Both the position numbers and the translations under genes were made by a program. A DNA stretch of 64,000 bases from an uncultured Gemmatimonadaceae bacterium (lineage in GTDB: Bacteria > Gemmatimonadota > Gemmatimonadetes > Gemmatimonadales > GWC2-71-9), in the NCBI GenBank assembly GCA_964449145.1, contig CAYUYF010000006.1, forward strand, positions 2,847 to 66,846. Reading direction: 5' to 3'. The notes below the pieces were generated by a model. The model was not told where the DNA came from. It ran no database searches and worked only from the letters and a program-made list of their open reading frames with translations. Shown here piece by piece: positions 1 to 64,000 of the stretch. Positions within the stretch are counted from its first letter, which is position 1; the number at the start of each line of letters is the position of its first letter.

Positions 1-1
1 G

Positions 2-838
2 GGAGAGTCGGGCTCGGGGAAGTCCTCAGTGGCCCGCACGGTCGTTCGCCTGCAGTCCCCCTCCGCCGGGCATGTGCAGTTCGAGGGTGCGGACCTGTTC
101 GAAGTGGCGCCGGAGGAACTGCGCCGGCTGCGGCGGCGCATCCAGATCGTCTTCCAGGACCCGGGGAGTGCCCTCAATCCGCGTATGCGGGTTGGCGATG
201 CCGTAGCCGAAGGGCTGGAGATCCACCGGATCGCGACCCGGGCGGACCGGCCTGCACGGGTGGCGGCGCTGCTCGCCGAGGTCGGGCTGGATGCCGACCT
301 CGCGACCCGCTGGCCGCACGAGCTCTCCGGCGGCCAGAAGCAGCGGGTGGCGATCGCCCGCGCGCTGGCGGTCGAGCCCGACTTGCTCGTGTGTGATGAG
401 GCGGTTTCCGCCCTGGATGTCTCGGTGCAGGCCCAGGTCCTGGCGTTGCTGGTGGAACTGCAGCGACGCCGTGGGCTGGCGTATCTCTTCATTGCCCACG
501 ACCTGGCGGTGGTGCGGCAGGTCGCCCATCGGGTGGCGGTGATGTACGCCGGGCAGATCGTCGAGACCGGACCGGTCGAAGAGTTGCTGGCTCAGCCGCG
601 CCATCCGTACACCCAGGCGCTGGTGGCCGCTGCCCCCGAGCCGGATCCGGCGGCCCCGATCCCCACCATGCTGCTCACCGGCGAGCCACCCTCCGCCACG
701 GCCCCGCCGTCAGGCTGCCGCCTCCACCCCCGCTGCTTCCACCCCCGGCGCGACGCCCGCTGCGCCGGCGAGGTCCCGACCCTGCGCCAGGTGGCCGGCA
801 CCCAGGCGGCCTGCCACTACGCCACACCGGATTCCTGA
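2..838 (+). CDS. ABC transporter ATP-binding protein, oligopeptide/dipeptide type (OppF/DppF-like); 5' end cut by window edge
   Basis: The frame is open back to position 2 and begins inside Walker A (GESGSGKS, 2-25). It has the ABC signature LSGGQKQRVAIARAL, Walker B LLVCDEAVSALD, and an Opp-type C-terminal Cys/His tail (CRLHPRC...ACHY). Confidence 0.9.
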   Translation, partial: GESGSGKSSVARTVVRLQSPSAGHVQFEGADLFEVAPEELRRLRRRIQIVFQDPGSALNPRMRVGDAVAEGLEIHRIATRADRPARVAALLAEVGLDADLATRWPHELSGGQKQRVAIARALAVEPDLLVCDEAVSALDVSVQAQVLALLVELQRRRGLAYLFIAHDLAVVRQVAHRVAVMYAGQIVETGPVEELLAQPRHPYTQALVAAAPEPDPAAPIPTMLLTGEPPSATAPPSGCRLHPRCFHPRRDARCAGEVPTLRQVAGTQAACHYATPDS

Positions 839-861
839 CGCCGGGCACCAGAAGTAGCCGG

Positions 862-3390
862 TCATCCCACCGCCTTGCTGATCAATGAAAGCCGGCCTGC
901 GAGCGCCTCACTCGCCTCGCGGAACGCCTGCTCCAGACCGGTGAGAAGCGGGCCTCCGGTGGCGAGGGAGGCGGGCGCAGGACGCTGTTCCAGCTGCTGG
1001 CAGGATTCAACGAGGCGGACCGCGCCGACCGTACTGGCCGATCCGCGCAGTGCGTGGAGCCCGCCCCGCCAAGCGGACCCGTCCCCGGCCACGGCGGCAT
1101 CACGCAGCGCCTGCAGCAGGCTCCTCCCCTGGACGGCGAACAGCGCGCTCACTTCGGCGACCAGCCCCGGCTGCCCCTCTGCCTCGAGGCTGCACAGGTT
1201 GCCCACGGCGCCCTCGTCCAGGATGGGTCCGGCCTTCGGCTCGGCAGGGGCCGCTTTCCGCGCGGTGCTGGGAGCAAATCGCCCAGACAGCCACCGGTCG
1301 AGCATCGCCTCCAATGCCTGCGGCTGCACCGGCTTGCTGAGATAGTCATCCATGCCTGCCGCAAGGCAGCGCTCGCGGTCACCCTGCATGGCGTGGGCGG
1401 TCATGGCCACCACCAGCTGGTGACCGCCTGACTCCGCCTCACGGGCCCGCAATTCCTGGGTTGCGGCCAGCCCGTCCAGGACCGGCATCTGGCAATCCAT
1501 CAGGACCAGGTCGAAACGCTCTGCCGCCAGCCGATCGAGCGCCTCACGCCCGTTGCCAACCACGACGGGTTTGAGGCCGAGCCGCCGCAGCATGCTGGTG
1601 GCCACCTTCTGGTTGACCGGTGCGTCTTCCACGAGCAGTACCCGCGCAGGTCCGCCCGGCGGCAGCTCACTGGCAGCCGCTGCGACGGGCCGGCGCCGCT
1701 CCAGCATCCCGATGAGGGCAGCGAGGACCGCCGCAGGGCCGGCGCTTCGCGGGAGTTCCGCCTCCCCTCGCATTGGCGTCGGCGTGCCACCAGGCTCCGC
1801 CGCCGCCCGCAGGATCAGCACCTGGCACGCGGCGTCGTCACCGCAGACCAGCAGGCGGTCCAGCACCGGCGTGAGGTCTTCCGGCCCCCCCGCATCCAGG
1901 ACCGCCATGCTCAGCGGCCGTCCATTGCGGGTCGCTTCCTCGGACCGGGCCCGCGCCTGACCCACGAATCGGGTCTCCACGACCTCCGCGCCTTCGGCCT
2001 GGAGCACTTCGTGCAGGCGCTGGACCTCCGGCGCAGCCCCGAGCAGCAGCACGCGCTGCCCCAGCAGCCGGGGCACCCGCGCCGCAGGCGCGGTGCCGGG
2101 TACGGTATCCACGGGGATGTGGCAGGTGAAGACGCTGCCCTCGCCTTCGGTGCTCGCCACGCTGATCTCCCCGCCCATGAGGTGCACCAGGTCGCGGCAG
2201 ATGGCGAGGCCGAGTCCGGTGCCGCCGTAGCGGCGGGTGGTGGACGTGTCGGCCTGGGTGAACTTCTCGAAGACCTGCGCCTGCTTGCCCGACGGGATCC
2301 CGATGCCGGTATCCTCGACGGAGAGGCGGAGGACAAGACGGGTGCCCGCCGACGACGCCAGACCGAGACGGACGGCGACGTGCCCCCGGTCGGTGAACTT
2401 GATCGCATTGCCGACCAGGTTGAGCAGCACCTGTCGCAGACGACCGGGGTCGCCACAGAGCGCCCGGGGCAGCTCCGGGGACACCTCGGCAATCAGGGGG
2501 AGGCCCTTTTCCGCCGCCCGTGGAGTGAGTAGCGCCCGCACGTCCTCGGTCACCGCATGCACATCCATCGGCACCTGTTCCAGCGTCAGCTTGCCGGCTT
2601 CGATCTTGGAGAGATCGAGAATGTCGTTGAGCAGGACGAGCAGCGTGTTGCCGGAGCTGTGAATGGTCTCCACACAGTCGCGCTGTTCCGCCGACATGGG
2701 GGTGTCCAGCAGCAGGCTGGCCATCCCGATGACCCCGTTCATCGGGGTACGGAGCTCGTGGCTCATGTTGGCCAGGAACTCGCTCTTGGCGCGATTGGCG
2801 GCCTGCGCCTCCTGGTTGGAGCGCGACAGCTCGCGGGTCCGTTCTTGCACCAGCTGCTCGAGACCGGCGCTGTGGCGAGCGAGCTCGTGGTACAGCTGGG
2901 CGCTCTCCAGGGCGGCCGCACAATTCCCCAGCAGGATGGACAGCAGCTTCTGATTGGCATCGGGGACATGCTCCAGCGCCTCCGCGCTGATCCCCAGGAA
3001 CATGCCGATCACCCGTGACCGGGTGGAGAGCGTATGCAGGAGCACCGTGCGGCCGGGACAGGAGCGCGCCGGCACCTGGACCGGAGCGTTGCGCTGGACC
3101 GCCCAGGCAAAGACTCCGGCCGCCACCTGCGCGTCCATCTCCTGCTGCAGGGCCAGCCCGGCGTCGGCCGGTTCATGGTCCATTCGCCGGAAGCCGAGCC
3201 CATCCGCCTCCAGGAGAAAGAAGGCGCTCCGCTCGAACTCCATCAGCCGCCGCAGCACCGGCCGGACCGCCGCCACGACGGTCGCGGGCGCCTCCTCCCG
3301 GGACCGAGCCGACCGGAACGCCCCCAGGGAGGCGACCATGTCGAGCGCCTCGAGTACCCAGGAATGGTCTGGCAGGGCCGGGTGGCTCAC
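862..3390 (-). CDS. Hybrid sensor histidine kinase/response regulator (GAF-like N-terminus, HisKA, HATPase, degenerate receiver-like spacer, REC, HPt)
   Basis: H-box [14 protein letters not shown]; ATPase boxes [25 protein letters not shown]; receiver [11 protein letters not shown]...[13 protein letters not shown]...SKP; C-terminal HPt-like [13 protein letters not shown]. The GTG start overlaps the upstream stop (GTGA at 3387-3390). Confidence 0.9.
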
Positions 3391-4238
3391 GCAGCCTCCA
3401 GCGCCATGATCCTCACTGCGGACTCGTAATGCCGCTCCGCCTCATCCACGATGTCCGGGATCATCTCGGGGCTGATGCCGATGGCCTCCCATGCGGATGG
3501 GATCAGCGGCGGGACCAGGGTCTCCCCGCTGGAGCCGAGCCCGAGGGCGTTGGTGATGAGATCGGCCACATGGACCACCGCCGCCTCCACCGGGAACCGC
3601 TGGGCCCGTTCGGGGTGGTGATGCTGCAGCACCGACTCGCGGAGGCTGGGCGGGAGCTTCCACAGCTCAAGAAGGGCATGCCCGACATGGGCGTGGTCGA
3701 ACCCGAAGACCTGGTGTTCCGCTTCAAAGAGCGGCTCCCCGCGGTCCCGGGCGCGCTGCAGCGCATCTCGGGATTGCTCCGGCGCCTTGAGATACATGAT
3801 GGGACGCCCGATATCATGCAGCAGCCCGGCCACGAAGTAGCGCTCGACATTGGTCTCCCGCCGGCGCGAAGCGAGGGCCCGGGCGGTGACCCCGCAGGCC
3901 ACCGAATGACGCCAGAAGGACTCCATCGACACCACGTCGGCGGGCATGCTGGCAAACAGCCGGATGACCGACGTGGCCAGGGCAAGGTCCTGCAACTGGG
4001 CCGTCCCCACGATGCTGATCGCATGGCTCACCGTCTCGATCCGGGAGGGGAAGCCATACATGGCGCTGTTGACCAGCCGGAGGAGCCGGGCCGTGAGGCC
4101 GGGATCCTCCGCGATCACCCGTCCGACGTCCGCGGCGGAGCTGCGTGGATCGCTCACCACCGCCGACAGGCGGAGGTAGACGCCGGGCAGGGAGGTGAGG
4201 CTCACCACCCCCTTGAGAAGATCCGAGGCTCTAGCCAT
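3387..4238 (-). CDS. HDOD domain signalling protein
   Basis: HDOD signature [48 protein letters not shown]...ISIVG, followed by an HD-like region (GLLHDIG). The start overlaps the upstream stop by 8 nt. Confidence 0.85.
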
Positions 4239-4614
4239 TGGCGGAAGTTTCCCGGCCGGCGGCGCGATCGGCGGCGCGGCTCACGCACAGCCGGAACAGT
4301 TCCACGACCAGCGGGTGGGTCTGGTCGGTGTTGCGGAAGTGCTGGCGCGCCTCCGATTCCGCCACGGCCAGCTGTTCCGGCGTGGGACCAGCCGCGACCG
4401 CCTCGCCAGGCAGGCCCTCCGCCCGGACACGGATCATGGTGATGCCCCACAGCTGGCAGGCGCGCAGGTGGCGCTCGGTCAGCTCAGTGCCGGCCGACAT
4501 CAGCAGACGTCCCTGCTGGTCGTAGACGTCCTCCACCACCGGGATCCCCGGGACAAGGTCGTCCACGGCGAGGAGCACCGAGGGCTCCGGGCGTCGGTCC
4601 AGGCCGCGCGTCAT
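4231..4614 (-). CDS. Small hypothetical protein, resembles the accessory domain found next to HD-GYP domains (DUF3391-like, from memory)
   Basis: 127-aa ORF with high GC3, coupled to the HDOD gene. The motif VDDLVPGIPVVEDVYDQQGRLLMSAGTELTERHL parallels the C-terminus of the REC-HD-GYP protein at 19502-20683. Confidence 0.55.
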   Translation of the reverse strand: MTRGLDRRPEPSVLLAVDDLVPGIPVVEDVYDQQGRLLMSAGTELTERHLRACQLWGITMIRVRAEGLPGEAVAAGPTPEQLAVAESEARQHFRNTDQTHPLVVELFRLCVSRAADRAAGRETSANG

Positions 4615-4693
4615 GGTTCCCCCCGCTGCCGGAGGGGGTCATGCGCGCCGGCCGGAGCGCGGCAATGGACGGACACTGGCGGGATGTGAACGC

Positions 4694-5278
4694 TCACGCT
4701 GACCTCGATGGGTCCGGGTGCGACAGACGGTCAAGCTGTGGTCGCAGGTGGTGCTCGTAACAGTCGGGGCAGATGCCGTGGGTGAACTGCGCATCGGTGT
4801 GGCGGGAGACATAGTCGTCCACCTGGGACCAGCGCTCCGCCTCATCCCGGATCCGCTTGCAATAGCTGCAGATCGGCAACAGTCCCTCGAGCTGCAGCAC
4901 CGCCCGGTGCAGGCCAAGCACCCGCTCGGCCACCCGCAGGCGGGCGTGCAGTTCGTGCTCGTGGATCGGCTTGGAGACGAAATCGTCCGCGCCCGCTTCC
5001 ATGCCGTCGAGATAGCTGGTACGGCCGCGCATGGCGGTCAGCAGGATGATCCAGGTGTAGCGGCCCGAGTCGAGAGCCCTGACCCGGCGGGTGAGCTCCA
5101 GTCCATCCACCCGGGGCATCATCCAGTCGGTGATGAGCACCGAGGCAGGCGCGGCGAGATGGCGTTCCCACGCCTCGCCGCCGTCGCCGGCCATCTCCAC
5201 CTCATGCCCCAGCCCCGCCAGGGTGGCGGCGAGCACCCGACTCGACACCGGGTCGTCGTCAGCGATCAGCACGCGCAT
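4694..5278 (-). CDS. Response regulator: REC domain plus a C-terminal Cys/His-rich (putative zinc-binding) output domain
   Basis: REC motifs MRVLIADDD...LITDWMMPRVDG...SKP. C-terminus PICSYCKRIRDEAERW...FTHGICPDCYEHH. Start moved to ATG 5278, which follows GGAGG by 7 nt; the ORF track extends to 5314. Confidence 0.85.
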   Translation of the reverse strand: MRVLIADDDPVSSRVLAATLAGLGHEVEMAGDGGEAWERHLAAPASVLITDWMMPRVDGLELTRRVRALDSGRYTWIILLTAMRGRTSYLDGMEAGADDFVSKPIHEHELHARLRVAERVLGLHRAVLQLEGLLPICSYCKRIRDEAERWSQVDDYVSRHTDAQFTHGICPDCYEHHLRPQLDRLSHPDPSRSA

Positions 5279-5375
5279 CGGCCCACCTCCCATCGGTGGG
5301 GTACCCGCGCCCATGGCGAGACCGGTGGTCCCGGCTCCACCACGCCAGTGGCGAGCGCAGCACGGGAGGCCGCTC

Positions 5376-6467
5376 TCATCGGAGTTCCCTCACCGGTGCG
5401 ACCAGACGCTGAGCTCTCCCCACGGTGGTCCGTGCAACCAGCTCGGCCGGGATGCCCGCCAGGGGCAGCACACGCTCGGCCAGGCCTGCCCCGACGATAG
5501 CGCCGGGCATGCCCCAGACCACCGAGGTGGCCTCATCCTGGGCGAGCAGTCGGCTCCCGGCGCGCCGCATGACCTCGGCGCCCTGCAGCCCGTCGTGGCC
5601 CATTCCGGTCAGGACCAGGCCCAGCGCCCGGTCCCCGTACACCTCCGCGACCGACCGGAACAGCACGTCCACCGCGGGCCGACAGGAGTTTTCGGGGGGG
5701 GCCTGGGTGAGGACCGTCAGCACGCGTTCGCCGTCGCGGCGCAGCGCCAGGTGGAAGTTGCCCGGCGCAATCAACACCGTACCGGGCTCCAGCTGCTCCT
5801 CCGACACCGCCTCTCGCACCGTCAAGGGTGACTGCGAGGAGAGCCGATCGGCCAGAATCCGGGTAAACAGCGGCGGCATGTGCTGCACCACCACGATAGG
5901 TACCGGGAACTCCGCCGGGAGGCTGCCGAGGATGGCCGACAGCGCGTTGGGGCCACCGGTGGATACGCCCACGGCCAGGACATCCACCCGTGACGGAAGG
6001 GGAGTCACCACGCGGCGGGCCGGCGCACTCGGAGCACGACCGGGTGGTGGACGGATCACGCGACCGGCAAGGGCCTTGATCTTGGGCACCAGGTCCTCCC
6101 GGAGCTGTGCCCGGGCCTGGGCCAGATTGCCGAGATTGGCTGGTTTGGTGACGTAGTCAGAGGCGCCGCAGGCCAGCGCGTCCAGAGTTGCGGTCGCCCC
6201 CCGCTCGGTCCTGCTGCTGAGCATGATGACGGGCAAGGCGGGGTACAGCCGGCGGAGCGCCACCAGCGTCTCCAGGCCATCCATTTCCGGCATCTCGAGA
6301 TCGAGGGTAATCAGGTCCGGGGCCAGGGTGGAGAGGCTTGCCAGCGCGGCACGCCCGTGCGGGGCCGTACCCACGACTTCAATCTCCGGGTCCGACGACA
6401 GCAGGTCCCCGACAATTCTGCGCACAACCGCCGCGTCATCCACGACCAGTACCCGGATCTTCGGCAT
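5376..6467 (-). CDS. cheB: Chemotaxis protein-glutamate methylesterase CheB
   Basis: N-terminal REC (IRVLVVDDAAVVRR...DLEMPEMDG). The esterase domain has GVSTGGPNAL, QHMPPLFT and LTGMGHDG. Confidence 0.95.
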   Translation of the reverse strand: MPKIRVLVVDDAAVVRRIVGDLLSSDPEIEVVGTAPHGRAALASLSTLAPDLITLDLEMPEMDGLETLVALRRLYPALPVIMLSSRTERGATATLDALACGASDYVTKPANLGNLAQARAQLREDLVPKIKALAGRVIRPPPGRAPSAPARRVVTPLPSRVDVLAVGVSTGGPNALSAILGSLPAEFPVPIVVVQHMPPLFTRILADRLSSQSPLTVREAVSEEQLEPGTVLIAPGNFHLALRRDGERVLTVLTQAPPENSCRPAVDVLFRSVAEVYGDRALGLVLTGMGHDGLQGAEVMRRAGSRLLAQDEATSVVWGMPGAIVGAGLAERVLPLAGIPAELVARTTVGRAQRLVAPVRELR

Positions 6468-6474
6468 GATGACC

Positions 6475-6846
6475 TTACAGGGAGGCGAGGCCCACGAGCT
6501 GGAGCTTTTCCAGCAACACGGCCGGGGTGAACGGTTTCATGACGTACTCGTTGGCCCCGGCATCGAGCGCACGCTGCATCTGTCCCATCTCGGTTTCCGT
6601 GGACACCATCAGGATGATGGTCTGGTGCCACGCCGGGTTCTGGCGTGCCGCGCACAGGAACTCGAAGCCGTTCATCTCCGGCATGTTCCAATCGACCATT
6701 ACCAGGTCAACGGCCCCCACCTCGGCCAGCCGGTCAAGTGCCTCGCGGCCGTTGCCCGCCTGAAACACCTCGAGGCCCAGCTCGCTCAGTGTCTTGCCGA
6801 TGATGCTTCGAATCGCCCGCGAGTCATCCACGACCAATGCTCGCAT
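6475..6846 (-). CDS. cheY: Chemotaxis response regulator CheY
   Basis: Single REC domain MRALVVDDSRAIR...VMVDWNMPEMNG...MKPF. ATG 6846 is preceded by GGAGG at 5 nt; the ORF-track extension to 6924 starts at GTG and looks non-coding. Confidence 0.9.
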   Translation of the reverse strand: MRALVVDDSRAIRSIIGKTLSELGLEVFQAGNGREALDRLAEVGAVDLVMVDWNMPEMNGFEFLCAARQNPAWHQTIILMVSTETEMGQMQRALDAGANEYVMKPFTPAVLLEKLQLVGLASL

Positions 6847-6941
6847 CGAGGCCTCCAGCTGTGAGATGTGCCACCGAGCTGCCGAGTGCCGCCACGCGGG
6901 GCCCGGCGGAGGGGTCGGCGGCACCCGAATCTCCCTTTCAG

Positions 6942-6969
6942 ATATCGGCAGGTGGCGTCGGGAACTGGA
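6942..6969 (-). promoter_or_regulatory. Candidate sigma28 (FliA) promoter upstream of cheY-cheB
   Basis: The minus strand reads TCCAGTTC-N12-GCCGATAT. The -10 element matches GCCGATAA/T. It lies in the 184-bp gap between PilZ and cheY, about 90 nt upstream of the cheY ATG. Confidence 0.4.
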
Positions 6970-7030
6970 GCGACGGGGGAGACTGACACAGCGGCCCGGA
7001 CGCCGGGAGGGCGCTCCAGGGGGGCGGGCG

Positions 7031-7411
7031 TCAGCCGGGACGGAGGCCCAGGTGGTCGTGCATTTCCTGCTCTACCCGCCGGGGGTCGTCGCTGTTGTAC
7101 AGCACGAGGTTCCGGAGGTGATCCAGGCTCTCCAGCCCGATGAGTTCCTCAAACCGGAACGCACAGCCGCCGGGACCGTGGCGCAGTACGCGGCCGATGG
7201 CACAGACCAGCTGATCGGTGCCATCCAGGAACACCCGGACCTGGCACGGGCTGCCTTCTTCGGGAGGCGTTTCCGTGTGGAGAAACCCGCCCTGCAGCCC
7301 CAGGTTCGCGATGATCCCCGGCACCACGGCGGCACCTGGGCAAAGGAGCTCCGCGCGCAGGTGGAGCTTCACCCGGCTGCACTGGCGCCGATGCTGATGG
7401 TCGGATTCCAC
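7031..7411 (-). CDS. PilZ domain protein (putative c-di-GMP receptor) inside the che operon
   Basis: RRxxxR motif (RRQCSR) and a partial (D/N)xSxxG motif (NLGLQGG). The GTG start at 7411 is preceded by GGAGGGAGC immediately after the cheX stop. Confidence 0.7.
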   Translation of the reverse strand: MESDHQHRRQCSRVKLHLRAELLCPGAAVVPGIIANLGLQGGFLHTETPPEEGSPCQVRVFLDGTDQLVCAIGRVLRHGPGGCAFRFEELIGLESLDHLRNLVLYNSDDPRRVEQEMHDHLGLRPG

Positions 7412-7419
7412 GCTCCCTC

Positions 7420-7869
7420 CTAGGTGCCGGACGCGCGATGGAGACGAACCGCAAGTGGTGATCCCTGGCACTCGAACAGGACCGTGGTGAGCAGCACACC
7501 GCTCAGCGGCCGCAGGGCGAGGGCGCTGCCCTCCGCTACCGTCGGCAGGGAGAGGCGGCACGGCTCGGGCAGGAGGGCCTTGACGTTGCCCCCAAGCATG
7601 TTGGTGAGCTCACCGATGACATCCCGGGTGTCGGCGGCGCTGACCTCCGGCAGGGCGACGCCGAACATGGTGGCGGCCGCGGTTCTGGCGAAGTGGGCGG
7701 TGCACTCGATCGTGACCGCGCCCTCCCAGGCGCCGCTGATGCGGACGGAGGCCGACATGACGGGGTCCAGCGCGGGCAGCGGGTCGGTACGGCGAATCAG
7801 GCCGACGCCGAGCACCGACTCCCACACCAGTTCGGCCACCTGACCGATCTCGGCCTCGAGCAGGTTCAT
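7420..7869 (-). CDS. cheX: CheX/CheC-family CheY-P phosphatase
   Basis: 149 aa with the CheC/X motif DVIGELTNMLGGN (DxxxExxN). ATG 7869 overlaps the cheR stop (ATGA). The upstream part of the 319-aa track ORF is a shadow frame of cheR. Confidence 0.8.
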   Translation of the reverse strand: MNLLEAEIGQVAELVWESVLGVGLIRRTDPLPALDPVMSASVRISGAWEGAVTIECTAHFARTAAATMFGVALPEVSAADTRDVIGELTNMLGGNVKALLPEPCRLSLPTVAEGSALALRPLSGVLLTTVLFECQGSPLAVRLHRASGT

Positions 7870-8702
7870 GGCTCCTCCAGCTTTCCCTTGATCCGGTAAC
7901 AGCCGGCCTTGTCTAGCGGGAGGCGCTCGAAGGCATCCCCGAGATTCAGCGTCGTTTCCGCCCCACCCAGGAAGAGATGACCCCAGGGATTCAGCACCCC
8001 GCGGACGTTGCGGAGGATGCTGCGTTTGGTCTCCACGTCGAAATAGATCAGGACGTTCCGCAGGAACACCACATCCATCGGCGGGAGCGGTCCCCAGGGC
8101 TCGATCAGGTTCAGCTCGCGGAACTCGCACAGGCGCTGGACCTCCGGCCTGATCTGCCACTCCATGCCCTTCTTCTCGAAGTACTTCAGCAGCAGCGCCG
8201 CCGGGAGTCCGCGGTTCACCTCGAGCTGGCCGTACTTGCCGGTGCGGCAGCGGGTCACCATCCCGGCCGAGAGATCGGTACCCAGCACCTTGATCGACCA
8301 GCCGGCAAGCTGGGGGAAGTGCTCCAGCAGGGTCATGGCCACGGTGTAGGGTTCCTGGCCGCTGGAACTCGCCGCACACCAGATGGTCAGCCGCCGTTCC
8401 GCCTGTCGGCGGCGGATGACCTCGGGCAGGATGACGGTCCGGAGCGCTTCGAACGGGTACAGGTCCCGGAAGAAGCTGGTCTCGTTGGTCGTCATCGCCT
8501 CCACCACCTTGCGGGGCAGCCCATTCGCTGGCTGTGCCCGGAGGTGGTGCACCATGGCGTCAATGGACTGGAAACCCTCGGCACGGGCCAGCGGCGCCAG
8601 ACGGGCTTCCAGCAGGTAGCTCTTCTCCGGCTCCAGCACGATGGCCGATCGCTGGCGGACGAGCCCGCTGAGGAACTGAACGTCCGTCAGACTCAGGGGC
8701 AT
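7866..8702 (-). CDS. cheR: Chemotaxis protein methyltransferase CheR
   Basis: CheR N-terminal helical domain plus SAM-binding fold (TNETSFFRD, IWCAASSSGQEPY, FLRNVLIYFD). ATG 8702 follows GAGG. The 8741 alternative is a TTG that overlaps the MCP gene. Confidence 0.93.
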   Translation of the reverse strand: MPLSLTDVQFLSGLVRQRSAIVLEPEKSYLLEARLAPLARAEGFQSIDAMVHHLRAQPANGLPRKVVEAMTTNETSFFRDLYPFEALRTVILPEVIRRRQAERRLTIWCAASSSGQEPYTVAMTLLEHFPQLAGWSIKVLGTDLSAGMVTRCRTGKYGQLEVNRGLPAALLLKYFEKKGMEWQIRPEVQRLCEFRELNLIEPWGPLPPMDVVFLRNVLIYFDVETKRSILRNVRGVLNPWGHLFLGGAETTLNLGDAFERLPLDKAGCYRIKGKLEEP

Positions 8703-8724
8703 GGCCGCGACCTCGGGGCAACGG

Positions 8725-10491
8725 TCATGGTCTCGCCTCAACCCGGAAGCGACCGACGATCCGCTTCAGGTCGCTGGCCAGCGCGGCCAGGTCGGTGGCA
8801 GCCTGCTCGGTATCGAGCGTACCCGCACTGGTGTGTCGGGCGCTCTCGGCTACATGCGCGATCGACTGTGCAATCTCTCCGGCCGCGCGGGCGGCGTCGG
8901 TGAGACTGCGGCTCATCTCGTTGCTGGTGGCCGTCTGCTCCTCCACCGCTGCGGCGATCACGGCCTGGATTCCGTTGATCTGCCCGATGGTCACCGCGAT
9001 CTCCCCGATGGCCAGGACCGCGCGACCCGTGTCGCCCTGAATGGCATCAATCCGCTGACCGATGTCTTCGGTCGCCCGGGCCGTCTCCTTGGCCAGCTCC
9101 TTGACTTCCTTGGCGACGACCGCGAACCCGCGCCCGGCTTCGCCGGCCCGGGCCGCCTCAATGGTGGCGTTGAGCGCCAGGAGATTCGTCTGCCGTGCGA
9201 CAGCCGTAATGAGTTTGAGCACCTTGCCGATCTCCCGGCTCGAGACCCCCAGTGCGCCTACCGTGGCGTTGGTGCGTTCCGCCAGCTCCACCGCCGCCGC
9301 CGCCACGGTGGCCGCATCGATGGCGTTCGTGGCAATCTCCCGAATGCTCACACTCAACTCCTCGGTGCCCGCGGCCACGGCCGAGACCTTCTGATTGGCC
9401 ACGTCGCTCCCTTGGCTTGCCACCTCCGCTTCCGTGCTGGTCTCCTTCGCGGCACGCCGGAGCGACCCACTGATGGATGACAGCCCCACCGCTGCCACCG
9501 CCAACTGCTCGGCATGGCGGGCAATCGTACCGATGTTGGCGCGCAGATCCCCGAGGAACCGGTCCAGTCCCTGGCCCAGTTGCCCGATGGCATCACTGCC
9601 GCCGACGGTCACGGGGTGGGTGAGATCTCCGACTGCCGCGGCATTGACCACCTGCAGCAGGCTGCCCACCTGTTCCCGCAGCGTGGCCGCCTCCGCTCGC
9701 TCCCGATCGGATGCCTTGACCACCGCCGCCTCCGCGGCCAGCCTCGCCGTCACGACCTCCCAGGTGACCATCGGGCCGAGGTACCGCTGCTGGTGGTCCC
9801 ACGTCGGGGATACCGTGAAGTCGAGCGTCTCGCCGCCGAACACCCCCCGTTCGTGGTACGGCAGCCGTGCTGGATCCGCCATGTGGCGCGCAGCGGCCAA
9901 GGGATCGGCGAAGAAGGCCGTGATCGCCTTCCCCATCAGCTGACTGGCCCTCATCGGGAGCACTGCGGCGAGCATCTCCAGTGACCGCTGCCCGGCCGGA
10001 TTGAGGTACTGGATGCTGAGATCGGGGTCGCAGCAGATGATGTTTGTCGGGCAACTCTCGATCATTGACAGGGCGCGGCCCAGTTCGACTTCGATCCGCT
10101 GCCGGGAGGTCCGGTCCTCCCAGGCGGCGGTGTACCCAGCAAGCGCACCGGTCTCGTCCAGGACGGAATGGATGACAGCCTTGAGAATCCGTCCTCCGCC
10201 GGCAACGGTGACTTCGTAGGGAAGTCGGGCCGGGTCCGCCAGCGCCTCCGCGAACCCCGGCGGATCGCCGTGGAGGACCGCGAGGAGTTCGCCTTCGAGC
10301 GGTTCTCCCGCGAGCCCGAGTTGCCGCGCGGCAGCACGAGCCCGGTCACTCAGAGCCACGATACGCTGGCGATGATCCGCGATCACCAGCATGGCACCAG
10401 ACCCGACCACCGCGCTCAGCAGCCGGGGCGCTGCCAGCGGATCGGAGACCGGGCTCGGTCGGGGGATGGTACGCGAGACGACATCACTCAT
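8725..10491 (-). CDS. Soluble methyl-accepting chemotaxis protein with two PAS-like modules
   Basis: No N-terminal transmembrane segment. Two modules each carry DPARLPY...W(E)xxT. The MCP signalling hairpin is conserved ([34 protein letters not shown]). Confidence 0.9.
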
Positions 10492-11009
10492 GAGGCCGGC
10501 TCCGGGTACGCCACGCTGTTGGCGCCCGCGGTGCGCGGGCCGCGTAGGATGGAGCCAGGGGTTCTACCGGGCGGCCAGCCGGCATCCAGACCGAGTGTCC
10601 GGGCGGTGTCCAGCACCAGCAGCAGGCGGCCGGGCAGCTTGTAGATGCCGGCCACCAGCGCCCGGATCGCGGGCGCAACGTTGGCCGGCAGCGCTTCCCG
10701 GTCGGCACTCGCGGCCTCCAGCACATCTCCGATGCGGTCCACCAGCAGGCTGACGGGTCCAGCAGCGGTGCGGACCACGACGTTCATCGCCTGCCGCCCG
10801 TGGTCGAGGGGCGGCAGACCGAACCGTTCGCGCAGGTCCACCGCCGTCACGATGTGACCGCGCAGGTTGATGAGCCCCCGCACGCCAGGTCCCGCGAGGG
10901 GGACCCGGGTCATCGGCTGCGCCCTGATGACCTCCTGTACCTCCACCACGTCGATGCCGAGGAGGAGGTCCCCAAGATGAACGGTGCAGAACTGGCAGTG
11001 GGTGGACAC
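10488..11009 (-). CDS. cheW: Chemotaxis coupling protein CheW
   Basis: CheW fold motifs [38 protein letters not shown] start; its stop overlaps the MCP start (ATGA). Confidence 0.9.
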
Positions 11010-11012
11010 GGT

Positions 11013-13196
11013 CTATGCCCCCGCGCCGGCGAGGTGCCGGGTCTGGAATGCACAGCGCGGGAGACCCGCTTCCCCGATCAGCGTGCCGGCATCGAGCAGT
11101 TCTGTCACCCGACCCTGGATCACCGCGGTGCCGAGCACTGGGCCACCGTTGCTGCCGCGGTACACCGCGGCGGTGTCCTCGACGACATCGATGATGTCCT
11201 CCACCACCAAACCAACGTCCTGACCCTCGTGGGCGTACACGATCACCCGTAGCGGACGGTCGTCGCTCGCCGCGGCAGGGAGCGTGCGGCCCCCCGCGAC
11301 CGGCACCAGGGGCAGCAGCCCATCGTGGTACTGAACCACCGGGTGGCCCAGGGCGTACTCCACGCTGGCCCGGGCGAATTCCTCCAGCCTGGTCACCCGC
11401 GCCAGCGGCATGGCCATGCGCCGGTCCCCGGCCCGGAACAGCAGCACTTCTTCCCGCGGGCGTCCCGCCGGCGCGGCGCCGCTGACCGCCTCCGCCTTGA
11501 CGCGCTGCCCGCTCATCACGCCCGCGCGATGGGCCAGACCGGGAACGTCGAGGATGAGCGCCACGTGGCCATCTCCCATGATGGTAGCTCCCGCAAAGAC
11601 CGGGATCTCCTGGAGCAGCAGGCCCAGCGGCTTGACGACGATCTCCTGGGCGTCGCGGATCGCGTCCACCACCAGCCCGAACACATGTCCCTCCGCCTGC
11701 AGGACAACGAGGTGCACGACGCCAGCTCCGCTGACACCTTCCCCGAGACCGGCCTGCAGCCCCAGCGTCCGCCCCAGGCTGACCAACGGCAGCAGGCGGC
11801 CGCGCAGCCGGTAGACGGGCGTACCATGGACCATCTCGACCCCCCCGGCCGTGCCGTCCAACCGGACCAGCTCCAGCAGCGACACCTGAGGAATGGCGAA
11901 GTAGTCGCCGCCCGCCGTGACGGTCAGCGCCGGGACAATGGCCAGGGTCAGTGGGATCTTCAGCCGGAGCATCGTGCCCTGCCCCGCCACACTCTGCAGG
12001 TCCACGGTCCCACCGATCTTCTCGATGTTGGTGCGCACCACGTCCATGCCGACGCCGCGGCCGGAGAGGCTGCTTACCGCCTCGGCGGTCGAGAAGCCGG
12101 GAGCGAAGACCAGCTGGGCCACCTCCCGCTCGGTCATGACCTCGGCCTGATCCTCGGTAATGATGCCCTTCTCGATCGCCTTCACCTTGACCCGGCCGAC
12201 GTCAACCCCGGCGCCATCATCGGAGATCTCGATGAAGACCTGCCCGCCCTCGTGATATGCCCGCAGCGCGATCTGGCCCTCGGCGGGCTTGCCCGACGCC
12301 GCCCGTGCCGCCGGCGGCTCGATCCCGTGATCCACCGAGTTCCGCACGATGTGGGTCAGCGGGTCCCGAATGGCTTCGATGATCGTCTTGTCCAGCTCGG
12401 TCTCGGCCCCCTGCATCTCGATGCGCACCTGCTTGTGGCAGGCCAGCGCCAGATCGCGAACCACGCGTGGCAGGCGGGACCAGACGTTCCCGATCGGCTG
12501 CATCCGGGTCTTCATGACCCCCTCCTGCAGCTCGGTGGTGATCAGGTTGAGCCGCTGGGTCGTGGCCGTGAACACGGCGTCCTCCCGGGCCGGCGCCTGC
12601 TGCAGGATCTGGTTGCGGGCCAGCACCAGCTCCCCGACGAGGGTCATTAGCCGGTCCAGCAGCCCGACGTCGACCCGCAGGGAGTTCTCGGCCGGGGCGC
12701 GGGGCGCGGCGGACGGCAGTCCCGCACTCAGCACCGCCAGGGCCTGCGACGATCGCTGGCGGCGAGCGGTCCCTCGTGGGGGGGACGGCGGAGCGGGCGC
12801 CAGGGCCGCGTCGGCGACACGCAGCCGGGTCAGCAGCGCGACCAGCTCCGGGAACTCCTCGTCCCCATCGGTGCCGCTGGTCGCCACCGCGCCCAGGATC
12901 GAGCGCACGGCGTCCACGAGCTGCAGCAACCCGCTGGTGATCGCCGGCGTGAGCGCGAGGGTCCCGTCACGCAGGTCGGAGAGGAGGTTCTCGCCGACGT
13001 GCGTCACCGACTCCAGCTTGCCGAAGCCGAAGAATCCGCTGGTGCCCTTGATCGTGTGGATGCACCGAAAGATGTCTGCCAGCAGCTCCCGGTCCCGCGG
13101 GTTCTGCTCCAGTGCTACGAGGTTGCGGTCGAGGCGGTCGAGGCCCTCTCCACTCTCGGCCAGGAATTCCCTGACGATGTCGTCCTGCTCACCCAT
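11013..13196 (-). CDS. cheA: Chemotaxis histidine kinase CheA
   Basis: HPt site HTIKGTSGFFGF, an HATPase region (DPLTHIVRNSVDHGIE, DDGAGV, GRGVGMDVV), and a C-terminal CheW-like domain. Confidence 0.95.
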   Translation of the reverse strand: MGEQDDIVREFLAESGEGLDRLDRNLVALEQNPRDRELLADIFRCIHTIKGTSGFFGFGKLESVTHVGENLLSDLRDGTLALTPAITSGLLQLVDAVRSILGAVATSGTDGDEEFPELVALLTRLRVADAALAPAPPSPPRGTARRQRSSQALAVLSAGLPSAAPRAPAENSLRVDVGLLDRLMTLVGELVLARNQILQQAPAREDAVFTATTQRLNLITTELQEGVMKTRMQPIGNVWSRLPRVVRDLALACHKQVRIEMQGAETELDKTIIEAIRDPLTHIVRNSVDHGIEPPAARAASGKPAEGQIALRAYHEGGQVFIEISDDGAGVDVGRVKVKAIEKGIITEDQAEVMTEREVAQLVFAPGFSTAEAVSSLSGRGVGMDVVRTNIEKIGGTVDLQSVAGQGTMLRLKIPLTLAIVPALTVTAGGDYFAIPQVSLLELVRLDGTAGGVEMVHGTPVYRLRGRLLPLVSLGRTLGLQAGLGEGVSGAGVVHLVVLQAEGHVFGLVVDAIRDAQEIVVKPLGLLLQEIPVFAGATIMGDGHVALILDVPGLAHRAGVMSGQRVKAEAVSGAAPAGRPREEVLLFRAGDRRMAMPLARVTRLEEFARASVEYALGHPVVQYHDGLLPLVPVAGGRTLPAAASDDRPLRVIVYAHEGQDVGLVVEDIIDVVEDTAAVYRGSNGGPVLGTAVIQGRVTELLDAGTLIGEAGLPRCAFQTRHLAGAGA

Positions 13197-13304
13197 GGTC
13201 GGCTCCCCGGCGGATGGCCCACCGGCACCGCCGGTGGAGGGTGGGTCCGTCGAGCCCGCGACGGTGCCCTGCGCCGGGTGCCGGCAGACCGGAGATGCGC
13301 CGCA

Positions 13305-15656
13305 TCAGCCCGGCCGCGCTGCCAGTGGCAGCCGCGCCGGCTCACCGGCCGCCACCCACCGGTCGGTCGGCACCTCGATGCGGAACTGGCCGACGAGGGC
13401 CTGGAGCTCCCGGGCCGCGCGGGCCAGCTCGGCGGCGGACGCCTGACTCTGCACCGCGCCCTCGCTCGTCTCCTGGGCGGCGTGGGCCACCCCCTGGATG
13501 TTGCGGGCGATTTCCAGCGCGTTGCGCGCCGCCTCACTGACGTTCCGGCTGATCTCGTTGGTCGTCGCAGTCTGCTCTTCCACCGCCCCGGCGATGGACG
13601 CCTGGATCTGGTTGATCTCGCCGATGATGTCGCCGATCTCCCGGATGGCTGCCACCGCCTCGGCGGTGTCGGTCTGGATGGTGTCGATCTTCCGCCCGAT
13701 CTCCTCGGTGGCCTTGGCGGTTTCCTTGGCCAGCTCCTTGACCTCGTTGGCCACCACGGCGAATCCCTTGCCGGCTTCACCGGCGCGGGCGGCTTCGATC
13801 GTGGCATTGAGCGCCAGCAGGTTGGTCTGCTCCGCGATCGAGGTGATCACCTTGATGACCTTGCCGATCTCGGCGCTGGAGGCGCCCAGCTTGCCAACTG
13901 TCCCGTTGGTCCGCTCCGCCACCCGGACGGCCTGGGAGGCCACCCGTGAGGCATCGGCGGCGTTGCGGGCGATCTCCCGGATGCTGGCCGACATTTCCTC
14001 GGTGCCGGTCGCCACCGTGCCCACGTTGCCGGACACTTCATCCGCGGATCGCGACACCATCGAGGCCTGCGTCGAGGTCTCTCCCGCGGCCTGGCCCAGG
14101 CGTTCGCCAACCCGGTTCATCTGGGTGGCCGCGCTGGCCACCGTCTCCGCCGTCCGCGCGATGTTGGCGACGCTCCCTCGCAGGGTGGCGAAGAACTGCC
14201 CCAGCCCCCGACCCAGGCGGCCGATCGCGTCCTCGCCGCCAACGCCAATCTCCCGGGTCAGGTCTCCCACGGCCGCCGCATCCACGACCTGGAGGATCTG
14301 GTCCACCTTGCCCTGGACCTCGGTGGCCAGGCGGCGCTCGTCCTCCGCCCGCTGGCGCTGCTCCGCCTCGCGCATCGCCGCCGCGGCGTGCTGCTGCTCC
14401 GCCGCGGCCTGCTGCGCCCGCCGGACCTCCTCGGCCTGGGCCAGCTCCCGCCGCTGCGCGGCCTCCATCTGCCCCGCCGCTGCGAGCTGCTCGGTCACCA
14501 CCTCCCAGGTGATCATCGGACCGATGTAGTCTCCCCGCTCGTCCCGGATGGCGCACGCCATGAGGTCCAGCGTCTCCGCACCCTGCTCCACCCGGAGCTG
14601 AAAGGGCAACCGGGCCGGGTCCGACAGCCGGGCCTGCTCGCGTTCCAGCGCCGGGTGCAGCCGTCCGACGGGACCGCCCACCAGCTGGTCCACCGCCATC
14701 CCCAGCCGGCTGAAGGTCCCCCGAGCCGACGGGTTGACGTATACCAGGCACAGGTCACGGTCGGCCCAGGTCAGGTTGATGGGCGCGTTCTCCACCAGCT
14801 GCCGGATGCGGTTGACCTCGGCCCGCTGCTGTCCCACCACCTGCCAGTCCACTCGTTCGGCCAGCAGCGCGCCCCGAATGCCGGCGACGGCCGTACTCAC
14901 CGAGTCCGCCATGCGTCCCAGCTCGTCGTTCCCCCGCCGCTCGAGGGCCACGGTCAGGTCACCCGCAGCCAGCGCGCCCAGCGCGGCGCCAGTCCGGCGG
15001 ACCTCATGCAGGATGTCCCGGATCACCACCAGCGCGAGCAGGCTACCCGCCACCAGCACCCCGAGCAGCAGCCCGAACAGCAGCAGCTTGCGCTGATCCA
15101 CCACGCGTTCCACTTCGCCCTCCACCACGCGCTGGTGGGCCGAGACCAGGTGCTCCAGCTCCAGGATTCTTGCCCGCTGCTCCTCGTACCGCTCCGTGAG
15201 TACTCCGCGGGCCATCTCATACGCCGCCTCCCGGTTGCTCCGAAGCAATGACGGGATGTAGAACCGCTTCTCCACCTCAAAGAACTCGAGCGCCGGACGG
15301 GCGGCGGAGTCCAGCTGCGCACGGATAACGCCATCGGACATCACCCCGCGCCAATAGGCGAGCCGCTCGCCAAACTGGGCCTCCAGCCGCTTGGAGTCCG
15401 CCTCGAGCGCTCGCAGCCGGGTGGCGTCCCCTTCGCCGGCCATCCGGAGCATCACCGCGTAGGCTTCCGTGATGTAGAGCGGCGGCGGGAGGATATCGGC
15501 GATCAGGTCCTTCCCCTGGATCACCTCGGTATAGGCCGGTCCCCCGACCCGCACTACGCGGACCGTCTGCCAGGAGAGTACGGCAAGGAGGAACAGGCCG
15601 ATCGTGAAGCCGCCGACCAGCGTGATCAGGCGGCCACGGAGTCCAAGACGGTGCAT
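13305..15656 (-). CDS. Transmembrane methyl-accepting chemotaxis protein (periplasmic sensor, HAMP, PAS-like, signalling domain)
   Basis: Start moved to ATG 15656 ([26 protein letters not shown] = TM1). There is a second transmembrane segment, a HAMP domain, a DPARLPF...WEVVT module, and the conserved hairpin [34 protein letters not shown]. Confidence 0.9.
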
Positions 15657-15684
15657 GGGGAGGCGGGAGTGAGGGTCGGAATCG

Positions 15685-16194
15685 CTAGCGAATGCTCTCG
15701 TACAGCTGCTCGGCCAGGACCGCGCCGAAGGCCTCCGGCGACTGTCCCGCAGCCTGCGCCGCGGCAATGTCGGTGCGCCCCGACCCGTCGCGCCGCGCGA
15801 AGCTCGCCGACGCCCGGACCCGGCCAGCCTCCGCCATCTCGACCTTGCCGGACACCACGTACGCCGCCTTGAGCTGTGCGGCCAGTACCTGGACCGCCGC
15901 CATGGGGAGGAAGTCATCCGCCGCGTACCCGAACTGGCTGAGCGCGCCGTTGACCGCCTCCCGGGTCAGCACCTGGTACTTGCCACCCGCCAGCTGGGCA
16001 AAACGGCGCCGCAGGCCGTCGCTCACCGCGACCCCAGTGGCCGCCTCAATCCCGTCCACCCCCAGGGTGCTCACCAGCAGGCGGTTCTCGCGCCCGGTGA
16101 CCGCCACGGCGGTCGCCCGCTTCGGAGGGATCTGGGCTTGGGTACCGGGGGCCAGCACAGCCAGCAACAGGACCAGCAGGGTAAGAATGCGCAT
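15685..16194 (-). CDS. Secreted/periplasmic hypothetical protein, first gene of the che operon
   Basis: Signal peptide [20 protein letters not shown]|Q, GAGGG RBS, high GC3. It weakly resembles TolB-N/LpoB/FlgO-type periplasmic alpha/beta domains (impression only). Confidence 0.6.
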
Positions 16195-16271
16195 GAGCCC
16201 TCAACGCGAGTGGCCAATTCCGGGAGCCGGCGCGGCCGAACAGCCGGGTCGGCCTGTGCAGGACACTTCAG

Positions 16272-16299
16272 CTATCGGCCATGGAAGGACGGAACTGAA
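16272..16299 (-). promoter_or_regulatory. Candidate sigma28 promoter for the secreted protein-MCP-cheA operon
   Basis: The minus strand reads TTCAGTTC-N12-GCCGATAG, about 75 nt upstream of ATG 16194. It has the same CAGTTC...GCCGATA layout as the cheY candidate. Confidence 0.4.
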
Positions 16300-16590
16300 A
16301 CAGCCGGTCCAGACCGACGCCCGAAGCCGCCGCTGCGCCTGGACACCGACCTGCACCGGCTGGAGGGAGTGAGCGGGCATAGAAAGCGAGGAACCCTACA
16401 GGTCCGGCCACCCTCCGCGCTCCCCGCCAGGAGTCGCCTTCAGCACCCAAGGTGTGTCCCGGATACCGACACCCCGACCGACCCAGTGTCGCGCCCACGC
16501 AACCCTCGCAGGCTCCGCCGCCCGCACGAATTCGTTGCCTGGAAACAGCTTGGAGGCCCATGCGATGGGCTGAGGCTTCATGGTGCAACG

Positions 16591-16605
16591 TGGCACTAAT
16601 CGTGC
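16591..16605 (+). promoter_or_regulatory. Candidate sigma54 (-24/-12) promoter
   Basis: TGGCAC-TAATC-GTGC matches 9 of 10 positions of TGGCAC-N5-TTGC with correct GG/GC spacing. It lies about 55 nt upstream of a mini-ORF. Confidence 0.4.
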
Positions 16606-16659
16606 GGACTGGGGTCTAAGGTGAGGACGGCTGTGGGTGCCGAACTACGGAGGTGGGAA

Positions 16660-16746
16660 ATGCTCAAAGCCTTGTTTGTCATGATCGTGCTGAGCAACGA
16701 GTACGCGGCCCGGCTGGTCCAGCGGTTCCAGCGCCGGACGGCCTGA
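16660..16746 (+). CDS. 28-codon mini-ORF (MLKALFVMIVLSNEYAARLVQRFQRRTA); may instead mark a small RNA
   Basis: GGAGG at 16649-16653 lies 6 nt before the ATG. The segment is locally AT-richer and is followed by a strong hairpin. It is too short to appear in the ORF track. Confidence 0.25.
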   Translation: MLKALFVMIVLSNEYAARLVQRFQRRTA

Positions 16747-16783
16747 TCGGACCCGCGTCAGCCTGAACTCCACCTGAAAGACA

Positions 16784-16806
16784 GGGGCGGCCCTTCGGGC
16801 CGCCCC
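16784..16806. terminator. Bidirectional intrinsic terminator-like hairpin
   Basis: GGGGCGGCCC-TTC-GGGCCGCCCC forms a 10-bp all-GC stem. It is followed by TGGGTGTTTCTG on the plus strand and TGTCTTTCAGG on the minus strand. It sits 38 nt after the mini-ORF stop and 29 nt after the HDOD gene stop. Confidence 0.5.
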
Positions 16807-16834
16807 TGGGTGTTTCTGCCCAGTGACCCTCGGG

Positions 16835-17698
16835 TCACGAGAGGAACAATCGGGCCCGGTCGGCGAGACCGGGGACTTCCAGCGCGATCTCCGCCATGGT
16901 CTCCTCATCGGCCCCCATCTCGGTCAGCACGTCGGCGCTGGAGCAGTCTGGCCCGCCCTCCTCCGCCAGCCCCACCCCTGCCTCGGTACACAGCACCTCG
17001 GCTGCCTGCACGACCCGGCTGATCCCCTGCAGGTGCTCGTCGGCCTGGTGCGGATGGTGGTGATTGGTGACCGCCTCGGCGAGAAATGGCGGGAGCGCCC
17101 ATCTACCGAGGAGGAGCCCGCCAACGGCCCCGTGGTCCATCCCCAGATGGGACTCCTCGGCCTGCCACAATTGCCCCCCATGGGCCGACCGCACCGCGAG
17201 GGCCTCAAGGAATTCCCGGGGGAAGTGCTGCTCCAGAATCAGCAGTCCGGCATCGTGCAGCAAACCCGCCACGTAGACATCGTCCCCGCTGATGGCCGGA
17301 TCCTCGCCGAAGCGCTCCCACAACCGGCGCGCGACCATACCGACGGCCGCGGAATGCACCCAGAACGCCTGGTGGTCGAGCCCTCCCTGCCTCGACTTGA
17401 AGGCCTTGACCACGGCCAGCACGATGCAGACGGCCCGGACCTGGTTGATGCCCAGGCGGGCCACGGCCGCGTGGACCGAGGCGATGCGCTCGCCGGGACG
17501 GGAGAACGCGGCAGAGTTCGCAGCTCGCAGCAGGCGGGCGGTCAGGGAGGGATCGCGCTCGATGATCGCGGCAACGTCGGCGGCCCCCGCCCGCTCATCG
17601 TCCAGGACGCGATGGAGGTGAAACACCACCGTTGGCAGGGTGGGGAGGTTCTCTCCCTTGGCCAACAGCTCCCGCATGCCATTGATGATGTAGGGCAC
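16835..17698 (-). CDS. HDOD domain signalling protein (second copy)
   Basis: LPTLPTVVFHLHRVLDDERAGAADVAAIIERDPSLTARLLRAANSAAF...LGINQVR plus GLLHDAG. GTG start. Confidence 0.85.
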   Translation of the reverse strand: MPYIINGMRELLAKGENLPTLPTVVFHLHRVLDDERAGAADVAAIIERDPSLTARLLRAANSAAFSRPGERIASVHAAVARLGINQVRAVCIVLAVVKAFKSRQGGLDHQAFWVHSAAVGMVARRLWERFGEDPAISGDDVYVAGLLHDAGLLILEQHFPREFLEALAVRSAHGGQLWQAEESHLGMDHGAVGGLLLGRWALPPFLAEAVTNHHHPHQADEHLQGISRVVQAAEVLCTEAGVGLAEEGGPDCSSADVLTEMGADEETMAEIALEVPGLADRARLFLS

Positions 17699-17743
17699 TC
17701 ACTTCCCCCTGTGCGGAGGGGGCCTCCAGGCCCCCAAGGATTC

Positions 17744-17771
17744 TCAAGGTATCGGCAGGCGCCTCCGATAC
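17744..17771 (+). promoter_or_regulatory. Candidate sigma28 promoter for motAB
   Basis: The plus strand reads TCAAGGTA-N12-TCCGATAC, about 28 nt upstream of the motA ATG. It overlaps the divergent candidate as a near-palindrome. Confidence 0.45.
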
Positions 17772-17775
17772 TTCA
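17749..17775 (-). promoter_or_regulatory. Candidate sigma28 promoter for the HDOD gene
   Basis: The minus strand reads TGAAGTAT-N11-GCCGATAC, against the consensus TAAAGTTT-N11-GCCGATAA. Confidence 0.5.
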
Positions 17776-17798
17776 GCCATGCAAGGGATGGCGCGTCC

Positions 17799-18665
17799 AT
17801 GATCGCAATTATCGGCCTGTTGATCGTGATTGGCTCGGTGGTGGGGGGGTTCTCCATCGCCGGTGGCCACATGGCTGCGCTGTTTCACGTCTCCGAGATC
17901 GTCACGATCGTCGGGATCGCGTTCGGGACGGTCCTGATCTCCACGCCGGGCGCGGTGCTCAAGGCACTGGGCGGGAAGCTGGGCGTGGTCTTCAAGGGCA
18001 GCCGGTTCAGCCGGGAGCTCTATCTGGACGCGCTCCGGATGCTCTACGAGCTGTTCCAGGTCGCGCGGAAGGATGGGCTGGTGGCCATCGAGAGCCACAT
18101 CGAAGAGCCCGGCAAGAGCGCCATCTTCAAGAAGTACCCCAAGGTCCTCCACGAGCACCACGCCATGGAGTTCCTGTGCGATTCGCTGCGCCTGGTCCTG
18201 GTCGGCAGCGTGCCACCGCACGATCTCGACGCCCTCATGGATGGGGAGATGGACGTCCACCACGAGGAGGCGGGCAAACCCGCCAGCGCGCTCCAGAAAG
18301 TCGGGGACGCGCTCCCCGGCATCGGGATCGTGGCGGCGGTGCTCGGGATCGTCGTGACCATGGCCGCAATCTCGGGCCCGGTGGAAATCATCGGCGAGAA
18401 GGTCGCCGCCGCGCTGACCGGCACCTTTCTCGGCGTGCTGCTGGCGTACGGCTTCGTCAGCCCGCTCTCGACCGCCATCGAGCACATCAATTCCGAGGAG
18501 TCGCGGTTCTTCGCCTTCTTCAAGGCCAGTGTAGTCGCCTTTGCCAAGGGGTTTGCGCCGATCGTGGCGGTGGAGTTCGCCCGGCGGGCGATCTTCTCCA
18601 ACAGCCGACCGACCTTCCAGGAGATGGAAACGGCCTGCAAGCTGGCCGCCAAGGCTGGGAAGTAG
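17799..18665 (+). CDS. motA: Flagellar stator protein MotA
   Basis: Four-TM MotA/TolQ/ExbB layout. N-terminus MIAIIGLLIVIGSVVGGF; C-terminal plug/channel region ALPGIGIVAAVLGIVVTM...GTFLGVLLAYGF. Confidence 0.93.
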   Translation: MIAIIGLLIVIGSVVGGFSIAGGHMAALFHVSEIVTIVGIAFGTVLISTPGAVLKALGGKLGVVFKGSRFSRELYLDALRMLYELFQVARKDGLVAIESHIEEPGKSAIFKKYPKVLHEHHAMEFLCDSLRLVLVGSVPPHDLDALMDGEMDVHHEEAGKPASALQKVGDALPGIGIVAAVLGIVVTMAAISGPVEIIGEKVAAALTGTFLGVLLAYGFVSPLSTAIEHINSEESRFFAFFKASVVAFAKGFAPIVAVEFARRAIFSNSRPTFQEMETACKLAAKAGK

Positions 18666-18668
18666 CCC

Positions 18669-19505
18669 ATGAACAAGGCCCGCGAACAGCCCATCATCAT
18701 CATCAAGAAGAAGGTGCAGGGGCACGCCCATCACGGCGGCGCCTGGAAGGTGGCGTTCGCCGATTTCATGACGGCGATGTTCGCGATGTTCTTGGTGCTG
18801 TGGATCGTGGGCCAGTCGAGCGACGTCAAGTCGGCCATCGCGGGGTATTTCCAGGATCCCCTCGGCCGGGCCAGCGAGTTCGGCAGCTCGATCATGGAGG
18901 GCGAAGGCGCGCAGTCCCAGAGCCCCCGGATCATGGCCCCGAGCCAGGTGATCGACCTGCGCCGGGACCGGTTGCGCCAGCTGGCCGAACAGATCAAGCA
19001 GACCGTGCGCGAGGTCCCGGCCCTGGCGTCGCTGGCCGAGCATGTCGAGATCGAAATCACCGAGGAAGGGCTCCGGATCCAGCTGCTGGAGGATTCGGCC
19101 GGCGTGTTCTTCGAGAGCGGCAACGCGATCCCCAAACCGCCGGGAGTCCTCCTGCTGCGCTTCCTCGGGCGGGAGCTGGCTTCCCTGCCCAATGGGGTAG
19201 TCATCGAGGGGCACACCGACGCCCGCCCCTACCGCCGCGCCGATGGCTACTCCAACTGGGAGCTCAGCGTCGACCGCGCCAATGCCGCCCGGCGGATCAT
19301 GCTGGCCGGCGGTCTCAATGAGGCACAGGTCCAGCAGGTCCGGGGCTGGGCCGACCGCCGGCTGCGGGACGCGGACCGACCCGACGCCGACGCCAACCGC
19401 CGCGTCAGCGTCACCATGCTGCTGCCCCGAACCATGGACGCCGACTCCCTCGCCACGGTCCCCGACTCCGCCAACCGCGCCCCCGGGGTGGTGGGGTCCC
19501 GGTGA
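18669..19505 (+). CDS. motB: Flagellar stator protein MotB (OmpA-like C-terminus)
   Basis: N-terminus GGAWKVAFADFMTAMFAMFLVLW contains the conserved Asp. The OmpA-like domain has GHTD...NWELSVDRANAARR. Confidence 0.92.
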   Translation: MNKAREQPIIIIKKKVQGHAHHGGAWKVAFADFMTAMFAMFLVLWIVGQSSDVKSAIAGYFQDPLGRASEFGSSIMEGEGAQSQSPRIMAPSQVIDLRRDRLRQLAEQIKQTVREVPALASLAEHVEIEITEEGLRIQLLEDSAGVFFESGNAIPKPPGVLLLRFLGRELASLPNGVVIEGHTDARPYRRADGYSNWELSVDRANAARRIMLAGGLNEAQVQQVRGWADRRLRDADRPDADANRRVSVTMLLPRTMDADSLATVPDSANRAPGVVGSR

Positions 19506-20683
19506 CAGCCGCCGAGCGGATAGTGCTCCTGGTGGACGACGATCCGCTTACCCTGACCCATTTTCATGCCGTCCTGAGCAGTGAGTCGTCACTGCGGGTG
19601 GTCACCGCCGCGAACGGCGTGGAAGGGCTCCAGCTCGCCCGGGAGCTCCACCCGGACATGATCATCTCGGACTACCGGATGCCGGAGATGGACGGCTTCG
19701 AGTTCTGCCGTCAGGTCCGCTCCGACCCGGAGCTCGCGGGCTGCATGTTCATCGTGCTCAGCGGGTTCAGCGATACCGTGCTCAAGGTCCGTGGGCTGGA
19801 CATCGGCGTGGACGACTATCTCACCAAGCCGATCGAAGTACCCGAACTGCTGGCCCGGGTCCGGGCGGGATTGCGGATGAAGGCGCTGCAGGACGAGCTC
19901 CGCCGGGACCGCGACCAGATCGAGACGCTCCATGCCGAGCTGGGGCGGAGCTTCGAGCAGCTGCTCCAGCTGCTTATCCACCTGGTGGACCTGGGTCTCC
20001 CCGGGGCGGCCGAGCGAGGCCGGAGAATCCGCCTGCTCGCCGGCCGGATCGCGGAGCGCTTCGAGATCCCCGCGGAGCTGGTCGCAGACCTCGAGCTCGC
20101 GGCCCAGCTGCACGAGATCGGTCGGGTGGTCGATGCCGCCCACCACCCGGGGGGCGGCGTGTACCCCGACTGGCACTACGCCGTGGTCTCGGCAACGCTG
20201 CTGGACCAGGTGGAGCGGCTCAAGGGAGCCAGCGAGCTCATCGGGGGGCTTTACGAGAACTGGGACGGGACCGGGATGCCCAACCACTACGTCTCGGGGC
20301 AGATCCCGCTGCGGGCGCGGGTGCTGCGGGTGGCGATCGATTTTGACCGGCTGGTCTCCGGCGATACCGGACGGCGTCGCTCGCCAGCCGAGGCCGTCGA
20401 GGAGCTCGGCGACCAGATGGGAACCAGGTACGACCCCCTGGCCATTCGGCACCTCGAATCGGTGGTGCTGGACCAGCCCCGGGAGCAGTGGGAGACGACC
20501 CGCAGCCAGGTCGGCGTGGACCAGTTGCTCGAGGGGATGGTGCTGGCGGCCGATCTCTGCACCAGCTCGGGGATCAAGCTGCTGTCGAAGGGCACCACCA
20601 TCAGCCGCAGCATGCTCGAGGTGATCGAGCGCCGCAACCTGGCCGACCCGATTCTGGACGGCGTCTGGATCACCCGCCGCTAG
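19502..20683 (+). CDS. Response regulator with a degenerate HD-GYP domain and a C-terminal DUF3391-like module
   Basis: REC motifs VLLVDDDP...ISDYRMPEMDG...TKP. The HD-GYP-like core reads HEIG (not HD), LYENWDGTGMP (not HHE...GYP), then IDFDRL. The GTG start overlaps the motB stop (GTGA). Confidence 0.85.
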   Translation: MTAAERIVLLVDDDPLTLTHFHAVLSSESSLRVVTAANGVEGLQLARELHPDMIISDYRMPEMDGFEFCRQVRSDPELAGCMFIVLSGFSDTVLKVRGLDIGVDDYLTKPIEVPELLARVRAGLRMKALQDELRRDRDQIETLHAELGRSFEQLLQLLIHLVDLGLPGAAERGRRIRLLAGRIAERFEIPAELVADLELAAQLHEIGRVVDAAHHPGGGVYPDWHYAVVSATLLDQVERLKGASELIGGLYENWDGTGMPNHYVSGQIPLRARVLRVAIDFDRLVSGDTGRRRSPAEAVEELGDQMGTRYDPLAIRHLESVVLDQPREQWETTRSQVGVDQLLEGMVLAADLCTSSGIKLLSKGTTISRSMLEVIERRNLADPILDGVWITRR

Positions 20684-20749
20684 GCCGCTCCGTGGTTGCC
20701 CCCCCGAGGCGGCGTGGGTTAGCTTTTTGCGGCCCCCGGGAGATCCAAC

Positions 20750-21493
20750 GTGACCATGGTTTCCGTTCCAGCCGAGCTGGTGCAGGCCTCGCCGCAGTTC
20801 CAGGAAGCCCTCATCCGTGCCGATCGCGCCGCCGTCGTGGCTACCCTGGTACGGGGCATCGCGCACGACCTGCGGGGGCCGCTGCAAACGCTCAACCTGC
20901 TGGTGGACCCCCACGCGGACCTGCTCGCCAACGCCGACGGGGCCCGCTTTCGCGGCGCCATGAGCGACTCGGTCCAGCATCTGGCCGAGACCATCTCCCG
21001 ATTCAGCCAGATCTACGCCCCGCCCGACACCGAACCGGCACCGGTGATCGTGGACGAGGTCCTGGGCTACGTGGTGGACCTGCAGCGATACCAGCGCGGG
21101 CTGCCGGCGGCCGAGGTAGACCTGCGTCTGGCGGCCGGGCTGGCGCCGGTACGCGGCATGGAGGGTCTCCTGCGGCACCTGCTGCTCACCCTGGTCATCA
21201 ACGCCAAGGAGGCGATGGCGGGACAGGAAGAGGGCCGGATTGTGCTGGGGACGCAGACGGTGGATGGGGCAGTGGTCATCGCCGTGGAGGACAACGGCTC
21301 GGGAATGGGGCCCGAGGTGCGGCGCCGGGCCTTTGACCCCTTCTACAGCACCCGCAGCGGCCACCTGGGGCTCGGACTGAGTACGGCGCGCTGGCTGGCG
21401 GCCCGCCAGGGCGGCACGGTGGACCTGGCCGAGGGCGCCCGCGGGGGCACCCGAGTGACGGTGACCCTGCCGGCGTGGAGCCGCGGCCGCTAG
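20750..21493 (+). CDS. Soluble histidine kinase without a recognisable sensor domain
   Basis: H-box IAHDLRGPLQ begins about 37 aa from the N-terminus. ATPase boxes LVINAKEAM, EDNGSGM, FDPFYSTR, GLGLS. GTG start after GGGAG. Confidence 0.8.
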   Translation: MTMVSVPAELVQASPQFQEALIRADRAAVVATLVRGIAHDLRGPLQTLNLLVDPHADLLANADGARFRGAMSDSVQHLAETISRFSQIYAPPDTEPAPVIVDEVLGYVVDLQRYQRGLPAAEVDLRLAAGLAPVRGMEGLLRHLLLTLVINAKEAMAGQEEGRIVLGTQTVDGAVVIAVEDNGSGMGPEVRRRAFDPFYSTRSGHLGLGLSTARWLAARQGGTVDLAEGARGGTRVTVTLPAWSRGR

Positions 21494-21720
21494 GGCTCCT
21501 TCAGCGGAATCGTATCCAGCCAGTCGGCGCCGGTGGACCGGGCATTGGCACGCCGGTTTTCCTCGGCGACGCGCGAGACCAGCTCCTCCCGCTGGATGTT
21601 GACGGTCGTCGGGGCCTCGATCCCGATGCGGGCCCCGCGACGATCGCTGGACAGCACGATGATCCGGATCCCACCCTCGATGATGATCGCCTCTCCCTGG
21701 CGACGGTTCAGTATCAGCAC
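21490..21720 (-). CDS. csrA: Carbon storage regulator CsrA (FliW-type with C-terminal extension)
   Basis: MLILNRRQGEAIII...IGIEAPTTVNIQREEL is the canonical CsrA fold. The protein is 76 aa and is the last gene of the flagellar operon. Confidence 0.93.
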   Translation of the reverse strand: MLILNRRQGEAIIIEGGIRIIVLSSDRRGARIGIEAPTTVNIQREELVSRVAEENRRANARSTGADWLDTIPLKEP

Positions 21721-21747
21721 AGCTCTCCTTGCGTGTGCGGTGCCGGC

Positions 21748-23118
21748 CTAACGCACCATCCCCAGGACATCCTGCATCATCTCGTCGGCGACCGACACCA
21801 GCCGGGCCGCGGCCGCAAAGGCGTTCTGCTGGGTAATCATGTGGGTGAGTTCTTCATCAATGGACACCCCGCTGATGCTCTTGCGCTGGCTGTCGGTGTA
21901 ATTGACGATCACGTCCTGGGCCTCCTGCCGCTGCCCGGCGTCGCGGAGTGCCACCCCGATGTCCGAGACCATTCGCTGGTAGGCCACGCCGATGGTGTCG
22001 CCGCCGAAGCTGGCGACACCGCCGGTCCGGAGGGCGGCGATGGCCAGAGCCACCGAGTTGTCACCGGGCCCGCCGCTTGCCCCGGCCGCGATGTTGTCGG
22101 AGCTCAAGAGTACCGCCTGGCTCAGGGAGAACCCCTGGGCCGTGGTGCCGGCCGGGTCGAAGAAATCGATCCCGGTCGCCCCGGCGAGGTTCCGGCCGCC
22201 GCGGTGCAGGGCGTTGACTTCGGCCACGATGCCGGCCGCCAGCTGGTCCAGGCGGCTCCGCACCCCTGGAATCGTCCGGGTGGACAGTTCCGTCAGGGCC
22301 GCCAGCTCTCCGCCCTGCAGGTTGAGCAGGCCGGAGACCCCGCTCGAGGCGACCCCGTACGCTCCGTTGCCGAGACTCCGCAGCTCCAGCGGCATGGACT
22401 GCGCCGCGTCCACGACCATGGCGTCACCCGCCAGCACCCCGATCGTCCCATCCCCGCGGTCCACCACTCGCACGCTGATCAGGCCGGAGAGCTTGTCCAC
22501 CAGCAGGTCCCGCCGGTCCATCACATCCGGCGCCGCGCGATCCCCGGAGGAGCCGGACCGGATCTCGACGTTGAGGTCGGCGATTTCCCGTGCGATGGCG
22601 TTGACCTCGGTGAGGATCCCCTCCATTCGGGTCACCGTCTCTGCCGCCAGATCGCCAAGCCGATGGTCGGCAGCCCGGAACCGTCCAGCCAGGGTCTCTG
22701 CCGACTGCCGCACCAGCTGGCGCGGCGCCTTGCCGGCGGGATCGTTGGCCAGGTCGCCGAAGGCGGAGAAGAGCTGGTCAATGCCCGCGCCGAGGCCAAG
22801 ATCGCTGGGCTCGCCGAATACGCCCTCGACGCTGCCAAGCATGTCGCGCAGCGTGGTGAAACCACCGAGCTCACCGTTCTGGCGGCGGTAGGTCGCGTCC
22901 AGGATCTGGTTCCGCATGCGGGCGATGCCGTCGGCCCCCACCCCGCGGCCCAGTTGGCCCAGGGTCGTCCGCAGCGGTGTCAAGGCGCTCTGGTTGAGGC
23001 GCTGGCGGCTGTACCCCTCGGTGCTCGCGTTGGCGATGTTATGCCCGGTGGTGTCGATGGCGCGCTGGTGGGTAATCAGCGCCGACCGCGCGATGCTCAG
23101 CAGACTGGAGAGTCCCAT
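21748..23118 (-). CDS. flgK: Flagellar hook-associated protein 1 FlgK
   Basis: N-terminus MGLSSLLSIARSALITHQRAIDTTGHNIANASTEGYSRQ; C-terminus EELTHMITQQNAFAAAARLVS. Confidence 0.9.
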   Translation of the reverse strand: MGLSSLLSIARSALITHQRAIDTTGHNIANASTEGYSRQRLNQSALTPLRTTLGQLGRGVGADGIARMRNQILDATYRRQNGELGGFTTLRDMLGSVEGVFGEPSDLGLGAGIDQLFSAFGDLANDPAGKAPRQLVRQSAETLAGRFRAADHRLGDLAAETVTRMEGILTEVNAIAREIADLNVEIRSGSSGDRAAPDVMDRRDLLVDKLSGLISVRVVDRGDGTIGVLAGDAMVVDAAQSMPLELRSLGNGAYGVASSGVSGLLNLQGGELAALTELSTRTIPGVRSRLDQLAAGIVAEVNALHRGGRNLAGATGIDFFDPAGTTAQGFSLSQAVLLSSDNIAAGASGGPGDNSVALAIAALRTGGVASFGGDTIGVAYQRMVSDIGVALRDAGQRQEAQDVIVNYTDSQRKSISGVSIDEELTHMITQQNAFAAAARLVSVADEMMQDVLGMVR

Positions 23119-23120
23119 GG

Positions 23121-23657
23121 TCAGGCGGTCCGGTTGAGGATCAGCCCGCTCTGCGGCCCCGGCTCGTTGGGTCGGTCGCCGCGCTGGTAGCCCGCCGCGG
23201 GATCGCCCGCCATCGAGAAGAGCCGCTGCAGGAAGAGATCCCCCGCATCCATCGCGCGCCGGAGGATGTGCTGGTTGATGGCCAGGTCTTGCGCCGCCAG
23301 CAGGGCGGAACGCTTCACCATGGCGCGGGCCTCCTCCACCTCACGGGGAAGGATGCCACCGAGCAGCTGTTCCAGCCGCTCCAGCGGGGTGGGGTTGCCG
23401 CCGGCAATGAGCGCCGTGAGGGCGGCGCGTCGCCGCTTGGCCTCATCCAGCGTCAGCAGGGTGCGCCCCATCGCGTGAATGCTCGACTCAATCATCTCGG
23501 CGTCGTCCGCTGCCACCCCGGCACGTTGCCGCAGCAGCGCCTGGCGCAGCTCCTCGATCACGTTGGCCTCGTACAGGAGGGCGTCGGCAAGGTCCGCCAG
23601 CCGCCCGGAGGCGTCGGCGTCGGCCGCGATGAACTCCTGGTGCCCGTGGGCGGTCAT
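23121..23657 (-). CDS. flgN: FlgN-like flagellar export chaperone
   Basis: Helical 178-aa protein (LADALLYEANVIEELRQALLRQR...) immediately upstream of flgK. The call rests on position and composition. Confidence 0.5.
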   Translation of the reverse strand: MTAHGHQEFIAADADASGRLADLADALLYEANVIEELRQALLRQRAGVAADDAEMIESSIHAMGRTLLTLDEAKRRRAALTALIAGGNPTPLERLEQLLGGILPREVEEARAMVKRSALLAAQDLAINQHILRRAMDAGDLFLQRLFSMAGDPAAGYQRGDRPNEPGPQSGLILNRTA

Positions 23658-23971
23658 GGCTCTCCTGCTGCGGAACCGGCGTCAGGCAGCCGGCGGCTCA
23701 ACTGGCGGTACAGCGCCTGGCTCAGCTCGCTGTGAGCCCGCTCGGCGTGAATCCGGGACAGCCGCTCATCCAGCATCCCGGTGAACAGCTCCTGTCCCGG
23801 GTCCTGGGTCAGGATGCCCTGGCTGGGCGTCGTCGCCCGCATGGCCTTGAACAGCTCGTTGATGAACACCGCCTCCAGATCCTGTGCCGCCTGGCGGAGT
23901 CGGGCGTGGTCGTCCGGCCGCTCGGCGCCGATGCGGAGCGGCGCTCCTGAAACGGGGCCGACGTCGCTCAC
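23654..23971 (-). CDS. flgJ: Rod-binding protein (FlgJ N-terminal domain only, no muramidase domain)
   Basis: AAQDLEAVFINELFKAMR...ELFTGMLDERLS matches the Rod-binding family pattern. It follows flgI and is only 105 aa. Confidence 0.7.
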   Translation of the reverse strand: MSDVGPVSGAPLRIGAERPDDHARLRQAAQDLEAVFINELFKAMRATTPSQGILTQDPGQELFTGMLDERLSRIHAERAHSELSQALYRQLSRRLPDAGSAAGEP

Positions 23972-25047
23972 CGGACCACCACCTCGGCGCTCAGCGCCCC
24001 CACCTCACGCAGGGCCAGGAACATCGCGGCGATCTCTTGCGGCTTGGCCCCGGCAGCATGCAGTCCTGCGGCAACCTCCTGCACCGTGGCACCTTCACTG
24101 ACGGAGAGGAGACCGGGAGCACCACCGGCGCTGTCCGCGACCGTCCCGCCGATACGGAGGGTCAGTCCTTTGTGGCTGAGCACGGCGGAGGCCACCCGGG
24201 CGGTACCGCCACTGACCACGGTGCCGCTACGGGCATCAATCATGATCCTTGCATCCGGAATCATCCTGACCGGGATCGTATCCACCGACGCCAGGAGTCC
24301 AATCAGATTATCGCCCGCCGGGCCGCTGGGGTTGAGGGTGATCGACCCTGGGTCGTCAACTTTCGCGACACTATCGCCCAGGGCGGCGTTGATTGCCTCG
24401 GCGACCCGCTGGGCCGTCGCCAGCCCGGGTTTGCGCAGCAGCAGCCGCGGCGTCAGCCCCGCGACTTGGGACGGATCGACCTCCAGCACCCCGCCCTCCG
24501 GGATTCTGGCCGAGTTGCCACGGCGTCCCGCCTGGCGCACATCCTCATCGGCGCCCAGCAACGCGCCTTGGGCGGTGGCCACAGGGGCCTGGTCCACATC
24601 GCTGAGCAGCGGCGTGATCCACAACACCCCACCGCGGAGACTGGTGGCATCGCCGATGGAACTCACCTGGACTTCGAACCGGCCACCCGCGCGCAGGTAC
24701 GGCGAGGCCTCGGCCGTCACGATCACCGCGGCCACGTTGCGCGGCCGCAGCCGCTCCGCCGGCACCTCCAGCCCGAACCGCCGCAGCGCATTGGCGATGG
24801 AGCGCACCGTCTGGGTACCGCCGGTGGCATTGCCGAAGGAGCGGTCCCCGCTGCCCTCGAGCCCAATCACCAGGCCGTAGCCGATCAGCCGCCGTGGCAC
24901 GTTGCCGGGAGCGGTCACCAGATCGCCCACCCGTTGCGTGGCCTGCGCGCGCAGCGGCGACCCGGCCAGCGAGAGGAGACCCGCAAGGAAAGCGTGGCAC
25001 AGCCCACGCCGCGCCGAGGCGCCGAGGCGCCGAGTCACGTGTCTCAT
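23968..25047 (-). CDS. flgI: Flagellar P-ring protein FlgI
   Basis: Signal peptide, then RVGDLV...LIGYGLVIGLEGSGD, ARIMIDARSGTVV, and a C-terminus ALREVGALSAEVVV. Confidence 0.95.
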   Translation of the reverse strand: MRHVTRRLGASARRGLCHAFLAGLLSLAGSPLRAQATQRVGDLVTAPGNVPRRLIGYGLVIGLEGSGDRSFGNATGGTQTVRSIANALRRFGLEVPAERLRPRNVAAVIVTAEASPYLRAGGRFEVQVSSIGDATSLRGGVLWITPLLSDVDQAPVATAQGALLGADEDVRQAGRRGNSARIPEGGVLEVDPSQVAGLTPRLLLRKPGLATAQRVAEAINAALGDSVAKVDDPGSITLNPSGPAGDNLIGLLASVDTIPVRMIPDARIMIDARSGTVVSGGTARVASAVLSHKGLTLRIGGTVADSAGGAPGLLSVSEGATVQEVAAGLHAAGAKPQEIAAMFLALREVGALSAEVVVR

Positions 25048-25679
25048 GGCCAGAAGATCGAGAGGATACTGCCAAGGATCCCCTTGGCGGGGCCGATCTT
25101 CTTGCCCTTGTACGTGATGACCGATTCGGCGATGCGGGAGGACGCCACGGTATTCTGGGACGTCACGTCCTCGGGCCGCACGACGCCCTCGACCTGGATC
25201 ACCTGGTTGCGCCCGTCCACCCCGACGGTCTTCTCGCCCTTCACCCGGGCCATTCCGGTCGGTTCTATGGATACGACCCGCACGCTGATGATCGCGGAGA
25301 GGTCGCCGGTGCGACGCGCCTCGCCGCCCGCCCGCGAGTCCTGGCCCAGGCCGCTCTGGAATCCCTTCTGGGGGCCCACGGCGAGGTCGGTGCCGACGTT
25401 GAGGTTGAGGCCCATTTCATTCGAGCGCTTCTTGCTGGCGTTCTCGCTCTGGCGCTCGTGGGAATTGACGGTCTCGTCCACCACGATTGTGACGATGTCG
25501 CCGATCCTGAGCGGTCGCTTGTCGCTGAACCACCCGGCCCGGCTCACAATCGTGGTGCTCTGCACGGCGGGCTGGCCGGCCGGTGGCGCCTGGGTGGCCG
25601 CCGGCCCCGGCGGGGTGGCCTGGGCCGCGAGCGTCGGTGCGGCGGCGGCCAGCAGCAGGGCGGTGGCAAGCATTCGCAT
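25044..25679 (-). CDS. flgH: Flagellar L-ring protein FlgH
   Basis: Signal peptide, then SDKRPLRIGDIVTIVVDE and the FlgH core ISVRVVSIEPTGMARVKGEK...I. Confidence 0.92.
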   Translation of the reverse strand: MRMLATALLLAAAAPTLAAQATPPGPAATQAPPAGQPAVQSTTIVSRAGWFSDKRPLRIGDIVTIVVDETVNSHERQSENASKKRSNEMGLNLNVGTDLAVGPQKGFQSGLGQDSRAGGEARRTGDLSAIISVRVVSIEPTGMARVKGEKTVGVDGRNQVIQVEGVVRPEDVTSQNTVASSRIAESVITYKGKKIGPAKGILGSILSIFWP

Positions 25680-26353
25680 CAGTTCATCCTCGCTTCGCCG
25701 GGCGCGGTCACGGTGGTCTGCAGCACGCCCCGTTGTCGGACGGTGCGAACTCGAAGCGGCGCGCCCAGCGCCGCGTCATGAAGCGCCACTCCTTCGAGGG
25801 CCACGGTCACGCTGCCTGCATTCCAGTGCACCCGCACCGCCTGTCCGGCGCTGACCACCGGGGCCGGCCCGACATGGGCGGCATCCAGGACGGCACCAGG
25901 CACCATGCGCCGGCGGGCCACCCAGCCCGCCTCCACCGCCGGGAAGGAGCCGCCCGCCGGGGGACCCCAGTGGACGTGCGCCTCCGCGCGGATGTCTCCC
26001 GCGGCGAGCATCTGCCCCGCCGCAATGGCGCGCGCCGCCACCTGACGACGCCCGCCGATCCCGGCCCGAAGCCGGATCGCCACCGGTACCCGGTGCGGCG
26101 GTTCCACCAGCAGCGCAAACCAGCCACCCTCGCCACCGCCCAGGAGCCGGAATGGACTCGAGTCGGGGACACCGGCCAGGGATCCGTTGCCCCACGCGAG
26201 GACAAGGCCGGTGGTGTCCACACCCCAGCTCTTGGCGACCGCAGCGGCCAGCCGGGCCTGCAAGCCCGCGGGTACCGTACCGTCCCCCGCCTGGGCCACG
26301 AGCGAGGACGGCGCTGAGGCAAGGAATGCCACCAGGATGAAGGTCTGCCGCAT
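25679..26353 (-). CDS. flgA: Flagellar P-ring assembly chaperone FlgA
   Basis: Signal peptide and a SAF-like C-terminus (IAAGQMLAAGDI...VSAGQAV). It sits between flgG and flgH, with 1-nt overlaps on both sides. Confidence 0.8.
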   Translation of the reverse strand: MRQTFILVAFLASAPSSLVAQAGDGTVPAGLQARLAAAVAKSWGVDTTGLVLAWGNGSLAGVPDSSPFRLLGGGEGGWFALLVEPPHRVPVAIRLRAGIGGRRQVAARAIAAGQMLAAGDIRAEAHVHWGPPAGGSFPAVEAGWVARRRMVPGAVLDAAHVGPAPVVSAGQAVRVHWNAGSVTVALEGVALHDAALGAPLRVRTVRQRGVLQTTVTAPGEARMN

Positions 26354-27147
26354 CAGCGGATCAGCTCGTTGGTGACGGTCTGGATCATCTCCTCAGCGGT
26401 CTTGATGGCCTTGGAGTTGACCTCGTAGGCTCGCTGGGCGGTGATCATGTCCACCATCTCCTGCACGATTTCCACGTTGGATGCCTCCAGCGAGCCCTGC
26501 ACCACCTGGCCGAAGCCGTCTTCCATGGGGACGCCCGTCATGGCATCACCCGAGGCGGGCGTCTGCTGGTAGAGGTTGCCACCCAGTGACAGCAGCCCGC
26601 TGGGGTTGGCGAACCGTGCCAGCTCCAGCTGGCCCAGCTCCACCTGCTCCCCCGAGGTGCCGAGAATGGCGCTGACGTTGCCCATCGGGGAGACGGTCAC
26701 CGACACCGCCTCGGGCGGCACGTTGATCTCCGGCACCAGCAGGTGCCCGGCATGGGTCACGAGCGCGCCGGTATCGGCCGCGCGGGTAAAGGTGCCGTCG
26801 CGGGTGTAGGCGTTGGTGCCATTGGGCAACTGGACCTGGAAGAAGCCCTCGCCCTCGATGGCAAAATCGAAGGGGTTGTTGGTCACCTCGAACGCACCCT
26901 GGGTATGAATGCGCTGGATGTCCGCCAGCCGCACGCCCCGGCCGATCTGGATCGGCGCCAGCGTCTCGGTACCCTGGTAGCGAACCAGCTGCGACCCTTG
27001 CAAGGTCTCGTAGAGCATGTCTTCGAAGTTGGTGCGGCTCCGCTTGAACGACGTCGTATTGACGTTGGCCAGGTTGTTGGCGATGGCGTCGATGCGGGTC
27101 TGCTGGGCCCGCATTCCGCTGGCGGAGGCACGAAGGCCTGGGTTCAT
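26353..27147 (-). CDS. flgG: Flagellar distal rod protein FlgG
   Basis: N-terminus LRASASGMRAQQTRIDAIANNLANVNTTSFK; C-terminus LEASNVEIVQEMVDMITAQRAYEVNSKAIKT. Confidence 0.95.
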   Translation of the reverse strand: MNPGLRASASGMRAQQTRIDAIANNLANVNTTSFKRSRTNFEDMLYETLQGSQLVRYQGTETLAPIQIGRGVRLADIQRIHTQGAFEVTNNPFDFAIEGEGFFQVQLPNGTNAYTRDGTFTRAADTGALVTHAGHLLVPEINVPPEAVSVTVSPMGNVSAILGTSGEQVELGQLELARFANPSGLLSLGGNLYQQTPASGDAMTGVPMEDGFGQVVQGSLEASNVEIVQEMVDMITAQRAYEVNSKAIKTAEEMIQTVTNELIR

Positions 27148-27196
27148 GACTGGATCCTCAATGGGGAATCAGCTGTCTGCGATCCGCTCTCCGCGG

Positions 27197-27898
27197 TCAG
27201 GTTACCCGGCCAACGTCGTTGACCACCGTGCCGAGGACCGAGTCCAGGGCCTTGAGGGAGTCGACGTTGGCGGCATAGGCGCGCTGAATCGTGACCAGAT
27301 CCACCACGCCCTTGAGGGTGTCCTGGTTGCTGTCCTCGATCTCGCCCTGGCGCAGGAGGGTCGTGGTGCTATCCACCGGCACGGTCGGCGACTGGGCCAG
27401 GAACCGACCGGCCCCTTCCTTCATCAGGCTGTTGGGATCTTCCACGGTTTCCATCCTGAGCCGGTCGAGCCGGAGACCATCCACCACGACGTCGCCATCG
27501 GCATGAATTTCCAGGCTTGAATAGCGCAGCGGAACGGCGATCGGACCCTCATCGCCGAGCAGCAGGTTCCCGTGGCGGTCACTCAGCCGGTTGGCGGCAT
27601 CGAGCGCGAGCCCACCACCCCTCGTGAGGCGCTCGCCCTGGTCGGTCTGGATGACCAGGAAGCCCGGGCCATCCAGGGCGACGTCGAGGGCTCGCCCGGT
27701 GGCGGTCAGGGTGCTCTGGGAGAGGTCGATCCGGGTCACCGGCACCGGGTAGGTCGCATCGCCCACCAAACGAGCCGACATGACGTCGGCCTTGAACCCC
27801 TCCGTGTCGCTATTGGCGAGGTTGTTGGCGGTGAGCGCCTGCAGCCGGGTGTAGTAGCTGAGTGTCCGCGCGGTGCTCTTGATTGCGTTCAGGCCCAT
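27197..27898 (-). CDS. flgF: Flagellar proximal rod protein FlgF
   Basis: N-terminus RLQALTANNLANSDTEGFK; C-terminus IEDSNQDTLKGVVDLVTIQRAYAANV. Confidence 0.85.
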   Translation of the reverse strand: MGLNAIKSTARTLSYYTRLQALTANNLANSDTEGFKADVMSARLVGDATYPVPVTRIDLSQSTLTATGRALDVALDGPGFLVIQTDQGERLTRGGGLALDAANRLSDRHGNLLLGDEGPIAVPLRYSSLEIHADGDVVVDGLRLDRLRMETVEDPNSLMKEGAGRFLAQSPTVPVDSTTTLLRQGEIEDSNQDTLKGVVDLVTIQRAYAANVDSLKALDSVLGTVVNDVGRVT

Positions 27899-27929
27899 GG
27901 GTCACCTCTGGGAGTCTGCCACGGGAAGG

Positions 27930-27944
27930 GCAATCGCTGTGCCC
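27930..27944 (-). promoter_or_regulatory. Candidate sigma54 promoter for the flgF-...-csrA operon
   Basis: The minus strand reads GGGCAC-AGCGA-TTGC-C. The -12 element lies about 32 nt upstream of flgF ATG 27898, with AGAGGTG as the RBS in the leader. Confidence 0.55.
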
Positions 27945-27969
27945 CGCGACCCCGGGCCGCCGCACGGCG

Positions 27970-28461
27970 CTAACTGATTGCGCGGTATGGCTTTGGTCCG
28001 GACGCCCGAGCCCGTGGGTGAACGGCCGGCACCGGGGCTGGCAGCGCCCGCTGCCGGGCCCGGGAAACTCTTTCCGCCCGGGCGGCAGGAGAGGACGGGC
28101 CGCCGCCGACGGCGACCCGGACCGCATCCTGGGCCAATCGGTAGCGGCGGGCCAGTTCGGGGACGCGCTCACCCTGCTCTGCCCGCCGGCGGAGTTCGCC
28201 GAGCAGCGCACTCGCCGGTGGCGGACCGGCGGGCCGGACCGCGCGGCGTGCTGCCGGGGGCGTCATCCCGCGCCGCCGGAGCAGGAGCAGCATCAGGGTC
28301 AGGGTGAGCCCGGCGGCGGTGACGACCAGCTCTGCGCCCGGTTGCTCAAGCTCGGCCGGCCAGCGGACGTCCCGCAGCCGGCTGAGGATGGTCGGCGCGT
28401 AGGAGAGCAGCACGAATGCCGCCAGAAAGCCTGCGATCAGCCGCAAGAGTCTCGGGTTCAC
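27970..28461 (-). CDS. Hypothetical two-TM membrane protein translationally coupled to fliA (positional analogue of Bacillus SwrB)
   Basis: Its ATG overlaps the fliA stop (ATGA). Transmembrane segments LIAGFLAAFVLLSYAP and LVVTAAGLTLTLMLLLL, followed by a basic cytoplasmic tail with an HTH-like stretch AEQGERVPELARRYRLAQDAVRVAV. Confidence 0.5.
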   Translation of the reverse strand: MNPRLLRLIAGFLAAFVLLSYAPTILSRLRDVRWPAELEQPGAELVVTAAGLTLTLMLLLLRRRGMTPPAARRAVRPAGPPPASALLGELRRRAEQGERVPELARRYRLAQDAVRVAVGGGPSSPAARAERVSRARQRALPAPVPAVHPRARASGPKPYRAIS

Positions 28462-29234
28462 GCGCGCTCCTCCGCCGGGACCAGCCGCTGCCGCAGCCGC
28501 TTGAGGGCCTGAGTGCGGATCTGGGAGACCCGTGACTCGGTGACATGCAGCACCTCGGCGATCTGGCGCAGGTTGAGTTCTTCGTAGTAGTACAGGGCCA
28601 GCACGGTCCGCTCCTTGGGCGGGAGCATACCGATGGCGAGCTTCAGGTTGGCCACGGTCTCCTCCTGGGCCAGCTGCTCGCCAGGCACGGGGGCATTCTG
28701 GTCACGGAGGGTCTCCTCCATGGTGGCCGCCTCGGCGTGCTCCTGGGTCACCGACCCGTCCAGCGAGACCAGCACGGCACCGTCGATCTCCTCCCGCCAC
28801 CGCCAGTAGGTCTGCAGGTCCAGCGACAGGGCACCGGCCACCTCCTGCGGCTCCGGTGCGCGGCCCAGCCGGCTCTCCAGCTGGGCCACGACGGCGGCAA
28901 GCTGGCGGCCCTTGGAGCGGACCGAGCGCGGCACCCAGTCGCGGCTGCGGAGTTCATCGAGGATCGAGCCCCGGATGCGTCGCATGGCAAAGGTGCTGAA
29001 GGCCAGCCCGCGGGAGAGGTCGAAGCTCTCCAGCGCCTGTACCAGTCCCAGCGTGCCGGCGCTCACCAGGTCGTCCACCTCCACCATGTCGGAGACGCGG
29101 GCTGCCACCTGGCGGGCGACGTGGTGCACCAGGCCGAGATAGCGATCGAGCAGCTGGGTGCGAGCGGCCGGGTCGCCGGTCGCACGGTAGCGCTGCCAGA
29201 GCGCGTCGGTCATTGTAGTCGTCTGCGTTGCCAT
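28458..29234 (-). CDS. fliA: Flagellar sigma factor FliA (sigma28)
   Basis: Region 2 (YLGLVHHVARQV, DDLVSAGTLGLVQALESFD) and region 4 (ELNLRQIAEVLHVTESRVSQI). ATG 29234 follows GAGAGGA. The 29333 alternative is a TTG that overlaps flhG. Confidence 0.93.
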   Translation of the reverse strand: MATQTTTMTDALWQRYRATGDPAARTQLLDRYLGLVHHVARQVAARVSDMVEVDDLVSAGTLGLVQALESFDLSRGLAFSTFAMRRIRGSILDELRSRDWVPRSVRSKGRQLAAVVAQLESRLGRAPEPQEVAGALSLDLQTYWRWREEIDGAVLVSLDGSVTQEHAEAATMEETLRDQNAPVPGEQLAQEETVANLKLAIGMLPPKERTVLALYYYEELNLRQIAEVLHVTESRVSQIRTQALKRLRQRLVPAEERA

Positions 29235-29268
29235 CGGGATCCTCTCGTTCTTGCCGAATGCTGTGGAC

Positions 29269-30099
29269 TCAACCGACCAGGCGCGCTGAAGCCGGCAAGT
29301 CGAGCCGCTCGCACACCGCTGTGAGCACATCAATGTTGGGCCCGGACGTCAGCCCGCGGACCAGCTGTCCGGGCGTGCGGACCGCCCGGCGGATCGCCTC
29401 ATCCTCCTGCAGCGCGCCGAGGTACCGGAGGTCGCGCTGCAGAAACCGCTCGGCCGCGGTGGCCAGCCGTTCGAACGCCTGCGGGCCCTCCCGCTCGTCC
29501 ACGACCCGGTTCACCAGGACGTCAATGGGCAGGTCGCTGACCTGGGCGTGCACGATCTTGATCGTGGCGTACGCGTCGGTGAGCGCGGCCGGCTCGGGGG
29601 CGGTGACGACGACCATCCGGGTCGCCCGCATGGTGGCAACCCGCACCACGCTCTCCAGCCCCGGTCCGGCATCGATGACCACCGCGTCGAAGTCGTCATA
29701 CAGGCCGCTGAGCCGGTGGTGCAGCCGGGCGCGGTCCACCGAGCCGAGCGAGTAGAGCGTCTCGGCTCCGCTATCGGCCGGCAGCAGCCACATCAGCTCG
29801 CTTACTGGCGTGAGCAGGTCGCGCGGGGCGGCCTCTTCGGTGAGCACGTGTTCCAGCCGAGCGCCGCGACCCAGCCCCAGCAGCACGTGCAGGTTCCCCA
29901 TGTTCTGGTCGCCGTCGACCAGCAGCACGCGCCGGCCGTCCCGGGTGAGGCGTGCCGCAAGGAGTACCGACACCACCGACTTGCCGACACCGCCCTTGCC
30001 GCTGCCAACCACGATGGTGGGCGGCCCCGGGGCCGCGGCCACCGGGGTGACGGGGCGCCCGGCCATCATGGCGCGAAGCGCCGCCGCCTGGTCCATCAT
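29269..30099 (-). CDS. flhG: Flagellar number regulator FlhG/FleN (MinD-family ATPase)
   Basis: Deviant Walker A GSGKGGVGKS; MinD-like switch regions; ATGA overlap with flhF. Confidence 0.9.
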   Translation of the reverse strand: MMDQAAALRAMMAGRPVTPVAAAPGPPTIVVGSGKGGVGKSVVSVLLAARLTRDGRRVLLVDGDQNMGNLHVLLGLGRGARLEHVLTEEAAPRDLLTPVSELMWLLPADSGAETLYSLGSVDRARLHHRLSGLYDDFDAVVIDAGPGLESVVRVATMRATRMVVVTAPEPAALTDAYATIKIVHAQVSDLPIDVLVNRVVDEREGPQAFERLATAAERFLQRDLRYLGALQEDEAIRRAVRTPGQLVRGLTSGPNIDVLTAVCERLDLPASARLVG

Positions 30100-30974
30100 G
30101 GGGTCACCTCGACGGGCTGGGCGCCGCGGAGCCGCACCGCCGCCACGGCGGCGAGGAGCCGGGGCGCGGCCGCCCGCAGGTCACGCGGGACCTCCTGGCC
30201 GTCCGACATCCAGCGCATCGGCAGCCGGGTTTCCGCCGCGGCGTCAAACAGGGTCCAGTCCTCCGGCGCCTCATCCATCTTGGTCGCGGCCAGGTGGGTG
30301 ATGCCGTGGTCGCGGTAGGCGGCCACGGTGCGGCGCACCAGCCCCGGCTGCAGGCCGGCCGGCAGCACCAGGTGGGTCTCGTTGGGAGAGACCTGCAGCA
30401 GCCACTGCCGCACCTGCAGGGAATCGGTGTGATGCCGCGGCCCGCGGCCCGGGGTGTCCACCAGGATCAGGTCGCACCCGGCGAGTTTTCGGAGTGCCGG
30501 CGCGATGTCGGTGGACTCGTACACCACCTCCAGCGGCAGCCCCGCGATCTCGGCGTAGGTGCGGATCTGTTCCACCGCGCCCACCCGGTAGGTATCGAGG
30601 CACAGCAGCCCGATCCGCTTCCGGCGGAAGAACTCGGGGTGCGTGGCCAGCTTGGCGATGGTGGTCGTCTTGCCCACGCCCGTGGGGCCCACGAAGGCGA
30701 GCACCCGCGGACCGAGCTCCGGCTCGCGCCGGCGGGCGAAGTCTTCCTCCCCTGGGGCAGCCTTGAGGAGGGGGTGACTGCCTCCGTCGGGCGCCATGCG
30801 CCGCCGTTCGTCCGCGGCACTGGCGCCGTCCACGGCGAGCATCTCGAAGCACGGGCTGCCGTCGGCGGCCTTCAGGGTGCGGACCGAGATGACTTCCGCG
30901 TCGGGACCGAGGCGTCGGCTCACGCGGGCCAGCAGCATGTCCACCGCGGTACCGGTAAAGGACTCAAGCGGCAC
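30096..30974 (-). CDS. flhF: Flagellar SRP-type GTPase FlhF (short form, 292 aa)
   Basis: G1 GPTGVGKTTT, G3 DTPGR, G4 TKMDE. GTG start overlapping the end of flhA. Confidence 0.88.
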   Translation of the reverse strand: MPLESFTGTAVDMLLARVSRRLGPDAEVISVRTLKAADGSPCFEMLAVDGASAADERRRMAPDGGSHPLLKAAPGEEDFARRREPELGPRVLAFVGPTGVGKTTTIAKLATHPEFFRRKRIGLLCLDTYRVGAVEQIRTYAEIAGLPLEVVYESTDIAPALRKLAGCDLILVDTPGRGPRHHTDSLQVRQWLLQVSPNETHLVLPAGLQPGLVRRTVAAYRDHGITHLAATKMDEAPEDWTLFDAAAETRLPMRWMSDGQEVPRDLRAAAPRLLAAVAAVRLRGAQPVEVTP

Positions 30975-33135
30975 GGGTCAGCTCCCAGGTGGCAAGACTG
31001 TGGACGGGGGTCTGGGCGGGCAGTTCACCCAGCGACAGCACCGGCAGGTGCGGCAGCACCGGCTCGATCAGGCGCCGAACGCCCACTCGGAGCGCCGGTG
31101 GGGTAATCAGCGGCCGATACTGGCCGTCCCGCTTGTGGGCGTCCATGAGCTCGTTGAGCTGGCGAAGGGCGCCGGTCAGGTCGTCCGGCTCCAGCACTCG
31201 ACCGCCTTCGCGGACCGGCCGGGGCGAGAACAGTCCCATCAGGGCGGTCTCCAGCCGGGGGCCCATGGTGATGCCGCTGATGGCGCCGTCGCCGTCGTCG
31301 AACATCTGGACCAGGACCGAGCTGAGCGTCCGGCGCACCTGCTCGGTCAGCGCCTCCGGGTCCTTGGTGACCTCGGCGGCGTCGGACAGGGTTTCCAGGA
31401 TGAGCGGGAGATCCCGGATCGGGATGCCCTCGCGCAGCAACCGCTGCAGCACCCGGTGCACGGTGCCGAGCGACAGCTTGCCCGGAATGGTGTCGTCCAC
31501 CAGCGCGGGGTGAATCTCCTTCACGCCGTCGAGCAGCTCCCGCACGTTCTGGCGCGACAGCAGTTCGGCCGAGTGGCGCTTGATCGTTTCCATGAGGTGG
31601 GTGGAGAGCACCGTCTGCGGCTCGACCACGCTGTACCCGTTTGCCTCGGCCTCCACCCGGCGTTCCGGGGTAATCCAGATCGCCGGAAGCCCGAAGCTCG
31701 GGTCGGTGGTGCGGATGCCGTCCACCGCCGGAGCGGTCCCGGTGGTGTCCAGCGCCAGGAGGTAGCGGGGCAGCACTTCACCCCCCGCCACCCGGACACC
31801 GCGCAGCTTGATGGCGTACTCGGTGGCCGGCAGCTGGATGTTGTCGCGGATGCGGGCCGGCGGGACGATCATGCCCAGTTCGATCGCCAGCTGCTTGCGC
31901 ATCAGTCCGATGCGCTGCAGCAGGTCGCCCTTCTGCGCTTCATCCACCAGCGGGACCAGGGCGTACCCCACTTCTACTTCGAGCGGCTCCACCTGGAGCA
32001 GGTCGCGGATCGGGGCGGACTCGGGACGGGCCTGCGGAGAAGTCTGGACCATGGCCACCGGGGGCCGCCGGCGTTCCTCGGCCGCGCGCGACAGGAACGC
32101 GGCGATGGCCAGCATTCCGGCGAGGAGCATGAACGGCAGCATCGGGAAGCCGGGCGCCAGCCCCAGCAGCGCAAGGATGGCGGAGGCCATCCACAGGGCG
32201 CCCTGGTGGCGGGTGAGCTGGCTGGCGATCGCCGGACCCAGCGCCGGGCTCTTGGAGCCGTAGGTGACGATGATGCCGGCGGCGGTGCTGACGATGAGCG
32301 CCGGAATCTGGGTGACCAGGCCGTCGCCCACCGAGAGGCTGGTGAAGGTGGCGAGGGCCTCGCTGGCGCTCATGTCCTGCTGGGTGATGCCGATCAGGAA
32401 CCCGCCGACCAGGTTGATCCCGGTGATCAGCAGCCCGGCGATCGCATCACCCCGGACGAACTTGGCGGAGCCGTCCATGGCGCCGTAGAAGTCGGCGTAG
32501 CGCTGGATCTCCTCGCGGCGGCGGCGCGCCTCGGCCTCGTCGATGAGCCCGGCCCCGAGATCGGCGTCGATGCTCATCTGGCGGCCGGGCATGGCGTCGA
32601 GGGTGAACCGCGCGGCCACTTCCGCGACCCGGCCGGCACCCTTGGTGATCACCATGAAGTTGATGACAATCAGGATCAGGAAGATCACCAGCCCGACGAT
32701 GATGTTCCCGCCGATCACCGCGTTGCCAAACGCCGCGATGACGTCGCCGGCGTGGCCGGTGCTCAGGATGAGCCGGGTGCTGTTGACGTTGAGCCCGAGG
32801 CGGAGCAGCGTCACCAGCAGCAGCAGGCTGGGAAAGATGCTGAACTCCAGCGGGTCGTTGACCGAAAGCGTGACCAGCAGCACCAGGACCGAGATTGCCA
32901 GCGACATCGCCAGCAGGGCATCCAGGATGGCGGGCGGGAGCGGCACCACCAGCAGCGCCACGATGACCACGACCGACAGCGCCAGCCAGGTCTCCGCGCC
33001 GCCGCCAAAGCGCTGCAGCATCGAGGCGGCCCCAGCGCTGTCGCCTCGCGGTGCGCCGCGGGCCCGCCCGGGACCGGGCGTCGGGGCGGTGGCCGCGGCG
33101 GTGATGCCGCCGATCGCCGCGCTGGGCGTGGTCAT
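30964..33135 (-). CDS. flhA: Flagellar export gate protein FlhA
   Basis: Eight-TM N-terminus with the FHIPEP-type segment (GAMDGSAKFVRGDAIAG) and a large cytoplasmic C-terminus. 723 aa. Confidence 0.97.
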   Translation of the reverse strand: MTTPSAAIGGITAAATAPTPGPGRARGAPRGDSAGAASMLQRFGGGAETWLALSVVVIVALLVVPLPPAILDALLAMSLAISVLVLLVTLSVNDPLEFSIFPSLLLLVTLLRLGLNVNSTRLILSTGHAGDVIAAFGNAVIGGNIIVGLVIFLILIVINFMVITKGAGRVAEVAARFTLDAMPGRQMSIDADLGAGLIDEAEARRRREEIQRYADFYGAMDGSAKFVRGDAIAGLLITGINLVGGFLIGITQQDMSASEALATFTSLSVGDGLVTQIPALIVSTAAGIIVTYGSKSPALGPAIASQLTRHQGALWMASAILALLGLAPGFPMLPFMLLAGMLAIAAFLSRAAEERRRPPVAMVQTSPQARPESAPIRDLLQVEPLEVEVGYALVPLVDEAQKGDLLQRIGLMRKQLAIELGMIVPPARIRDNIQLPATEYAIKLRGVRVAGGEVLPRYLLALDTTGTAPAVDGIRTTDPSFGLPAIWITPERRVEAEANGYSVVEPQTVLSTHLMETIKRHSAELLSRQNVRELLDGVKEIHPALVDDTIPGKLSLGTVHRVLQRLLREGIPIRDLPLILETLSDAAEVTKDPEALTEQVRRTLSSVLVQMFDDGDGAISGITMGPRLETALMGLFSPRPVREGGRVLEPDDLTGALRQLNELMDAHKRDGQYRPLITPPALRVGVRRLIEPVLPHLPVLSLGELPAQTPVHSLATWELTRAA

Positions 33136-34223
33136 CTATCCCTCCGCCGGGGCAACGGCATGCCCTTCCGCTTGAATACGAAGGCGATCACTTCGGCGAC
33201 GGCGACGTAGAGCGCGGCCGGGATGGCCTCATTCACCCTGGCGCTGGCCAGCAGCGCCCGGGCGAGCGGCTTGTTCTCGAGCACCGGCACGCCGGCCCGG
33301 TGGGCAATCTCCTTGATGCGCTGGGCCAGCAGCCGCTCGCCCATGGCCACCACGATCGGCGCGGCCGAGATCAGCGGGTCGTACTTGAGCGCCACGGCGA
33401 TGTGAGTCGGGTTGGTCACCACCACGTCGGCGGTGGCGACCTTGCCGAGCATCCGTTTGCGTGCCATCTGCCGCTGCAGCTGGCGCACCCGGCCCTTGAT
33501 CTGCGGGTCACCCTCGGTCTCCCGGTGCTCCCGGGTCACCTCCTGACGGGTCATTCGCAGGTTCTTCTCGTACTGCCAGACCTGGTAGCCGTAGTCCGCC
33601 GCTGCGATGGCCAGAAAGGCCAGGCCGGTGAGCATCGCCATCCGGACCGCCAGCGTCCGCGTCAGCCCGAGGATCACGGGGACGTCGGCGCCGCCGCTGG
33701 AGAGGACCTCCGGCCAGGCCCGCTTGAGCACGAGGTAGGTCACAAAGCCCAGCAGCGCGAACTTGAGCAGCGCCTTGAGCAGATTCACCAGGGCGTCCAG
33801 GCTGAACAACCGACCGAGCCCGGCCACCGGATCGATGTGCGAGAGCTTCGGACCGAGTGGCTCGACCGACACGATGCCCCGGGCCTGGACCGCATTGACC
33901 AGGAGCGTGACCGCCAGGATGCCGATCAGGAACGGCGCCAGCGCCAGGAGCGTCGTGCGGCCGAGGTGCTGGAGGATGGTGGCGGCCTGCAGGGCGCTGA
34001 GCGGCTGGGCGCTGAGCCAGGCGATGTCCGTCCGCATGATCGCGACGCTATGGTGCGCCAGGCTGGTGCCACCAACGAGGGCGAGGGCCGCGGTGCCGGC
34101 CAGCAGCAGCGTGGCGCTCGAGAGCTCCTGGCTGCGCGGTACCCGGCCTTCACGGTGCGCCTCCTCGCGGCGGCGGGGGGTCGCAGATTCGGTGCGTTCC
34201 TGACCGTCGTCTTTCGCCGCCAT
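33132..34223 (-). CDS. flhB: Flagellar export switch protein FlhB
   Basis: N-terminus DGQERTESATPRRREEAHREGRVPRSQE and the autocleavage site VVVTNPTHIAVAL. Confidence 0.95.
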   Translation of the reverse strand: MAAKDDGQERTESATPRRREEAHREGRVPRSQELSSATLLLAGTAALALVGGTSLAHHSVAIMRTDIAWLSAQPLSALQAATILQHLGRTTLLALAPFLIGILAVTLLVNAVQARGIVSVEPLGPKLSHIDPVAGLGRLFSLDALVNLLKALLKFALLGFVTYLVLKRAWPEVLSSGGADVPVILGLTRTLAVRMAMLTGLAFLAIAAADYGYQVWQYEKNLRMTRQEVTREHRETEGDPQIKGRVRQLQRQMARKRMLGKVATADVVVTNPTHIAVALKYDPLISAAPIVVAMGERLLAQRIKEIAHRAGVPVLENKPLARALLASARVNEAIPAALYVAVAEVIAFVFKRKGMPLPRRRDR

Positions 34224-34226
34224 CGG

Positions 34227-35027
34227 CTACCTCCCGGCCCCGGCGGCGGTGAAGGCGCGGATGGTGGCCTGGACCTGGTCCGGCATCCCGGCGATCTCGC
34301 CGGTGAGGAAGCGGGCCAGAAACGGCAGGGAGGCCCCGAGGGTCACAAGGCCGATCGAGATCATGACCGGGAACGACAACATCATCACATTGAGCTGCGG
34401 TACCGCCTTGCCCAGAATGGCCAGCGCCAGGTTGGCGAGGAGCAGCGCCACGATAATCGGGGCCGCGACCCGCACCCCGGTGCTGAAGACCGATCCGGCC
34501 AGGAGCGCCACCTCAAGCCCGCCGGAAACACCCAGGACCGCCCGGCCGGCCGGCACCGCCGTGAAACTCGAGGCCAGTGCCTGGTACAGGACGAGATGGC
34601 CATTGAGCGACAGGTACAGCAGCAGCGCGAAGTATCCCTTGAGCTGTCCCACCCCGACGGTGGCGCCTTCCGGCACCGTCCCCAGGGCCTGCCCGAGCGA
34701 CAGCCCCATCTGGAGGCTGGCCACTTCGCCGGCGACGGTCACCCCGTGGATGAGCAGCGAACCGGTCAGCCCGATGGCGAGCCCCAGCAGGGTCTCCCCC
34801 GCCAGCACGAAGGCCGTGGTGGCCATGTCGTCCGGCAGCGGTGCCACGGGGATCACCAGCGGCATCAGCACCACGCTCAGCACCACCGCCACGGACCCGC
34901 GCAGGCTCCGGGGCATCCCGGTGGTGGACCAGAGAGGAGCGGCCAGGAAGAAGCCGGATACCCGGGCGCTCACCAGCACGAACGCCGGCCAGTCCAGCGG
35001 CCCGAGCAGTTCCAGGAGTCCGGGCAT
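34227..35027 (-). CDS. fliR: Flagellar export gate protein FliR
   Basis: Polytopic 266-aa protein between fliQ and flhB with a typical FliR hydrophobic pattern. Confidence 0.92.
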   Translation of the reverse strand: MPGLLELLGPLDWPAFVLVSARVSGFFLAAPLWSTTGMPRSLRGSVAVVLSVVLMPLVIPVAPLPDDMATTAFVLAGETLLGLAIGLTGSLLIHGVTVAGEVASLQMGLSLGQALGTVPEGATVGVGQLKGYFALLLYLSLNGHLVLYQALASSFTAVPAGRAVLGVSGGLEVALLAGSVFSTGVRVAAPIIVALLLANLALAILGKAVPQLNVMMLSFPVMISIGLVTLGASLPFLARFLTGEIAGMPDQVQATIRAFTAAGAGR

Positions 35028-35028
35028 G

Positions 35029-35298
35029 TCAGGTCGCGAGGCTGGGGAGCGAGTTGAGGATCTGGACGAGGTACTCGACCAGTTCGCGGATCATCCAGGG
35101 CAGGGACAGCATGCCCACCAGCGCCACCGCCACCAGTTTGGGGATGAAGGTGAGGGTCTGTTCCTGGATCTGCGTCAGGGCCTGCACCAGGCTGACCAGC
35201 ACGCCCACCAGCAGGGCCGTGACGAGGAGCGGGGCCGCCACCATGAGCACCAGCATCACGGCGCGATTGATCAGCTCGATGGCGAGGCCGGCGGACAT
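35029..35298 (-). CDS. fliQ: Flagellar export gate protein FliQ
   Basis: 89 aa, two transmembrane segments, and the motif LVSLVQALTQIQEQTLTFIPKL. Confidence 0.93.
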   Translation of the reverse strand: MSAGLAIELINRAVMLVLMVAAPLLVTALLVGVLVSLVQALTQIQEQTLTFIPKLVAVALVGMLSLPWMIRELVEYLVQILNSLPSLAT

Positions 35299-35300
35299 GC

Positions 35301-36449
35301 TCAGACCTGGAAGCCGGTCACGAGGCGCTGGACCACGAGGTTCCAGCCGTCGGCCAGCACGAAGAGCATCAGCTTGAATGGCAGGGAGATCATCACCGGC
35401 GGGAGCATGAACATGCCCATGCTCATGAGCACCGAGGCCACGATCAAATCCACCACCACGAACGGCAGGAAGATCACGAACCCCATCTGGAAGGCGGTGC
35501 GGAGCTCACTGGTCACGAACGCGGCCGTGATCGTCAGCGTGGGCAGGGCCTCGAGGCTATCCGCGTCCTCCTGGCCGGTCAGCTGGGCAAAGGTGCCGAG
35601 GTCCTTTTCCCGGGTGTTGGCGAGCATGAACTCCCGCAGCGGGCTCACCGCATTGCGGTACGCCTCGACCTGGCTCATCTGGCCGCTGAGGTAGGGTTGC
35701 AGCGCGGTGGTATTGGCCCGCTCCATGACCGGCTGCATGACCACGCCGGTGAGCAGCACCGCCAGCGCCACGAGCAACTGCCCGGGCGGCGCCGTCTGGG
35801 TGCCGATCCCGGTTCGCACGAAGTGCAGCACGATCAGGATCCGGGTGAAGCTGGTCATCAGCAGGAACACGGCGGGCAGCAGGGTCATCGCGCCCATGAA
35901 CACCACGATGCCCACCGCGCCCGACAGCTGCAGCGATTCCGCGCCCTGCCCGATGGTGAGCGAGACCTTGGGCGCCAGCGGGCCCTGCACCGCCTGCGCC
36001 TGGAGCACGCGGGTGCCGAGCCAGGCGCCGGCCACCGGAGCGCCGGGGGACGCCGGCCCCGGCACCGCCGGGGCGAGCGTCATCAGGCCGGCCACCAGCG
36101 AGACCACCTTGAGCCGCCGGGCCAGTGCCGGGAACGAGAATGCCCCGCTGGCGACCGGCTGGGCGGCCGCCGGATCCGGGGCCGCACCACTCAGCGCGCC
36201 CTCGAGATCGGCACCGTCGAGTTCGGTGAGCAGCTGGGTCCCCCGATCGCTTACGGACACGACCAGGACCCGTTCACCCACCTGGAGCAGCGCCACGCCC
36301 TGCTTGGGGCCGGTTCCGATCCGGCGGAGGACGGCCAACGGTACGCCGCCGGCGCCGCCGCGCGCCCCTGGGGTGAACCGCTTGAGCAGCCACACCGACA
36401 GTCCCAGGCACCCGAGGGTCACCAGCAGGGCCGCGAAGGCTCCCAGCAT
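35301..36449 (-). CDS. fliP: FliO-FliP fusion protein (FliO-like TM/N-domain fused in frame to a complete FliP)
   Basis: aa 1-~100 look like FliO (TM LGAFAALLVTLGCLGLSVWLL, then VALLQVGERVLVVSVSDRGTQLLTEL). The rest is FliP (LMTSFTRILIVLHFVRTGIGTQTAPPGQ...FVVVDLIVASVLMSMGM). There is no stop codon between the two parts. Confidence 0.85.
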   Translation of the reverse strand: MLGAFAALLVTLGCLGLSVWLLKRFTPGARGGAGGVPLAVLRRIGTGPKQGVALLQVGERVLVVSVSDRGTQLLTELDGADLEGALSGAAPDPAAAQPVASGAFSFPALARRLKVVSLVAGLMTLAPAVPGPASPGAPVAGAWLGTRVLQAQAVQGPLAPKVSLTIGQGAESLQLSGAVGIVVFMGAMTLLPAVFLLMTSFTRILIVLHFVRTGIGTQTAPPGQLLVALAVLLTGVVMQPVMERANTTALQPYLSGQMSQVEAYRNAVSPLREFMLANTREKDLGTFAQLTGQEDADSLEALPTLTITAAFVTSELRTAFQMGFVIFLPFVVVDLIVASVLMSMGMFMLPPVMISLPFKLMLFVLADGWNLVVQRLVTGFQV

Positions 36450-36841
36450 CAGGCCGACTCCCGGGCCATGGCGGTCTGGGCCGACCCGCCAAGGATGCGG
36501 GTGATGCGCACCCCGAAATGCTCCCCGATGACGACCACCTCGCCCTCGGCGAGCTTGCGGTCGGAGATGAAGATGTCGATCGGCTCCCCCACCATCCGGT
36601 CCAGCTGGATGACCGAGCCGTTGCCGAGCTCGAGCACCTCCTGGACGGTGAGATGGGTGCGGCCGAACTCGATCGCCACCGGCATCGAGACATCAAGCAG
36701 GGTCTCGAGCGAGCCGCCAAATCCCGCCGCCCCTCTGCCCGAGGCAGGGGACAGCTCCGCGAGGTCGGGAGCCTTGGCGGCTGGGGTGGCCGGACTGCGG
36801 CCGCCGGTGGCTGCTGGCCGGTCCGTCTCATTCTGGTCCAT
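36449..36841 (-). CDS. fliN: Flagellar C-ring protein FliN
   Basis: SpoA domain LLDVSMPVAIEFGRTHLTVQEVLELGNGSVIQLDR...GEVVVIGEHFGVRI. Confidence 0.9.
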   Translation of the reverse strand: MDQNETDRPAATGGRSPATPAAKAPDLAELSPASGRGAAGFGGSLETLLDVSMPVAIEFGRTHLTVQEVLELGNGSVIQLDRMVGEPIDIFISDRKLAEGEVVVIGEHFGVRITRILGGSAQTAMARESA

Positions 36842-36844
36842 GAT

Positions 36845-37849
36845 TCACACCAATCTTCCGCGGGACGCCTTGGGCGCCCCCTCGGGTCGCTGGGGGTTCA
36901 ATGCCTGGGAAACGCGGAGACCGACGCAGTGCTGACTCTGGCCCAGGGTGCCGAGGAATCGGCGCTGGCCACGGATGTGGAGCTCGACCGGGACATCGTA
37001 GGTGTGGCCGGTATGAATCACCTGGCCCACGGCCAGTCGGTTGACTTCACCCGCCCTGAGGTGAAACAGCGGGAAGCGCGCGGTCACCTCGAGCCGGGAC
37101 GCCCGCAGCGCATCCTCGATGCTGTGGCGGGCGGCCTCCCGCTCCGTGGCGCTCATCCGGATGCTGTGGAAGTGCCGGGCGGGCTTCTCCTGCAGGAAAC
37201 TCTCGAGAGACAACAGCGGGATACACATGGTAATGGGCCCCGCAAAGGCACCGGTGCGCACCTCGATAATGCAGACCAGCACGCTGTCTTCGCGGTTCGC
37301 CACCTGCAGGGCATCCGGGACGGACTCGAAGCCCGCATACGCCGGGGCCAGGAGGAGGTGGTCGGCCCATGCCTCCTTGACCAGCCCCTGGATCTTGTCG
37401 GAGATCCCGCGGACGACGCTGCGCTCCAGCAGCGTGAGCGGGCGTTTCATGTCGTGCATCTCGCCGGTGCCGCCGAACAGCCGGTCCACCAGCACATAGG
37501 AGAATTCGGTCCCCAGATCGAGCACTCCCTGGCCGCCGATCTTGTCACCGAGGTCGTACACGTAGGCCGCACAGGGTGAGGCAAGCGAGAAGATGAACTC
37601 GGCGAAGGTGGCTTGTTCCACGCTGGCCACCGTCACGTCGACGGGAGTCCGCAGCCGGGAACTGAGCAGCGCCTGAACCGACACCCCGATGCGCTGATAG
37701 ATGCCGTTGAGCAGGGTCTGCCGGTCTTTGGCAATCCGGGGTGGACGCAGGAAGTTGTACGGCACGACCTCGACCGCCCCTGCTTCCGGGGATGGCGCCG
37801 CGCCCCCGAGCAGGCTGTCGATGTCCTTCTGGGAAAACACGTCGGCCAT
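36845..37849 (-). CDS. fliM: Flagellar C-ring protein FliM
   Basis: N-terminal CheY-P-binding peptide VFSQKDIDSLLG, a FliM middle domain, and a C-terminal SpoA-like region. Confidence 0.92.
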   Translation of the reverse strand: MADVFSQKDIDSLLGGAAPSPEAGAVEVVPYNFLRPPRIAKDRQTLLNGIYQRIGVSVQALLSSRLRTPVDVTVASVEQATFAEFIFSLASPCAAYVYDLGDKIGGQGVLDLGTEFSYVLVDRLFGGTGEMHDMKRPLTLLERSVVRGISDKIQGLVKEAWADHLLLAPAYAGFESVPDALQVANREDSVLVCIIEVRTGAFAGPITMCIPLLSLESFLQEKPARHFHSIRMSATEREAARHSIEDALRASRLEVTARFPLFHLRAGEVNRLAVGQVIHTGHTYDVPVELHIRGQRRFLGTLGQSQHCVGLRVSQALNPQRPEGAPKASRGRLV

Positions 37850-37858
37850 ATCAGGGGC

Positions 37859-38404
37859 TCACTGGATGACGAACTGCGGCAGGTAGACCTGAACCGGCAC
37901 CGAGGGCCCGACCAGCGTCGCGGCCATCGCGGCGATTTGCACCTTGAGGGAATCCCGCGCCCCGGGTGCCGTCAGCTGGGCCATGGTGCGACTTTCCAGG
38001 ATGGAGGTCACCCGGTCACGGACCTCGATCTCATGCGACTCCAGGATCTGGTAGGCCTCCTCGCCCACGATGGAGAGCGCCACCGTGGTCATCAGGAACC
38101 GGCTCCCCTGGGAGCCGGCGGGGTTGACGATGATATTGGTCAGCTCCAGCACCTTGCGATCCGAGGGCTTGATCGGAGTGACCTCCGGGACGCCATGGCC
38201 GCCGGTGGAATCGCTCCCCATGGCAGACCGGCCGATGATCCGAGGGGCGATCAGCAGACTCGCCACCAGGCCGCCGAGGATCGCGCCGCCGAGGGTCAGG
38301 CCGACGAGCAGGGGGGTCTTTTTACCGCCGGGTGGGGCGGTCTCCGTCGCCGGGGCCGCTGCCCCGGCCGCTGCCGCTCCCGCCGCCGCTGCTGCTTCCG
38401 CCAT
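37859..38404 (-). CDS. fliL: Flagellar basal-body-associated protein FliL
   Basis: Ala-rich N-terminus, a single transmembrane segment (LLVGLTLGGAILGGLVASLLI), and FliL-type periplasmic motifs (NPAGSQGSRFL...). Confidence 0.85.
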   Translation of the reverse strand: MAEAAAAAGAAAAGAAAPATETAPPGGKKTPLLVGLTLGGAILGGLVASLLIAPRIIGRSAMGSDSTGGHGVPEVTPIKPSDRKVLELTNIIVNPAGSQGSRFLMTTVALSIVGEEAYQILESHEIEVRDRVTSILESRTMAQLTAPGARDSLKVQIAAMAATLVGPSVPVQVYLPQFVIQ

Positions 38405-38465
38405 GACACCGCCTCACTCAGGGTGGAGATCTTCGCCGGACTGGACATCCGTGCCCCCTCCTTGG

Positions 38466-38480
38466 GCAACCGGCGTACCA
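38466..38480 (-). promoter_or_regulatory. Weaker sigma54-like promoter candidate for the fliL-...-fliA operon
   Basis: The minus strand reads TGGTAC-GCCGG-TTGC-C, with one mismatch in the -24 box, about 60 nt upstream of fliL ATG 38404. Confidence 0.35.
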
Positions 38481-38638
38481 ACCCGGCAGTCTCATCCAAG
38501 CGGTTGTCAGCGCATGACTTGGCCCATGGGCGGGAATCCATCTCGTGGCTGGGGGGAAAAGAGTGCCGAGCGGAGCGGGAGGACTTGCCGGGGGGAACTC
38601 ACTTCAGTCCGCGGCGAGGCTCGGGGATCCAACGCGAC

Positions 38639-38696
38639 GAGCAGGGTCCTCCGCTGTACCGGAGAACCCTGCTCGGAGCGCGCGTCGCGGCGCGCG
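38639..38696 (-). terminator. Two GC-rich hairpins downstream of flgE (terminator/attenuator or mRNA-stabilising structure)
   Basis: 38639-38674 is a 15-position stem (14 bp, 1 mismatch) GAGCAGGGTCCTCCG/CGGAGAACCCTGCTC with loop CTGTAC. 38679-38696 is CGCGCG-TCGCGG-CGCGCG. Neither has a clear U-tract. Confidence 0.4.
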
Positions 38697-38709
38697 AGGC
38701 ACCGTCAGA

Positions 38710-40800
38710 CTACCGCTTCAGATTCACCAGCTCCGTCAGCATCTCGTCGGCGGTGGTGATCACTCGCGCGTTGGCCTGGAAGCCGCGCTGCGCGATGATC
38801 ATGTTGGTGAACTCCTCCGACAGGTCCACGTTGGAGCTCTCCAGCGCCCCCGGGGTGATCGTGGACTGGTTGCTGGTCCCCGAGAAGCCCACGATGGCGC
38901 CGCCCGAGTTGGCCGATTCCCCGTACATGTTGTCGCCCTGGCGCAGCAGGCCGCTGGGGTTGTTGAAGGAGGCCAGCGCGATCTGGGCCAGGGTCTGGTT
39001 GACCCCATTGGTGAAGTACCCGGTGATCACGCCCAGCGAGTCCACGCTGATGTCCTGCAGATTGCCCATCGGATAGCCGTCCTGGGCGCTCGCCACGGCG
39101 TTCGACGGACTGGCGAACTGGGACAGACCGTTGATGTCGCCGAGGAGCCCCGAGTCGAGCTGGAGATCCACCGGCGCGGTCGCGCCGCTGCCCGGATCGA
39201 ACTGGAAGCTGTTGCCGCCCCCGCTGTAGGCGAAGGTCTCCAGCCGGCCGTCGGAATCGAACGTCACGTAGCCGCTGCCACCGCCGGTTACTACCCCGGG
39301 CGATGGCACGGTGGCGTTCCACAGCCACCGGTTGGGCGCCGTGGGATCCTTGGTGAAGGCCATGCTCAGGCTGATCGGCGTGCCGATCGAGTCGTACACC
39401 GTGATGGCCGCCTGGTGGGTCACGTCGCTCGCCGCCTGGCGTTCGACGTAGTTGCCGGCCCGGCTGTCGAAGATGCTGTTGAAGCTGCCGGCGCCTGCGG
39501 CGGCGCTGCGGATGTTGAGCCCGCTCAGCGCGTTGACCAGGCCACCGTCTCCCGTGATCGCGAGCGACCCGGAGGTCGTGTCGATCGTGGCGCCGGTGAT
39601 GTTGGTCAGGCCCAGGGTGGTGTTGATGGTAGCCAGCAGCTGGCCGTAGGTGGTGCCGGCTCCGACCGCGACGCTGCCGGAGGTCACCGGGACGCCACCT
39701 TCATTGCCATCGATGTTGATCGTATTGCCGGCTGAGAGGCCCAGGCTCTGACCGCTGCCGTTACGCAGCTCGGTGATCAGATCCGTGGCCGACGCGACAT
39801 GGCTGAACTCATCGGACGAGGCGGTCGCGGCAGCGGCGAGCGCCCCGTTGGCCGCGCCCAGCGCTTTGAGCAGGGCCGGGTTCGAGCTGGTGAAGCTCAG
39901 GTTGATGCCCGCGATCGCCGTGAAGTCCAGGGCGCCGGTGGCATTGTTCTGCACCACGCTCAGGGTGTTGAAGCCGCCCGCGCCAAAGTTGTTGTTGATC
40001 TCGGCGACCAGGTCCTTCAGGCTGTGGAAGTCGAAGGTCCCGACCCCGGTATCGGCGGCGACGTAGGTGTAGGTCTGGCTGTTGGTGCCATCCGTCAGGG
40101 TCACCGTGGTGCTGTTGGGCACCATGCCCAGCACGGAGGCGTTGGCCGCGCCGTTGGCATACAGCCCCGTCATGTCGGACCCGAGGCCGCCGTTGCTGCC
40201 GCTCTGCTCGATCCCGTAGACCCGGCCCTGGGTCGCCAGGATCGTGCCCTTGGGCTGCTGCCGAGCATCCAGGTTGCCGGTCAGCGTGACATTGGAGGTC
40301 GCCCGCGCCGGCGACTTCTTGCCGAACGGGAGCGAGATGTCGGTGATCGCCGACCCGGTGGAGAGCACACCGTTGGAATCGGCGTTGATGCCCTGCACCT
40401 TGAAGCCGTTGGCCGGCGAGACCATGCGCCCGTTGGCGTCGAGCTGGAAGTTGCCCGCGCGGGTGTAGTAGTTCCGGCTGCCGTCGCTCAGCACAAAGAG
40501 CCCATCGCCCTGGATGGCGAGATCGGTGCTCTGGCCAGTCGACTCCAGGTTCCCCTGGGAGAAGTTCTGGTCGATGCTGCCGATCTTCGATCCCAGACCG
40601 ATCTGGATCGGGTTGATGCCACCCTGGTCGCCGGGCGGACGGCTGGCGCCCTGCAGCAGCTGTGCAAACGCTTCTGCGAAGGTCACCCGGGAGCCCTTGT
40701 AGGCCACCGTGTTGACGTTGGCGATGTTGTTGCCGATTACGTCCATGCGGGTCTGGTGATTACGCAGCCCCGAGACGCCGGCGAAGAGCGACCGCATCAT
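38710..40800 (-). CDS. flgE: Flagellar hook protein FlgE (long, 696 aa)
   Basis: N-terminus MMRSLFAGVSGLRNHQTRMDVIGNNIANVNTVAYK; C-terminus LESSNVDLSEEFTNMIIAQRGFQANARVITT. The central domains are large and Gly/Thr/Ser-rich. Confidence 0.93.
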   Translation of the reverse strand: MMRSLFAGVSGLRNHQTRMDVIGNNIANVNTVAYKGSRVTFAEAFAQLLQGASRPPGDQGGINPIQIGLGSKIGSIDQNFSQGNLESTGQSTDLAIQGDGLFVLSDGSRNYYTRAGNFQLDANGRMVSPANGFKVQGINADSNGVLSTGSAITDISLPFGKKSPARATSNVTLTGNLDARQQPKGTILATQGRVYGIEQSGSNGGLGSDMTGLYANGAANASVLGMVPNSTTVTLTDGTNSQTYTYVAADTGVGTFDFHSLKDLVAEINNNFGAGGFNTLSVVQNNATGALDFTAIAGINLSFTSSNPALLKALGAANGALAAAATASSDEFSHVASATDLITELRNGSGQSLGLSAGNTINIDGNEGGVPVTSGSVAVGAGTTYGQLLATINTTLGLTNITGATIDTTSGSLAITGDGGLVNALSGLNIRSAAAGAGSFNSIFDSRAGNYVERQAASDVTHQAAITVYDSIGTPISLSMAFTKDPTAPNRWLWNATVPSPGVVTGGGSGYVTFDSDGRLETFAYSGGGNSFQFDPGSGATAPVDLQLDSGLLGDINGLSQFASPSNAVASAQDGYPMGNLQDISVDSLGVITGYFTNGVNQTLAQIALASFNNPSGLLRQGDNMYGESANSGGAIVGFSGTSNQSTITPGALESSNVDLSEEFTNMIIAQRGFQANARVITTADEMLTELVNLKR

Positions 40801-41528
40801 GGCAGCACTGGCTCCGCGGATGAGGGAAGAATGCGGGCGCTGGTAACTGCAGCCAGAGCGGCTGCGCCCACGGGAGCCCGCTCGACCTCGACGACGTTGT
40901 CGAGCGGGAAGTTGAGTGTACCGGCACGCAGGATGACGGTGCCGTTCTGAAAGGTGACGCCGTCCACCACGCCCTGGGTGTAGGTCTGGACGGGAATGTC
41001 GGCGCCCGTCACGGACGTCACGGTGACATCATAGCTGTAGCTGCCGGCCGGGAGGTCGCCCACGTTGAACGTCTGGCGGCCGGCCTCACGGAATCCCATC
41101 GGCTTGGTGGCAATCTCGTTGCCCTCCAGATCACGGATCGTCAGCACGGCCTGCCCGCCGCCGGTGCCGATGTCCACCGCGACCGAGGGAGACTCACCCG
41201 CTCCCACCTCGATCCGGTTGCCGGCCGCGAGCACCTGCCGGCCGATGAAGGAGGCGCCTAGATCGGCCTTGAGGGCCAGCGTGGACAGCGAACTGGCGTC
41301 CATCTGGTCCTGCAGGATCTTTTCGATGTTGACCATTCGTTCCAGGCTGGAGAACTGCGCCAGCTGCGAAGCGAACTGCTCCGGGTTGGTCGGACTGAGA
41401 GGATCCTGGTGCCGGAGCTGGGTCACGAGCAGGCGGAGAAACTCCTCCTTGCCCAGTTCCTTGTTGCCGGCGCCGGTGCCCAAGACTGGCGCCTGGACGG
41501 CGGCACGCTGAATCGCTGCTGGCATCAC
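40797..41528 (-). CDS. flgD: Flagellar hook cap protein FlgD
   Basis: LGKEEFLRLLVTQLRHQDPLSPT... plus a FlgD Ig-like C-terminus. ATGA overlap with flgE. Confidence 0.9.
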   Translation of the reverse strand: MMPAAIQRAAVQAPVLGTGAGNKELGKEEFLRLLVTQLRHQDPLSPTNPEQFASQLAQFSSLERMVNIEKILQDQMDASSLSTLALKADLGASFIGRQVLAAGNRIEVGAGESPSVAVDIGTGGGQAVLTIRDLEGNEIATKPMGFREAGRQTFNVGDLPAGSYSYDVTVTSVTGADIPVQTYTQGVVDGVTFQNGTVILRAGTLNFPLDNVVEVERAPVGAAALAAVTSARILPSSAEPVLP

Positions 41529-41534
41529 GGCTGC

Positions 41535-43916
41535 TTACCTCCCACGATCATCAGGATCGCGCTGGCGGGGACGCCCCTGGGGATGGCGCTGCTGCCCATC
41601 ACCCTGACGTTCCTGCTCTCGACGGCCGTGTCCCTGGCGCTGGTCGCCCGCCGGCTGCTCCGTGCCGCGCGGTACTTCCACATCGGTCCTTACTCCATTT
41701 GCCGCGCCGGCCCAGACCGGGCCGGCCTCCGTCGAGCGCTGAATCGTCACTCGGGGCTCGGCGAACCCCCGCCGGACCAGCGCCGCGGTCAGGTCATCCA
41801 TGCGCCGCTCCAGCTGGCGGGCTGACTCTCCGTCAGGCGGCACGATGGTCGCCCGCACCTGCTCGCCCACGACCGCCACCCTGATGCGGGTCTGCTGGCC
41901 GGCGTCGTCGGCGACGGTGATCGTCACCCGATCGGCAATCCCTGCCGCCCGCGGCATCACATCTCCCTCATTGGGCAGGTTGCGTGCCTCACGCGGCGGA
42001 AGCGCCGACACTCGCCCGTCCGCCGGCGCCACGGGCTCCCCGACGGGGGCCGAAAGCGATGTCAGCATGGAGCTTGGCCCGCTCGCCGTATCGCCCGCGC
42101 CAGTCCGCTCCGGCTCCGCAGGCTCCGGTCTGGCGGGCAATGCCCGGGGAAGCTCCTGCCGGGACGCCGGAACGTTTGGAGGCGTCGGCGTCCCTGGGCG
42201 CGTGGCCACGATCGCCTGACGGGATCCCGGAGCTGCCGCCGGAACCGGCACCGGCTCCACCCGCGGCCTCGGGCGGACGACCGGCGCGGCCCCCTGCCCC
42301 CCCACCGGCACCTCTACTGATTCCGTGATGATGGGGGCGTGGGACTCGGGACCACGATCCACCGGCCTCGCGGCCTCATGCCTCAAGACTGTGGATGGAG
42401 CTGGCCCGGGCGCTGGACCCGGCGCCTGTACCGCCACCGCAGCCGGCCGCGCGGGCCCCGCGCTCATGACGGGTACAGCCTCCCCGGAGACCGGCGCCCG
42501 TGGCGCGAACAGCGGAGCCGCCCTGGCCGCTTCCGGCCGAGGTGGGGCGCTCTTGGGTTCAGTCGAGTGACGGGGGATGCTTCTGGCGCTCCGCTCGACC
42601 ACCATCTCCTGAACCTCTCCCGCCCCCAACAGCTCGGCCAGCGCACCGGCCATGGCGCTGGCGCGAACGGGAGACCCGCCAGCGGGCTCTTGTACGCGCA
42701 CCAGGTCAGCGGTCACCCCCTGGTACGCTCCCGAGGCGGCAGCATGCCCGCCCCCGCGCCCGGACCGAGACGTCGCCGCTTCTGGGCCCCGTGCGTCGGC
42801 CGACTCGCGATGCGCCGCCGGCTGCGGTGTCACACCTGCAAAGGCGATGGCACCCGTCTGACGGAGGATCGCGTCGCCACCGGTTGAGACAACGTCTGCC
42901 ACGACCGGTTCCTGCTCCCCGATCTCCCGGAACCTGGGGCGCGGCTCACTCCGTGGTGCTTCAGCTGCTGGCAGGTCACGGGGGACAGCGCCTCCCGCCG
43001 CGTGAACCGAGGCGTCTCGGCTCCCCGCGGCCAATGGCAACTCCGATACGGAGTGATCGGGCCGCGTGGCATCCGGCACGGGGTGATCTGGTCGCACGTC
43101 ATCCGGCTCCCCGGCGGCACTCGGCGACGCTGAGGCCCGCGGCGCAGGCTCGGTGACGGGCAACGGCATCAGTCGATCAGCCCGCGGCGCTTCGGTACTG
43201 TTCATGATCGCCGCGGTATTGCGGGGTGCCACGCCATCGTGAGGCTGCCGCGATCGGACGGTCGCCGCTGGCAGTGGCGCTCTCGGCTCGGCGCGCTCTG
43301 ACTGCGATGGCTTGCCTGCCACGAGGAGACCCGGAGCAGCATCCATTGCCCTCGCCGCCGGCTTGGCCACCGGCCCGCCGGTGTTGGTGGTGGCGTCGGG
43401 TTCAGGAGCAGTCTCTTCGATCTTCTGCCGTGGCATGGGCTCAGCCGAGGCATTCGCTGACCGCGCCCGGCTCGGAGAGGCCGGACCGGCGGACTCCGCC
43501 AGTGCCAGGGGCGTTCGCTCAGGCGCGGTTCCAGCGGCGGCGCGGTCCTCAGGCCCCCGCACAGGTAGCGCCGAACCGCTGCCCGCAATTCTCGGCCGGA
43601 AGTTCGGCAGTTCCGGTCCCGGTTCAATATCCAGCCCGGGGCCTGGTGCAGGCGTCGGCTCCACCTCCGACACCGGCGGCGTGGTCGCTCCCGGGCTCTC
43701 GTCATCAGCCGCCGCCTCGCCCTCCAGCGGCTCCTCCGCGGTCGACGGCGGGTCCGGAGATGGGACGGCCATGGCCGGTGTCCCCGGCGACGGCACAGGA
43801 AGCAGTGCCATCGCGACGACCAGCGCCTGGGCAAAGGCGACGGTGTCGCCCGCCGACGCGGGCGGCGGCGCGTCCGGAGCGGTCAGGCCAGCGAGGAACG
43901 AGATCGGACCGGTCAC
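41535..43916 (-). CDS. fliK: Flagellar hook-length control protein FliK (very long, Pro/Ala-rich)
   Basis: The C-terminal FliK-type domain (RVTITVADDAGQQTRIRVAVVGEQVRATIVPPDGESARQLERRMDDLTAALVRRGF) follows about 650 aa of low-complexity ruler. It sits between the ylxF-like gene and flgD. Confidence 0.75.
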   Translation of the reverse strand: MTGPISFLAGLTAPDAPPPASAGDTVAFAQALVVAMALLPVPSPGTPAMAVPSPDPPSTAEEPLEGEAAADDESPGATTPPVSEVEPTPAPGPGLDIEPGPELPNFRPRIAGSGSALPVRGPEDRAAAGTAPERTPLALAESAGPASPSRARSANASAEPMPRQKIEETAPEPDATTNTGGPVAKPAARAMDAAPGLLVAGKPSQSERAEPRAPLPAATVRSRQPHDGVAPRNTAAIMNSTEAPRADRLMPLPVTEPAPRASASPSAAGEPDDVRPDHPVPDATRPDHSVSELPLAAGSRDASVHAAGGAVPRDLPAAEAPRSEPRPRFREIGEQEPVVADVVSTGGDAILRQTGAIAFAGVTPQPAAHRESADARGPEAATSRSGRGGGHAAASGAYQGVTADLVRVQEPAGGSPVRASAMAGALAELLGAGEVQEMVVERSARSIPRHSTEPKSAPPRPEAARAAPLFAPRAPVSGEAVPVMSAGPARPAAVAVQAPGPAPGPAPSTVLRHEAARPVDRGPESHAPIITESVEVPVGGQGAAPVVRPRPRVEPVPVPAAAPGSRQAIVATRPGTPTPPNVPASRQELPRALPARPEPAEPERTGAGDTASGPSSMLTSLSAPVGEPVAPADGRVSALPPREARNLPNEGDVMPRAAGIADRVTITVADDAGQQTRIRVAVVGEQVRATIVPPDGESARQLERRMDDLTAALVRRGFAEPRVTIQRSTEAGPVWAGAANGVRTDVEVPRGTEQPAGDQRQGHGRREQERQGDGQQRHPQGRPRQRDPDDRGR

Positions 43917-44452
43917 CGGGCAGGCGCCTTCTCATCAGGCTTGAGCAGCCGGCGGCTCAACACCCCGGCTCGCTCCACGGAGAGATTCGCCAGGAAGTCC
44001 GCCGCCTGACGAGGGCCGACGGCACGGAGGATACCTTCGACCTCATCGTCCGAGAGCTGCGTGAGCACCTTGGCTGCCTGTGGCGGTTTCATGGCGGCAA
44101 GCACCCGCGCTACCTGCTTGTAGGCGGCCGCCAGTGCCGCCGGATCCGGCTCGATGTGCCGGGGCGGCTGGACAACCGGGGCCGGGCTGTCCGGTCGGTG
44201 CGGCGTCGGCTCAGGTGCGAGGGTGTGCACGGTCGGCTCGACCGCACTCGCCGCCGAGTCGGGCCGCGCCGTGTCCGGCCGCACCGCGGCGGCCGTGTCG
44301 GCGCTGCTGCTGTCCGCATGGCTGGCGGGCACGGGCTCGGGTTGCGACGCCACCGCATCGGGTACCGGGACGTGGAGCTTGACCATCACGCCGGTGGTCG
44401 CCGCTGCGGACACCAGGAACGCGATGGTCGCGAAGATGATTGCCTTGGTCAT
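43913..44452 (-). CDS. MgtE_N-like flagellar protein (YlxF/FlbB-like)
   Basis: N-terminal transmembrane segment and a C-terminus MKPPQAAKVLTQLSDDEVEGILRAVGPRQAADFL. It occupies the fliJ-X-fliK slot held by ylxF in Bacillus. Confidence 0.6.
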   Translation of the reverse strand: MTKAIIFATIAFLVSAAATTGVMVKLHVPVPDAVASQPEPVPASHADSSSADTAAAVRPDTARPDSAASAVEPTVHTLAPEPTPHRPDSPAPVVQPPRHIEPDPAALAAAYKQVARVLAAMKPPQAAKVLTQLSDDEVEGILRAVGPRQAADFLANLSVERAGVLSRRLLKPDEKAPAR

Positions 44453-44904
44453 ATCGGTCCTCCCTTTTCCAGCCTGACGCGTCCCAGGGCAGTCTCATCG
44501 TTGATGCCCTGCTCCCAGCGCTGGTACTCGCCAGTCCAGGCGACGCGGCGCTGTTCCCGGAGTCGCTCCAGCACCCTCCGATCGCGGCGCGCCTGCTCGT
44601 ACTGCTGCCGTTCGGCCTCAAGACGCTCGAGGGCCTGTTCGTGGGTCGCCGCGAGCTCATCCGCCTGCCGCGTGAGGGCGGAGACGCTCAGCTCCAGATT
44701 GCGGAAGGTCCCGGCCCGCAGACCCACGCGCGCGGTGCCGGACAGCTGGGCGCGGGCTTCCGCCAGACGGGTTTCCCCCTGGCGCAGCGCCTCACGACCG
44801 GCCTCCTCCTCATTGAGGGCCTGAGCCAGCTCCCGGGCCCGTTCCTTCTCCGCGGCCTGGCGCAGCTCCAGGATGCGCTCCAATCGAAAGGCGAATCGCT
44901 TCAT
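44449..44904 (-). CDS. fliJ: Flagellar export chaperone/stalk protein FliJ
   Basis: 151-aa coiled coil beginning MKRFAFRLERILELRQ, located downstream of fliI. Confidence 0.8.
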   Translation of the reverse strand: MKRFAFRLERILELRQAAEKERARELAQALNEEEAGREALRQGETRLAEARAQLSGTARVGLRAGTFRNLELSVSALTRQADELAATHEQALERLEAERQQYEQARRDRRVLERLREQRRVAWTGEYQRWEQGINDETALGRVRLEKGGPI

Positions 44905-46271
44905 GCCGGCCTCCCGGCCCCAGGCGCGGTGGCGCGCTGGACCAGCGCGGTCAGCCGGGTGCGGGCGTCCTCATAGTTGGATCCCTCATCGGCGCTCTGC
45001 CGCAGGAACCGGATCATCTCCTCACGGCTGGTCACCGCGGCATCGGCCAGTTTGTCGGCACCCGGCTTGTAGGCGCCGACGGCAATCAGATCCTCGTTGG
45101 CGCGATAGGCCGCCTCGAGGCGCAGGAAGGTGTTGGCCTGCTGCAGGTGATCGGCGCTGATCACGGCGTCCCGGACGCGGCTCACGCTTTCCAGCACGTC
45201 GATCGCGGGGAACTGCTTCTGCGCCGCCAGGCGGCGGGTCAGGACGATATGCCCATCGAGAATCGAACGGGCGGCGTCGGCCACCGGCTCGTTGAAGTCG
45301 TCGCCCTCGACCAGCACCGTGTAGAGCCCGGTGATACTGCCTCGCCGTCCGGTGCCGGCCCGCTCCAGCAGCCGCGGCAGCTGGGCAAACACCGATGGCG
45401 GATAGCCCTTGGTGGCCGGCGGCTCACCGACAGAAAGCCCCATTTCTCGCCAGGCCATGCAGACGCGGGTCACGGAATCCATCATCAGGACCACGTCCTT
45501 GCCCGCATCGCGGAAGTACTCGGCGATCGCGGTGGCGACGAAGGCACCGGTGGCCCGGATCACTGCCGGCTGGTCGCTCGTGGCGACAACCACTACCGAC
45601 CGGCGCAGGCCCTCCGGCCCGAGGTCGCGTTCGATGAACTCGCGCACCTCCCGGCCTCGTTCGCCGAGCAAGGCGATGACATTGACCTCGGCGGTGGCCC
45701 GGCGGGCGATCATCCCGAGGAGGACGCTCTTGCCCACTCCCGAACCGGCCATGATCCCGATGCGCTGGCCCCGGCCCAGGGTGATCAGCCCGTCAATCGC
45801 ACGGACTCCAGTGCCGAGCGGGCGCTCGATGCGACTCCGTTCAAGCGGATGCGGGGGTTCCGCCGACAGGGCGTACCGGGTAGCCGGGCCAATGTCACCC
45901 AGGCCGTCAATCGGGCGCCCGAGCCCATCCAGCACCCGGCCCACCAGGCCGTCACCGGCCGTCACGTCCAGCCCGCGCCCCAGCGGCCGTACGGTGGCTC
46001 CGGGGTGAATCCCCTCCAGTTCTCCGAGGGGCATCAGCAGGATGCCCCGTTCGTGAAAGCCGACGACCTGACTGGTCACGCGCGGGCGTCCATGACTCTC
46101 GATCCGGCAGAGTTCGCCGAGGGCCACGTCCACGGAGCTGGCCTCGACGACCTGACCGATCACCCGCGTGACGCGGCCGTGCACCGCGAAGCGAGGCGAT
46201 TCACGCACCCGTTCCGCGGCGGCCTCGGTCCGTTCCAGCAGGGATCGCTCAGTCATTGCGCATCCGGGCAT
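44901..46271 (-). CDS. fliI: Flagellum-specific ATPase FliI
   Basis: Walker A GSGVGKS, Walker B VVLMMDSVTR, and the F1/T3SS ATPase fold throughout. The start could instead be ATG 46256. Confidence 0.96.
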   Translation of the reverse strand: MPGCAMTERSLLERTEAAAERVRESPRFAVHGRVTRVIGQVVEASSVDVALGELCRIESHGRPRVTSQVVGFHERGILLMPLGELEGIHPGATVRPLGRGLDVTAGDGLVGRVLDGLGRPIDGLGDIGPATRYALSAEPPHPLERSRIERPLGTGVRAIDGLITLGRGQRIGIMAGSGVGKSVLLGMIARRATAEVNVIALLGERGREVREFIERDLGPEGLRRSVVVVATSDQPAVIRATGAFVATAIAEYFRDAGKDVVLMMDSVTRVCMAWREMGLSVGEPPATKGYPPSVFAQLPRLLERAGTGRRGSITGLYTVLVEGDDFNEPVADAARSILDGHIVLTRRLAAQKQFPAIDVLESVSRVRDAVISADHLQQANTFLRLEAAYRANEDLIAVGAYKPGADKLADAAVTSREEMIRFLRQSADEGSNYEDARTRLTALVQRATAPGAGRPA

Positions 46272-46860
46272 AGAGTTCTGTCAGCGCCAGGTCTACTCGA
46301 CCATCCACGACCCGATGCGGAGTCTCCAGGGTGCACCCGCCCCGTTCCACCTCCTGGTCGGATACCCACTGGATCTCGGCCGCACGATCGCCCTCCAGGG
46401 TGGGATCGAGCTGGCCCCGGAGCACGGTCAGGTCGTCGGGATTGACGTGGATCTCCACCCGGGCGCCAACGGGGAACGCTTCCAGCCCGCGACGGACGAG
46501 GTCGCGCACGACGGTGGGGTCGGCGGCAACCTCCCGCTGGATCAGATGCCGGGCCACCGCGAGGGCCAGGAGGTACACACTGTCCTCCAGTTCCCGGACC
46601 AGGCCGAGGCGGGCGGCATCGAGTGCCTCCGCGGTCGAGACCAGCAGGGTTGCCGCCCGCTTGATCGTGCGCTCGGCTTCCTCCAGTGCCTCCGCCCGGC
46701 CCACCTGCACTCCGCGCGCGTAGCCCTCGGCGGCCGGGTCGGGAACCCCGGCAGGGACGGCCCCGCCGGCGGCCGCGCGGCCGGCCAGTTCTGGCAGCGG
46801 CCAGAGGGCAAACCGCGCCGTGGGCGGCGCGGTCCCCGGCGCCTCAGGCGATGACCTCAT
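46249..46860 (-). CDS. fliH: Flagellar export protein FliH
   Basis: FliH/YscL-like C-terminal region (LALAVARHLIQREVAADPTVVRDLVRRGL...VEIHVNPDD). ATG 46860 follows GGAG and overlaps the end of fliG. The 47007 alternative lies deep inside fliG. Confidence 0.7.
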   Translation of the reverse strand: MRSSPEAPGTAPPTARFALWPLPELAGRAAAGGAVPAGVPDPAAEGYARGVQVGRAEALEEAERTIKRAATLLVSTAEALDAARLGLVRELEDSVYLLALAVARHLIQREVAADPTVVRDLVRRGLEAFPVGARVEIHVNPDDLTVLRGQLDPTLEGDRAAEIQWVSDQEVERGGCTLETPHRVVDGRVDLALTELYARMRND

Positions 46861-47863
46861 CTTCTCCACCGCGCCCGCCAAGGATGATCTCCCCGGCCTC
46901 CTCCAGAGAACGCACGGCGGAGATGATCCGAGTCTGCGCCGCTTCGACGTCCTTGACCCGGACCGGGCCGAGGAACTCCATCTCCTCCACCAGCGCCGCC
47001 GCGGCACGCTCGGACATGTTCTTCATGATGTGCTGCTTCAATTCGTCGCTCGCCGCCTTCAGGGCCAGCGCCAGCTCCTTGCTGTCCACGTCCCGCAGGA
47101 TCCGCTGCATGGCCTTTCCATCGAGGGTCGTCAGGTCCTCGAAGGAGAACATCAGGTTGGTGATCTGCTGGGCCATTTCGTGATTGCGCTGCGTAATGGA
47201 TTCCAGGATGGCCTTCTCGGTCATGGTGTTGGCCAGGGTCAGCACCTTGGCCACCGCCGCCGGGCCGCCGGAGAGCGTCATTTCCTGGGAGAGGGTCAGG
47301 TCGGTCTTGCTGGACAGCCCGGCCTCCACCATCGCCAGCATCTCGGGCGCGACCTTCTCCATGCGGGCCACCCGGTAGAGCACGTCGCTGGCCAGCTCGG
47401 TATCCATCACTTCGATGACCGCGGCTCCCTGCTTGAGGTCCAGGTGCGCCATGATGAGCGCGAGCGTCTGGGGGTGCTCCCCGCGCAGCACGCTGAGCAG
47501 CACCTCCGGGGCGGCCTTCTTGAGCTTCTTGAGCCCGGTGTCGGTCAGCTGCTCCTTGATCCGGTCCAGAATGGGCCGGGCCTTCTGGACCCCGAACGAT
47601 GATTCCAGGATCTCGTTGGCGCGGCTGAGACCACCCTCGGAGAGGGACTGGACCGCCTTGGCCACCTGGCGGTACTCCAGCAACACCTCCTCGACGGTGC
47701 GGGTGTCCGCCATCGGCATGGCGGCGATTTCCTTGGTGACCGCCTCGACCTGCTCAGGCCCGAGCAGCTGCATGACCCGTGAAGCGACGTCCGTCCCGAG
47801 CGACATGCACAGGACAGCGGCCTTTTGGGCTCCCGTGAGCGGGTCCTTCGTGGCCGTGGCCAT
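46844..47863 (-). CDS. fliG: Flagellar rotor protein FliG
   Basis: LTGAQKAAVLCMSLG, the EHPQTLALIMAHL motif, and the C-terminal torque helix region MSERAAAALVEEME. Confidence 0.95.
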   Translation of the reverse strand: MATATKDPLTGAQKAAVLCMSLGTDVASRVMQLLGPEQVEAVTKEIAAMPMADTRTVEEVLLEYRQVAKAVQSLSEGGLSRANEILESSFGVQKARPILDRIKEQLTDTGLKKLKKAAPEVLLSVLRGEHPQTLALIMAHLDLKQGAAVIEVMDTELASDVLYRVARMEKVAPEMLAMVEAGLSSKTDLTLSQEMTLSGGPAAVAKVLTLANTMTEKAILESITQRNHEMAQQITNLMFSFEDLTTLDGKAMQRILRDVDSKELALALKAASDELKQHIMKNMSERAAAALVEEMEFLGPVRVKDVEAAQTRIISAVRSLEEAGEIILGGRGGEDEVIA

Positions 47864-49371
47864 CAGCCCTCGGTAAGCCAGGTCTTGACGACAGAGGCAG
47901 CCATTTCAGGCCGCTGGGTGGACTCCGACTGCACTTCGTGCTTGAGGCGACTGGTGGTGGCGCTGAGCGCGGGCACCCGCACCGGCGGCAATTCCGGCTC
48001 GGACTCCGAGCCCGTCATCAGCCCTCCGGTGCCCGGTCCGGCGGCGAGACTTCCCCCGCCGCCGCCGACGGGCTTGAGGACTCTCAGCCCGAGAATCAGC
48101 GCCGCGATGATCCCGACCAGCCCGATCAGCGGCCGGCTGAAGCGGTCTGCGATCACCAGCACCTGGCCCCCGCCTCCCGCGGGCGGCGGGGCGGAGTCGG
48201 CGCCCAGGACGATCGCCTCAAACGGCATGGCGGCCACGGTAATGCGGTCCCCCCGGGTGCTGTCGAGCCCGATGGCGTCCCGCACCACCTGTTCGTAGCG
48301 GGCCAGCTCCGTGGCCTGGTCGGCGCCGGGGGCAATACGGGCAATCGCCTTGTCGTTGACCAGAACAGCCACGGTGAGCCGTTCGATGCCGCCCACCGAA
48401 CCGGCGACCTTCTCCACCACCCGCGAGTTGAGGTAGCTGTTGTTCACCACGGTCGCGCTGCCACCCTCGAGGCTGTCGGCGCCGACAGTCTCGCTCCGCT
48501 GCTCGTTCTGGAGCACGGCGCCATCGGGGTTGTAGGTCTCGACCGTCTTGTCCACTTGTTCGAAGTTGAGCCGCGCCGAGACCTGCACCCGGGCCTCGCT
48601 CGGGCCGAGCGCGGTGGCCAGGATCCGCTCGGCGCTCTGTTCCAGGTAGTCCTCGACCGATCGCTGCATTTCCAGCTGACGCGAGGTGAGGCCGCGGGCG
48701 CTGCCGTCGCTGGGCGCGCTGAGCAGCCGCATGTCGCTGTCGAGCACGGCGACCTGCTCGCCCGAAAGCTGCGGCACCGCGTTGGCCACCAGGTAGGTGA
48801 TCCCGGCCACCGCCTCGGCGCTCAGTACCCGTCCCCCCCGCAGGGTCACCACGACGGAGGCCTTGGCGGGCCGTTCGAGCTTGCGGAGCGGGCTCGACTC
48901 GGAGAGCCCGAGGTGAACCACCGCCTTCTCGACGCCGTGGAACCCGCCGATGGTGCGGGCCAGTTCTCCTTCCAGCGCCCGGCGTTCCAGCACCCGCATC
49001 TCCTGGTCGGTCTTGCCCCAGGTCGGTGCGTCGTAGAGTTCATCGCCCTTCTTGCCGCCCTCGGTCGGCAGGCCGTCCTGGGCCAGCAGCACCCGGGCGC
49101 GGGCGACCGCGCCCACGTCCACCAGGATCTCGCTGCCGCCACCCGCCAGCTCATAGCGGATGCCATTCTTCTGCAGCAGGTCGCTCATCTCCCCTGCCTC
49201 ACGCAGGTCCAGTCCGCCATAGAGCGTCACCAGCGAGGGCGCGGAGCCGAAGCGGGCGACCGCCCAGATGGCGCCGACGGCCACCAGCAGGCCACCCAGC
49301 GTCAGGAACCGGGTGGTGCCGTTCATTCGGCGGACTCCGTCGAGCATGGCGGGCGGCAGGGCGTTGGTCAT
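47863..49371 (-). CDS. fliF: Flagellar MS-ring protein FliF
   Basis: N-terminal transmembrane segment, ring-building motifs (ARARVLLAQDGLP, EGELARTI), and a second transmembrane segment near the C-terminus. 502 aa. Confidence 0.93.
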   Translation of the reverse strand: MTNALPPAMLDGVRRMNGTTRFLTLGGLLVAVGAIWAVARFGSAPSLVTLYGGLDLREAGEMSDLLQKNGIRYELAGGGSEILVDVGAVARARVLLAQDGLPTEGGKKGDELYDAPTWGKTDQEMRVLERRALEGELARTIGGFHGVEKAVVHLGLSESSPLRKLERPAKASVVVTLRGGRVLSAEAVAGITYLVANAVPQLSGEQVAVLDSDMRLLSAPSDGSARGLTSRQLEMQRSVEDYLEQSAERILATALGPSEARVQVSARLNFEQVDKTVETYNPDGAVLQNEQRSETVGADSLEGGSATVVNNSYLNSRVVEKVAGSVGGIERLTVAVLVNDKAIARIAPGADQATELARYEQVVRDAIGLDSTRGDRITVAAMPFEAIVLGADSAPPPAGGGGQVLVIADRFSRPLIGLVGIIAALILGLRVLKPVGGGGGSLAAGPGTGGLMTGSESEPELPPVRVPALSATTSRLKHEVQSESTQRPEMAASVVKTWLTEG

Positions 49372-49394
49372 CGTTCAAGGGCTCGGGGATCGCG

Positions 49395-49700
49395 TCAGAC
49401 CTGAATGTTCATGACGGTGCGATAGGCATCGGTCAGCTTGTTGCGCATTTCCACCAGCATTTCCAGCGCGATACCGGCCTCTTCGCTCGCCGCCATCACC
49501 TGGTGCAGCTCCACCGGCTCGCCGCGGACGAACGCCGCGATGATGTCCTCGGCGTCCTGCTGCACCCGCTGGGTGTCTCCCACCACCCGCGAGAGCGTGT
49601 CGGCGAACGAGGGCCCCCCGGCCTCGGTGGGCGACAGGCGTTCCACCGCCCGGTCGAGCGGCGTGAAGCGCGGACCATCCGGCCGGATCGGGGCGGACAT
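49395..49700 (-). CDS. fliE: Flagellar hook-basal body protein FliE
   Basis: SFADTLSRVV...VELHQVMAASEEAGIALEMLVEMRNKLTDAYRTVMNI is the FliE C-terminal signature. Confidence 0.85.
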   Translation of the reverse strand: MSAPIRPDGPRFTPLDRAVERLSPTEAGGPSFADTLSRVVGDTQRVQQDAEDIIAAFVRGEPVELHQVMAASEEAGIALEMLVEMRNKLTDAYRTVMNIQV

Positions 49701-49703
49701 GCC

Positions 49704-49997
49704 TCAGCCCTGCACGTCGAGCCGGAGCCCGCGAGGGGCGTCGGGCGTGAGCCCAGCCTTCCGGCCCGGACCGTAGGTGATCGGGCCGAGTGCGGCGATC
49801 TGATCGAAGTAGGCGCGCTCCTCCGCGTTCAGGACCGAGCGGAGATCTGCCGGACCCGCCGCGGCCTGGGCCGCCGCGCCCCCGGACTCGCCGGCGGGTG
49901 CCGTCGGCGCGGCAGGCGGTTTCGGGGGCAGGCCGTAGGCCCGCCCCACCCGTGAGGCCGCGGGAGCAGCAGGCGGCAGGGAGCCGGGAATTCGCAT
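49704..49997 (-). CDS. Hypothetical 97-aa Pro/Ala-rich protein inserted between flgC and fliE
   Basis: ATG 49997 lies 2 nt after the flgC stop. The ORF has high GC3 and fills the otherwise unexplained 300-bp flgC-fliE gap. Its C-terminal motif is LNAEERAYFDQIAALGPITYGP. Confidence 0.45.
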   Translation of the reverse strand: MRIPGSLPPAAPAASRVGRAYGLPPKPPAAPTAPAGESGGAAAQAAAGPADLRSVLNAEERAYFDQIAALGPITYGPGRKAGLTPDAPRGLRLDVQG

Positions 49998-49999
49998 CG

Positions 50000-50434
50000 T
50001 CAGATCTCGATCGCGCGTCGGAGCATGGCCTTGGCCGCCTGGAACACGGTGGCATTGGCTTCGTGGACCCGCCGCGCAATCATCAGGTCCACGATCTCGG
50101 TGTTGATGTCGACGTTCGGGCGCTTCACAAAGCCATTGGGGTCGGCATCGGGATGGCCGGGGTTGTACTCCTCCGAGCCGGGACGGGTGTCCTGCACCAC
50201 CTCCCCTGCGCGCACCCCACCCTTCCCGTCGGGCTGGAAGACCACGACCTGGCGCCGGTACGGACCGCCCTCGGGCGTCCGGGTCGTCTCGGCGTTGGCG
50301 ATGTTCTGCGAGATGATGTCGAGTGCCCGGCTCATCGCACCCATGCCGCCGCCGGGCGTACCCAGCGGCTTGAGCAGCGACTTCACGGGGCGCGGCGGCC
50401 AAAGCCCGCCGCCCGGTCCGAAGATCCTAGCCAC
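50000..50434 (-). CDS. flgC: Flagellar proximal rod protein FlgC
   Basis: ALDIISQNIANAETTRTPEGGPYRRQ and a C-terminus VDINTEIVDLMIARRVHEANATVFQ. Confidence 0.9.
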   Translation of the reverse strand: MARIFGPGGGLWPPRPVKSLLKPLGTPGGGMGAMSRALDIISQNIANAETTRTPEGGPYRRQVVVFQPDGKGGVRAGEVVQDTRPGSEEYNPGHPDADPNGFVKRPNVDINTEIVDLMIARRVHEANATVFQAAKAMLRRAIEI

Positions 50435-50720
50435 GATCGCGAATGGCGGTCCGGAGCCCCTGATACGCCGCCGACAGGAGCTTGGCGCTCGCGTCGTAGC
50501 GCAGCTGAGTGCTGGCCAGATTCACCATCTCCACTTCGAGGTCCACCTTGGGGTGGTTCGCCTCCTGGTCCGCCATGGCCTGGTCGAAGTCGGCGTTGCC
50601 GCTTCCCCCAACCGCGCCGGCCACCCGGCTGGCGATGCCGCGCTGCGTCCGGCTGGAATCGTCCAGACTCCAGCGCAGCTGCCCGATCTTGGATTGTGCC
50701 CCGAACAGTGACGAGAACAT
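50427..50720 (-). CDS. flgB: Flagellar proximal rod protein FlgB (short, divergent N-terminal motif)
   Basis: The C-terminus VDLEVEMVNLASTQLRYDASAKLLSAAYQGLRTAI is FlgB-like. ATG 50720 fits the sigma54 promoter about 37 nt upstream. The ORF-track extension to 51104 looks non-coding. Confidence 0.7.
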   Translation of the reverse strand: MFSSLFGAQSKIGQLRWSLDDSSRTQRGIASRVAGAVGGSGNADFDQAMADQEANHPKVDLEVEMVNLASTQLRYDASAKLLSAAYQGLRTAIRDRG

Positions 50721-50756
50721 CCGGCCCCCGACGCGGTGAGAATGTCCTCGGAGAAA

Positions 50757-50771
50757 GCAATCGCGGTGCCG
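50757..50771 (-). promoter_or_regulatory. Candidate sigma54 promoter for the flgB-...-flgE operon
   Basis: The minus strand reads CGGCAC-CGCGA-TTGC-T with GG-N10-GC spacing. It shares the GGCAC-NGCGA-TTGC layout of the flgF candidate. Confidence 0.55.
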
Positions 50772-51074
50772 CATGGAGAACCGAGGCCGGTCACAGGCCC
50801 TGCGGCGGCGCGAAGACACTACCTGACAATGACTTAGGCGAAGTACCGGGCCCGGGAGAATCGGCTCGCGGCGATGGCTGGTGGGGAGACAGGCGGAAGA
50901 GGCGGGCGGAGACCTCGGCAGATTCTTCCGGCGACCGACGCAGTGGGACTGGCCCGCCCAAGGGTGGTTCGCTTCTGAGGATGACGCTTGGTTACGGCGG
51001 AGAGGGCCCGGGGACGTGAACCCGGAACCCTCGGTGGGAGGGCAGTGGGACCGGGAGCAGGATCGAGTGCCTCG

Positions 51075-51101
51075 GCGCGGCCGGCCGCTGGCCGGCTGCG
51101 C
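51075..51101 (-). terminator. GC-rich hairpin downstream of the sigma54 activator gene
   Basis: GCGCGGCCGGCC-GCT-GGCCGGCTGCGC forms a 12-position stem with one non-Watson-Crick pair, 24 nt after the stop. There is no U-tract. Confidence 0.3.
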
Positions 51102-51124
51102 CAAACACGGCGCGGACCCTAAGC

Positions 51125-52573
51125 CTAGTTGGAGGACTCGCTGGCGGCGGAGACTTCCTTGGGTGAGTTGAGCTTGTTGCGGAGGGTCCGCTCGCTGATA
51201 CCGAGCAGTTTGGCGGCCCGAGTGCGATTGCCGCCGGTGGCGACCAGCGCACGCCCGATGGCCACGCGTTCCAGCTCATCGAGGTTGAAGGCATCGGTCG
51301 GTCCGGCGGGCGAGTCCGCCTGGGGGGCGTTGCTGCTGGCAACGAGCGATGCGACCGTGGCCGGGCGCGCAGCGGTCCCCGGGAACACCCCCGGCCGGGC
51401 ACTCATCGCGTCGAGGATGCCCTGGAAGGCCTCGGCGCGCAACACCCCGCCGCGAGAGAGGATGACCCCGCGCTCGACGGCGTTCGCCAATTCTCTCACG
51501 TTGCCGGGCCACACGTGGCGAAGCAGCAACTCGATGGCCTCCGGTGCCACCCCGGTGACGGTGACACCGATATCCTCGGCAGCGCGGCGGGCAAAGTGCT
51601 GCACCAGCGTCGGGATGTCGTCGAGCCGGTCGCGGAGAGGCGGCGTGCGGATCGGCACGACATTGAGACGGTAGAACAGGTCGGTACGGAAGCGGCCGGC
51701 ATCGGCCTCGGTCTTGAGGTCGCGATTGGTGGTGGCGACGAGCCGGACATCCACCCGGATGGCCTGATGCCCGCCGACCCGTTCGAACTCATGCTCCTGG
51801 ATCACCCGCAGCAGCTTCGACTGCAGATCCAGTCGCATCTCGGAGATCTCATCCAGCAGCAGCGTGCCGCCGTGCGCCCGTTCAAAGGCGCCCGCGGTCC
51901 GCATGGTGGCGCCGGTAAACGCGCCCTTCTCATGCCCGAACAGGGCGCTCTCGACCAGGCCCTCCGGCATGGCAGCGCAGTTCATGGAGATGAACGGACC
52001 GTCGCGCCGGGGGCTCTGGTCGTGGATGGCGCGCGCGAACAGCTCCTTGCCGGTGCCCGACTCTCCCTCCAGCAGCACCGTGGCCTTGGTGGGTGCCACG
52101 GTGGCAATGGTCTCCATGACGCGGCGGAACTGGGGGCTCTCTCCCACAAGGGCCCGGGTCGAACGGAACTTGTTGATCTCGCGACGGAACTGCTCGTTTT
52201 CTCTCCGCAGCCGCATGACCTCCAGCGCCTGCGTCACGGCGATCTCCAGCGTCTCGGGACGCACCGGCTTGGTCAGGTAGTCAATGGCCCCGGACTTAAT
52301 GGAGATCACGGCATGCTCGATACTGGAGTAGCCGGTCATGATGATCACGGGGACCTGGTAGCCCTCCTTCTCCAGCATGCCGAGCAGGTCCAGCCCGGTG
52401 GCCTTGGGCATCCGGTAGTCGGCAATGATCAGGTCAATGGGGGTCCGGGTGACGGTCTTGAGGGCCTCCTCGACGCTGGAGGCGAGCAATGGCCGGTGCC
52501 CGATTTTGGTGAGGTGATGTTCCAGCACGACGCCGGTGGCCGGTTCGTCGTCTACGCACAGGATAGTAGCCAT
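51125..52573 (-). CDS. Sigma54-dependent response regulator (NtrC family; FlrC/FleR/FlbD-like flagellar activator)
   Basis: REC (ILCVDDEP...IADYRMPKATG...TKP), an AAA+ domain with GESGTGKE and GAFTGA, and a C-terminal Fis-type HTH (GNRTRAAKLLGISERTLRNKL). Start set at ATG 52573. Confidence 0.93.
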   Translation of the reverse strand: MATILCVDDEPATGVVLEHHLTKIGHRPLLASSVEEALKTVTRTPIDLIIADYRMPKATGLDLLGMLEKEGYQVPVIIMTGYSSIEHAVISIKSGAIDYLTKPVRPETLEIAVTQALEVMRLRRENEQFRREINKFRSTRALVGESPQFRRVMETIATVAPTKATVLLEGESGTGKELFARAIHDQSPRRDGPFISMNCAAMPEGLVESALFGHEKGAFTGATMRTAGAFERAHGGTLLLDEISEMRLDLQSKLLRVIQEHEFERVGGHQAIRVDVRLVATTNRDLKTEADAGRFRTDLFYRLNVVPIRTPPLRDRLDDIPTLVQHFARRAAEDIGVTVTGVAPEAIELLLRHVWPGNVRELANAVERGVILSRGGVLRAEAFQGILDAMSARPGVFPGTAARPATVASLVASSNAPQADSPAGPTDAFNLDELERVAIGRALVATGGNRTRAAKLLGISERTLRNKLNSPKEVSAASESSN

Positions 52574-52712
52574 GTCCCCCAACCCGCTCCGAGAGGATAG
52601 TTGACAGCCCCCACACCCCAAGACGGCCGCCTATATAAGAGGAAGGCTGTCGGCAGGGGGGACCGACGAGCGCCTGGCGTGTCGATTTGGGTCTGGGTCC
52701 AACGGTCTGGCC

Positions 52713-52740
52713 TAAAGTCTGCCTCCAATGTAGCCGATAC
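52713..52740 (+). promoter_or_regulatory. Candidate sigma28 promoter for flgL-fliW(-glycosyltransferase)
   Basis: TAAAGTCT-N12-GCCGATAC, about 34 nt upstream of flgL ATG 52774. Confidence 0.6.
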
Positions 52741-52773
52741 GGCAATTATTACCACCCTTTCGTCAGGTCGAGA

Positions 52774-53646
52774 ATGCGGATCTCCAATAGCCTGCTCCAA
52801 CAGAATGTCCTGCGTCAGCTCCAAGGCAATCTGTCCCAGCTCGCCGAGGCCCAGGCCCAGGCGGCCTCGGGCAAGCGATTCGACCGGATGAGCCAGGACC
52901 CCATCGCCGGCACCCAGGTCCTGACGGCGGACCGGGGCCTGCGCGCCATCGACCAGTACCGGCGGAATACCATCGCCGCGCGCTCCCGGACCGACGCCGA
53001 GGAGTCTGTCCTGGGCCAGATCACGGACCTCCTTGCCCGGGCCAAGGAACTCGCCCTCCAGGAGGGGTCTGCGGGCGGCACCGCCATGACCCGGGCGGCC
53101 GCGCGGACGGAAGTGGACCGGATTCTGGAACAGGTGGTCGCCCTGGGCAACACCCAGGTCGGCACCGAATACCTGTTTGCGGGTCACCAGGTGTCCACCC
53201 AGCCGTTCGACGGCGCCGGCGCCTACTGGGGCGACGACGGGCAGCGCAATGCGGAGATCGGCCGCGACTACCGGATGGTGACCAACCACACCGGCCGGGA
53301 GCTCCTCGTCACCAGCGGGGTCATCTCCAGCCTGCAGGCGCTCAGCACCGAGCTGGGCAACGGCAACCCGCCCGCCATCGGCCTGACCGCGTTCGCGCTC
53401 GACAGCGCCTTCAACGCCACCCAGACGCTGCTCGTCACCAACGGCGCCCGGGTGCGCCAGATCGACACCGCCATGCAAAACTCCGACGCGCTGGAGACCA
53501 GCCTGATCCTGCGCCGCAGCGAGGCCCAGGACATCGACCTCGAGGCGGCGACGACCCACTTCGTGGGAGTGCAGAACACGCTGCAGGCGGCGCTGCTCTC
53601 CGCCTCGCGCGTGTTGAGCACCACGCTCACCGATTATCTCCGGTGA
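52774..53646 (+). CDS. flgL: Flagellar hook-associated protein 3 FlgL
   Basis: N-terminus MRISNSLLQQNVLRQLQGNLSQLAEAQAQAASGKRFDRMSQDP, and a flagellin-like C-terminus. Start moved from TTG 52687 to ATG 52774. Confidence 0.88.
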   Translation: MRISNSLLQQNVLRQLQGNLSQLAEAQAQAASGKRFDRMSQDPIAGTQVLTADRGLRAIDQYRRNTIAARSRTDAEESVLGQITDLLARAKELALQEGSAGGTAMTRAAARTEVDRILEQVVALGNTQVGTEYLFAGHQVSTQPFDGAGAYWGDDGQRNAEIGRDYRMVTNHTGRELLVTSGVISSLQALSTELGNGNPPAIGLTAFALDSAFNATQTLLVTNGARVRQIDTAMQNSDALETSLILRRSEAQDIDLEAATTHFVGVQNTLQAALLSASRVLSTTLTDYLR

Positions 53647-54107
53647 CCGCGCCCGTCCAGGAGACGGCCCGGCCAGCGGCCTTCGTGGTCGCGTCCCGGC
53701 TCTTCGGCCCGCTGTCCATCCACCCCGACAACGTCCTGGTCATGCCGGAGGGCATGCTCGGCTTCGCCGGGGAGCGGCGTTTTGTGCTGCTCCCCGCCGC
53801 GCCGGAGGGTGTGTTCTGGCTGCAGAGCGTGGACGACGGTGCGCTCATCTTCCTGCTGGTGGATCCCTTCCGGTTCTTTCCCGGGTATGAGGTGGACTCG
53901 CCCGATATACCGGACGCCGGTCCGGCGGAAGGAGTGGCGGTCCTGACCATCGTGACCCTGCCTCGCGGGAGGGGGGAGCCCTGCACCGCCAACCTGCAGG
54001 GCCCGCTCGTGCTGCAGACGCCGGCGCACATCGTCCGCCAGGTCCTCCTCGAGGATCCGCGGTATCACACCCGGCACGAGCTGGACCTGCGGAGCCAGTT
54101 GCAGTGA
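53643..54107 (+). CDS. fliW: Flagellar assembly factor FliW (CsrA antagonist)
   Basis: The FliW pattern FGPLSIHPDNVLVMPEGMLGF...FVLL...FWLQSVDD...FLLVDPF...NLQGPLVL. The GTG start overlaps the flgL stop (GTGA). Confidence 0.9.
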   Translation: MTAPVQETARPAAFVVASRLFGPLSIHPDNVLVMPEGMLGFAGERRFVLLPAAPEGVFWLQSVDDGALIFLLVDPFRFFPGYEVDSPDIPDAGPAEGVAVLTIVTLPRGRGEPCTANLQGPLVLQTPAHIVRQVLLEDPRYHTRHELDLRSQLQ

Positions 54108-55393
54108 CGGCCGGCTCGGCGACCCGGCAGCCCAGGGACTCGAGTGCCCGCCTCGGTTCCGCGGTGACGCACCAGGTCGCCGAGCCGCCGACTCGCCGGC
54201 CCGCCGACTCGCCGCTCATTATTGACTGGGAACTCTCCACCTCCCACGGCTGGGGCATCTTCGGCCTCAACCTCGCCCTGCAGCTGGTCAGGCAGGGCCG
54301 GGGCCTGCCGGCCCTCCTCCTGCCACCCGATCTGCGCGACGCCTCACCACTGGTGCAGGCGCTCCTCCAGGAGGTGGCGAGCACCCAGCCGGTCCTCGGT
54401 CGCATCCTGACCGACGCCGGGCCGCATGTGGTCGACACCGACTATCCCGCCCTCCGGGGCCTGGGGCCCGGCCTCGAGCCCAGGCCCGCGAGCGTCCAAC
54501 TGCGTAGCTCACGGAATGCCGGCATGACCTTTCTGGAGGACACGGAGGTCTCGGCCCGCGCCCGCGGCTGGGGGAACGCCTTTGATGTGCTCATCGCCGG
54601 GTCCCGCTGGACCGGGGCCCTGCTGGAAGCCAGCGGGATCCGCAATGTCCGGATCGCGCAGCAGGGCATCGACCCGGCCGTCTTTCATCCCGGTCCAGGG
54701 TCGGGGCTGCTGGAGGGGCGATTCGTGGTCTTCTCTGGCGGCAAGCTGGAATACCGCAAGGGCCAGGACCTGGTGGTGGCGGCTTTCCGCATCTTCGTGC
54801 AGCAGCATCCCGAAGCGCTGCTTGTCGCGGCCTGGCACAACCCCTGGCCGCACACGGCGGTTGGCGTGGACCGCATGGAGCATGTCCGCGGCCTGCCGGC
54901 GCCCAACGGCGCCGGCGGTCTGGCCATCGGTCCCTGGCTGGTGGCCAACGGCCTGCCGGCCGAGAACGTACTCGTGCCCGGTCCCATGCCGAACATGGCC
55001 ATGGGACCGCTCCTCCGCGATGCCGACCTGGCGGTCTTTCCCAATCGCTGTGAAGGTGGCACCAACCTGGTGGCCATGGAGGCGATGGCGACCGGTGTGC
55101 CATGCATCCTGTCGGCCAATACCGGCCATCTCGACCTGATCCAGGAGGACCACTGCCATCCGCTCACGCTGCAGCGGCCGGTAGCCGGGGGTTGTCCGCT
55201 GTATCGCGGGTACGAGGGGTGGGGGGAGTCCGATATCGGCGAGATGGTCGAGCTGATGGAGCGGGTGTACACCCACCGGGCGGAGGCGCGCGCTCGTGCC
55301 GCACGGGCGGCGGAGTGGATGCTGCGCGAGTGGACCTGGGAGGCCCGCATGACGGACCTGCTGGACCTCCTGACCGAGCACGACATCCTCTGA
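54104..55393 (+). CDS. GT-B fold glycosyltransferase (group 1/GT4-like)
   Basis: C-terminal nucleotide-sugar domain VVFSGGKLEYRKGQDLVV...FPNRCEGGTNLVAMEAMATGVPCI. The GTG start overlaps the fliW stop (GTGA); the true start could lie further downstream. Confidence 0.85.
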   Translation: MTAGSATRQPRDSSARLGSAVTHQVAEPPTRRPADSPLIIDWELSTSHGWGIFGLNLALQLVRQGRGLPALLLPPDLRDASPLVQALLQEVASTQPVLGRILTDAGPHVVDTDYPALRGLGPGLEPRPASVQLRSSRNAGMTFLEDTEVSARARGWGNAFDVLIAGSRWTGALLEASGIRNVRIAQQGIDPAVFHPGPGSGLLEGRFVVFSGGKLEYRKGQDLVVAAFRIFVQQHPEALLVAAWHNPWPHTAVGVDRMEHVRGLPAPNGAGGLAIGPWLVANGLPAENVLVPGPMPNMAMGPLLRDADLAVFPNRCEGGTNLVAMEAMATGVPCILSANTGHLDLIQEDHCHPLTLQRPVAGGCPLYRGYEGWGESDIGEMVELMERVYTHRAEARARAARAAEWMLREWTWEARMTDLLDLLTEHDIL

Positions 55394-55406
55394 GCCCACA
55401 CCCGCC

Positions 55407-56651
55407 TCAGGAAAAGAGCAGCAGTTCCTCCCGCGCGGCAAACTCGAAGAACCGGCCAAGGTGACCCAGTTGCTCGGCCGGGCCCGCCCCGGGCACCGCC
55501 GCGGCGACCTCAGGAATTCCCAGCAACTCCATCGCCGTCCGGGTGCCGTCGCACCAGGCCAGCACCGGCTGCGCCCACCCCTCCAGCGTGAGCGCAATCC
55601 GGGGTCCCTCGGTGGCCCAGTGCGGCAGGACCCAGACCGTTATCGGACGGCCTTCGACTGAGCGCTGCTCAAGGCGGCCCGAGCCCCAGTCAAAGAACAC
55701 CATGGGCCTCGGCCGCTGGCGGAGGAGCACCGACCGGACCGGTGGGAGCCGCAGCGGCCGGTAGCCCGCCGCCGTCACGAAACAGCGGTGCTGAGTCATG
55801 TTCCCGTGCAGCAACTCGGCCACCCGTGGCTTTTCTTCGGCGGGCAGCGCGGAGAGCTGGGCGTGCAGTGGCCCCCGGGTCAGGTACCGTTCGGGTTCGT
55901 AGGCCGGCGGCGCAAACCACCGCTCCAGCCTGAGCCCCGCCTGCACGATCAGCTCTTGCAGCTCCATGACGGTGAAGCTCACGTCATGGGGGTGCAGCAG
56001 GAGGTCGGCGATGCCGGCGTCACCCTGCCAGTCGTGCTCGCTCCATCTGGAGGGCTGGTACGGGTGACTGGGCGGAAGGCCCTGGACCAGTTCGCGGGCC
56101 AGGCCGATCCGTTCGTCGAGCTCCGCCCCCTGCGCGACCCGCCGCAGCAGCTCCTGCAGCAGGTACACTGCCTGGCGCCCGTGAGTCGCGTAGACCATCA
56201 GGCCCATGCCCCCACGCGCTGCCAGCAGGCCGGCCAGGCGCCGGGCGCCGGCCAGCGGATCCTGGAGGTGGTGCAGGACGCCGGCACAGATGATGTAGTC
56301 GAATGGCCCTTGAGCGGTCGGTGCCTCGATGCTGCCGTGACAGAATCGGATCCGGCCCCCAACCCCTTCCCGCCGGGCTCGCTCCCGGGCAACCTCGAGA
56401 GAGGCCTCACTCAGGTCCATCCCGGTGACCTGCACCCCGGGGAAGTCGCGTGCGAGGCGCACCACCGTATGACCGGTCCCGCAGCCGGCGTCCAGCACCC
56501 GGAGACCGTCAAGGCCGTCGCGCTCCGGCCACAGCACGTGCCGGACGTAATCCATCGCCGCGAAGACCGGGTAGCCGGCCGCGGCGCCGTCGGGGGGGTA
56601 CGGGTAGCGTTCGTAGAGCGCGCGGACAGCGCCTTGTACCGAGGCGCTCAC
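55407..56651 (-). CDS. Class I SAM-dependent methyltransferase with an unassigned C-terminal domain
   Basis: SAM motif I VLDAGCGTGH and the post-I/II pattern. About 200 further residues carry no motif I recognise. Confidence 0.8.
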   Translation of the reverse strand: MSASVQGAVRALYERYPYPPDGAAAGYPVFAAMDYVRHVLWPERDGLDGLRVLDAGCGTGHTVVRLARDFPGVQVTGMDLSEASLEVARERARREGVGGRIRFCHGSIEAPTAQGPFDYIICAGVLHHLQDPLAGARRLAGLLAARGGMGLMVYATHGRQAVYLLQELLRRVAQGAELDERIGLARELVQGLPPSHPYQPSRWSEHDWQGDAGIADLLLHPHDVSFTVMELQELIVQAGLRLERWFAPPAYEPERYLTRGPLHAQLSALPAEEKPRVAELLHGNMTQHRCFVTAAGYRPLRLPPVRSVLLRQRPRPMVFFDWGSGRLEQRSVEGRPITVWVLPHWATEGPRIALTLEGWAQPVLAWCDGTRTAMELLGIPEVAAAVPGAGPAEQLGHLGRFFEFAAREELLLFS

Positions 56652-58027
56652 GCCCGCAGGAACAGCAGATTGAAGGTGCCCTCACCACCGAGGCTCTGGT
56701 CATCCGCCAGCGGGGTCACGCCGGTCGCATCCGGGTTGAGCAGAGCTGCCTGGTAGCCGATCAGCCGCATGAACCCGCGCAGGTGCGCCTCACTGGCGCC
56801 TTTGCGGATCAGGGCGGCGCAGTCAAGCTCGCAGATGATGAACGGGACCTCGTGAGCCATGATGGTCCGGAGTGCACCCTTGAGAATCTCGTACTCCGAT
56901 CCCGGGGCGTGAATCCGGATCAGTCGGAGGCCCCGCGCCGGTGCCGCCTCGCCGAGCACCCCGTCGAGGGTAACCACCTCCACACCGCCGTTGCTCCCTG
57001 CAATGGCGCCGACCGCCGCCGGCCAGGCTCGGACCTGGCCAAGGCCGTTCAGCTCCAGGTGTTCTTGGAGCCGGCGGAATCCGCCCGCCGCTGGCTCGAA
57101 GGCGTAGACCACACCGGAAGCGCCGACGACCCGGCCTGCGATCGCGCTGAAGTAGCCCGCTTCCGCCCCGACGTCCGCGACGGCGTCGCCAGGCTCCAGG
57201 ACGTTGGTCAGGAAATAGGCGACCTCCGGCGCGTGGAATCCGCCGGCCTCGACCGCATCGAGGATGGCCCGCTCCCGGTCCACCCCACGGTCGAGGCGCA
57301 GTTCCAGGTGCCTCGACGCACCCTGCACCTCGAACCCGAGCGACAGTGTTTTCATGCCAGCGGCATTCATCCTGGGTGGTGCTTCGGCTCCCCCGAGCCG
57401 GCAGATGAAACCAAGGTAGACGTCCGGACCTGCGCCGGTCTCATGATTGATGTGAAAGGCCTCCAGCACGCCGAACCCGGCCCGGGTGAGCAGCGCCAGC
57501 CACGCGTTCTGACCCAGCACCGAGTAGTGATTCGGGTTCCACTCGTGCCGGCAAGCCGTGTCGGGAGCGGGCACCTCGACATACAGGAACCCACCCGGCG
57601 CCAGCACCCTGCGGAATTCCGCCAGAGTGAAACAGGGCGCGATGCTGTGCTCAAGGCAGTGACGGCACCAGACCAGGTCGAACTCGCCCGGGGAGAACTC
57701 CAGGAATGACTGGTCCATACGGCGAGCGTCATGGCCAAGCCGGGTGCAGGCGGACAGGTCCTCCTCGCTGAGGGTCACCCCCACCGCGTTCAGGCCCGCC
57801 TCCCGGAAGCCGGCCAGGCCTACGCCCTGCCCACAACCGACATCGAGTACCCGGGCGCCTGATGGAAACCCGGCGGCGGCCCGGACCCGCTCCCACGCCC
57901 GGCGGGAGATCTCCTCATGGCCAGCGGAAGGCGGTTCGGGATAGACGTCCCGGGCAATCCGATCGAGGAACGCGTCGAGGCGATCGTAGCGGCGGCGGGT
58001 GTCCGCCGGTGGGCTATCGGTGCGCAC
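56648..58027 (-). CDS. Fused double methyltransferase (class I SAM MTase + FkbM-type MTase)
   Basis: N-terminal half has VLDVGCGQGV...LVWCRHCLEH. C-terminal half has VADVGAEAGYFS...YAFEP, which is FkbM-like. Its stop overlaps the downstream gene's start. Confidence 0.8.
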   Translation of the reverse strand: MRTDSPPADTRRRYDRLDAFLDRIARDVYPEPPSAGHEEISRRAWERVRAAAGFPSGARVLDVGCGQGVGLAGFREAGLNAVGVTLSEEDLSACTRLGHDARRMDQSFLEFSPGEFDLVWCRHCLEHSIAPCFTLAEFRRVLAPGGFLYVEVPAPDTACRHEWNPNHYSVLGQNAWLALLTRAGFGVLEAFHINHETGAGPDVYLGFICRLGGAEAPPRMNAAGMKTLSLGFEVQGASRHLELRLDRGVDRERAILDAVEAGGFHAPEVAYFLTNVLEPGDAVADVGAEAGYFSAIAGRVVGASGVVYAFEPAAGGFRRLQEHLELNGLGQVRAWPAAVGAIAGSNGGVEVVTLDGVLGEAAPARGLRLIRIHAPGSEYEILKGALRTIMAHEVPFIICELDCAALIRKGASEAHLRGFMRLIGYQAALLNPDATGVTPLADDQSLGGEGTFNLLFLRA

Positions 58028-60130
58028 TCAGCGGACTCCGGCCTCAGGCATGATCGCCGCACCGAGTTCTTGCCGTACCTGCTCGATCACACTGGCCCAG
58101 TCGCCCGGCTTCGGCTGACGGAAGAGCCGCGCCGTGGGATACCACACGCTGTCACCCGCCTGGCCATTCCAGCGCCAGTCGGGCGCGGCGCTGAGCAGCA
58201 CCCAGCAGTCCAGCGCAAGCCCGCCGGCCAGGTGCGCGACGGATGTGTCAATGGAGATCACCAGGTCGAGCTGGCCGGCGAGGGCCGCGGTGTCGGCAAA
58301 GTTGTGAATCAGCGGAGAGAGGTCGATCACCTTCTCTCGGGCCGGATGCTGGGCCAGCTGGGCGGCGTGCTCCCCGACTTGCAGGGAGTACCAGGTCACT
58401 CCCGGCAGGGTAAAGAGGGGGGCGAGCTGGTCCAGGGGGATGCTGCGCCGGGGATTTGGCTTGTGTGAACCGCCCCAGACGAGCCCGATCCGCAGCCCAT
58501 CGCCCGGGGGCAGGACGGGGATCTTGGCCGACCAAGCCTGCGCAGGCAGGTAGGGGACACGATTGGGGACCATGGTCAGCCGGGTGCCAAAGAGATGCGG
58601 CAGCGACAGCAACGGGACATGGCAGTGGAACTCCGGCAGCGGCTCACCCTGCGCCACCGCGAAGGACACTGACGGCATCGCCTCCAGAAGCCGCTTGAGC
58701 GAGGGCTGGCATTCCAGTACGACCCGCCCGCCCCGCTCCGCCACCAGCGGGAGGTAGCGCACAAACTGCAGCGTATCGCCGAGGCCCTGCTCGCAGTGTA
58801 CCAGGATGGTCCGGCCATCGAGCGGTCCGCCGTTCCAGCGCGGGACCCCGAACTCCCGTGGCTTGAGTCCGATGTCCCCCACCAGCCAGCGCCACTCGTA
58901 CCCTTTCCACCCTTCCTCGTAGTCCCCGGCGGCCAGCAGGGCCAGCCCGCGGTTCCACTCAGCGGGGGCGTATCCGGGTTCGAGCTGACGGGAACGGTCG
59001 AAGGCCGCCACGGCCTCCTGGGTGCGGCCCTCTTCCTGGAGGGCATTGCCAAGATTGTACCAGGCCCGGCTGAACTCGGGCTTGAGTTCCAGTGCGCGGC
59101 GGTAGGCGGTGATCGCTTCTGACGGGCGGTCCAGCTGCATGAGGGTTGCCCCGAGGTTACTGAACGCATCGGCAAAATCGGACTTGAACGACAGGGCGGC
59201 CCGGTAGCTGGCCATCGCCTCCGTCGGCTTCTCCAGCTCGCCGAGGAGGACCCCGAGGTTGAAATGCGCCTCGGCATAGTCCGGCCGGGCCACCAGCGCC
59301 TGCCGATAGGCCGATTGCGCCTGATCCAGATAGCCCAGCGACTTGCAGACGTTCCCCATGTGGTTGTGCGCGTCGGGATTGACCGGGTCCAGGGCCAGGG
59401 CGGCCTGCAGCGCGTCGGCAGCGGGGTGGAAGCGGCCAGCCTCCCACAAGGCGGAGCCCAGGTTGCAGTAGGCCCCGGTAAAGGCGGGGTCGAGCGACAC
59501 TGCGCGCTCGTAGGCGGCGATGGCCTCTTCCAGCCGGCCCGCGTCGCGAAGCGCGTTGCCACACTGGTCGTGGGCGGCCGCGAACTCGGGCCGGGCCCGG
59601 ATGGCGGCTTCGAAACTCGCCAGCGCCTCCTCCCCGCGTCCGAGTTGCCGCAGCACGATGCCCTGATTCAGATGGGCCTCGGCAAAGCCCGGCTGGCGCT
59701 TGATCGCCTCCTGGTACGCCAGCAGAGCCTCGGGCGTCCGGCCCAGGTCCCGCAGGGCGTTACCCAGGTTTCCCCACGGGAGCGGGTTGGCCGGAGCCAG
59801 CGTGATGGCCTCCCGGTAGGCCGCGACGGCGTCGTCGGTACGGCCGAGGGCCCGCAGCACGTTGCCCCGGTTTGAGTGGGCATCGGCAAAGGTGGCGGAG
59901 CGGGCCAGCGCCTTGTCAATCAGCTCCAGCGCTTCCAGCGCCCGGCCGCCCTGGAACGCCAGCACCCCAGCCAGATGCAGGGCATCCGGATGATCGGGGA
60001 CCAGCTCCAGCACCTGCCGATAGATGGGTGCGGCCTCGCCGAGGCGGCCCGACTGGTGATACTGGACCGCGGTGCGCAGCAGGTTGCCCACCTCATCGGG
60101 GTGTGGGCGCTGCCTGGCGAGTGTGGACAT
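58028..60130 (-). CDS. TPR-repeat protein fused to a GT9-fold (heptosyltransferase-like) glycosyltransferase domain
   Basis: About 400 aa of TPR-like repeats (repeated A..Y..AL...P....A..NLG), then EQGLGDTLQFVRYLP...GLVWGG...FADTAALAGQLDLVISIDTSVAHLAGGL...DWRW. ATG 60130 follows GGAGG at 7 nt. Confidence 0.85.
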   Translation of the reverse strand: MSTLARQRPHPDEVGNLLRTAVQYHQSGRLGEAAPIYRQVLELVPDHPDALHLAGVLAFQGGRALEALELIDKALARSATFADAHSNRGNVLRALGRTDDAVAAYREAITLAPANPLPWGNLGNALRDLGRTPEALLAYQEAIKRQPGFAEAHLNQGIVLRQLGRGEEALASFEAAIRARPEFAAAHDQCGNALRDAGRLEEAIAAYERAVSLDPAFTGAYCNLGSALWEAGRFHPAADALQAALALDPVNPDAHNHMGNVCKSLGYLDQAQSAYRQALVARPDYAEAHFNLGVLLGELEKPTEAMASYRAALSFKSDFADAFSNLGATLMQLDRPSEAITAYRRALELKPEFSRAWYNLGNALQEEGRTQEAVAAFDRSRQLEPGYAPAEWNRGLALLAAGDYEEGWKGYEWRWLVGDIGLKPREFGVPRWNGGPLDGRTILVHCEQGLGDTLQFVRYLPLVAERGGRVVLECQPSLKRLLEAMPSVSFAVAQGEPLPEFHCHVPLLSLPHLFGTRLTMVPNRVPYLPAQAWSAKIPVLPPGDGLRIGLVWGGSHKPNPRRSIPLDQLAPLFTLPGVTWYSLQVGEHAAQLAQHPAREKVIDLSPLIHNFADTAALAGQLDLVISIDTSVAHLAGGLALDCWVLLSAAPDWRWNGQAGDSVWYPTARLFRQPKPGDWASVIEQVRQELGAAIMPEAGVR

Positions 60131-60174
60131 CGGGCTGCCTCCAACGAGACGGGCGGGTAGTGCTGGGGGCAAAG

Positions 60175-60189
60175 GCAATGCGGAGGCCA
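60175..60189 (-). promoter_or_regulatory. Weak sigma54-like promoter candidate for the TPR-GT/methyltransferase operon
   Basis: The minus strand reads TGGCCT-CCGCA-TTGC-C, with 2 mismatches in the -24 box and a perfect -12. The -12 element lies about 45 nt upstream of ATG 60130. Confidence 0.3.
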
Positions 60190-60341
60190 CGGGACGACGG
60201 CGGCGCGGTCAGCCCCTCGGTTGCCAGCTAACACCATACGTGTCAAGGGCTTGCATCCGTGACACCGACCTTGGCCCTGAGCCCTTGAGCCCGGGGCCCT
60301 GCGGCCCCCAGACGCCTCACCGGCAGGAACCTCCGCCCCCG

Positions 60342-60360
60342 ATTGCCGGAACCCGGCAAT
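60342..60360. promoter_or_regulatory. Perfect inverted repeat ATTGCCGG-AAC-CCGGCAAT upstream of the flagellin promoter (possible operator)
   Basis: 8-bp arms with a 3-bp spacer, ending 18 nt before the -35 element of the fliC sigma28 promoter, in the divergent intergenic region. Confidence 0.3.
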
Positions 60361-60377
60361 AGGGGGAGGTCGGGCCC

Positions 60378-60404
60378 TCAAGTCTTCGAGCGGACCGCCG
60401 ATAC
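60378..60404 (+). promoter_or_regulatory. Sigma28 (FliA) promoter of the flagellin gene
   Basis: TCAAGTCT-N11-GCCGATAC against the consensus TAAAGTTT-N11-GCCGATAA. The -10 element lies about 80 nt upstream of the fliC ATG. Confidence 0.65.
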
Positions 60405-60432
60405 AAGCAGCATCGGCCACTGGTGGTCGAAT

Positions 60433-60478
60433 TTCGCAGGACGAAGCAGGGACGCTTCGCTATTCGCAGGACCAGGAG
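60433..60478 (+). promoter_or_regulatory. Flagellin 5' leader with four GGA motifs (candidate CsrA binding sites, one overlapping the SD)
   Basis: TTCGCAGGAC occurs twice (60433-42 and 60463-72). GGA motifs sit in potential loops TTCG-CAGGA-CGAA and GAAGC-AGGGAC-GCTTC. The SD AGGAG is at 60474-78. Confidence 0.45.
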
Positions 60479-60485
60479 AAATACG

Positions 60486-61628
60486 ATGTCACGCATCAAC
60501 ACCAACGTCGCCGCCAACAACGCGTACAAGAACCTGAACGCCACTTCAGGCATGCTGGAGAAGTCCATCCAGAAGCTGTCGAGTGGGTTCCGGATCAATC
60601 GTTCCGCGGACGACGCCGCCGGCCTCGCGATCGCCAACAAGCTCCGTTCCGATGTGCGCTCGCTGATGCAGGCGTCGCGGAATGCGAGTGCGGCGAACTC
60701 GATGCTGCAGGTCGCGGACGGCGCCATCAACACCGTGGCGACCATCCTCGACCGCATGAAGGAACTGGCCTCGCAGGCCAACTCGGCCAATGTCGGCGCC
60801 CAGGCGGACAAGCTGCAGGCGGAGTTCACCTCGCTGCTGTCGGAAATCGACCGGATCGCCGCGACCACGACCTACAACGGCACCGCGCTCACCAACGGCG
60901 GCTTCGGTTCCGGGCTGGACAAGACGGCCTCGACCGCGTGGACCACGGCCGGCGCCAACATCGCGGACATCCAGCTCAACGGCACCGCGGTCGGCACCTA
61001 CACCTTTGCCTCCGCGGCCGCGACCGCGACGCTGACCCGCACCGCGGACGCGGTTTCGCAGGTCGTGACCGGCATCAGCGCCACGGCGCGTTCCAGCGTG
61101 AACTTCTCCACGTTCGGCATCAACGTTGAGGGGTCGGCGGGTTGGGTCGGCGCCGCAGGCGCCAATACCACGACCATCGTCGTGACTGCCGGCACCAGCG
61201 GCTCGTTCATGGTGAGCTCCAGCGGCAACTACGGTTCCAGCGACCTGGTCTCGGTGAGCGGGATCGACGTCCGGTCCAGCCAGGCCACCGGCCTTGACCT
61301 GGGCTCGGGCGGCTTCAACCTGGCGACCGCGCTGCTGAGCGCGACCAACGCCCAGGGCGCCCTGAGCCGGATCGATACCGCGATCGACAAGCTCGCGACG
61401 TCGATCGGCACGGTGGGTGCCGCGCAGAGCCGGATCGAGTTCGCCTCCACCAACGTGGCCAACCTGATCCAGAACACCGCGGCCGCCGAGTCGGTCATCC
61501 GCGATGCCGACATGGCGTTCGAAATGACCGTGTTCACCAAGTACCAGATCCTGCAGCAGGCCGGCACGGCGATGCTGGCGCAGGCCAACCAGGTTCCGCA
61601 GTCGATCCTGACCCTGCTGCGCGGCTGA
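60486..61628 (+). CDS. fliC: Flagellin
   Basis: N-terminus MSRINTNVAANNAYKNLNATSGMLEKSIQKLSSGFRINRSADDAAGLAIANKL; C-terminus TKYQILQQAGTAMLAQANQVPQSILTLLRG. The central region is Ser/Thr-rich. ATG 60486 follows AGGAG. Confidence 0.95.
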   Translation: MSRINTNVAANNAYKNLNATSGMLEKSIQKLSSGFRINRSADDAAGLAIANKLRSDVRSLMQASRNASAANSMLQVADGAINTVATILDRMKELASQANSANVGAQADKLQAEFTSLLSEIDRIAATTTYNGTALTNGGFGSGLDKTASTAWTTAGANIADIQLNGTAVGTYTFASAAATATLTRTADAVSQVVTGISATARSSVNFSTFGINVEGSAGWVGAAGANTTTIVVTAGTSGSFMVSSSGNYGSSDLVSVSGIDVRSSQATGLDLGSGGFNLATALLSATNAQGALSRIDTAIDKLATSIGTVGAAQSRIEFASTNVANLIQNTAAAESVIRDADMAFEMTVFTKYQILQQAGTAMLAQANQVPQSILTLLRG

Positions 61629-61646
61629 TCGGTTCCAAGGCGGTAT

Positions 61647-61704
61647 CCCCGGTGGAGGTGGCGCAGGGGTGGAGTTCGCTCCCCCCCACGCCCCGCCACC
61701 GGGG
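61647..61704 (+). terminator. Long GC-rich imperfect hairpin between fliC and fliD (attenuator/terminator candidate)
   Basis: Outer arms CCCCGGTGG/CCACCGGGG are a perfect 9 bp. The inner stem GGGGTGGAG-TTCG-CTCCCCCCC has 8 of 9 pairs. There is no U-tract. Confidence 0.35.
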
Positions 61705-61730
61705 GCTTCACCCTTCACTCCGGGACCCCG

Positions 61731-63692
61731 ATGGACTCTTCCAGCGCAATCTCCGGTCTGATCAGCGGCATCCAGTACCGCGATCTGGTGGACCAGATCA
61801 TTTCGGTGGAGAGCCGTCCGGCCCAGGCCGCGCGCGATCGCGCCACCCGGCTCCGGAACCAGCAGGCGGCCATCAAGACATACCGGGGCCTGCTGACCTC
61901 GCTGCAGACGGCGGCCAAGGCGCTGCGCGACGGCTCCGCGTTCGACGCGATGAGCACCTCCTCCGCGATCGCCGCGGGCTCCAGGACGCTGGTCACTGGC
62001 AGCGCCACGGCCAATGCTTCCCCCGGCAGCTACAACATCAGCGTCACCTCCGCGACCCTGGCGCAGGCCCAGAAACTGGGATCCGTTGGCCAGGCCAGCG
62101 TCACCGGCCCGCTCGGGTTTGCCGGCACGTTTGACCTCAACGGCCAGACGGTGACCCTCGTCGCGACGGACTCGCTGGTGGAGGTCCGCGACAAGATCAA
62201 TGCCCTCAACACGGGCACGAGCGCCACCAAGGTGAGCGCCTCGATTCTCTCCGTCGGCGCCACCAGCCACAAATTGGTGCTGACCAGCCAGACCACCGGC
62301 GCGGCCGGAATGACTCTCAGCGACACCGCCGGTTCGGCGCTGCAGTCGCTCGGCTTGCTCTCAAACCCGACCACGATCGATCCCACCGCCGTGCTCCAGG
62401 CCGGCGCGGATCTCAGTTTCACGATTGACGGCGTGGCGTTTACCCGGACTACCAACACCGTCAGCGACGCCATTGACGGGGTCACCCTGAACTTCTCCGG
62501 CGCCGAACCCGGAGCTGTGACCCGGCTCTCGGTGGAGCGATTCCTGGAGGGCGCCCGCGGCAGCATCCAGGCCGTCGTGGAGGCCTACAACAAGGTGGTG
62601 GACTTCCTCAAGGAACAGGGGACCAGCGATCCGGAAGCGACCACCCGGCCCGCACTCTACGGGGACACCCTGATCCGCACCATGCGCAGCCGGCTGCCCC
62701 AGCTGATGCTCACGACGATCGGCGCCGCCCCGGCCGACCTCAACCGACCCGGCCTGGCCGGTGTGGCGCTGGACAGCACCGGCAAGCTGACCTTCGACTC
62801 CACCAAGTTCGACGCCGCATTCCAGGATCGGCTCGCCGATGTGCGGCACCTGTTTCAGCAGACCGGCACCGCCACCGGCACGGGGCTCACCTATATCTCG
62901 AGCACGATCGACAGCAAGGCCGGCAGCTACGCGGTGGACATCACCCAGCTCGCCACCCAGTCGAGCGTCACCGGCGCGGGGCTCGCCGGCGGGGTCTACA
63001 GCGATGACGGCACCCCCGACACCATGACGGTCACCGATACCCGGATGGGGAAATCGGTCAGCATTGCGCTCAGCAACGGAATGACATCCGCGCAGATCGT
63101 GGCGGCGTTGACCTCGGCGTTCGGGACCGCCGGCCTCGGGCTGACCGCCACCGACGTGGGCGGGCAGGTCCAGATCACCCAGGTCGGCTACGGCTCCGCC
63201 GCCGGCATCACCGTGGAATACGCCGCCGGCGGCACTCAGGGGTCGGACCCCATCGCCGCAGCCACGTACGCCGACGGCTTGGACATCGCCGGGACCATTG
63301 GCGGCCTGGCGGCCACAGGGTCGGGCCAGGTGCTGCTGGGCAGCAGCGGGACCGACGCCGCCGGGATCGCGGTGCGGTATGACGGGGCCAGCCTTGGCGT
63401 CGCAGGGGACACTACCGTGGATCTCGGCACCGGGGCGGAGCTGGAGCGCCTGGTGACGGCCTTTGTCCAGAGCAACTCGGGGTTCGTCTCCCTGCGGGAG
63501 ACCTCCCTGGCAGAGAACATCCTCCGGCAGGAGGAACGCGCGGACAACATCGATGCGCGGCTGGCCATCCGGCGCAGCTCGCTGCTGGTGCAGTTTGCGC
63601 GCATGGAATCCGCCCTGGCGCAGTTCCAGAGCCAATCGCAGTCCGTGACCGCCATCCTGGGAGCCCTGAATCAGGGCGGAGGCAGCGCGTGA
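61731..63692 (+). CDS. fliD: Flagellar filament cap protein FliD
   Basis: N-terminus ISGLISGIQYRDLVDQIISVESRPA; C-terminus RRSSLLVQFARMESALAQFQSQ. 653 aa. Confidence 0.92.
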   Translation: MDSSSAISGLISGIQYRDLVDQIISVESRPAQAARDRATRLRNQQAAIKTYRGLLTSLQTAAKALRDGSAFDAMSTSSAIAAGSRTLVTGSATANASPGSYNISVTSATLAQAQKLGSVGQASVTGPLGFAGTFDLNGQTVTLVATDSLVEVRDKINALNTGTSATKVSASILSVGATSHKLVLTSQTTGAAGMTLSDTAGSALQSLGLLSNPTTIDPTAVLQAGADLSFTIDGVAFTRTTNTVSDAIDGVTLNFSGAEPGAVTRLSVERFLEGARGSIQAVVEAYNKVVDFLKEQGTSDPEATTRPALYGDTLIRTMRSRLPQLMLTTIGAAPADLNRPGLAGVALDSTGKLTFDSTKFDAAFQDRLADVRHLFQQTGTATGTGLTYISSTIDSKAGSYAVDITQLATQSSVTGAGLAGGVYSDDGTPDTMTVTDTRMGKSVSIALSNGMTSAQIVAALTSAFGTAGLGLTATDVGGQVQITQVGYGSAAGITVEYAAGGTQGSDPIAAATYADGLDIAGTIGGLAATGSGQVLLGSSGTDAAGIAVRYDGASLGVAGDTTVDLGTGAELERLVTAFVQSNSGFVSLRETSLAENILRQEERADNIDARLAIRRSSLLVQFARMESALAQFQSQSQSVTAILGALNQGGGSA

Positions 63693-64000
63693 GCTACACA
63701 GCCGTGAACCGGTACCAGCAGAACGACATCGTGTCCATGTCGCCCGCGCGCCGGGTAGTGTTCCTCTACGGCCAGGCCCTGGCCAGTCTCCGGCAGGCGG
63801 CCAGGCACCTGGAGCAGGGGGAAATCGAGGCCCGCAGCAAGTGCCTGACCCGGGCCCGAGAGATCCTCGGCGAACTCCTCGCCACGCTTGACTTCGAGGC
63901 CGGCGGATCTGTGGCCAAGAATCTCGCCGCACTCTACGCCTGGTTCATCGCCGAGACACTCCAGGTGGATCTCAAACAGGATGGGCCGCGCCTGCAGCAG
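63689..64000 (+). CDS. fliS: Flagellin chaperone FliS (3' end cut by window edge)
   Basis: The GTG start overlaps the fliD stop (GTGA) after GGCGGAGG. YQQNDIVSMSPARRVVFLYGQAL...NLAALYAWFI is the FliS pattern. Confidence 0.88.
   Translation, partial: MSYTAVNRYQQNDIVSMSPARRVVFLYGQALASLRQAARHLEQGEIEARSKCLTRAREILGELLATLDFEAGGSVAKNLAALYAWFIAETLQVDLKQDGPRLQQ

Follow-up and report, generated by a model that had tools for sequence, protein, structure and literature searches.

A putative flagellin-modification island with an FlmG-like TPR-glycosyltransferase beside the flagellin gene of a soil Gemmatimonadales bacterium

Results

Four enzyme genes lie between fliW and fliC

The window (the whole 64-kb stretch of DNA analysed) comes from a soil bacterium of the Gemmatimonadales, and in it an island spanning 54104-60190 sits between the flagellin-chaperone gene and the flagellin gene, bounded by flgL-fliW and by fliC (Table 1), while the rest of the window consists of chemotaxis and flagellar genes. 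The gap between fliW and fliC holds exactly four long open reading frames of coding-type composition (GC3 0.81-0.86, GC2 about 0.5), such that an earlier reading made from the letters alone (the sequence-only reading), which saw four enzyme genes and nothing else here, is upheld.

Table 1. Genes and features of the island and its flanks, in window coordinates.
Feature	Position	Strand	Basis
FlbD-like sigma54-dependent response regulator	51125..52621	-	synteny, phmmer
Sigma28-type promoter-like site 5' of flgL-fliW-GT4	52713..52740	+	pattern scan
flgL, hook-associated protein 3	52774..53646	+	TIGR02550, 177.8 bits, above cut-off
fliW, flagellin chaperone / CsrA antagonist	53643..54107	+	Pfam FliW, 94 bits
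GT4-type glycosyltransferase	54104..55393	+	Pfam Glycos_transf_1
MT1, Rv2067c/PKMT-family methyltransferase	55407..56651	-	PDB profile, AF2/structure match
MT2, class-I SAM + FkbM-type methyltransferase	56648..58027	-	Pfam/NCBIfam
TPR-CTD, FlmG-like TPR-glycosyltransferase, 700 aa	58028..60130	-	BLASTP vs FlmG, orthologues
TPR domain of TPR-CTD, about 11 repeats	58979..60130	-	Pfam TPR families
C-terminal GT-B (GT9-like) domain of TPR-CTD	58031..58978	-	AF2, Foldseek, motifs
Sigma54-type promoter-like element 5' of TPR-CTD	60175..60189	-	motif invariant across orthologues
Sigma28-type promoter-like site 5' of fliC	60378..60404	+	pattern scan
fliC flagellin, 380 aa, presumed substrate	60486..61628	+	Pfam Flagellin_N + Flagellin_C
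fliD filament cap (context)	61731..63692	+	Pfam FliD_N + FliD_C

Orthologues support several of the gene starts. The true flgL start is ATG 52774 (orthologues 289-290 aa), and fliC has a ribosome-binding site (AGGAGA) ahead of ATG 60486. The fliW stop overlaps the GTG start of GT4 in the letters GTGA (54104-54107), as previously described; the identical 4-bp overlap is called in two homologous loci (L001 and L005), and close GT4 orthologues span 100% of its 429 aa, which supports the start. The mechanical TPR-CTD frame extends to GTG 60190; ATG 60130 is the likely start, giving 700 aa that match orthologue lengths. TPR-CTD abuts MT2 (0 bp) and MT2 overlaps MT1 by 4 bp, so these three genes look like a single operon. 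No transmembrane segments or signal peptides were predicted in any of the four enzymes, and such a soluble set would fit cytoplasmic modification ahead of type III export.

Promoter-like sites of two flagellar sigma-factor classes

Pattern scanning found a putative sigma28-type site 5' of flgL (TAAAGTCT-N12-GCCGATAC), which bears out, as a promoter-like site, the earlier description of flgL-fliW as sigma28-driven, and the same extended motif 5' of fliC (TCAAGTCT-N11-GCCGATAC). The TPR-CTD gene does not belong to this sigma28 class but has its own conserved sigma54-type promoter: TGGCC-N6-TTGC lies about 45 nt upstream of ATG 60130, and its GG and TTGC (-24/-12) do not vary among the six orthologous upstream regions compared, although the surrounding letters are otherwise only 47% identical. 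The FlbD-like regulator is a candidate activator of this promoter, with syntenic counterparts (Response_reg, Sigma54_activat, HTH_8) in L001, L002, L004 and L005 (phmmer E down to 1e-265).

TPR-CTD is a homologue of FlmG with a GT9-like fold

The N-terminal part of TPR-CTD carries TPR repeats at about aa 30-420 (Pfam families with up to 238 bits), and the closest PDB sequence match of this domain is the TPR of OGT. The GT9 family of Pfam (PF01075) scored below threshold on the protein (E=0.17, 11.6 bits, cut-off 22), yet the AF2 model of the C-terminal domain shows a GT-B fold with high confidence (pLDDT 92.7), and its top Foldseek matches are the GT9 structures 3tov, 1psw, 2h1h and 4rb4 (TibC), such that the GT9 fold proposed in the sequence-only reading is borne out by modelling and structure search, though not by Pfam. 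Paralogues and relatives do pass the Pfam cut-off (L001 25.2 bits, L032 24.6 bits). The domain contains the motifs EQGLGD and IDTSVAHLAG, and EQGLGD and D-T-S-x-x-H are kept in at least 90% of its family (alignment A4); the corresponding WaaC residues are D13, D261, T262 and H266, and the D-T-x-x-x-H residues of WaaC contact heptose hydroxyls and the alpha-phosphate. With its best structural matches, WaaC/WaaF and the TibC/AAH-type enzymes (2h1h, 1psw, 4rb4), TPR-CTD has in common both D-T-x-x-x-H and the catalytic Asp after Gly in the first beta-alpha loop; it differs from them in a compact N-lobe, a fused TPR targeting domain and an identity of only 10-14%. WaaC is a peripheral-membrane enzyme acting on LPS, and TibC, which forms a dodecamer and carries an iron finger, demonstrates that a GT9 fold can O-heptosylate protein Ser residues.

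We compared TPR-CTD by BLASTP with the Caulobacter vibrioides FlmG sequence, located via a primer in the supplement of an eLife paper, and obtained a collinear alignment (E=1e-36, 28% identity across 494 aa) that runs from the final TPRs through the entire C-terminal domain. FlmG is both required and sufficient for the glycosylation of flagellin, which its TPR domain binds in BACTH assays (PMC7591256). On this alignment TPR-CTD is a collinear homologue of the proven flagellin O-glycosyltransferase, and FlmG, which had been cited as a mere TPR-bearing analogue, has the same C-terminal domain family; by analogy the TPR domain of TPR-CTD is presumed to be a flagellin-binding module. FlmG of Caulobacter crescentus and Brevundimonas subvibrioides (PMC7591256; bioRxiv 10.1101/2022.03.25.485807) likewise joins N-terminal TPRs to a C-terminal GT-B domain with EQGLGD, falls below the Pfam GT9 threshold (E=0.16-0.17 for the two proteins), and is soluble, cytoplasmic and encoded beside flagellin genes. 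FlmG had, however, been regarded as restricted to Caulobacterales (bioRxiv 10.1101/2023.12.03.569772), and TPR-CTD comes from a different phylum, is only 25-28% identical, is the longer protein (700 vs 596 aa) with an extended TPR array of about 11 repeats, and has GT4, the FkbM double methyltransferase MT2 and the PKMT-like MT1 as its companions, where FlmG has the FlmH acetyltransferase and pse genes.

The C-terminal domain of TPR-CTD is 45-50% identical to generic family members, far above the 25-28% to FlmG, an observation that counts against a role in flagellin glycosylation.

Motifs suggest that the donor is not a nonulosonic acid

Where the window enzyme carries D-T-x-x-x-H, FlmG has S-N-A-T-I-N. 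TPR-CTD retains ADP-heptose-holding GT9 residues that are missing from FlmG, so the donor of TPR-CTD is probably ADP-heptose-like or another NDP-sugar and not CMP-pseudaminic or CMP-legionaminic acid, as judged from the alignment of three residues and a profile match to WaaC that is weak (E=0.28). The motifs therefore support the earlier expectation that the chemistry differs from well-studied systems. That no pse or leg genes are nearby also proved correct, with neither these nor other sugar-nucleotide genes among the 38 proteins scanned in the window, but pse genes are scattered away from flmG in Caulobacter too, so their absence from 64 kb says little. The same architecture and target could accordingly be combined with canonical FlmG chemistry, in which pse/leg genes elsewhere supply Pse or Leg and the methyltransferases decorate it, as the only characterised relative uses one of these sugars. 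We consider this unlikely, though not negligible: besides lacking a motif that TPR-CTD shares with 90% or more of the family, FlmG is the divergent member (25% identity vs 42-51% among the others), and a single nonulosonate transfer needs no GT4 partner.

Accessory enzymes and the flagellin

The first enzyme matches Pfam Glycos_transf_1 (47.9 bits, C-terminal half only) and GT4-conflict (46.4 bits), in agreement with its earlier GT4-like assignment. Its orthologues adjoin fliW in L001, L005 and L007, and in three of four distant loci (L041, L042 and L043) a homologue of 44-47% identity is the immediate neighbour of a TPR-CTD gene. Fused or adjoining gene calls also exist, and L042 and L043 have FkbM genes close by. 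We take GT4 to have a functional link with the C-terminal domain family.

MT2 is the fused class-I SAM and FkbM-type double methyltransferase that had been proposed, with domains at aa 43-187 (Methyltransf_23, 73 bits) and aa 283-426 (Methyltransf_21, 28.5 bits; TIGR01444, 53.6 bits, cut-off 37.7), and has orthologues in L001, L005 and L007.

MT1 is indeed a class-I SAM methyltransferase (Pfam, aa 40-165), whereas its supposedly unassigned C-terminal domain belongs to a full-length homology with Mycobacterium tuberculosis Rv2067c (8HKR) and Rickettsia PKMT1/PKMT2, whose catalytic, dimerisation and C-terminal domains it has at 25-26% identity. The family profile matches 8HKR over its full length (E=3e-69; single sequence E=8e-31), and the AF2 model (pLDDT 94.4) superposes on 8HKR with TM 0.72-0.77 and on PKMT1/2 with TM 0.62-0.67; other structure matches span the catalytic domain alone. 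MT1 is thus probably a protein (lysine) methyltransferase and not a sugar methylase, so that protein, not sugar, is probably the target of at least some of the methylation. PKMT1/2 multiply methylate the surface protein OmpB, a parallel to methylation of a filament protein by MT1, although known members of this family are not flagellar and distant MT1 homologues are found in unrelated contexts. Salmonella FliB, a flagellin lysine N-methylase, is presumably a functional analogue, being a methyltransferase encoded next to fliC that acts on flagellin; Pfam/NCBIfam scans gave no match of MT1 to the FliB-type family. Salmonella flagellin is rich in surface lysines, whereas the flagellins studied here are poor in lysine, with hardly any in the variable domain, and so fit badly as targets of a lysine methylase.

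The Ser/Thr enrichment noted in the flagellin centre is real (29% vs 22% in the whole protein), but it is ordinary for flagellins and weak evidence alone. The protein carries the invariant motif F-M-V-S-S-S-G-N-Y, with VSSSG invariant in an alignment of seven flagellins.

TPR-CTD is kept beside fliC while its C-terminal domain family is widespread

TPR-CTD occupies the fliW-fliC position in seven Gemmatimonadota loci (the window, L007, L001, L005, L002, L004 and L043) with orthologues of 697-711 aa. In L002 and L004 no other gene lies in that gap, which makes TPR-CTD the core of the island. The position has been kept though the orthologues are only 53-59% identical, and more distant relatives in another lineage show the order flgE-flgK-flgL-x-TPR-CTD (L029/L032), such that the linkage of TPR-CTD to flagellar genes expected from the sequence-only reading was found. 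Island content otherwise differs among relatives, and GT4, MT1 and MT2 are restricted to genomes whose flagellins are long (350-380 aa).

The C-terminal domain family itself is huge (about 35,000 50%-identity clusters at E<=1e-10) and mostly non-flagellar, as in the majority of 30 metagenome loci sampled, so membership alone implies no flagellin target. Away from flagellar loci it again accompanies these GT4 and FkbM enzymes, for example in a Microcoleus cyanobacterium (L041) and in L042; Azospirillum lipoferum has a cassette of the same enzyme classes; and L003 retains an intact TPR-CTD orthologue next to flbD and fliA after the loss of fliC, fliW and the structural genes. These cases, with the variable island content, would suit a general TPR-guided glycosylation/methylation cassette with a non-flagellin target (perhaps a different protein of the flagellum or cell surface, or a glycoconjugate), for which the fliC side is a tolerated insertion hotspot. 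We find this improbable given the position kept at such low identity, with TPR-CTD standing there alone in two loci, the flagellar classes of the promoters, the translational coupling of GT4 to fliW and the homology to a proven flagellin enzyme; the Azospirillum accessory enzymes, moreover, are not orthologous to the window's.

The place between fliW and fliC, the protein-binding nature of TPR domains and the retention in L003 with only two regulators might also suggest that TPR-CTD mainly regulates or holds flagellin, like the GmaR anti-repressor or a FliW-CsrA partner, with its GT-B domain secondary or inactive. To this we give very little credence, since the catalytic and donor-binding motifs are kept at 90% or more over tens of thousands of relatives, sugar- and methyl-transferase partners are co-encoded, and a Pfam scan of TPR-CTD revealed no DNA-binding or anti-sigma features.

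Discussion

Every computational test available supports reading the locus as an island for flagellin O-glycosylation and methylation with a TPR-GT9-fold transferase at its centre, and we favour, with a probability of roughly 0.63, a cytoplasmic flagellin-modification island with an FlmG-like TPR-GT-B core, GT4 and methyltransferase accessories and a non-nonulosonate donor. From gene content, folds, homologies, synteny and promoter-motif conservation we infer each reaction, its acceptor and donor, and the sequence in which the enzymes act, as follows. TPR-CTD would be transcribed from its sigma54-type promoter, probably dependent on the nearby FlbD-like activator, and thus before the sigma28-class fliC and flgL-fliW-GT4, so that the transferase would be present once flagellin appears. 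Its TPR superhelix may capture unfolded or chaperoned flagellin before export, as in FlmG, and the GT9-like GT-B domain would then move a sugar from a nucleotide-sugar to flagellin Ser/Thr, with the Asp of the EQGLGD loop as the likely catalytic base and the invariant VSSSG-x-Y segment as a candidate acceptor site. GT4, coupled to fliW, may add or extend a second sugar, MT2 may O-methylate the glycan, and the substrate of MT1 would be a protein, for which flagellin or another component of the filament is the simplest candidate.

Maf (MAF_flag10/DUF115) and Listeria GmaR (GT2-TPR) are likewise flagellin-specific cytoplasmic O-glycosyltransferases and also include TPR modules (Maf-1, GmaR), but their catalytic fold is GT-A and not GT-B, and neither MAF_flag10 nor GT2 matched the island in a Pfam scan. 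Burkholderia cenocepacia FlmQ (BCAL0111) is a TPR-containing predicted transferase needed for flagellin glycosylation (PMC4462625, PMC2753556); its OGT/SPINDLY-like annotation suggests a catalytic domain probably of GT41 type. The island would mean that FlmG-type flagellin decoration occurs beyond the single bacterial order in which it was described, probably with a different sugar.

Gene content and expression of the island

When real genes were chosen by ORF listing combined with a codon-position GC filter, the gap between fliW and fliC in this window of about 69% G+C proved to hold four real-looking genes and no more, which upholds the count of the sequence-only reading. The identities of the flanking FlgL, FliW, flagellin and FliD were confirmed by Pfam/NCBIfam. 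The overlap of the glycosyltransferase gene GT4 with the fliW stop could be read directly from the sequence, and the three minus-strand genes, encoding the TPR-CTD protein (TPR repeats followed by a C-terminal domain, CTD) and the methyltransferases MT2 and MT1, abut or overlap one another. All four products lack a transmembrane segment or signal peptide. There are no pse/leg genes in the 64 kb, in line with the earlier remark that none lie nearby, and a scan of 30 further window proteins returned chemotaxis, flagellar or unmatched proteins and no sugar-nucleotide genes.

Coordinates of the features in the window and, where a locus or replicon is named, in comparison loci
Feature	Coordinates	Strand	Basis or description
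GT4	54104-55393	+	ORF; Glycos_transf_1 C-lobe
MT1	55407-56651	-	ORF; class-I SAM domain (Pfam/NCBIfam)
MT2	56648-58027	-	ORF; class-I + FkbM fusion (Pfam/NCBIfam)
TPR-CTD	58028-60190 (mechanical ORF); likely ATG at 60130	-	ORF; ~400 aa of TPR repeats (Pfam)
fliW stop and GT4 start	54104-54107		shared GTGA
flgL start	52774
fliC start	60486		ATG 3' of AGGAGA
sigma54-type element 5' of TPR-CTD	60175-60189	-	TGGCC-N6-TTGC
sigma54-type element, flgB region	50757-50771	-	GG-N10-GC
sigma54-type element, 37859-38404 gene	38466-38480	-	GG-N10-GC
sigma54-type element, 27197-27898 gene	27930-27944	-	GG-N10-GC
Stretch within flagellar cluster	41825-43913		~2 kb, no ORF passing GC3/GC2 coding filter
Flagellin motif	61209-61235		FliC aa 242-250
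MT1 C-terminal ~100 aa	55407-55720	-	W-x-x-x-D-G-x-R-T
L003 locus (JGI Ga0673031_0000046)	L003:10001-15085		TPR-CTD, then directly flbD, fliA
L003 FlgL remnant	L003:12167-12223		19 aa
Microcoleus GT4 homologue (P0288)	L041:8001-9707		fused to or directly 3' of TPR/GT9 giant
L042 cassette	L042:2939-9236		GT4 fused to or directly 3' of TPR/GT9 giant; FkbM gene close
Giant repeated-CTD gene	L041:22-7938
A. lipoferum 4B plasmid AZO_p6 cluster (L045)	243925-268866		five TPR proteins
Ralstonia solanacearum megaplasmid homologue	L046:9449-11041		530-aa TPR-CTD homologue

Sigma28-like promoter motifs lie 5' of flgL (TAAAGTCT-N12-GCCGATAC) and of fliC (TCAAGTCT-N11-GCCGATAC). The TPR-CTD gene is preceded by a sigma54 -24/-12 signature, in which GG and TTGC are invariant and the flanks poorly conserved across an alignment of six orthologous upstream regions, and a gene for an FlbD-like sigma54 activator is found nearby. 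Because this element falls within the mechanical extension of the ORF to a GTG at 60190, it supports the ATG at 60130 as the most likely start, which would give a protein of 700 aa, the same as its orthologues. From these promoter signatures we infer that the transferase would belong to a class of flagellar gene expression that precedes that of the flagellin, and such timing would fit the early expression of glycosylation components in Caulobacter (PMC7591256).

Three further sigma54-type elements precede minus-strand flagellar operons; cross-locus conservation of such elements was checked at the TPR-CTD site only. The stretch of the flagellar cluster that contains no filtered ORF could harbor a gene of unusual composition, such as a proline-rich, fliK-like one.

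A putative flagellin glycosyltransferase homologous to FlmG

The 700-aa protein had been read from sequence as a TPR-GT9 enzyme, with the Caulobacter flagellin O-glycosyltransferase FlmG as a TPR-bearing parallel. Pfam places the TPR repeats at aa ~30-420. The last 315 aa, the CTD, score 11.6 bits against a PF01075 (GT9) cut-off of 22 (E=0.17), and a sequence search with the isolated CTD found no relative in the PDB, so that the GT9 assignment needed fold prediction; a paralogue in L001 (25.2 bits) and a relative in L032 (24.6 bits) do reach the cut-off. An AlphaFold2 model of the CTD, built on 46 homologues (pLDDT 92.7), has a GT-B fold whose Foldseek matches in the PDB are almost all GT9 (E 5e-8 to 1e-4, TM about 0.5). 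The top 28 matches are 3tov, 1psw, 2h1h, 2gt1, 6dfe and 4rap/4rb4, with the exception of 9grx at rank 19, and the best include 3tov, WaaF (1psw), WaaC (2h1h/2gt1) and the protein heptosyltransferase TibC. The GT9 label therefore stands at the level of predicted fold, although not at that of the Pfam threshold.

FlmG was retrieved through 20 bases of its gene start, known from a primer published with the eLife study of FlmG, which an exact-match scan located in C. vibrioides, where the translation equals the published 596 aa. BLASTP aligned the TPR-CTD protein collinearly with FlmG over 494 residues (E=1e-36, 28% identity), from the last TPRs across the junction and through the entire catalytic domain, and the CTD alone matched FlmG at E=1e-20 (phmmer). 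FlmG itself gives an equally sub-threshold Pfam GT9 match (E=0.16). The BLASTP match means that the likeness first offered as a parallel holds and goes further than analogy, the TPR-CTD protein being a true homologue of FlmG. For flagellin O-glycosylation FlmG is both required and sufficient, and it binds the flagellin through its TPR domain (PMC7591256). Homology and modelled fold together support the core reading of a flagellin glycosylation island built around a TPR-GT9-fold transferase, and we put the probability that the TPR-CTD protein glycosylates flagellin at about 0.65-0.7.

Linkage to flagellin genes

To evaluate co-occurrence of the transferase gene with fliC and fliW in relatives, flagellin neighbors were screened by phmmer with N- and C-terminal flagellin fragments plus extra flagellar queries. 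TPR-CTD orthologues (53-89% identity) were restricted to Gemmatimonadales-type contigs, and flagellar linkage was present in seven Gemmatimonadota loci, the window included. Two loci (L002 and L004) carry the TPR-CTD gene alone between fliW and fliC, with flagellins of 278-279 aa. Two others (L001 and L005) have two TPR-CTD paralogues, a double methyltransferase and a GT4 gene overlapping fliW, with flagellins of 350-370 aa, and L007 (83% identity) has the same four genes as the window, MT1 included, and a flagellin of 380 aa. A shorter TPR-CTD gene, a GT4 gene and an FkbM fragment accompany a 364-aa flagellin in L043. Because it is kept at all of these loci, and alone in two of them, the TPR-CTD gene is the invariant core of the fliW-fliC gap; GT4, MT2 and MT1 are accessory and track long flagellins, a pattern that at n=7 is suggestive only. 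An unrelated lineage of 62% GC shows the order flgE-flgK-flgL-small ORF-TPR-CTD-PilZ, and its CTD scores above the Pfam GT9 cut-off.

A counter-example is L003, in which an intact TPR-CTD orthologue sits beside flbD and fliA, but fliC, fliD and fliW are missing and, apart from the FlgL remnant, no structural flagellar gene is left. Judging from its gene content, this lineage seems to have lost its flagellum while retaining the FlmG-like gene along with a pair of regulators.

Donor site and predicted sugar chemistry

We used MAFFT to align the CTD with FlmG, with two relatives linked to flagellar genes and with 11 diverse members of the family. The motif EQGLGD, by motif the counterpart of the Met11-Gly12-Asp13 loop of WaaC, in which Asp13 is the catalytic base (bioRxiv 10.1101/2021.06.16.448588), is kept in every aligned sequence, FlmG included. 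Across the CTD family the motif IDTSVAHLAG shows at least 90% conservation, and it matches Asp261-Thr262-Gly263-x-x-His266 of WaaC, where the Asp261/Thr262/His266 motif binds ADP-heptose at its heptose hydroxyls and its alpha-phosphate (bioRxiv 10.1101/2021.06.16.448588). At this position FlmG reads FSNATINLAG, in the BLASTP and MAFFT alignments alike. The equivalence of CTD and WaaC residues comes from these motifs and from a weak, supporting profile match to WaaC (residues 207-277, E=0.28), the sole direct sequence link, which a search of the CTD profile against the PDB returned along with TPR proteins.

With a first-loop Asp that follows Gly and a D-T-x-x-x-H motif for donor binding, the donor site of the TPR-CTD protein looks closer to canonical GT9 enzymes than that of FlmG. 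Since D-T-x-x-x-H is kept here and absent in FlmG, we see moderate evidence for an ADP-heptose-like or other NDP-sugar donor in preference to a CMP-nonulosonate. The earlier expectation that the chemistry probably departs from well-studied systems gains support from this difference in donor motif.

On the acceptor side, the motif F-[LM]-V-S-S-S-G-x-Y is invariant in 7/7 Gemmatimonadota flagellins, the short 278-aa ones included (equivalents in L001, L002, L004, L005, L007 and L043). It lies directly after the site where long flagellins hold an insertion of ~100 aa and is a candidate for a conserved glycosylation site or a structural element.

Accessory enzymes of the island

MT1 had been described as a SAM methyltransferase with an unassigned C-terminus of ~200 aa; the first part stands, and the C-terminus can now be assigned to the dimerization and C-terminal domains of the Rv2067c family. 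Its family profile matched 8HKR over the full length (E=3e-69, 7-408 against 8-396), and the single sequence matched it at E=8e-31. This structure is that of Rv2067c from M. tuberculosis, a protein lysine methyltransferase of three domains with a substrate trough similar to that of Rickettsia PKMT1/2 (PMC10739865). The AlphaFold2 model of MT1 (pLDDT 94.4) superposes on 8HKR with a TM of 0.72-0.77 (Foldseek, about 407 columns) and on PKMT1/2 with 0.62-0.67, remaining matches covering the catalytic domain only, and MT1 is thus a full three-domain homologue (catalytic, dimerization and C-terminal). Every structural relative that matches over the full length is a protein lysine methyltransferase, so a role in methylating the sugar was rejected; on homology and model, MT1 is in all likelihood a protein methyltransferase. 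Lysines number 5-12 in these flagellins and lie almost entirely in the D0/D1 helices, with hardly any in the variable core. MT1 does not represent a flagellar-specific family, as distant homologues occur in unrelated loci.

The C-terminal ~100 aa of MT1 hold a W-x-x-x-D-G-x-R-T motif common to Rv2067c, and 8HKR serves as a reference for RiPP-recognition-element (PqqD-like) folds (PMC12710340). Together these hint, by analogy, that the MT1 C-terminus might recognize an extended peptide such as a disordered flagellin terminus.

For MT2, the fused class-I SAM and FkbM double methyltransferase proposed earlier was confirmed, the FkbM half scoring above cut-off for TIGR01444 (53.6 bits vs 37.7) and PF05050 (28.5 vs 22.7), and judging from its family MT2 would carry out sugar O-methylation. 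The domain search also bore out GT4, whose C-lobe matches Glycos_transf_1 (47.9 bits, cut-off 26.4); its N-lobe has no Pfam match and GT4 has no sequence relative in the PDB. The GT4 family is tightly connected with the CTD family: several GT4 homologues carry PF01075 or TPR within one gene call, and one has a CTD C-lobe at its N-terminus (42% identity). In three of four distant loci examined, GT4 directly follows a TPR/GT9 gene (that of a 2638-aa giant in Microcoleus, of a 1679-aa protein in L042, and that of the L043 flagellar island), with FkbM genes nearby in two. The placement of GT4 beside TPR/GT9 giants in other bacteria, non-flagellated cyanobacteria among them, suggests that a TPR-GT9, GT4 and FkbM cassette is conserved independently of flagella. 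We have less confidence in the roles of GT4, MT2 and MT1, and in the kind of donor, than in flagellin glycosylation by the TPR-CTD protein.

Size and spread of the CTD family

Searching with the CTD returned 41,974 representatives of 50%-identity clusters at E<=1e-3 and 34,928 at E<=1e-10. Many proteins of 1,000-3,100 aa repeat the CTD two to six times, alternating with TPR blocks; such giants (P0361-P0507; L008, L012, L014, L016 and L041) are also encoded in tandem arrays of two or three genes. Among 30 more distant metagenome loci, most held tandem paralogues without flagellar genes, and six or seven had flagellar neighbors. Homologues at 37-52% identity also occur on replicons of cultured Azospirillum (up to 12 CTD places per replicon), Paraburkholderia, Burkholderia and Ralstonia, under NCBI names such as 'tetratricopeptide repeat(-containing glycosyltransferase family) protein'.

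Azospirillum offers a tractable cultured system for the family. In the A. lipoferum 4B cluster one of the five TPR proteins is a CTD match, and the cluster further encodes a glycosyltransferase, two class-I methyltransferases, an FkbM methyltransferase, a GT2 and an asparagine synthase. We rejected it as an orthologous parallel, as its enzymes are not orthologous to GT4 or MT2 of the window and the likeness is at class level only. The Ralstonia homologue is flanked by two diguanylate cyclase genes and is found not beside fliC but 3.6 kb downstream of fliF-fliG-fliH-fliI-fliJ-fliK.

Relation to known systems and significance

The FlmG class has been described as narrowly distributed, 'confined to the Caulobacterales' (bioRxiv 10.1101/2023.12.03.569772), and a literature search for flagellin glycosylation in Gemmatimonadota turned up no publication. 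The GT-A enzymes Maf and GmaR (bioRxiv 10.1101/2023.12.03.569772) do not match the island, and a Pfam search found no MAF_flag10/DUF115 GT-A domain in any island protein. Burkholderia FlmQ, a TPR protein annotated as OGT-like, can be likened by annotation only. With FlmG, the system described here shares architecture (TPR + GT-B), sequence homology and linkage to flagellar genes, whereas it differs in phylum, in its apparently canonical-GT9-type donor site and in its partner set, which includes a PKMT-like methyltransferase.

A bolder scenario, which we regard as tentative and rather unlikely in its entirety, is that FlmG is a divergent, sialic-acid-specialized offshoot of a huge family of TPR-guided GT9-type protein glycosyltransferases, whose members, found in non-flagellated cyanobacteria too, would typically be partnered with a specific GT4 and with FkbM methyltransferases. 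The GT4/FkbM-partnered cassette of that family would have been recruited to the Gemmatimonadales fliW-fliC gap, there to modify flagellin with a methylated glycan that is based on heptose or hexose and drawn from an ADP-heptose-like donor, with a second mark added by the Rv2067c-type protein methyltransferase. If true, this would mean new flagellin glycan chemistry and a first functional handle on the entire CTD family.

The locus places a FlmG-type design, previously thought restricted to Caulobacterales, at the flagellin gene of another phylum, and probably other soil lineages have it too. It also connects FlmG with a vast family named 'tetratricopeptide repeat proteins', and the conserved GT9 donor residues, the obligate-looking GT4/FkbM partners and the PKMT-like methylase together predict a glycan chemistry that would depart from that of the well-studied nonulosonic-acid systems. 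If confirmed, TPR-directed GT9 enzymes could represent a general bacterial route of cytoplasmic protein O-glycosylation and a modular scaffold for glyco-engineering, with the TPR for the acceptor and the GT-B domain for the donor.
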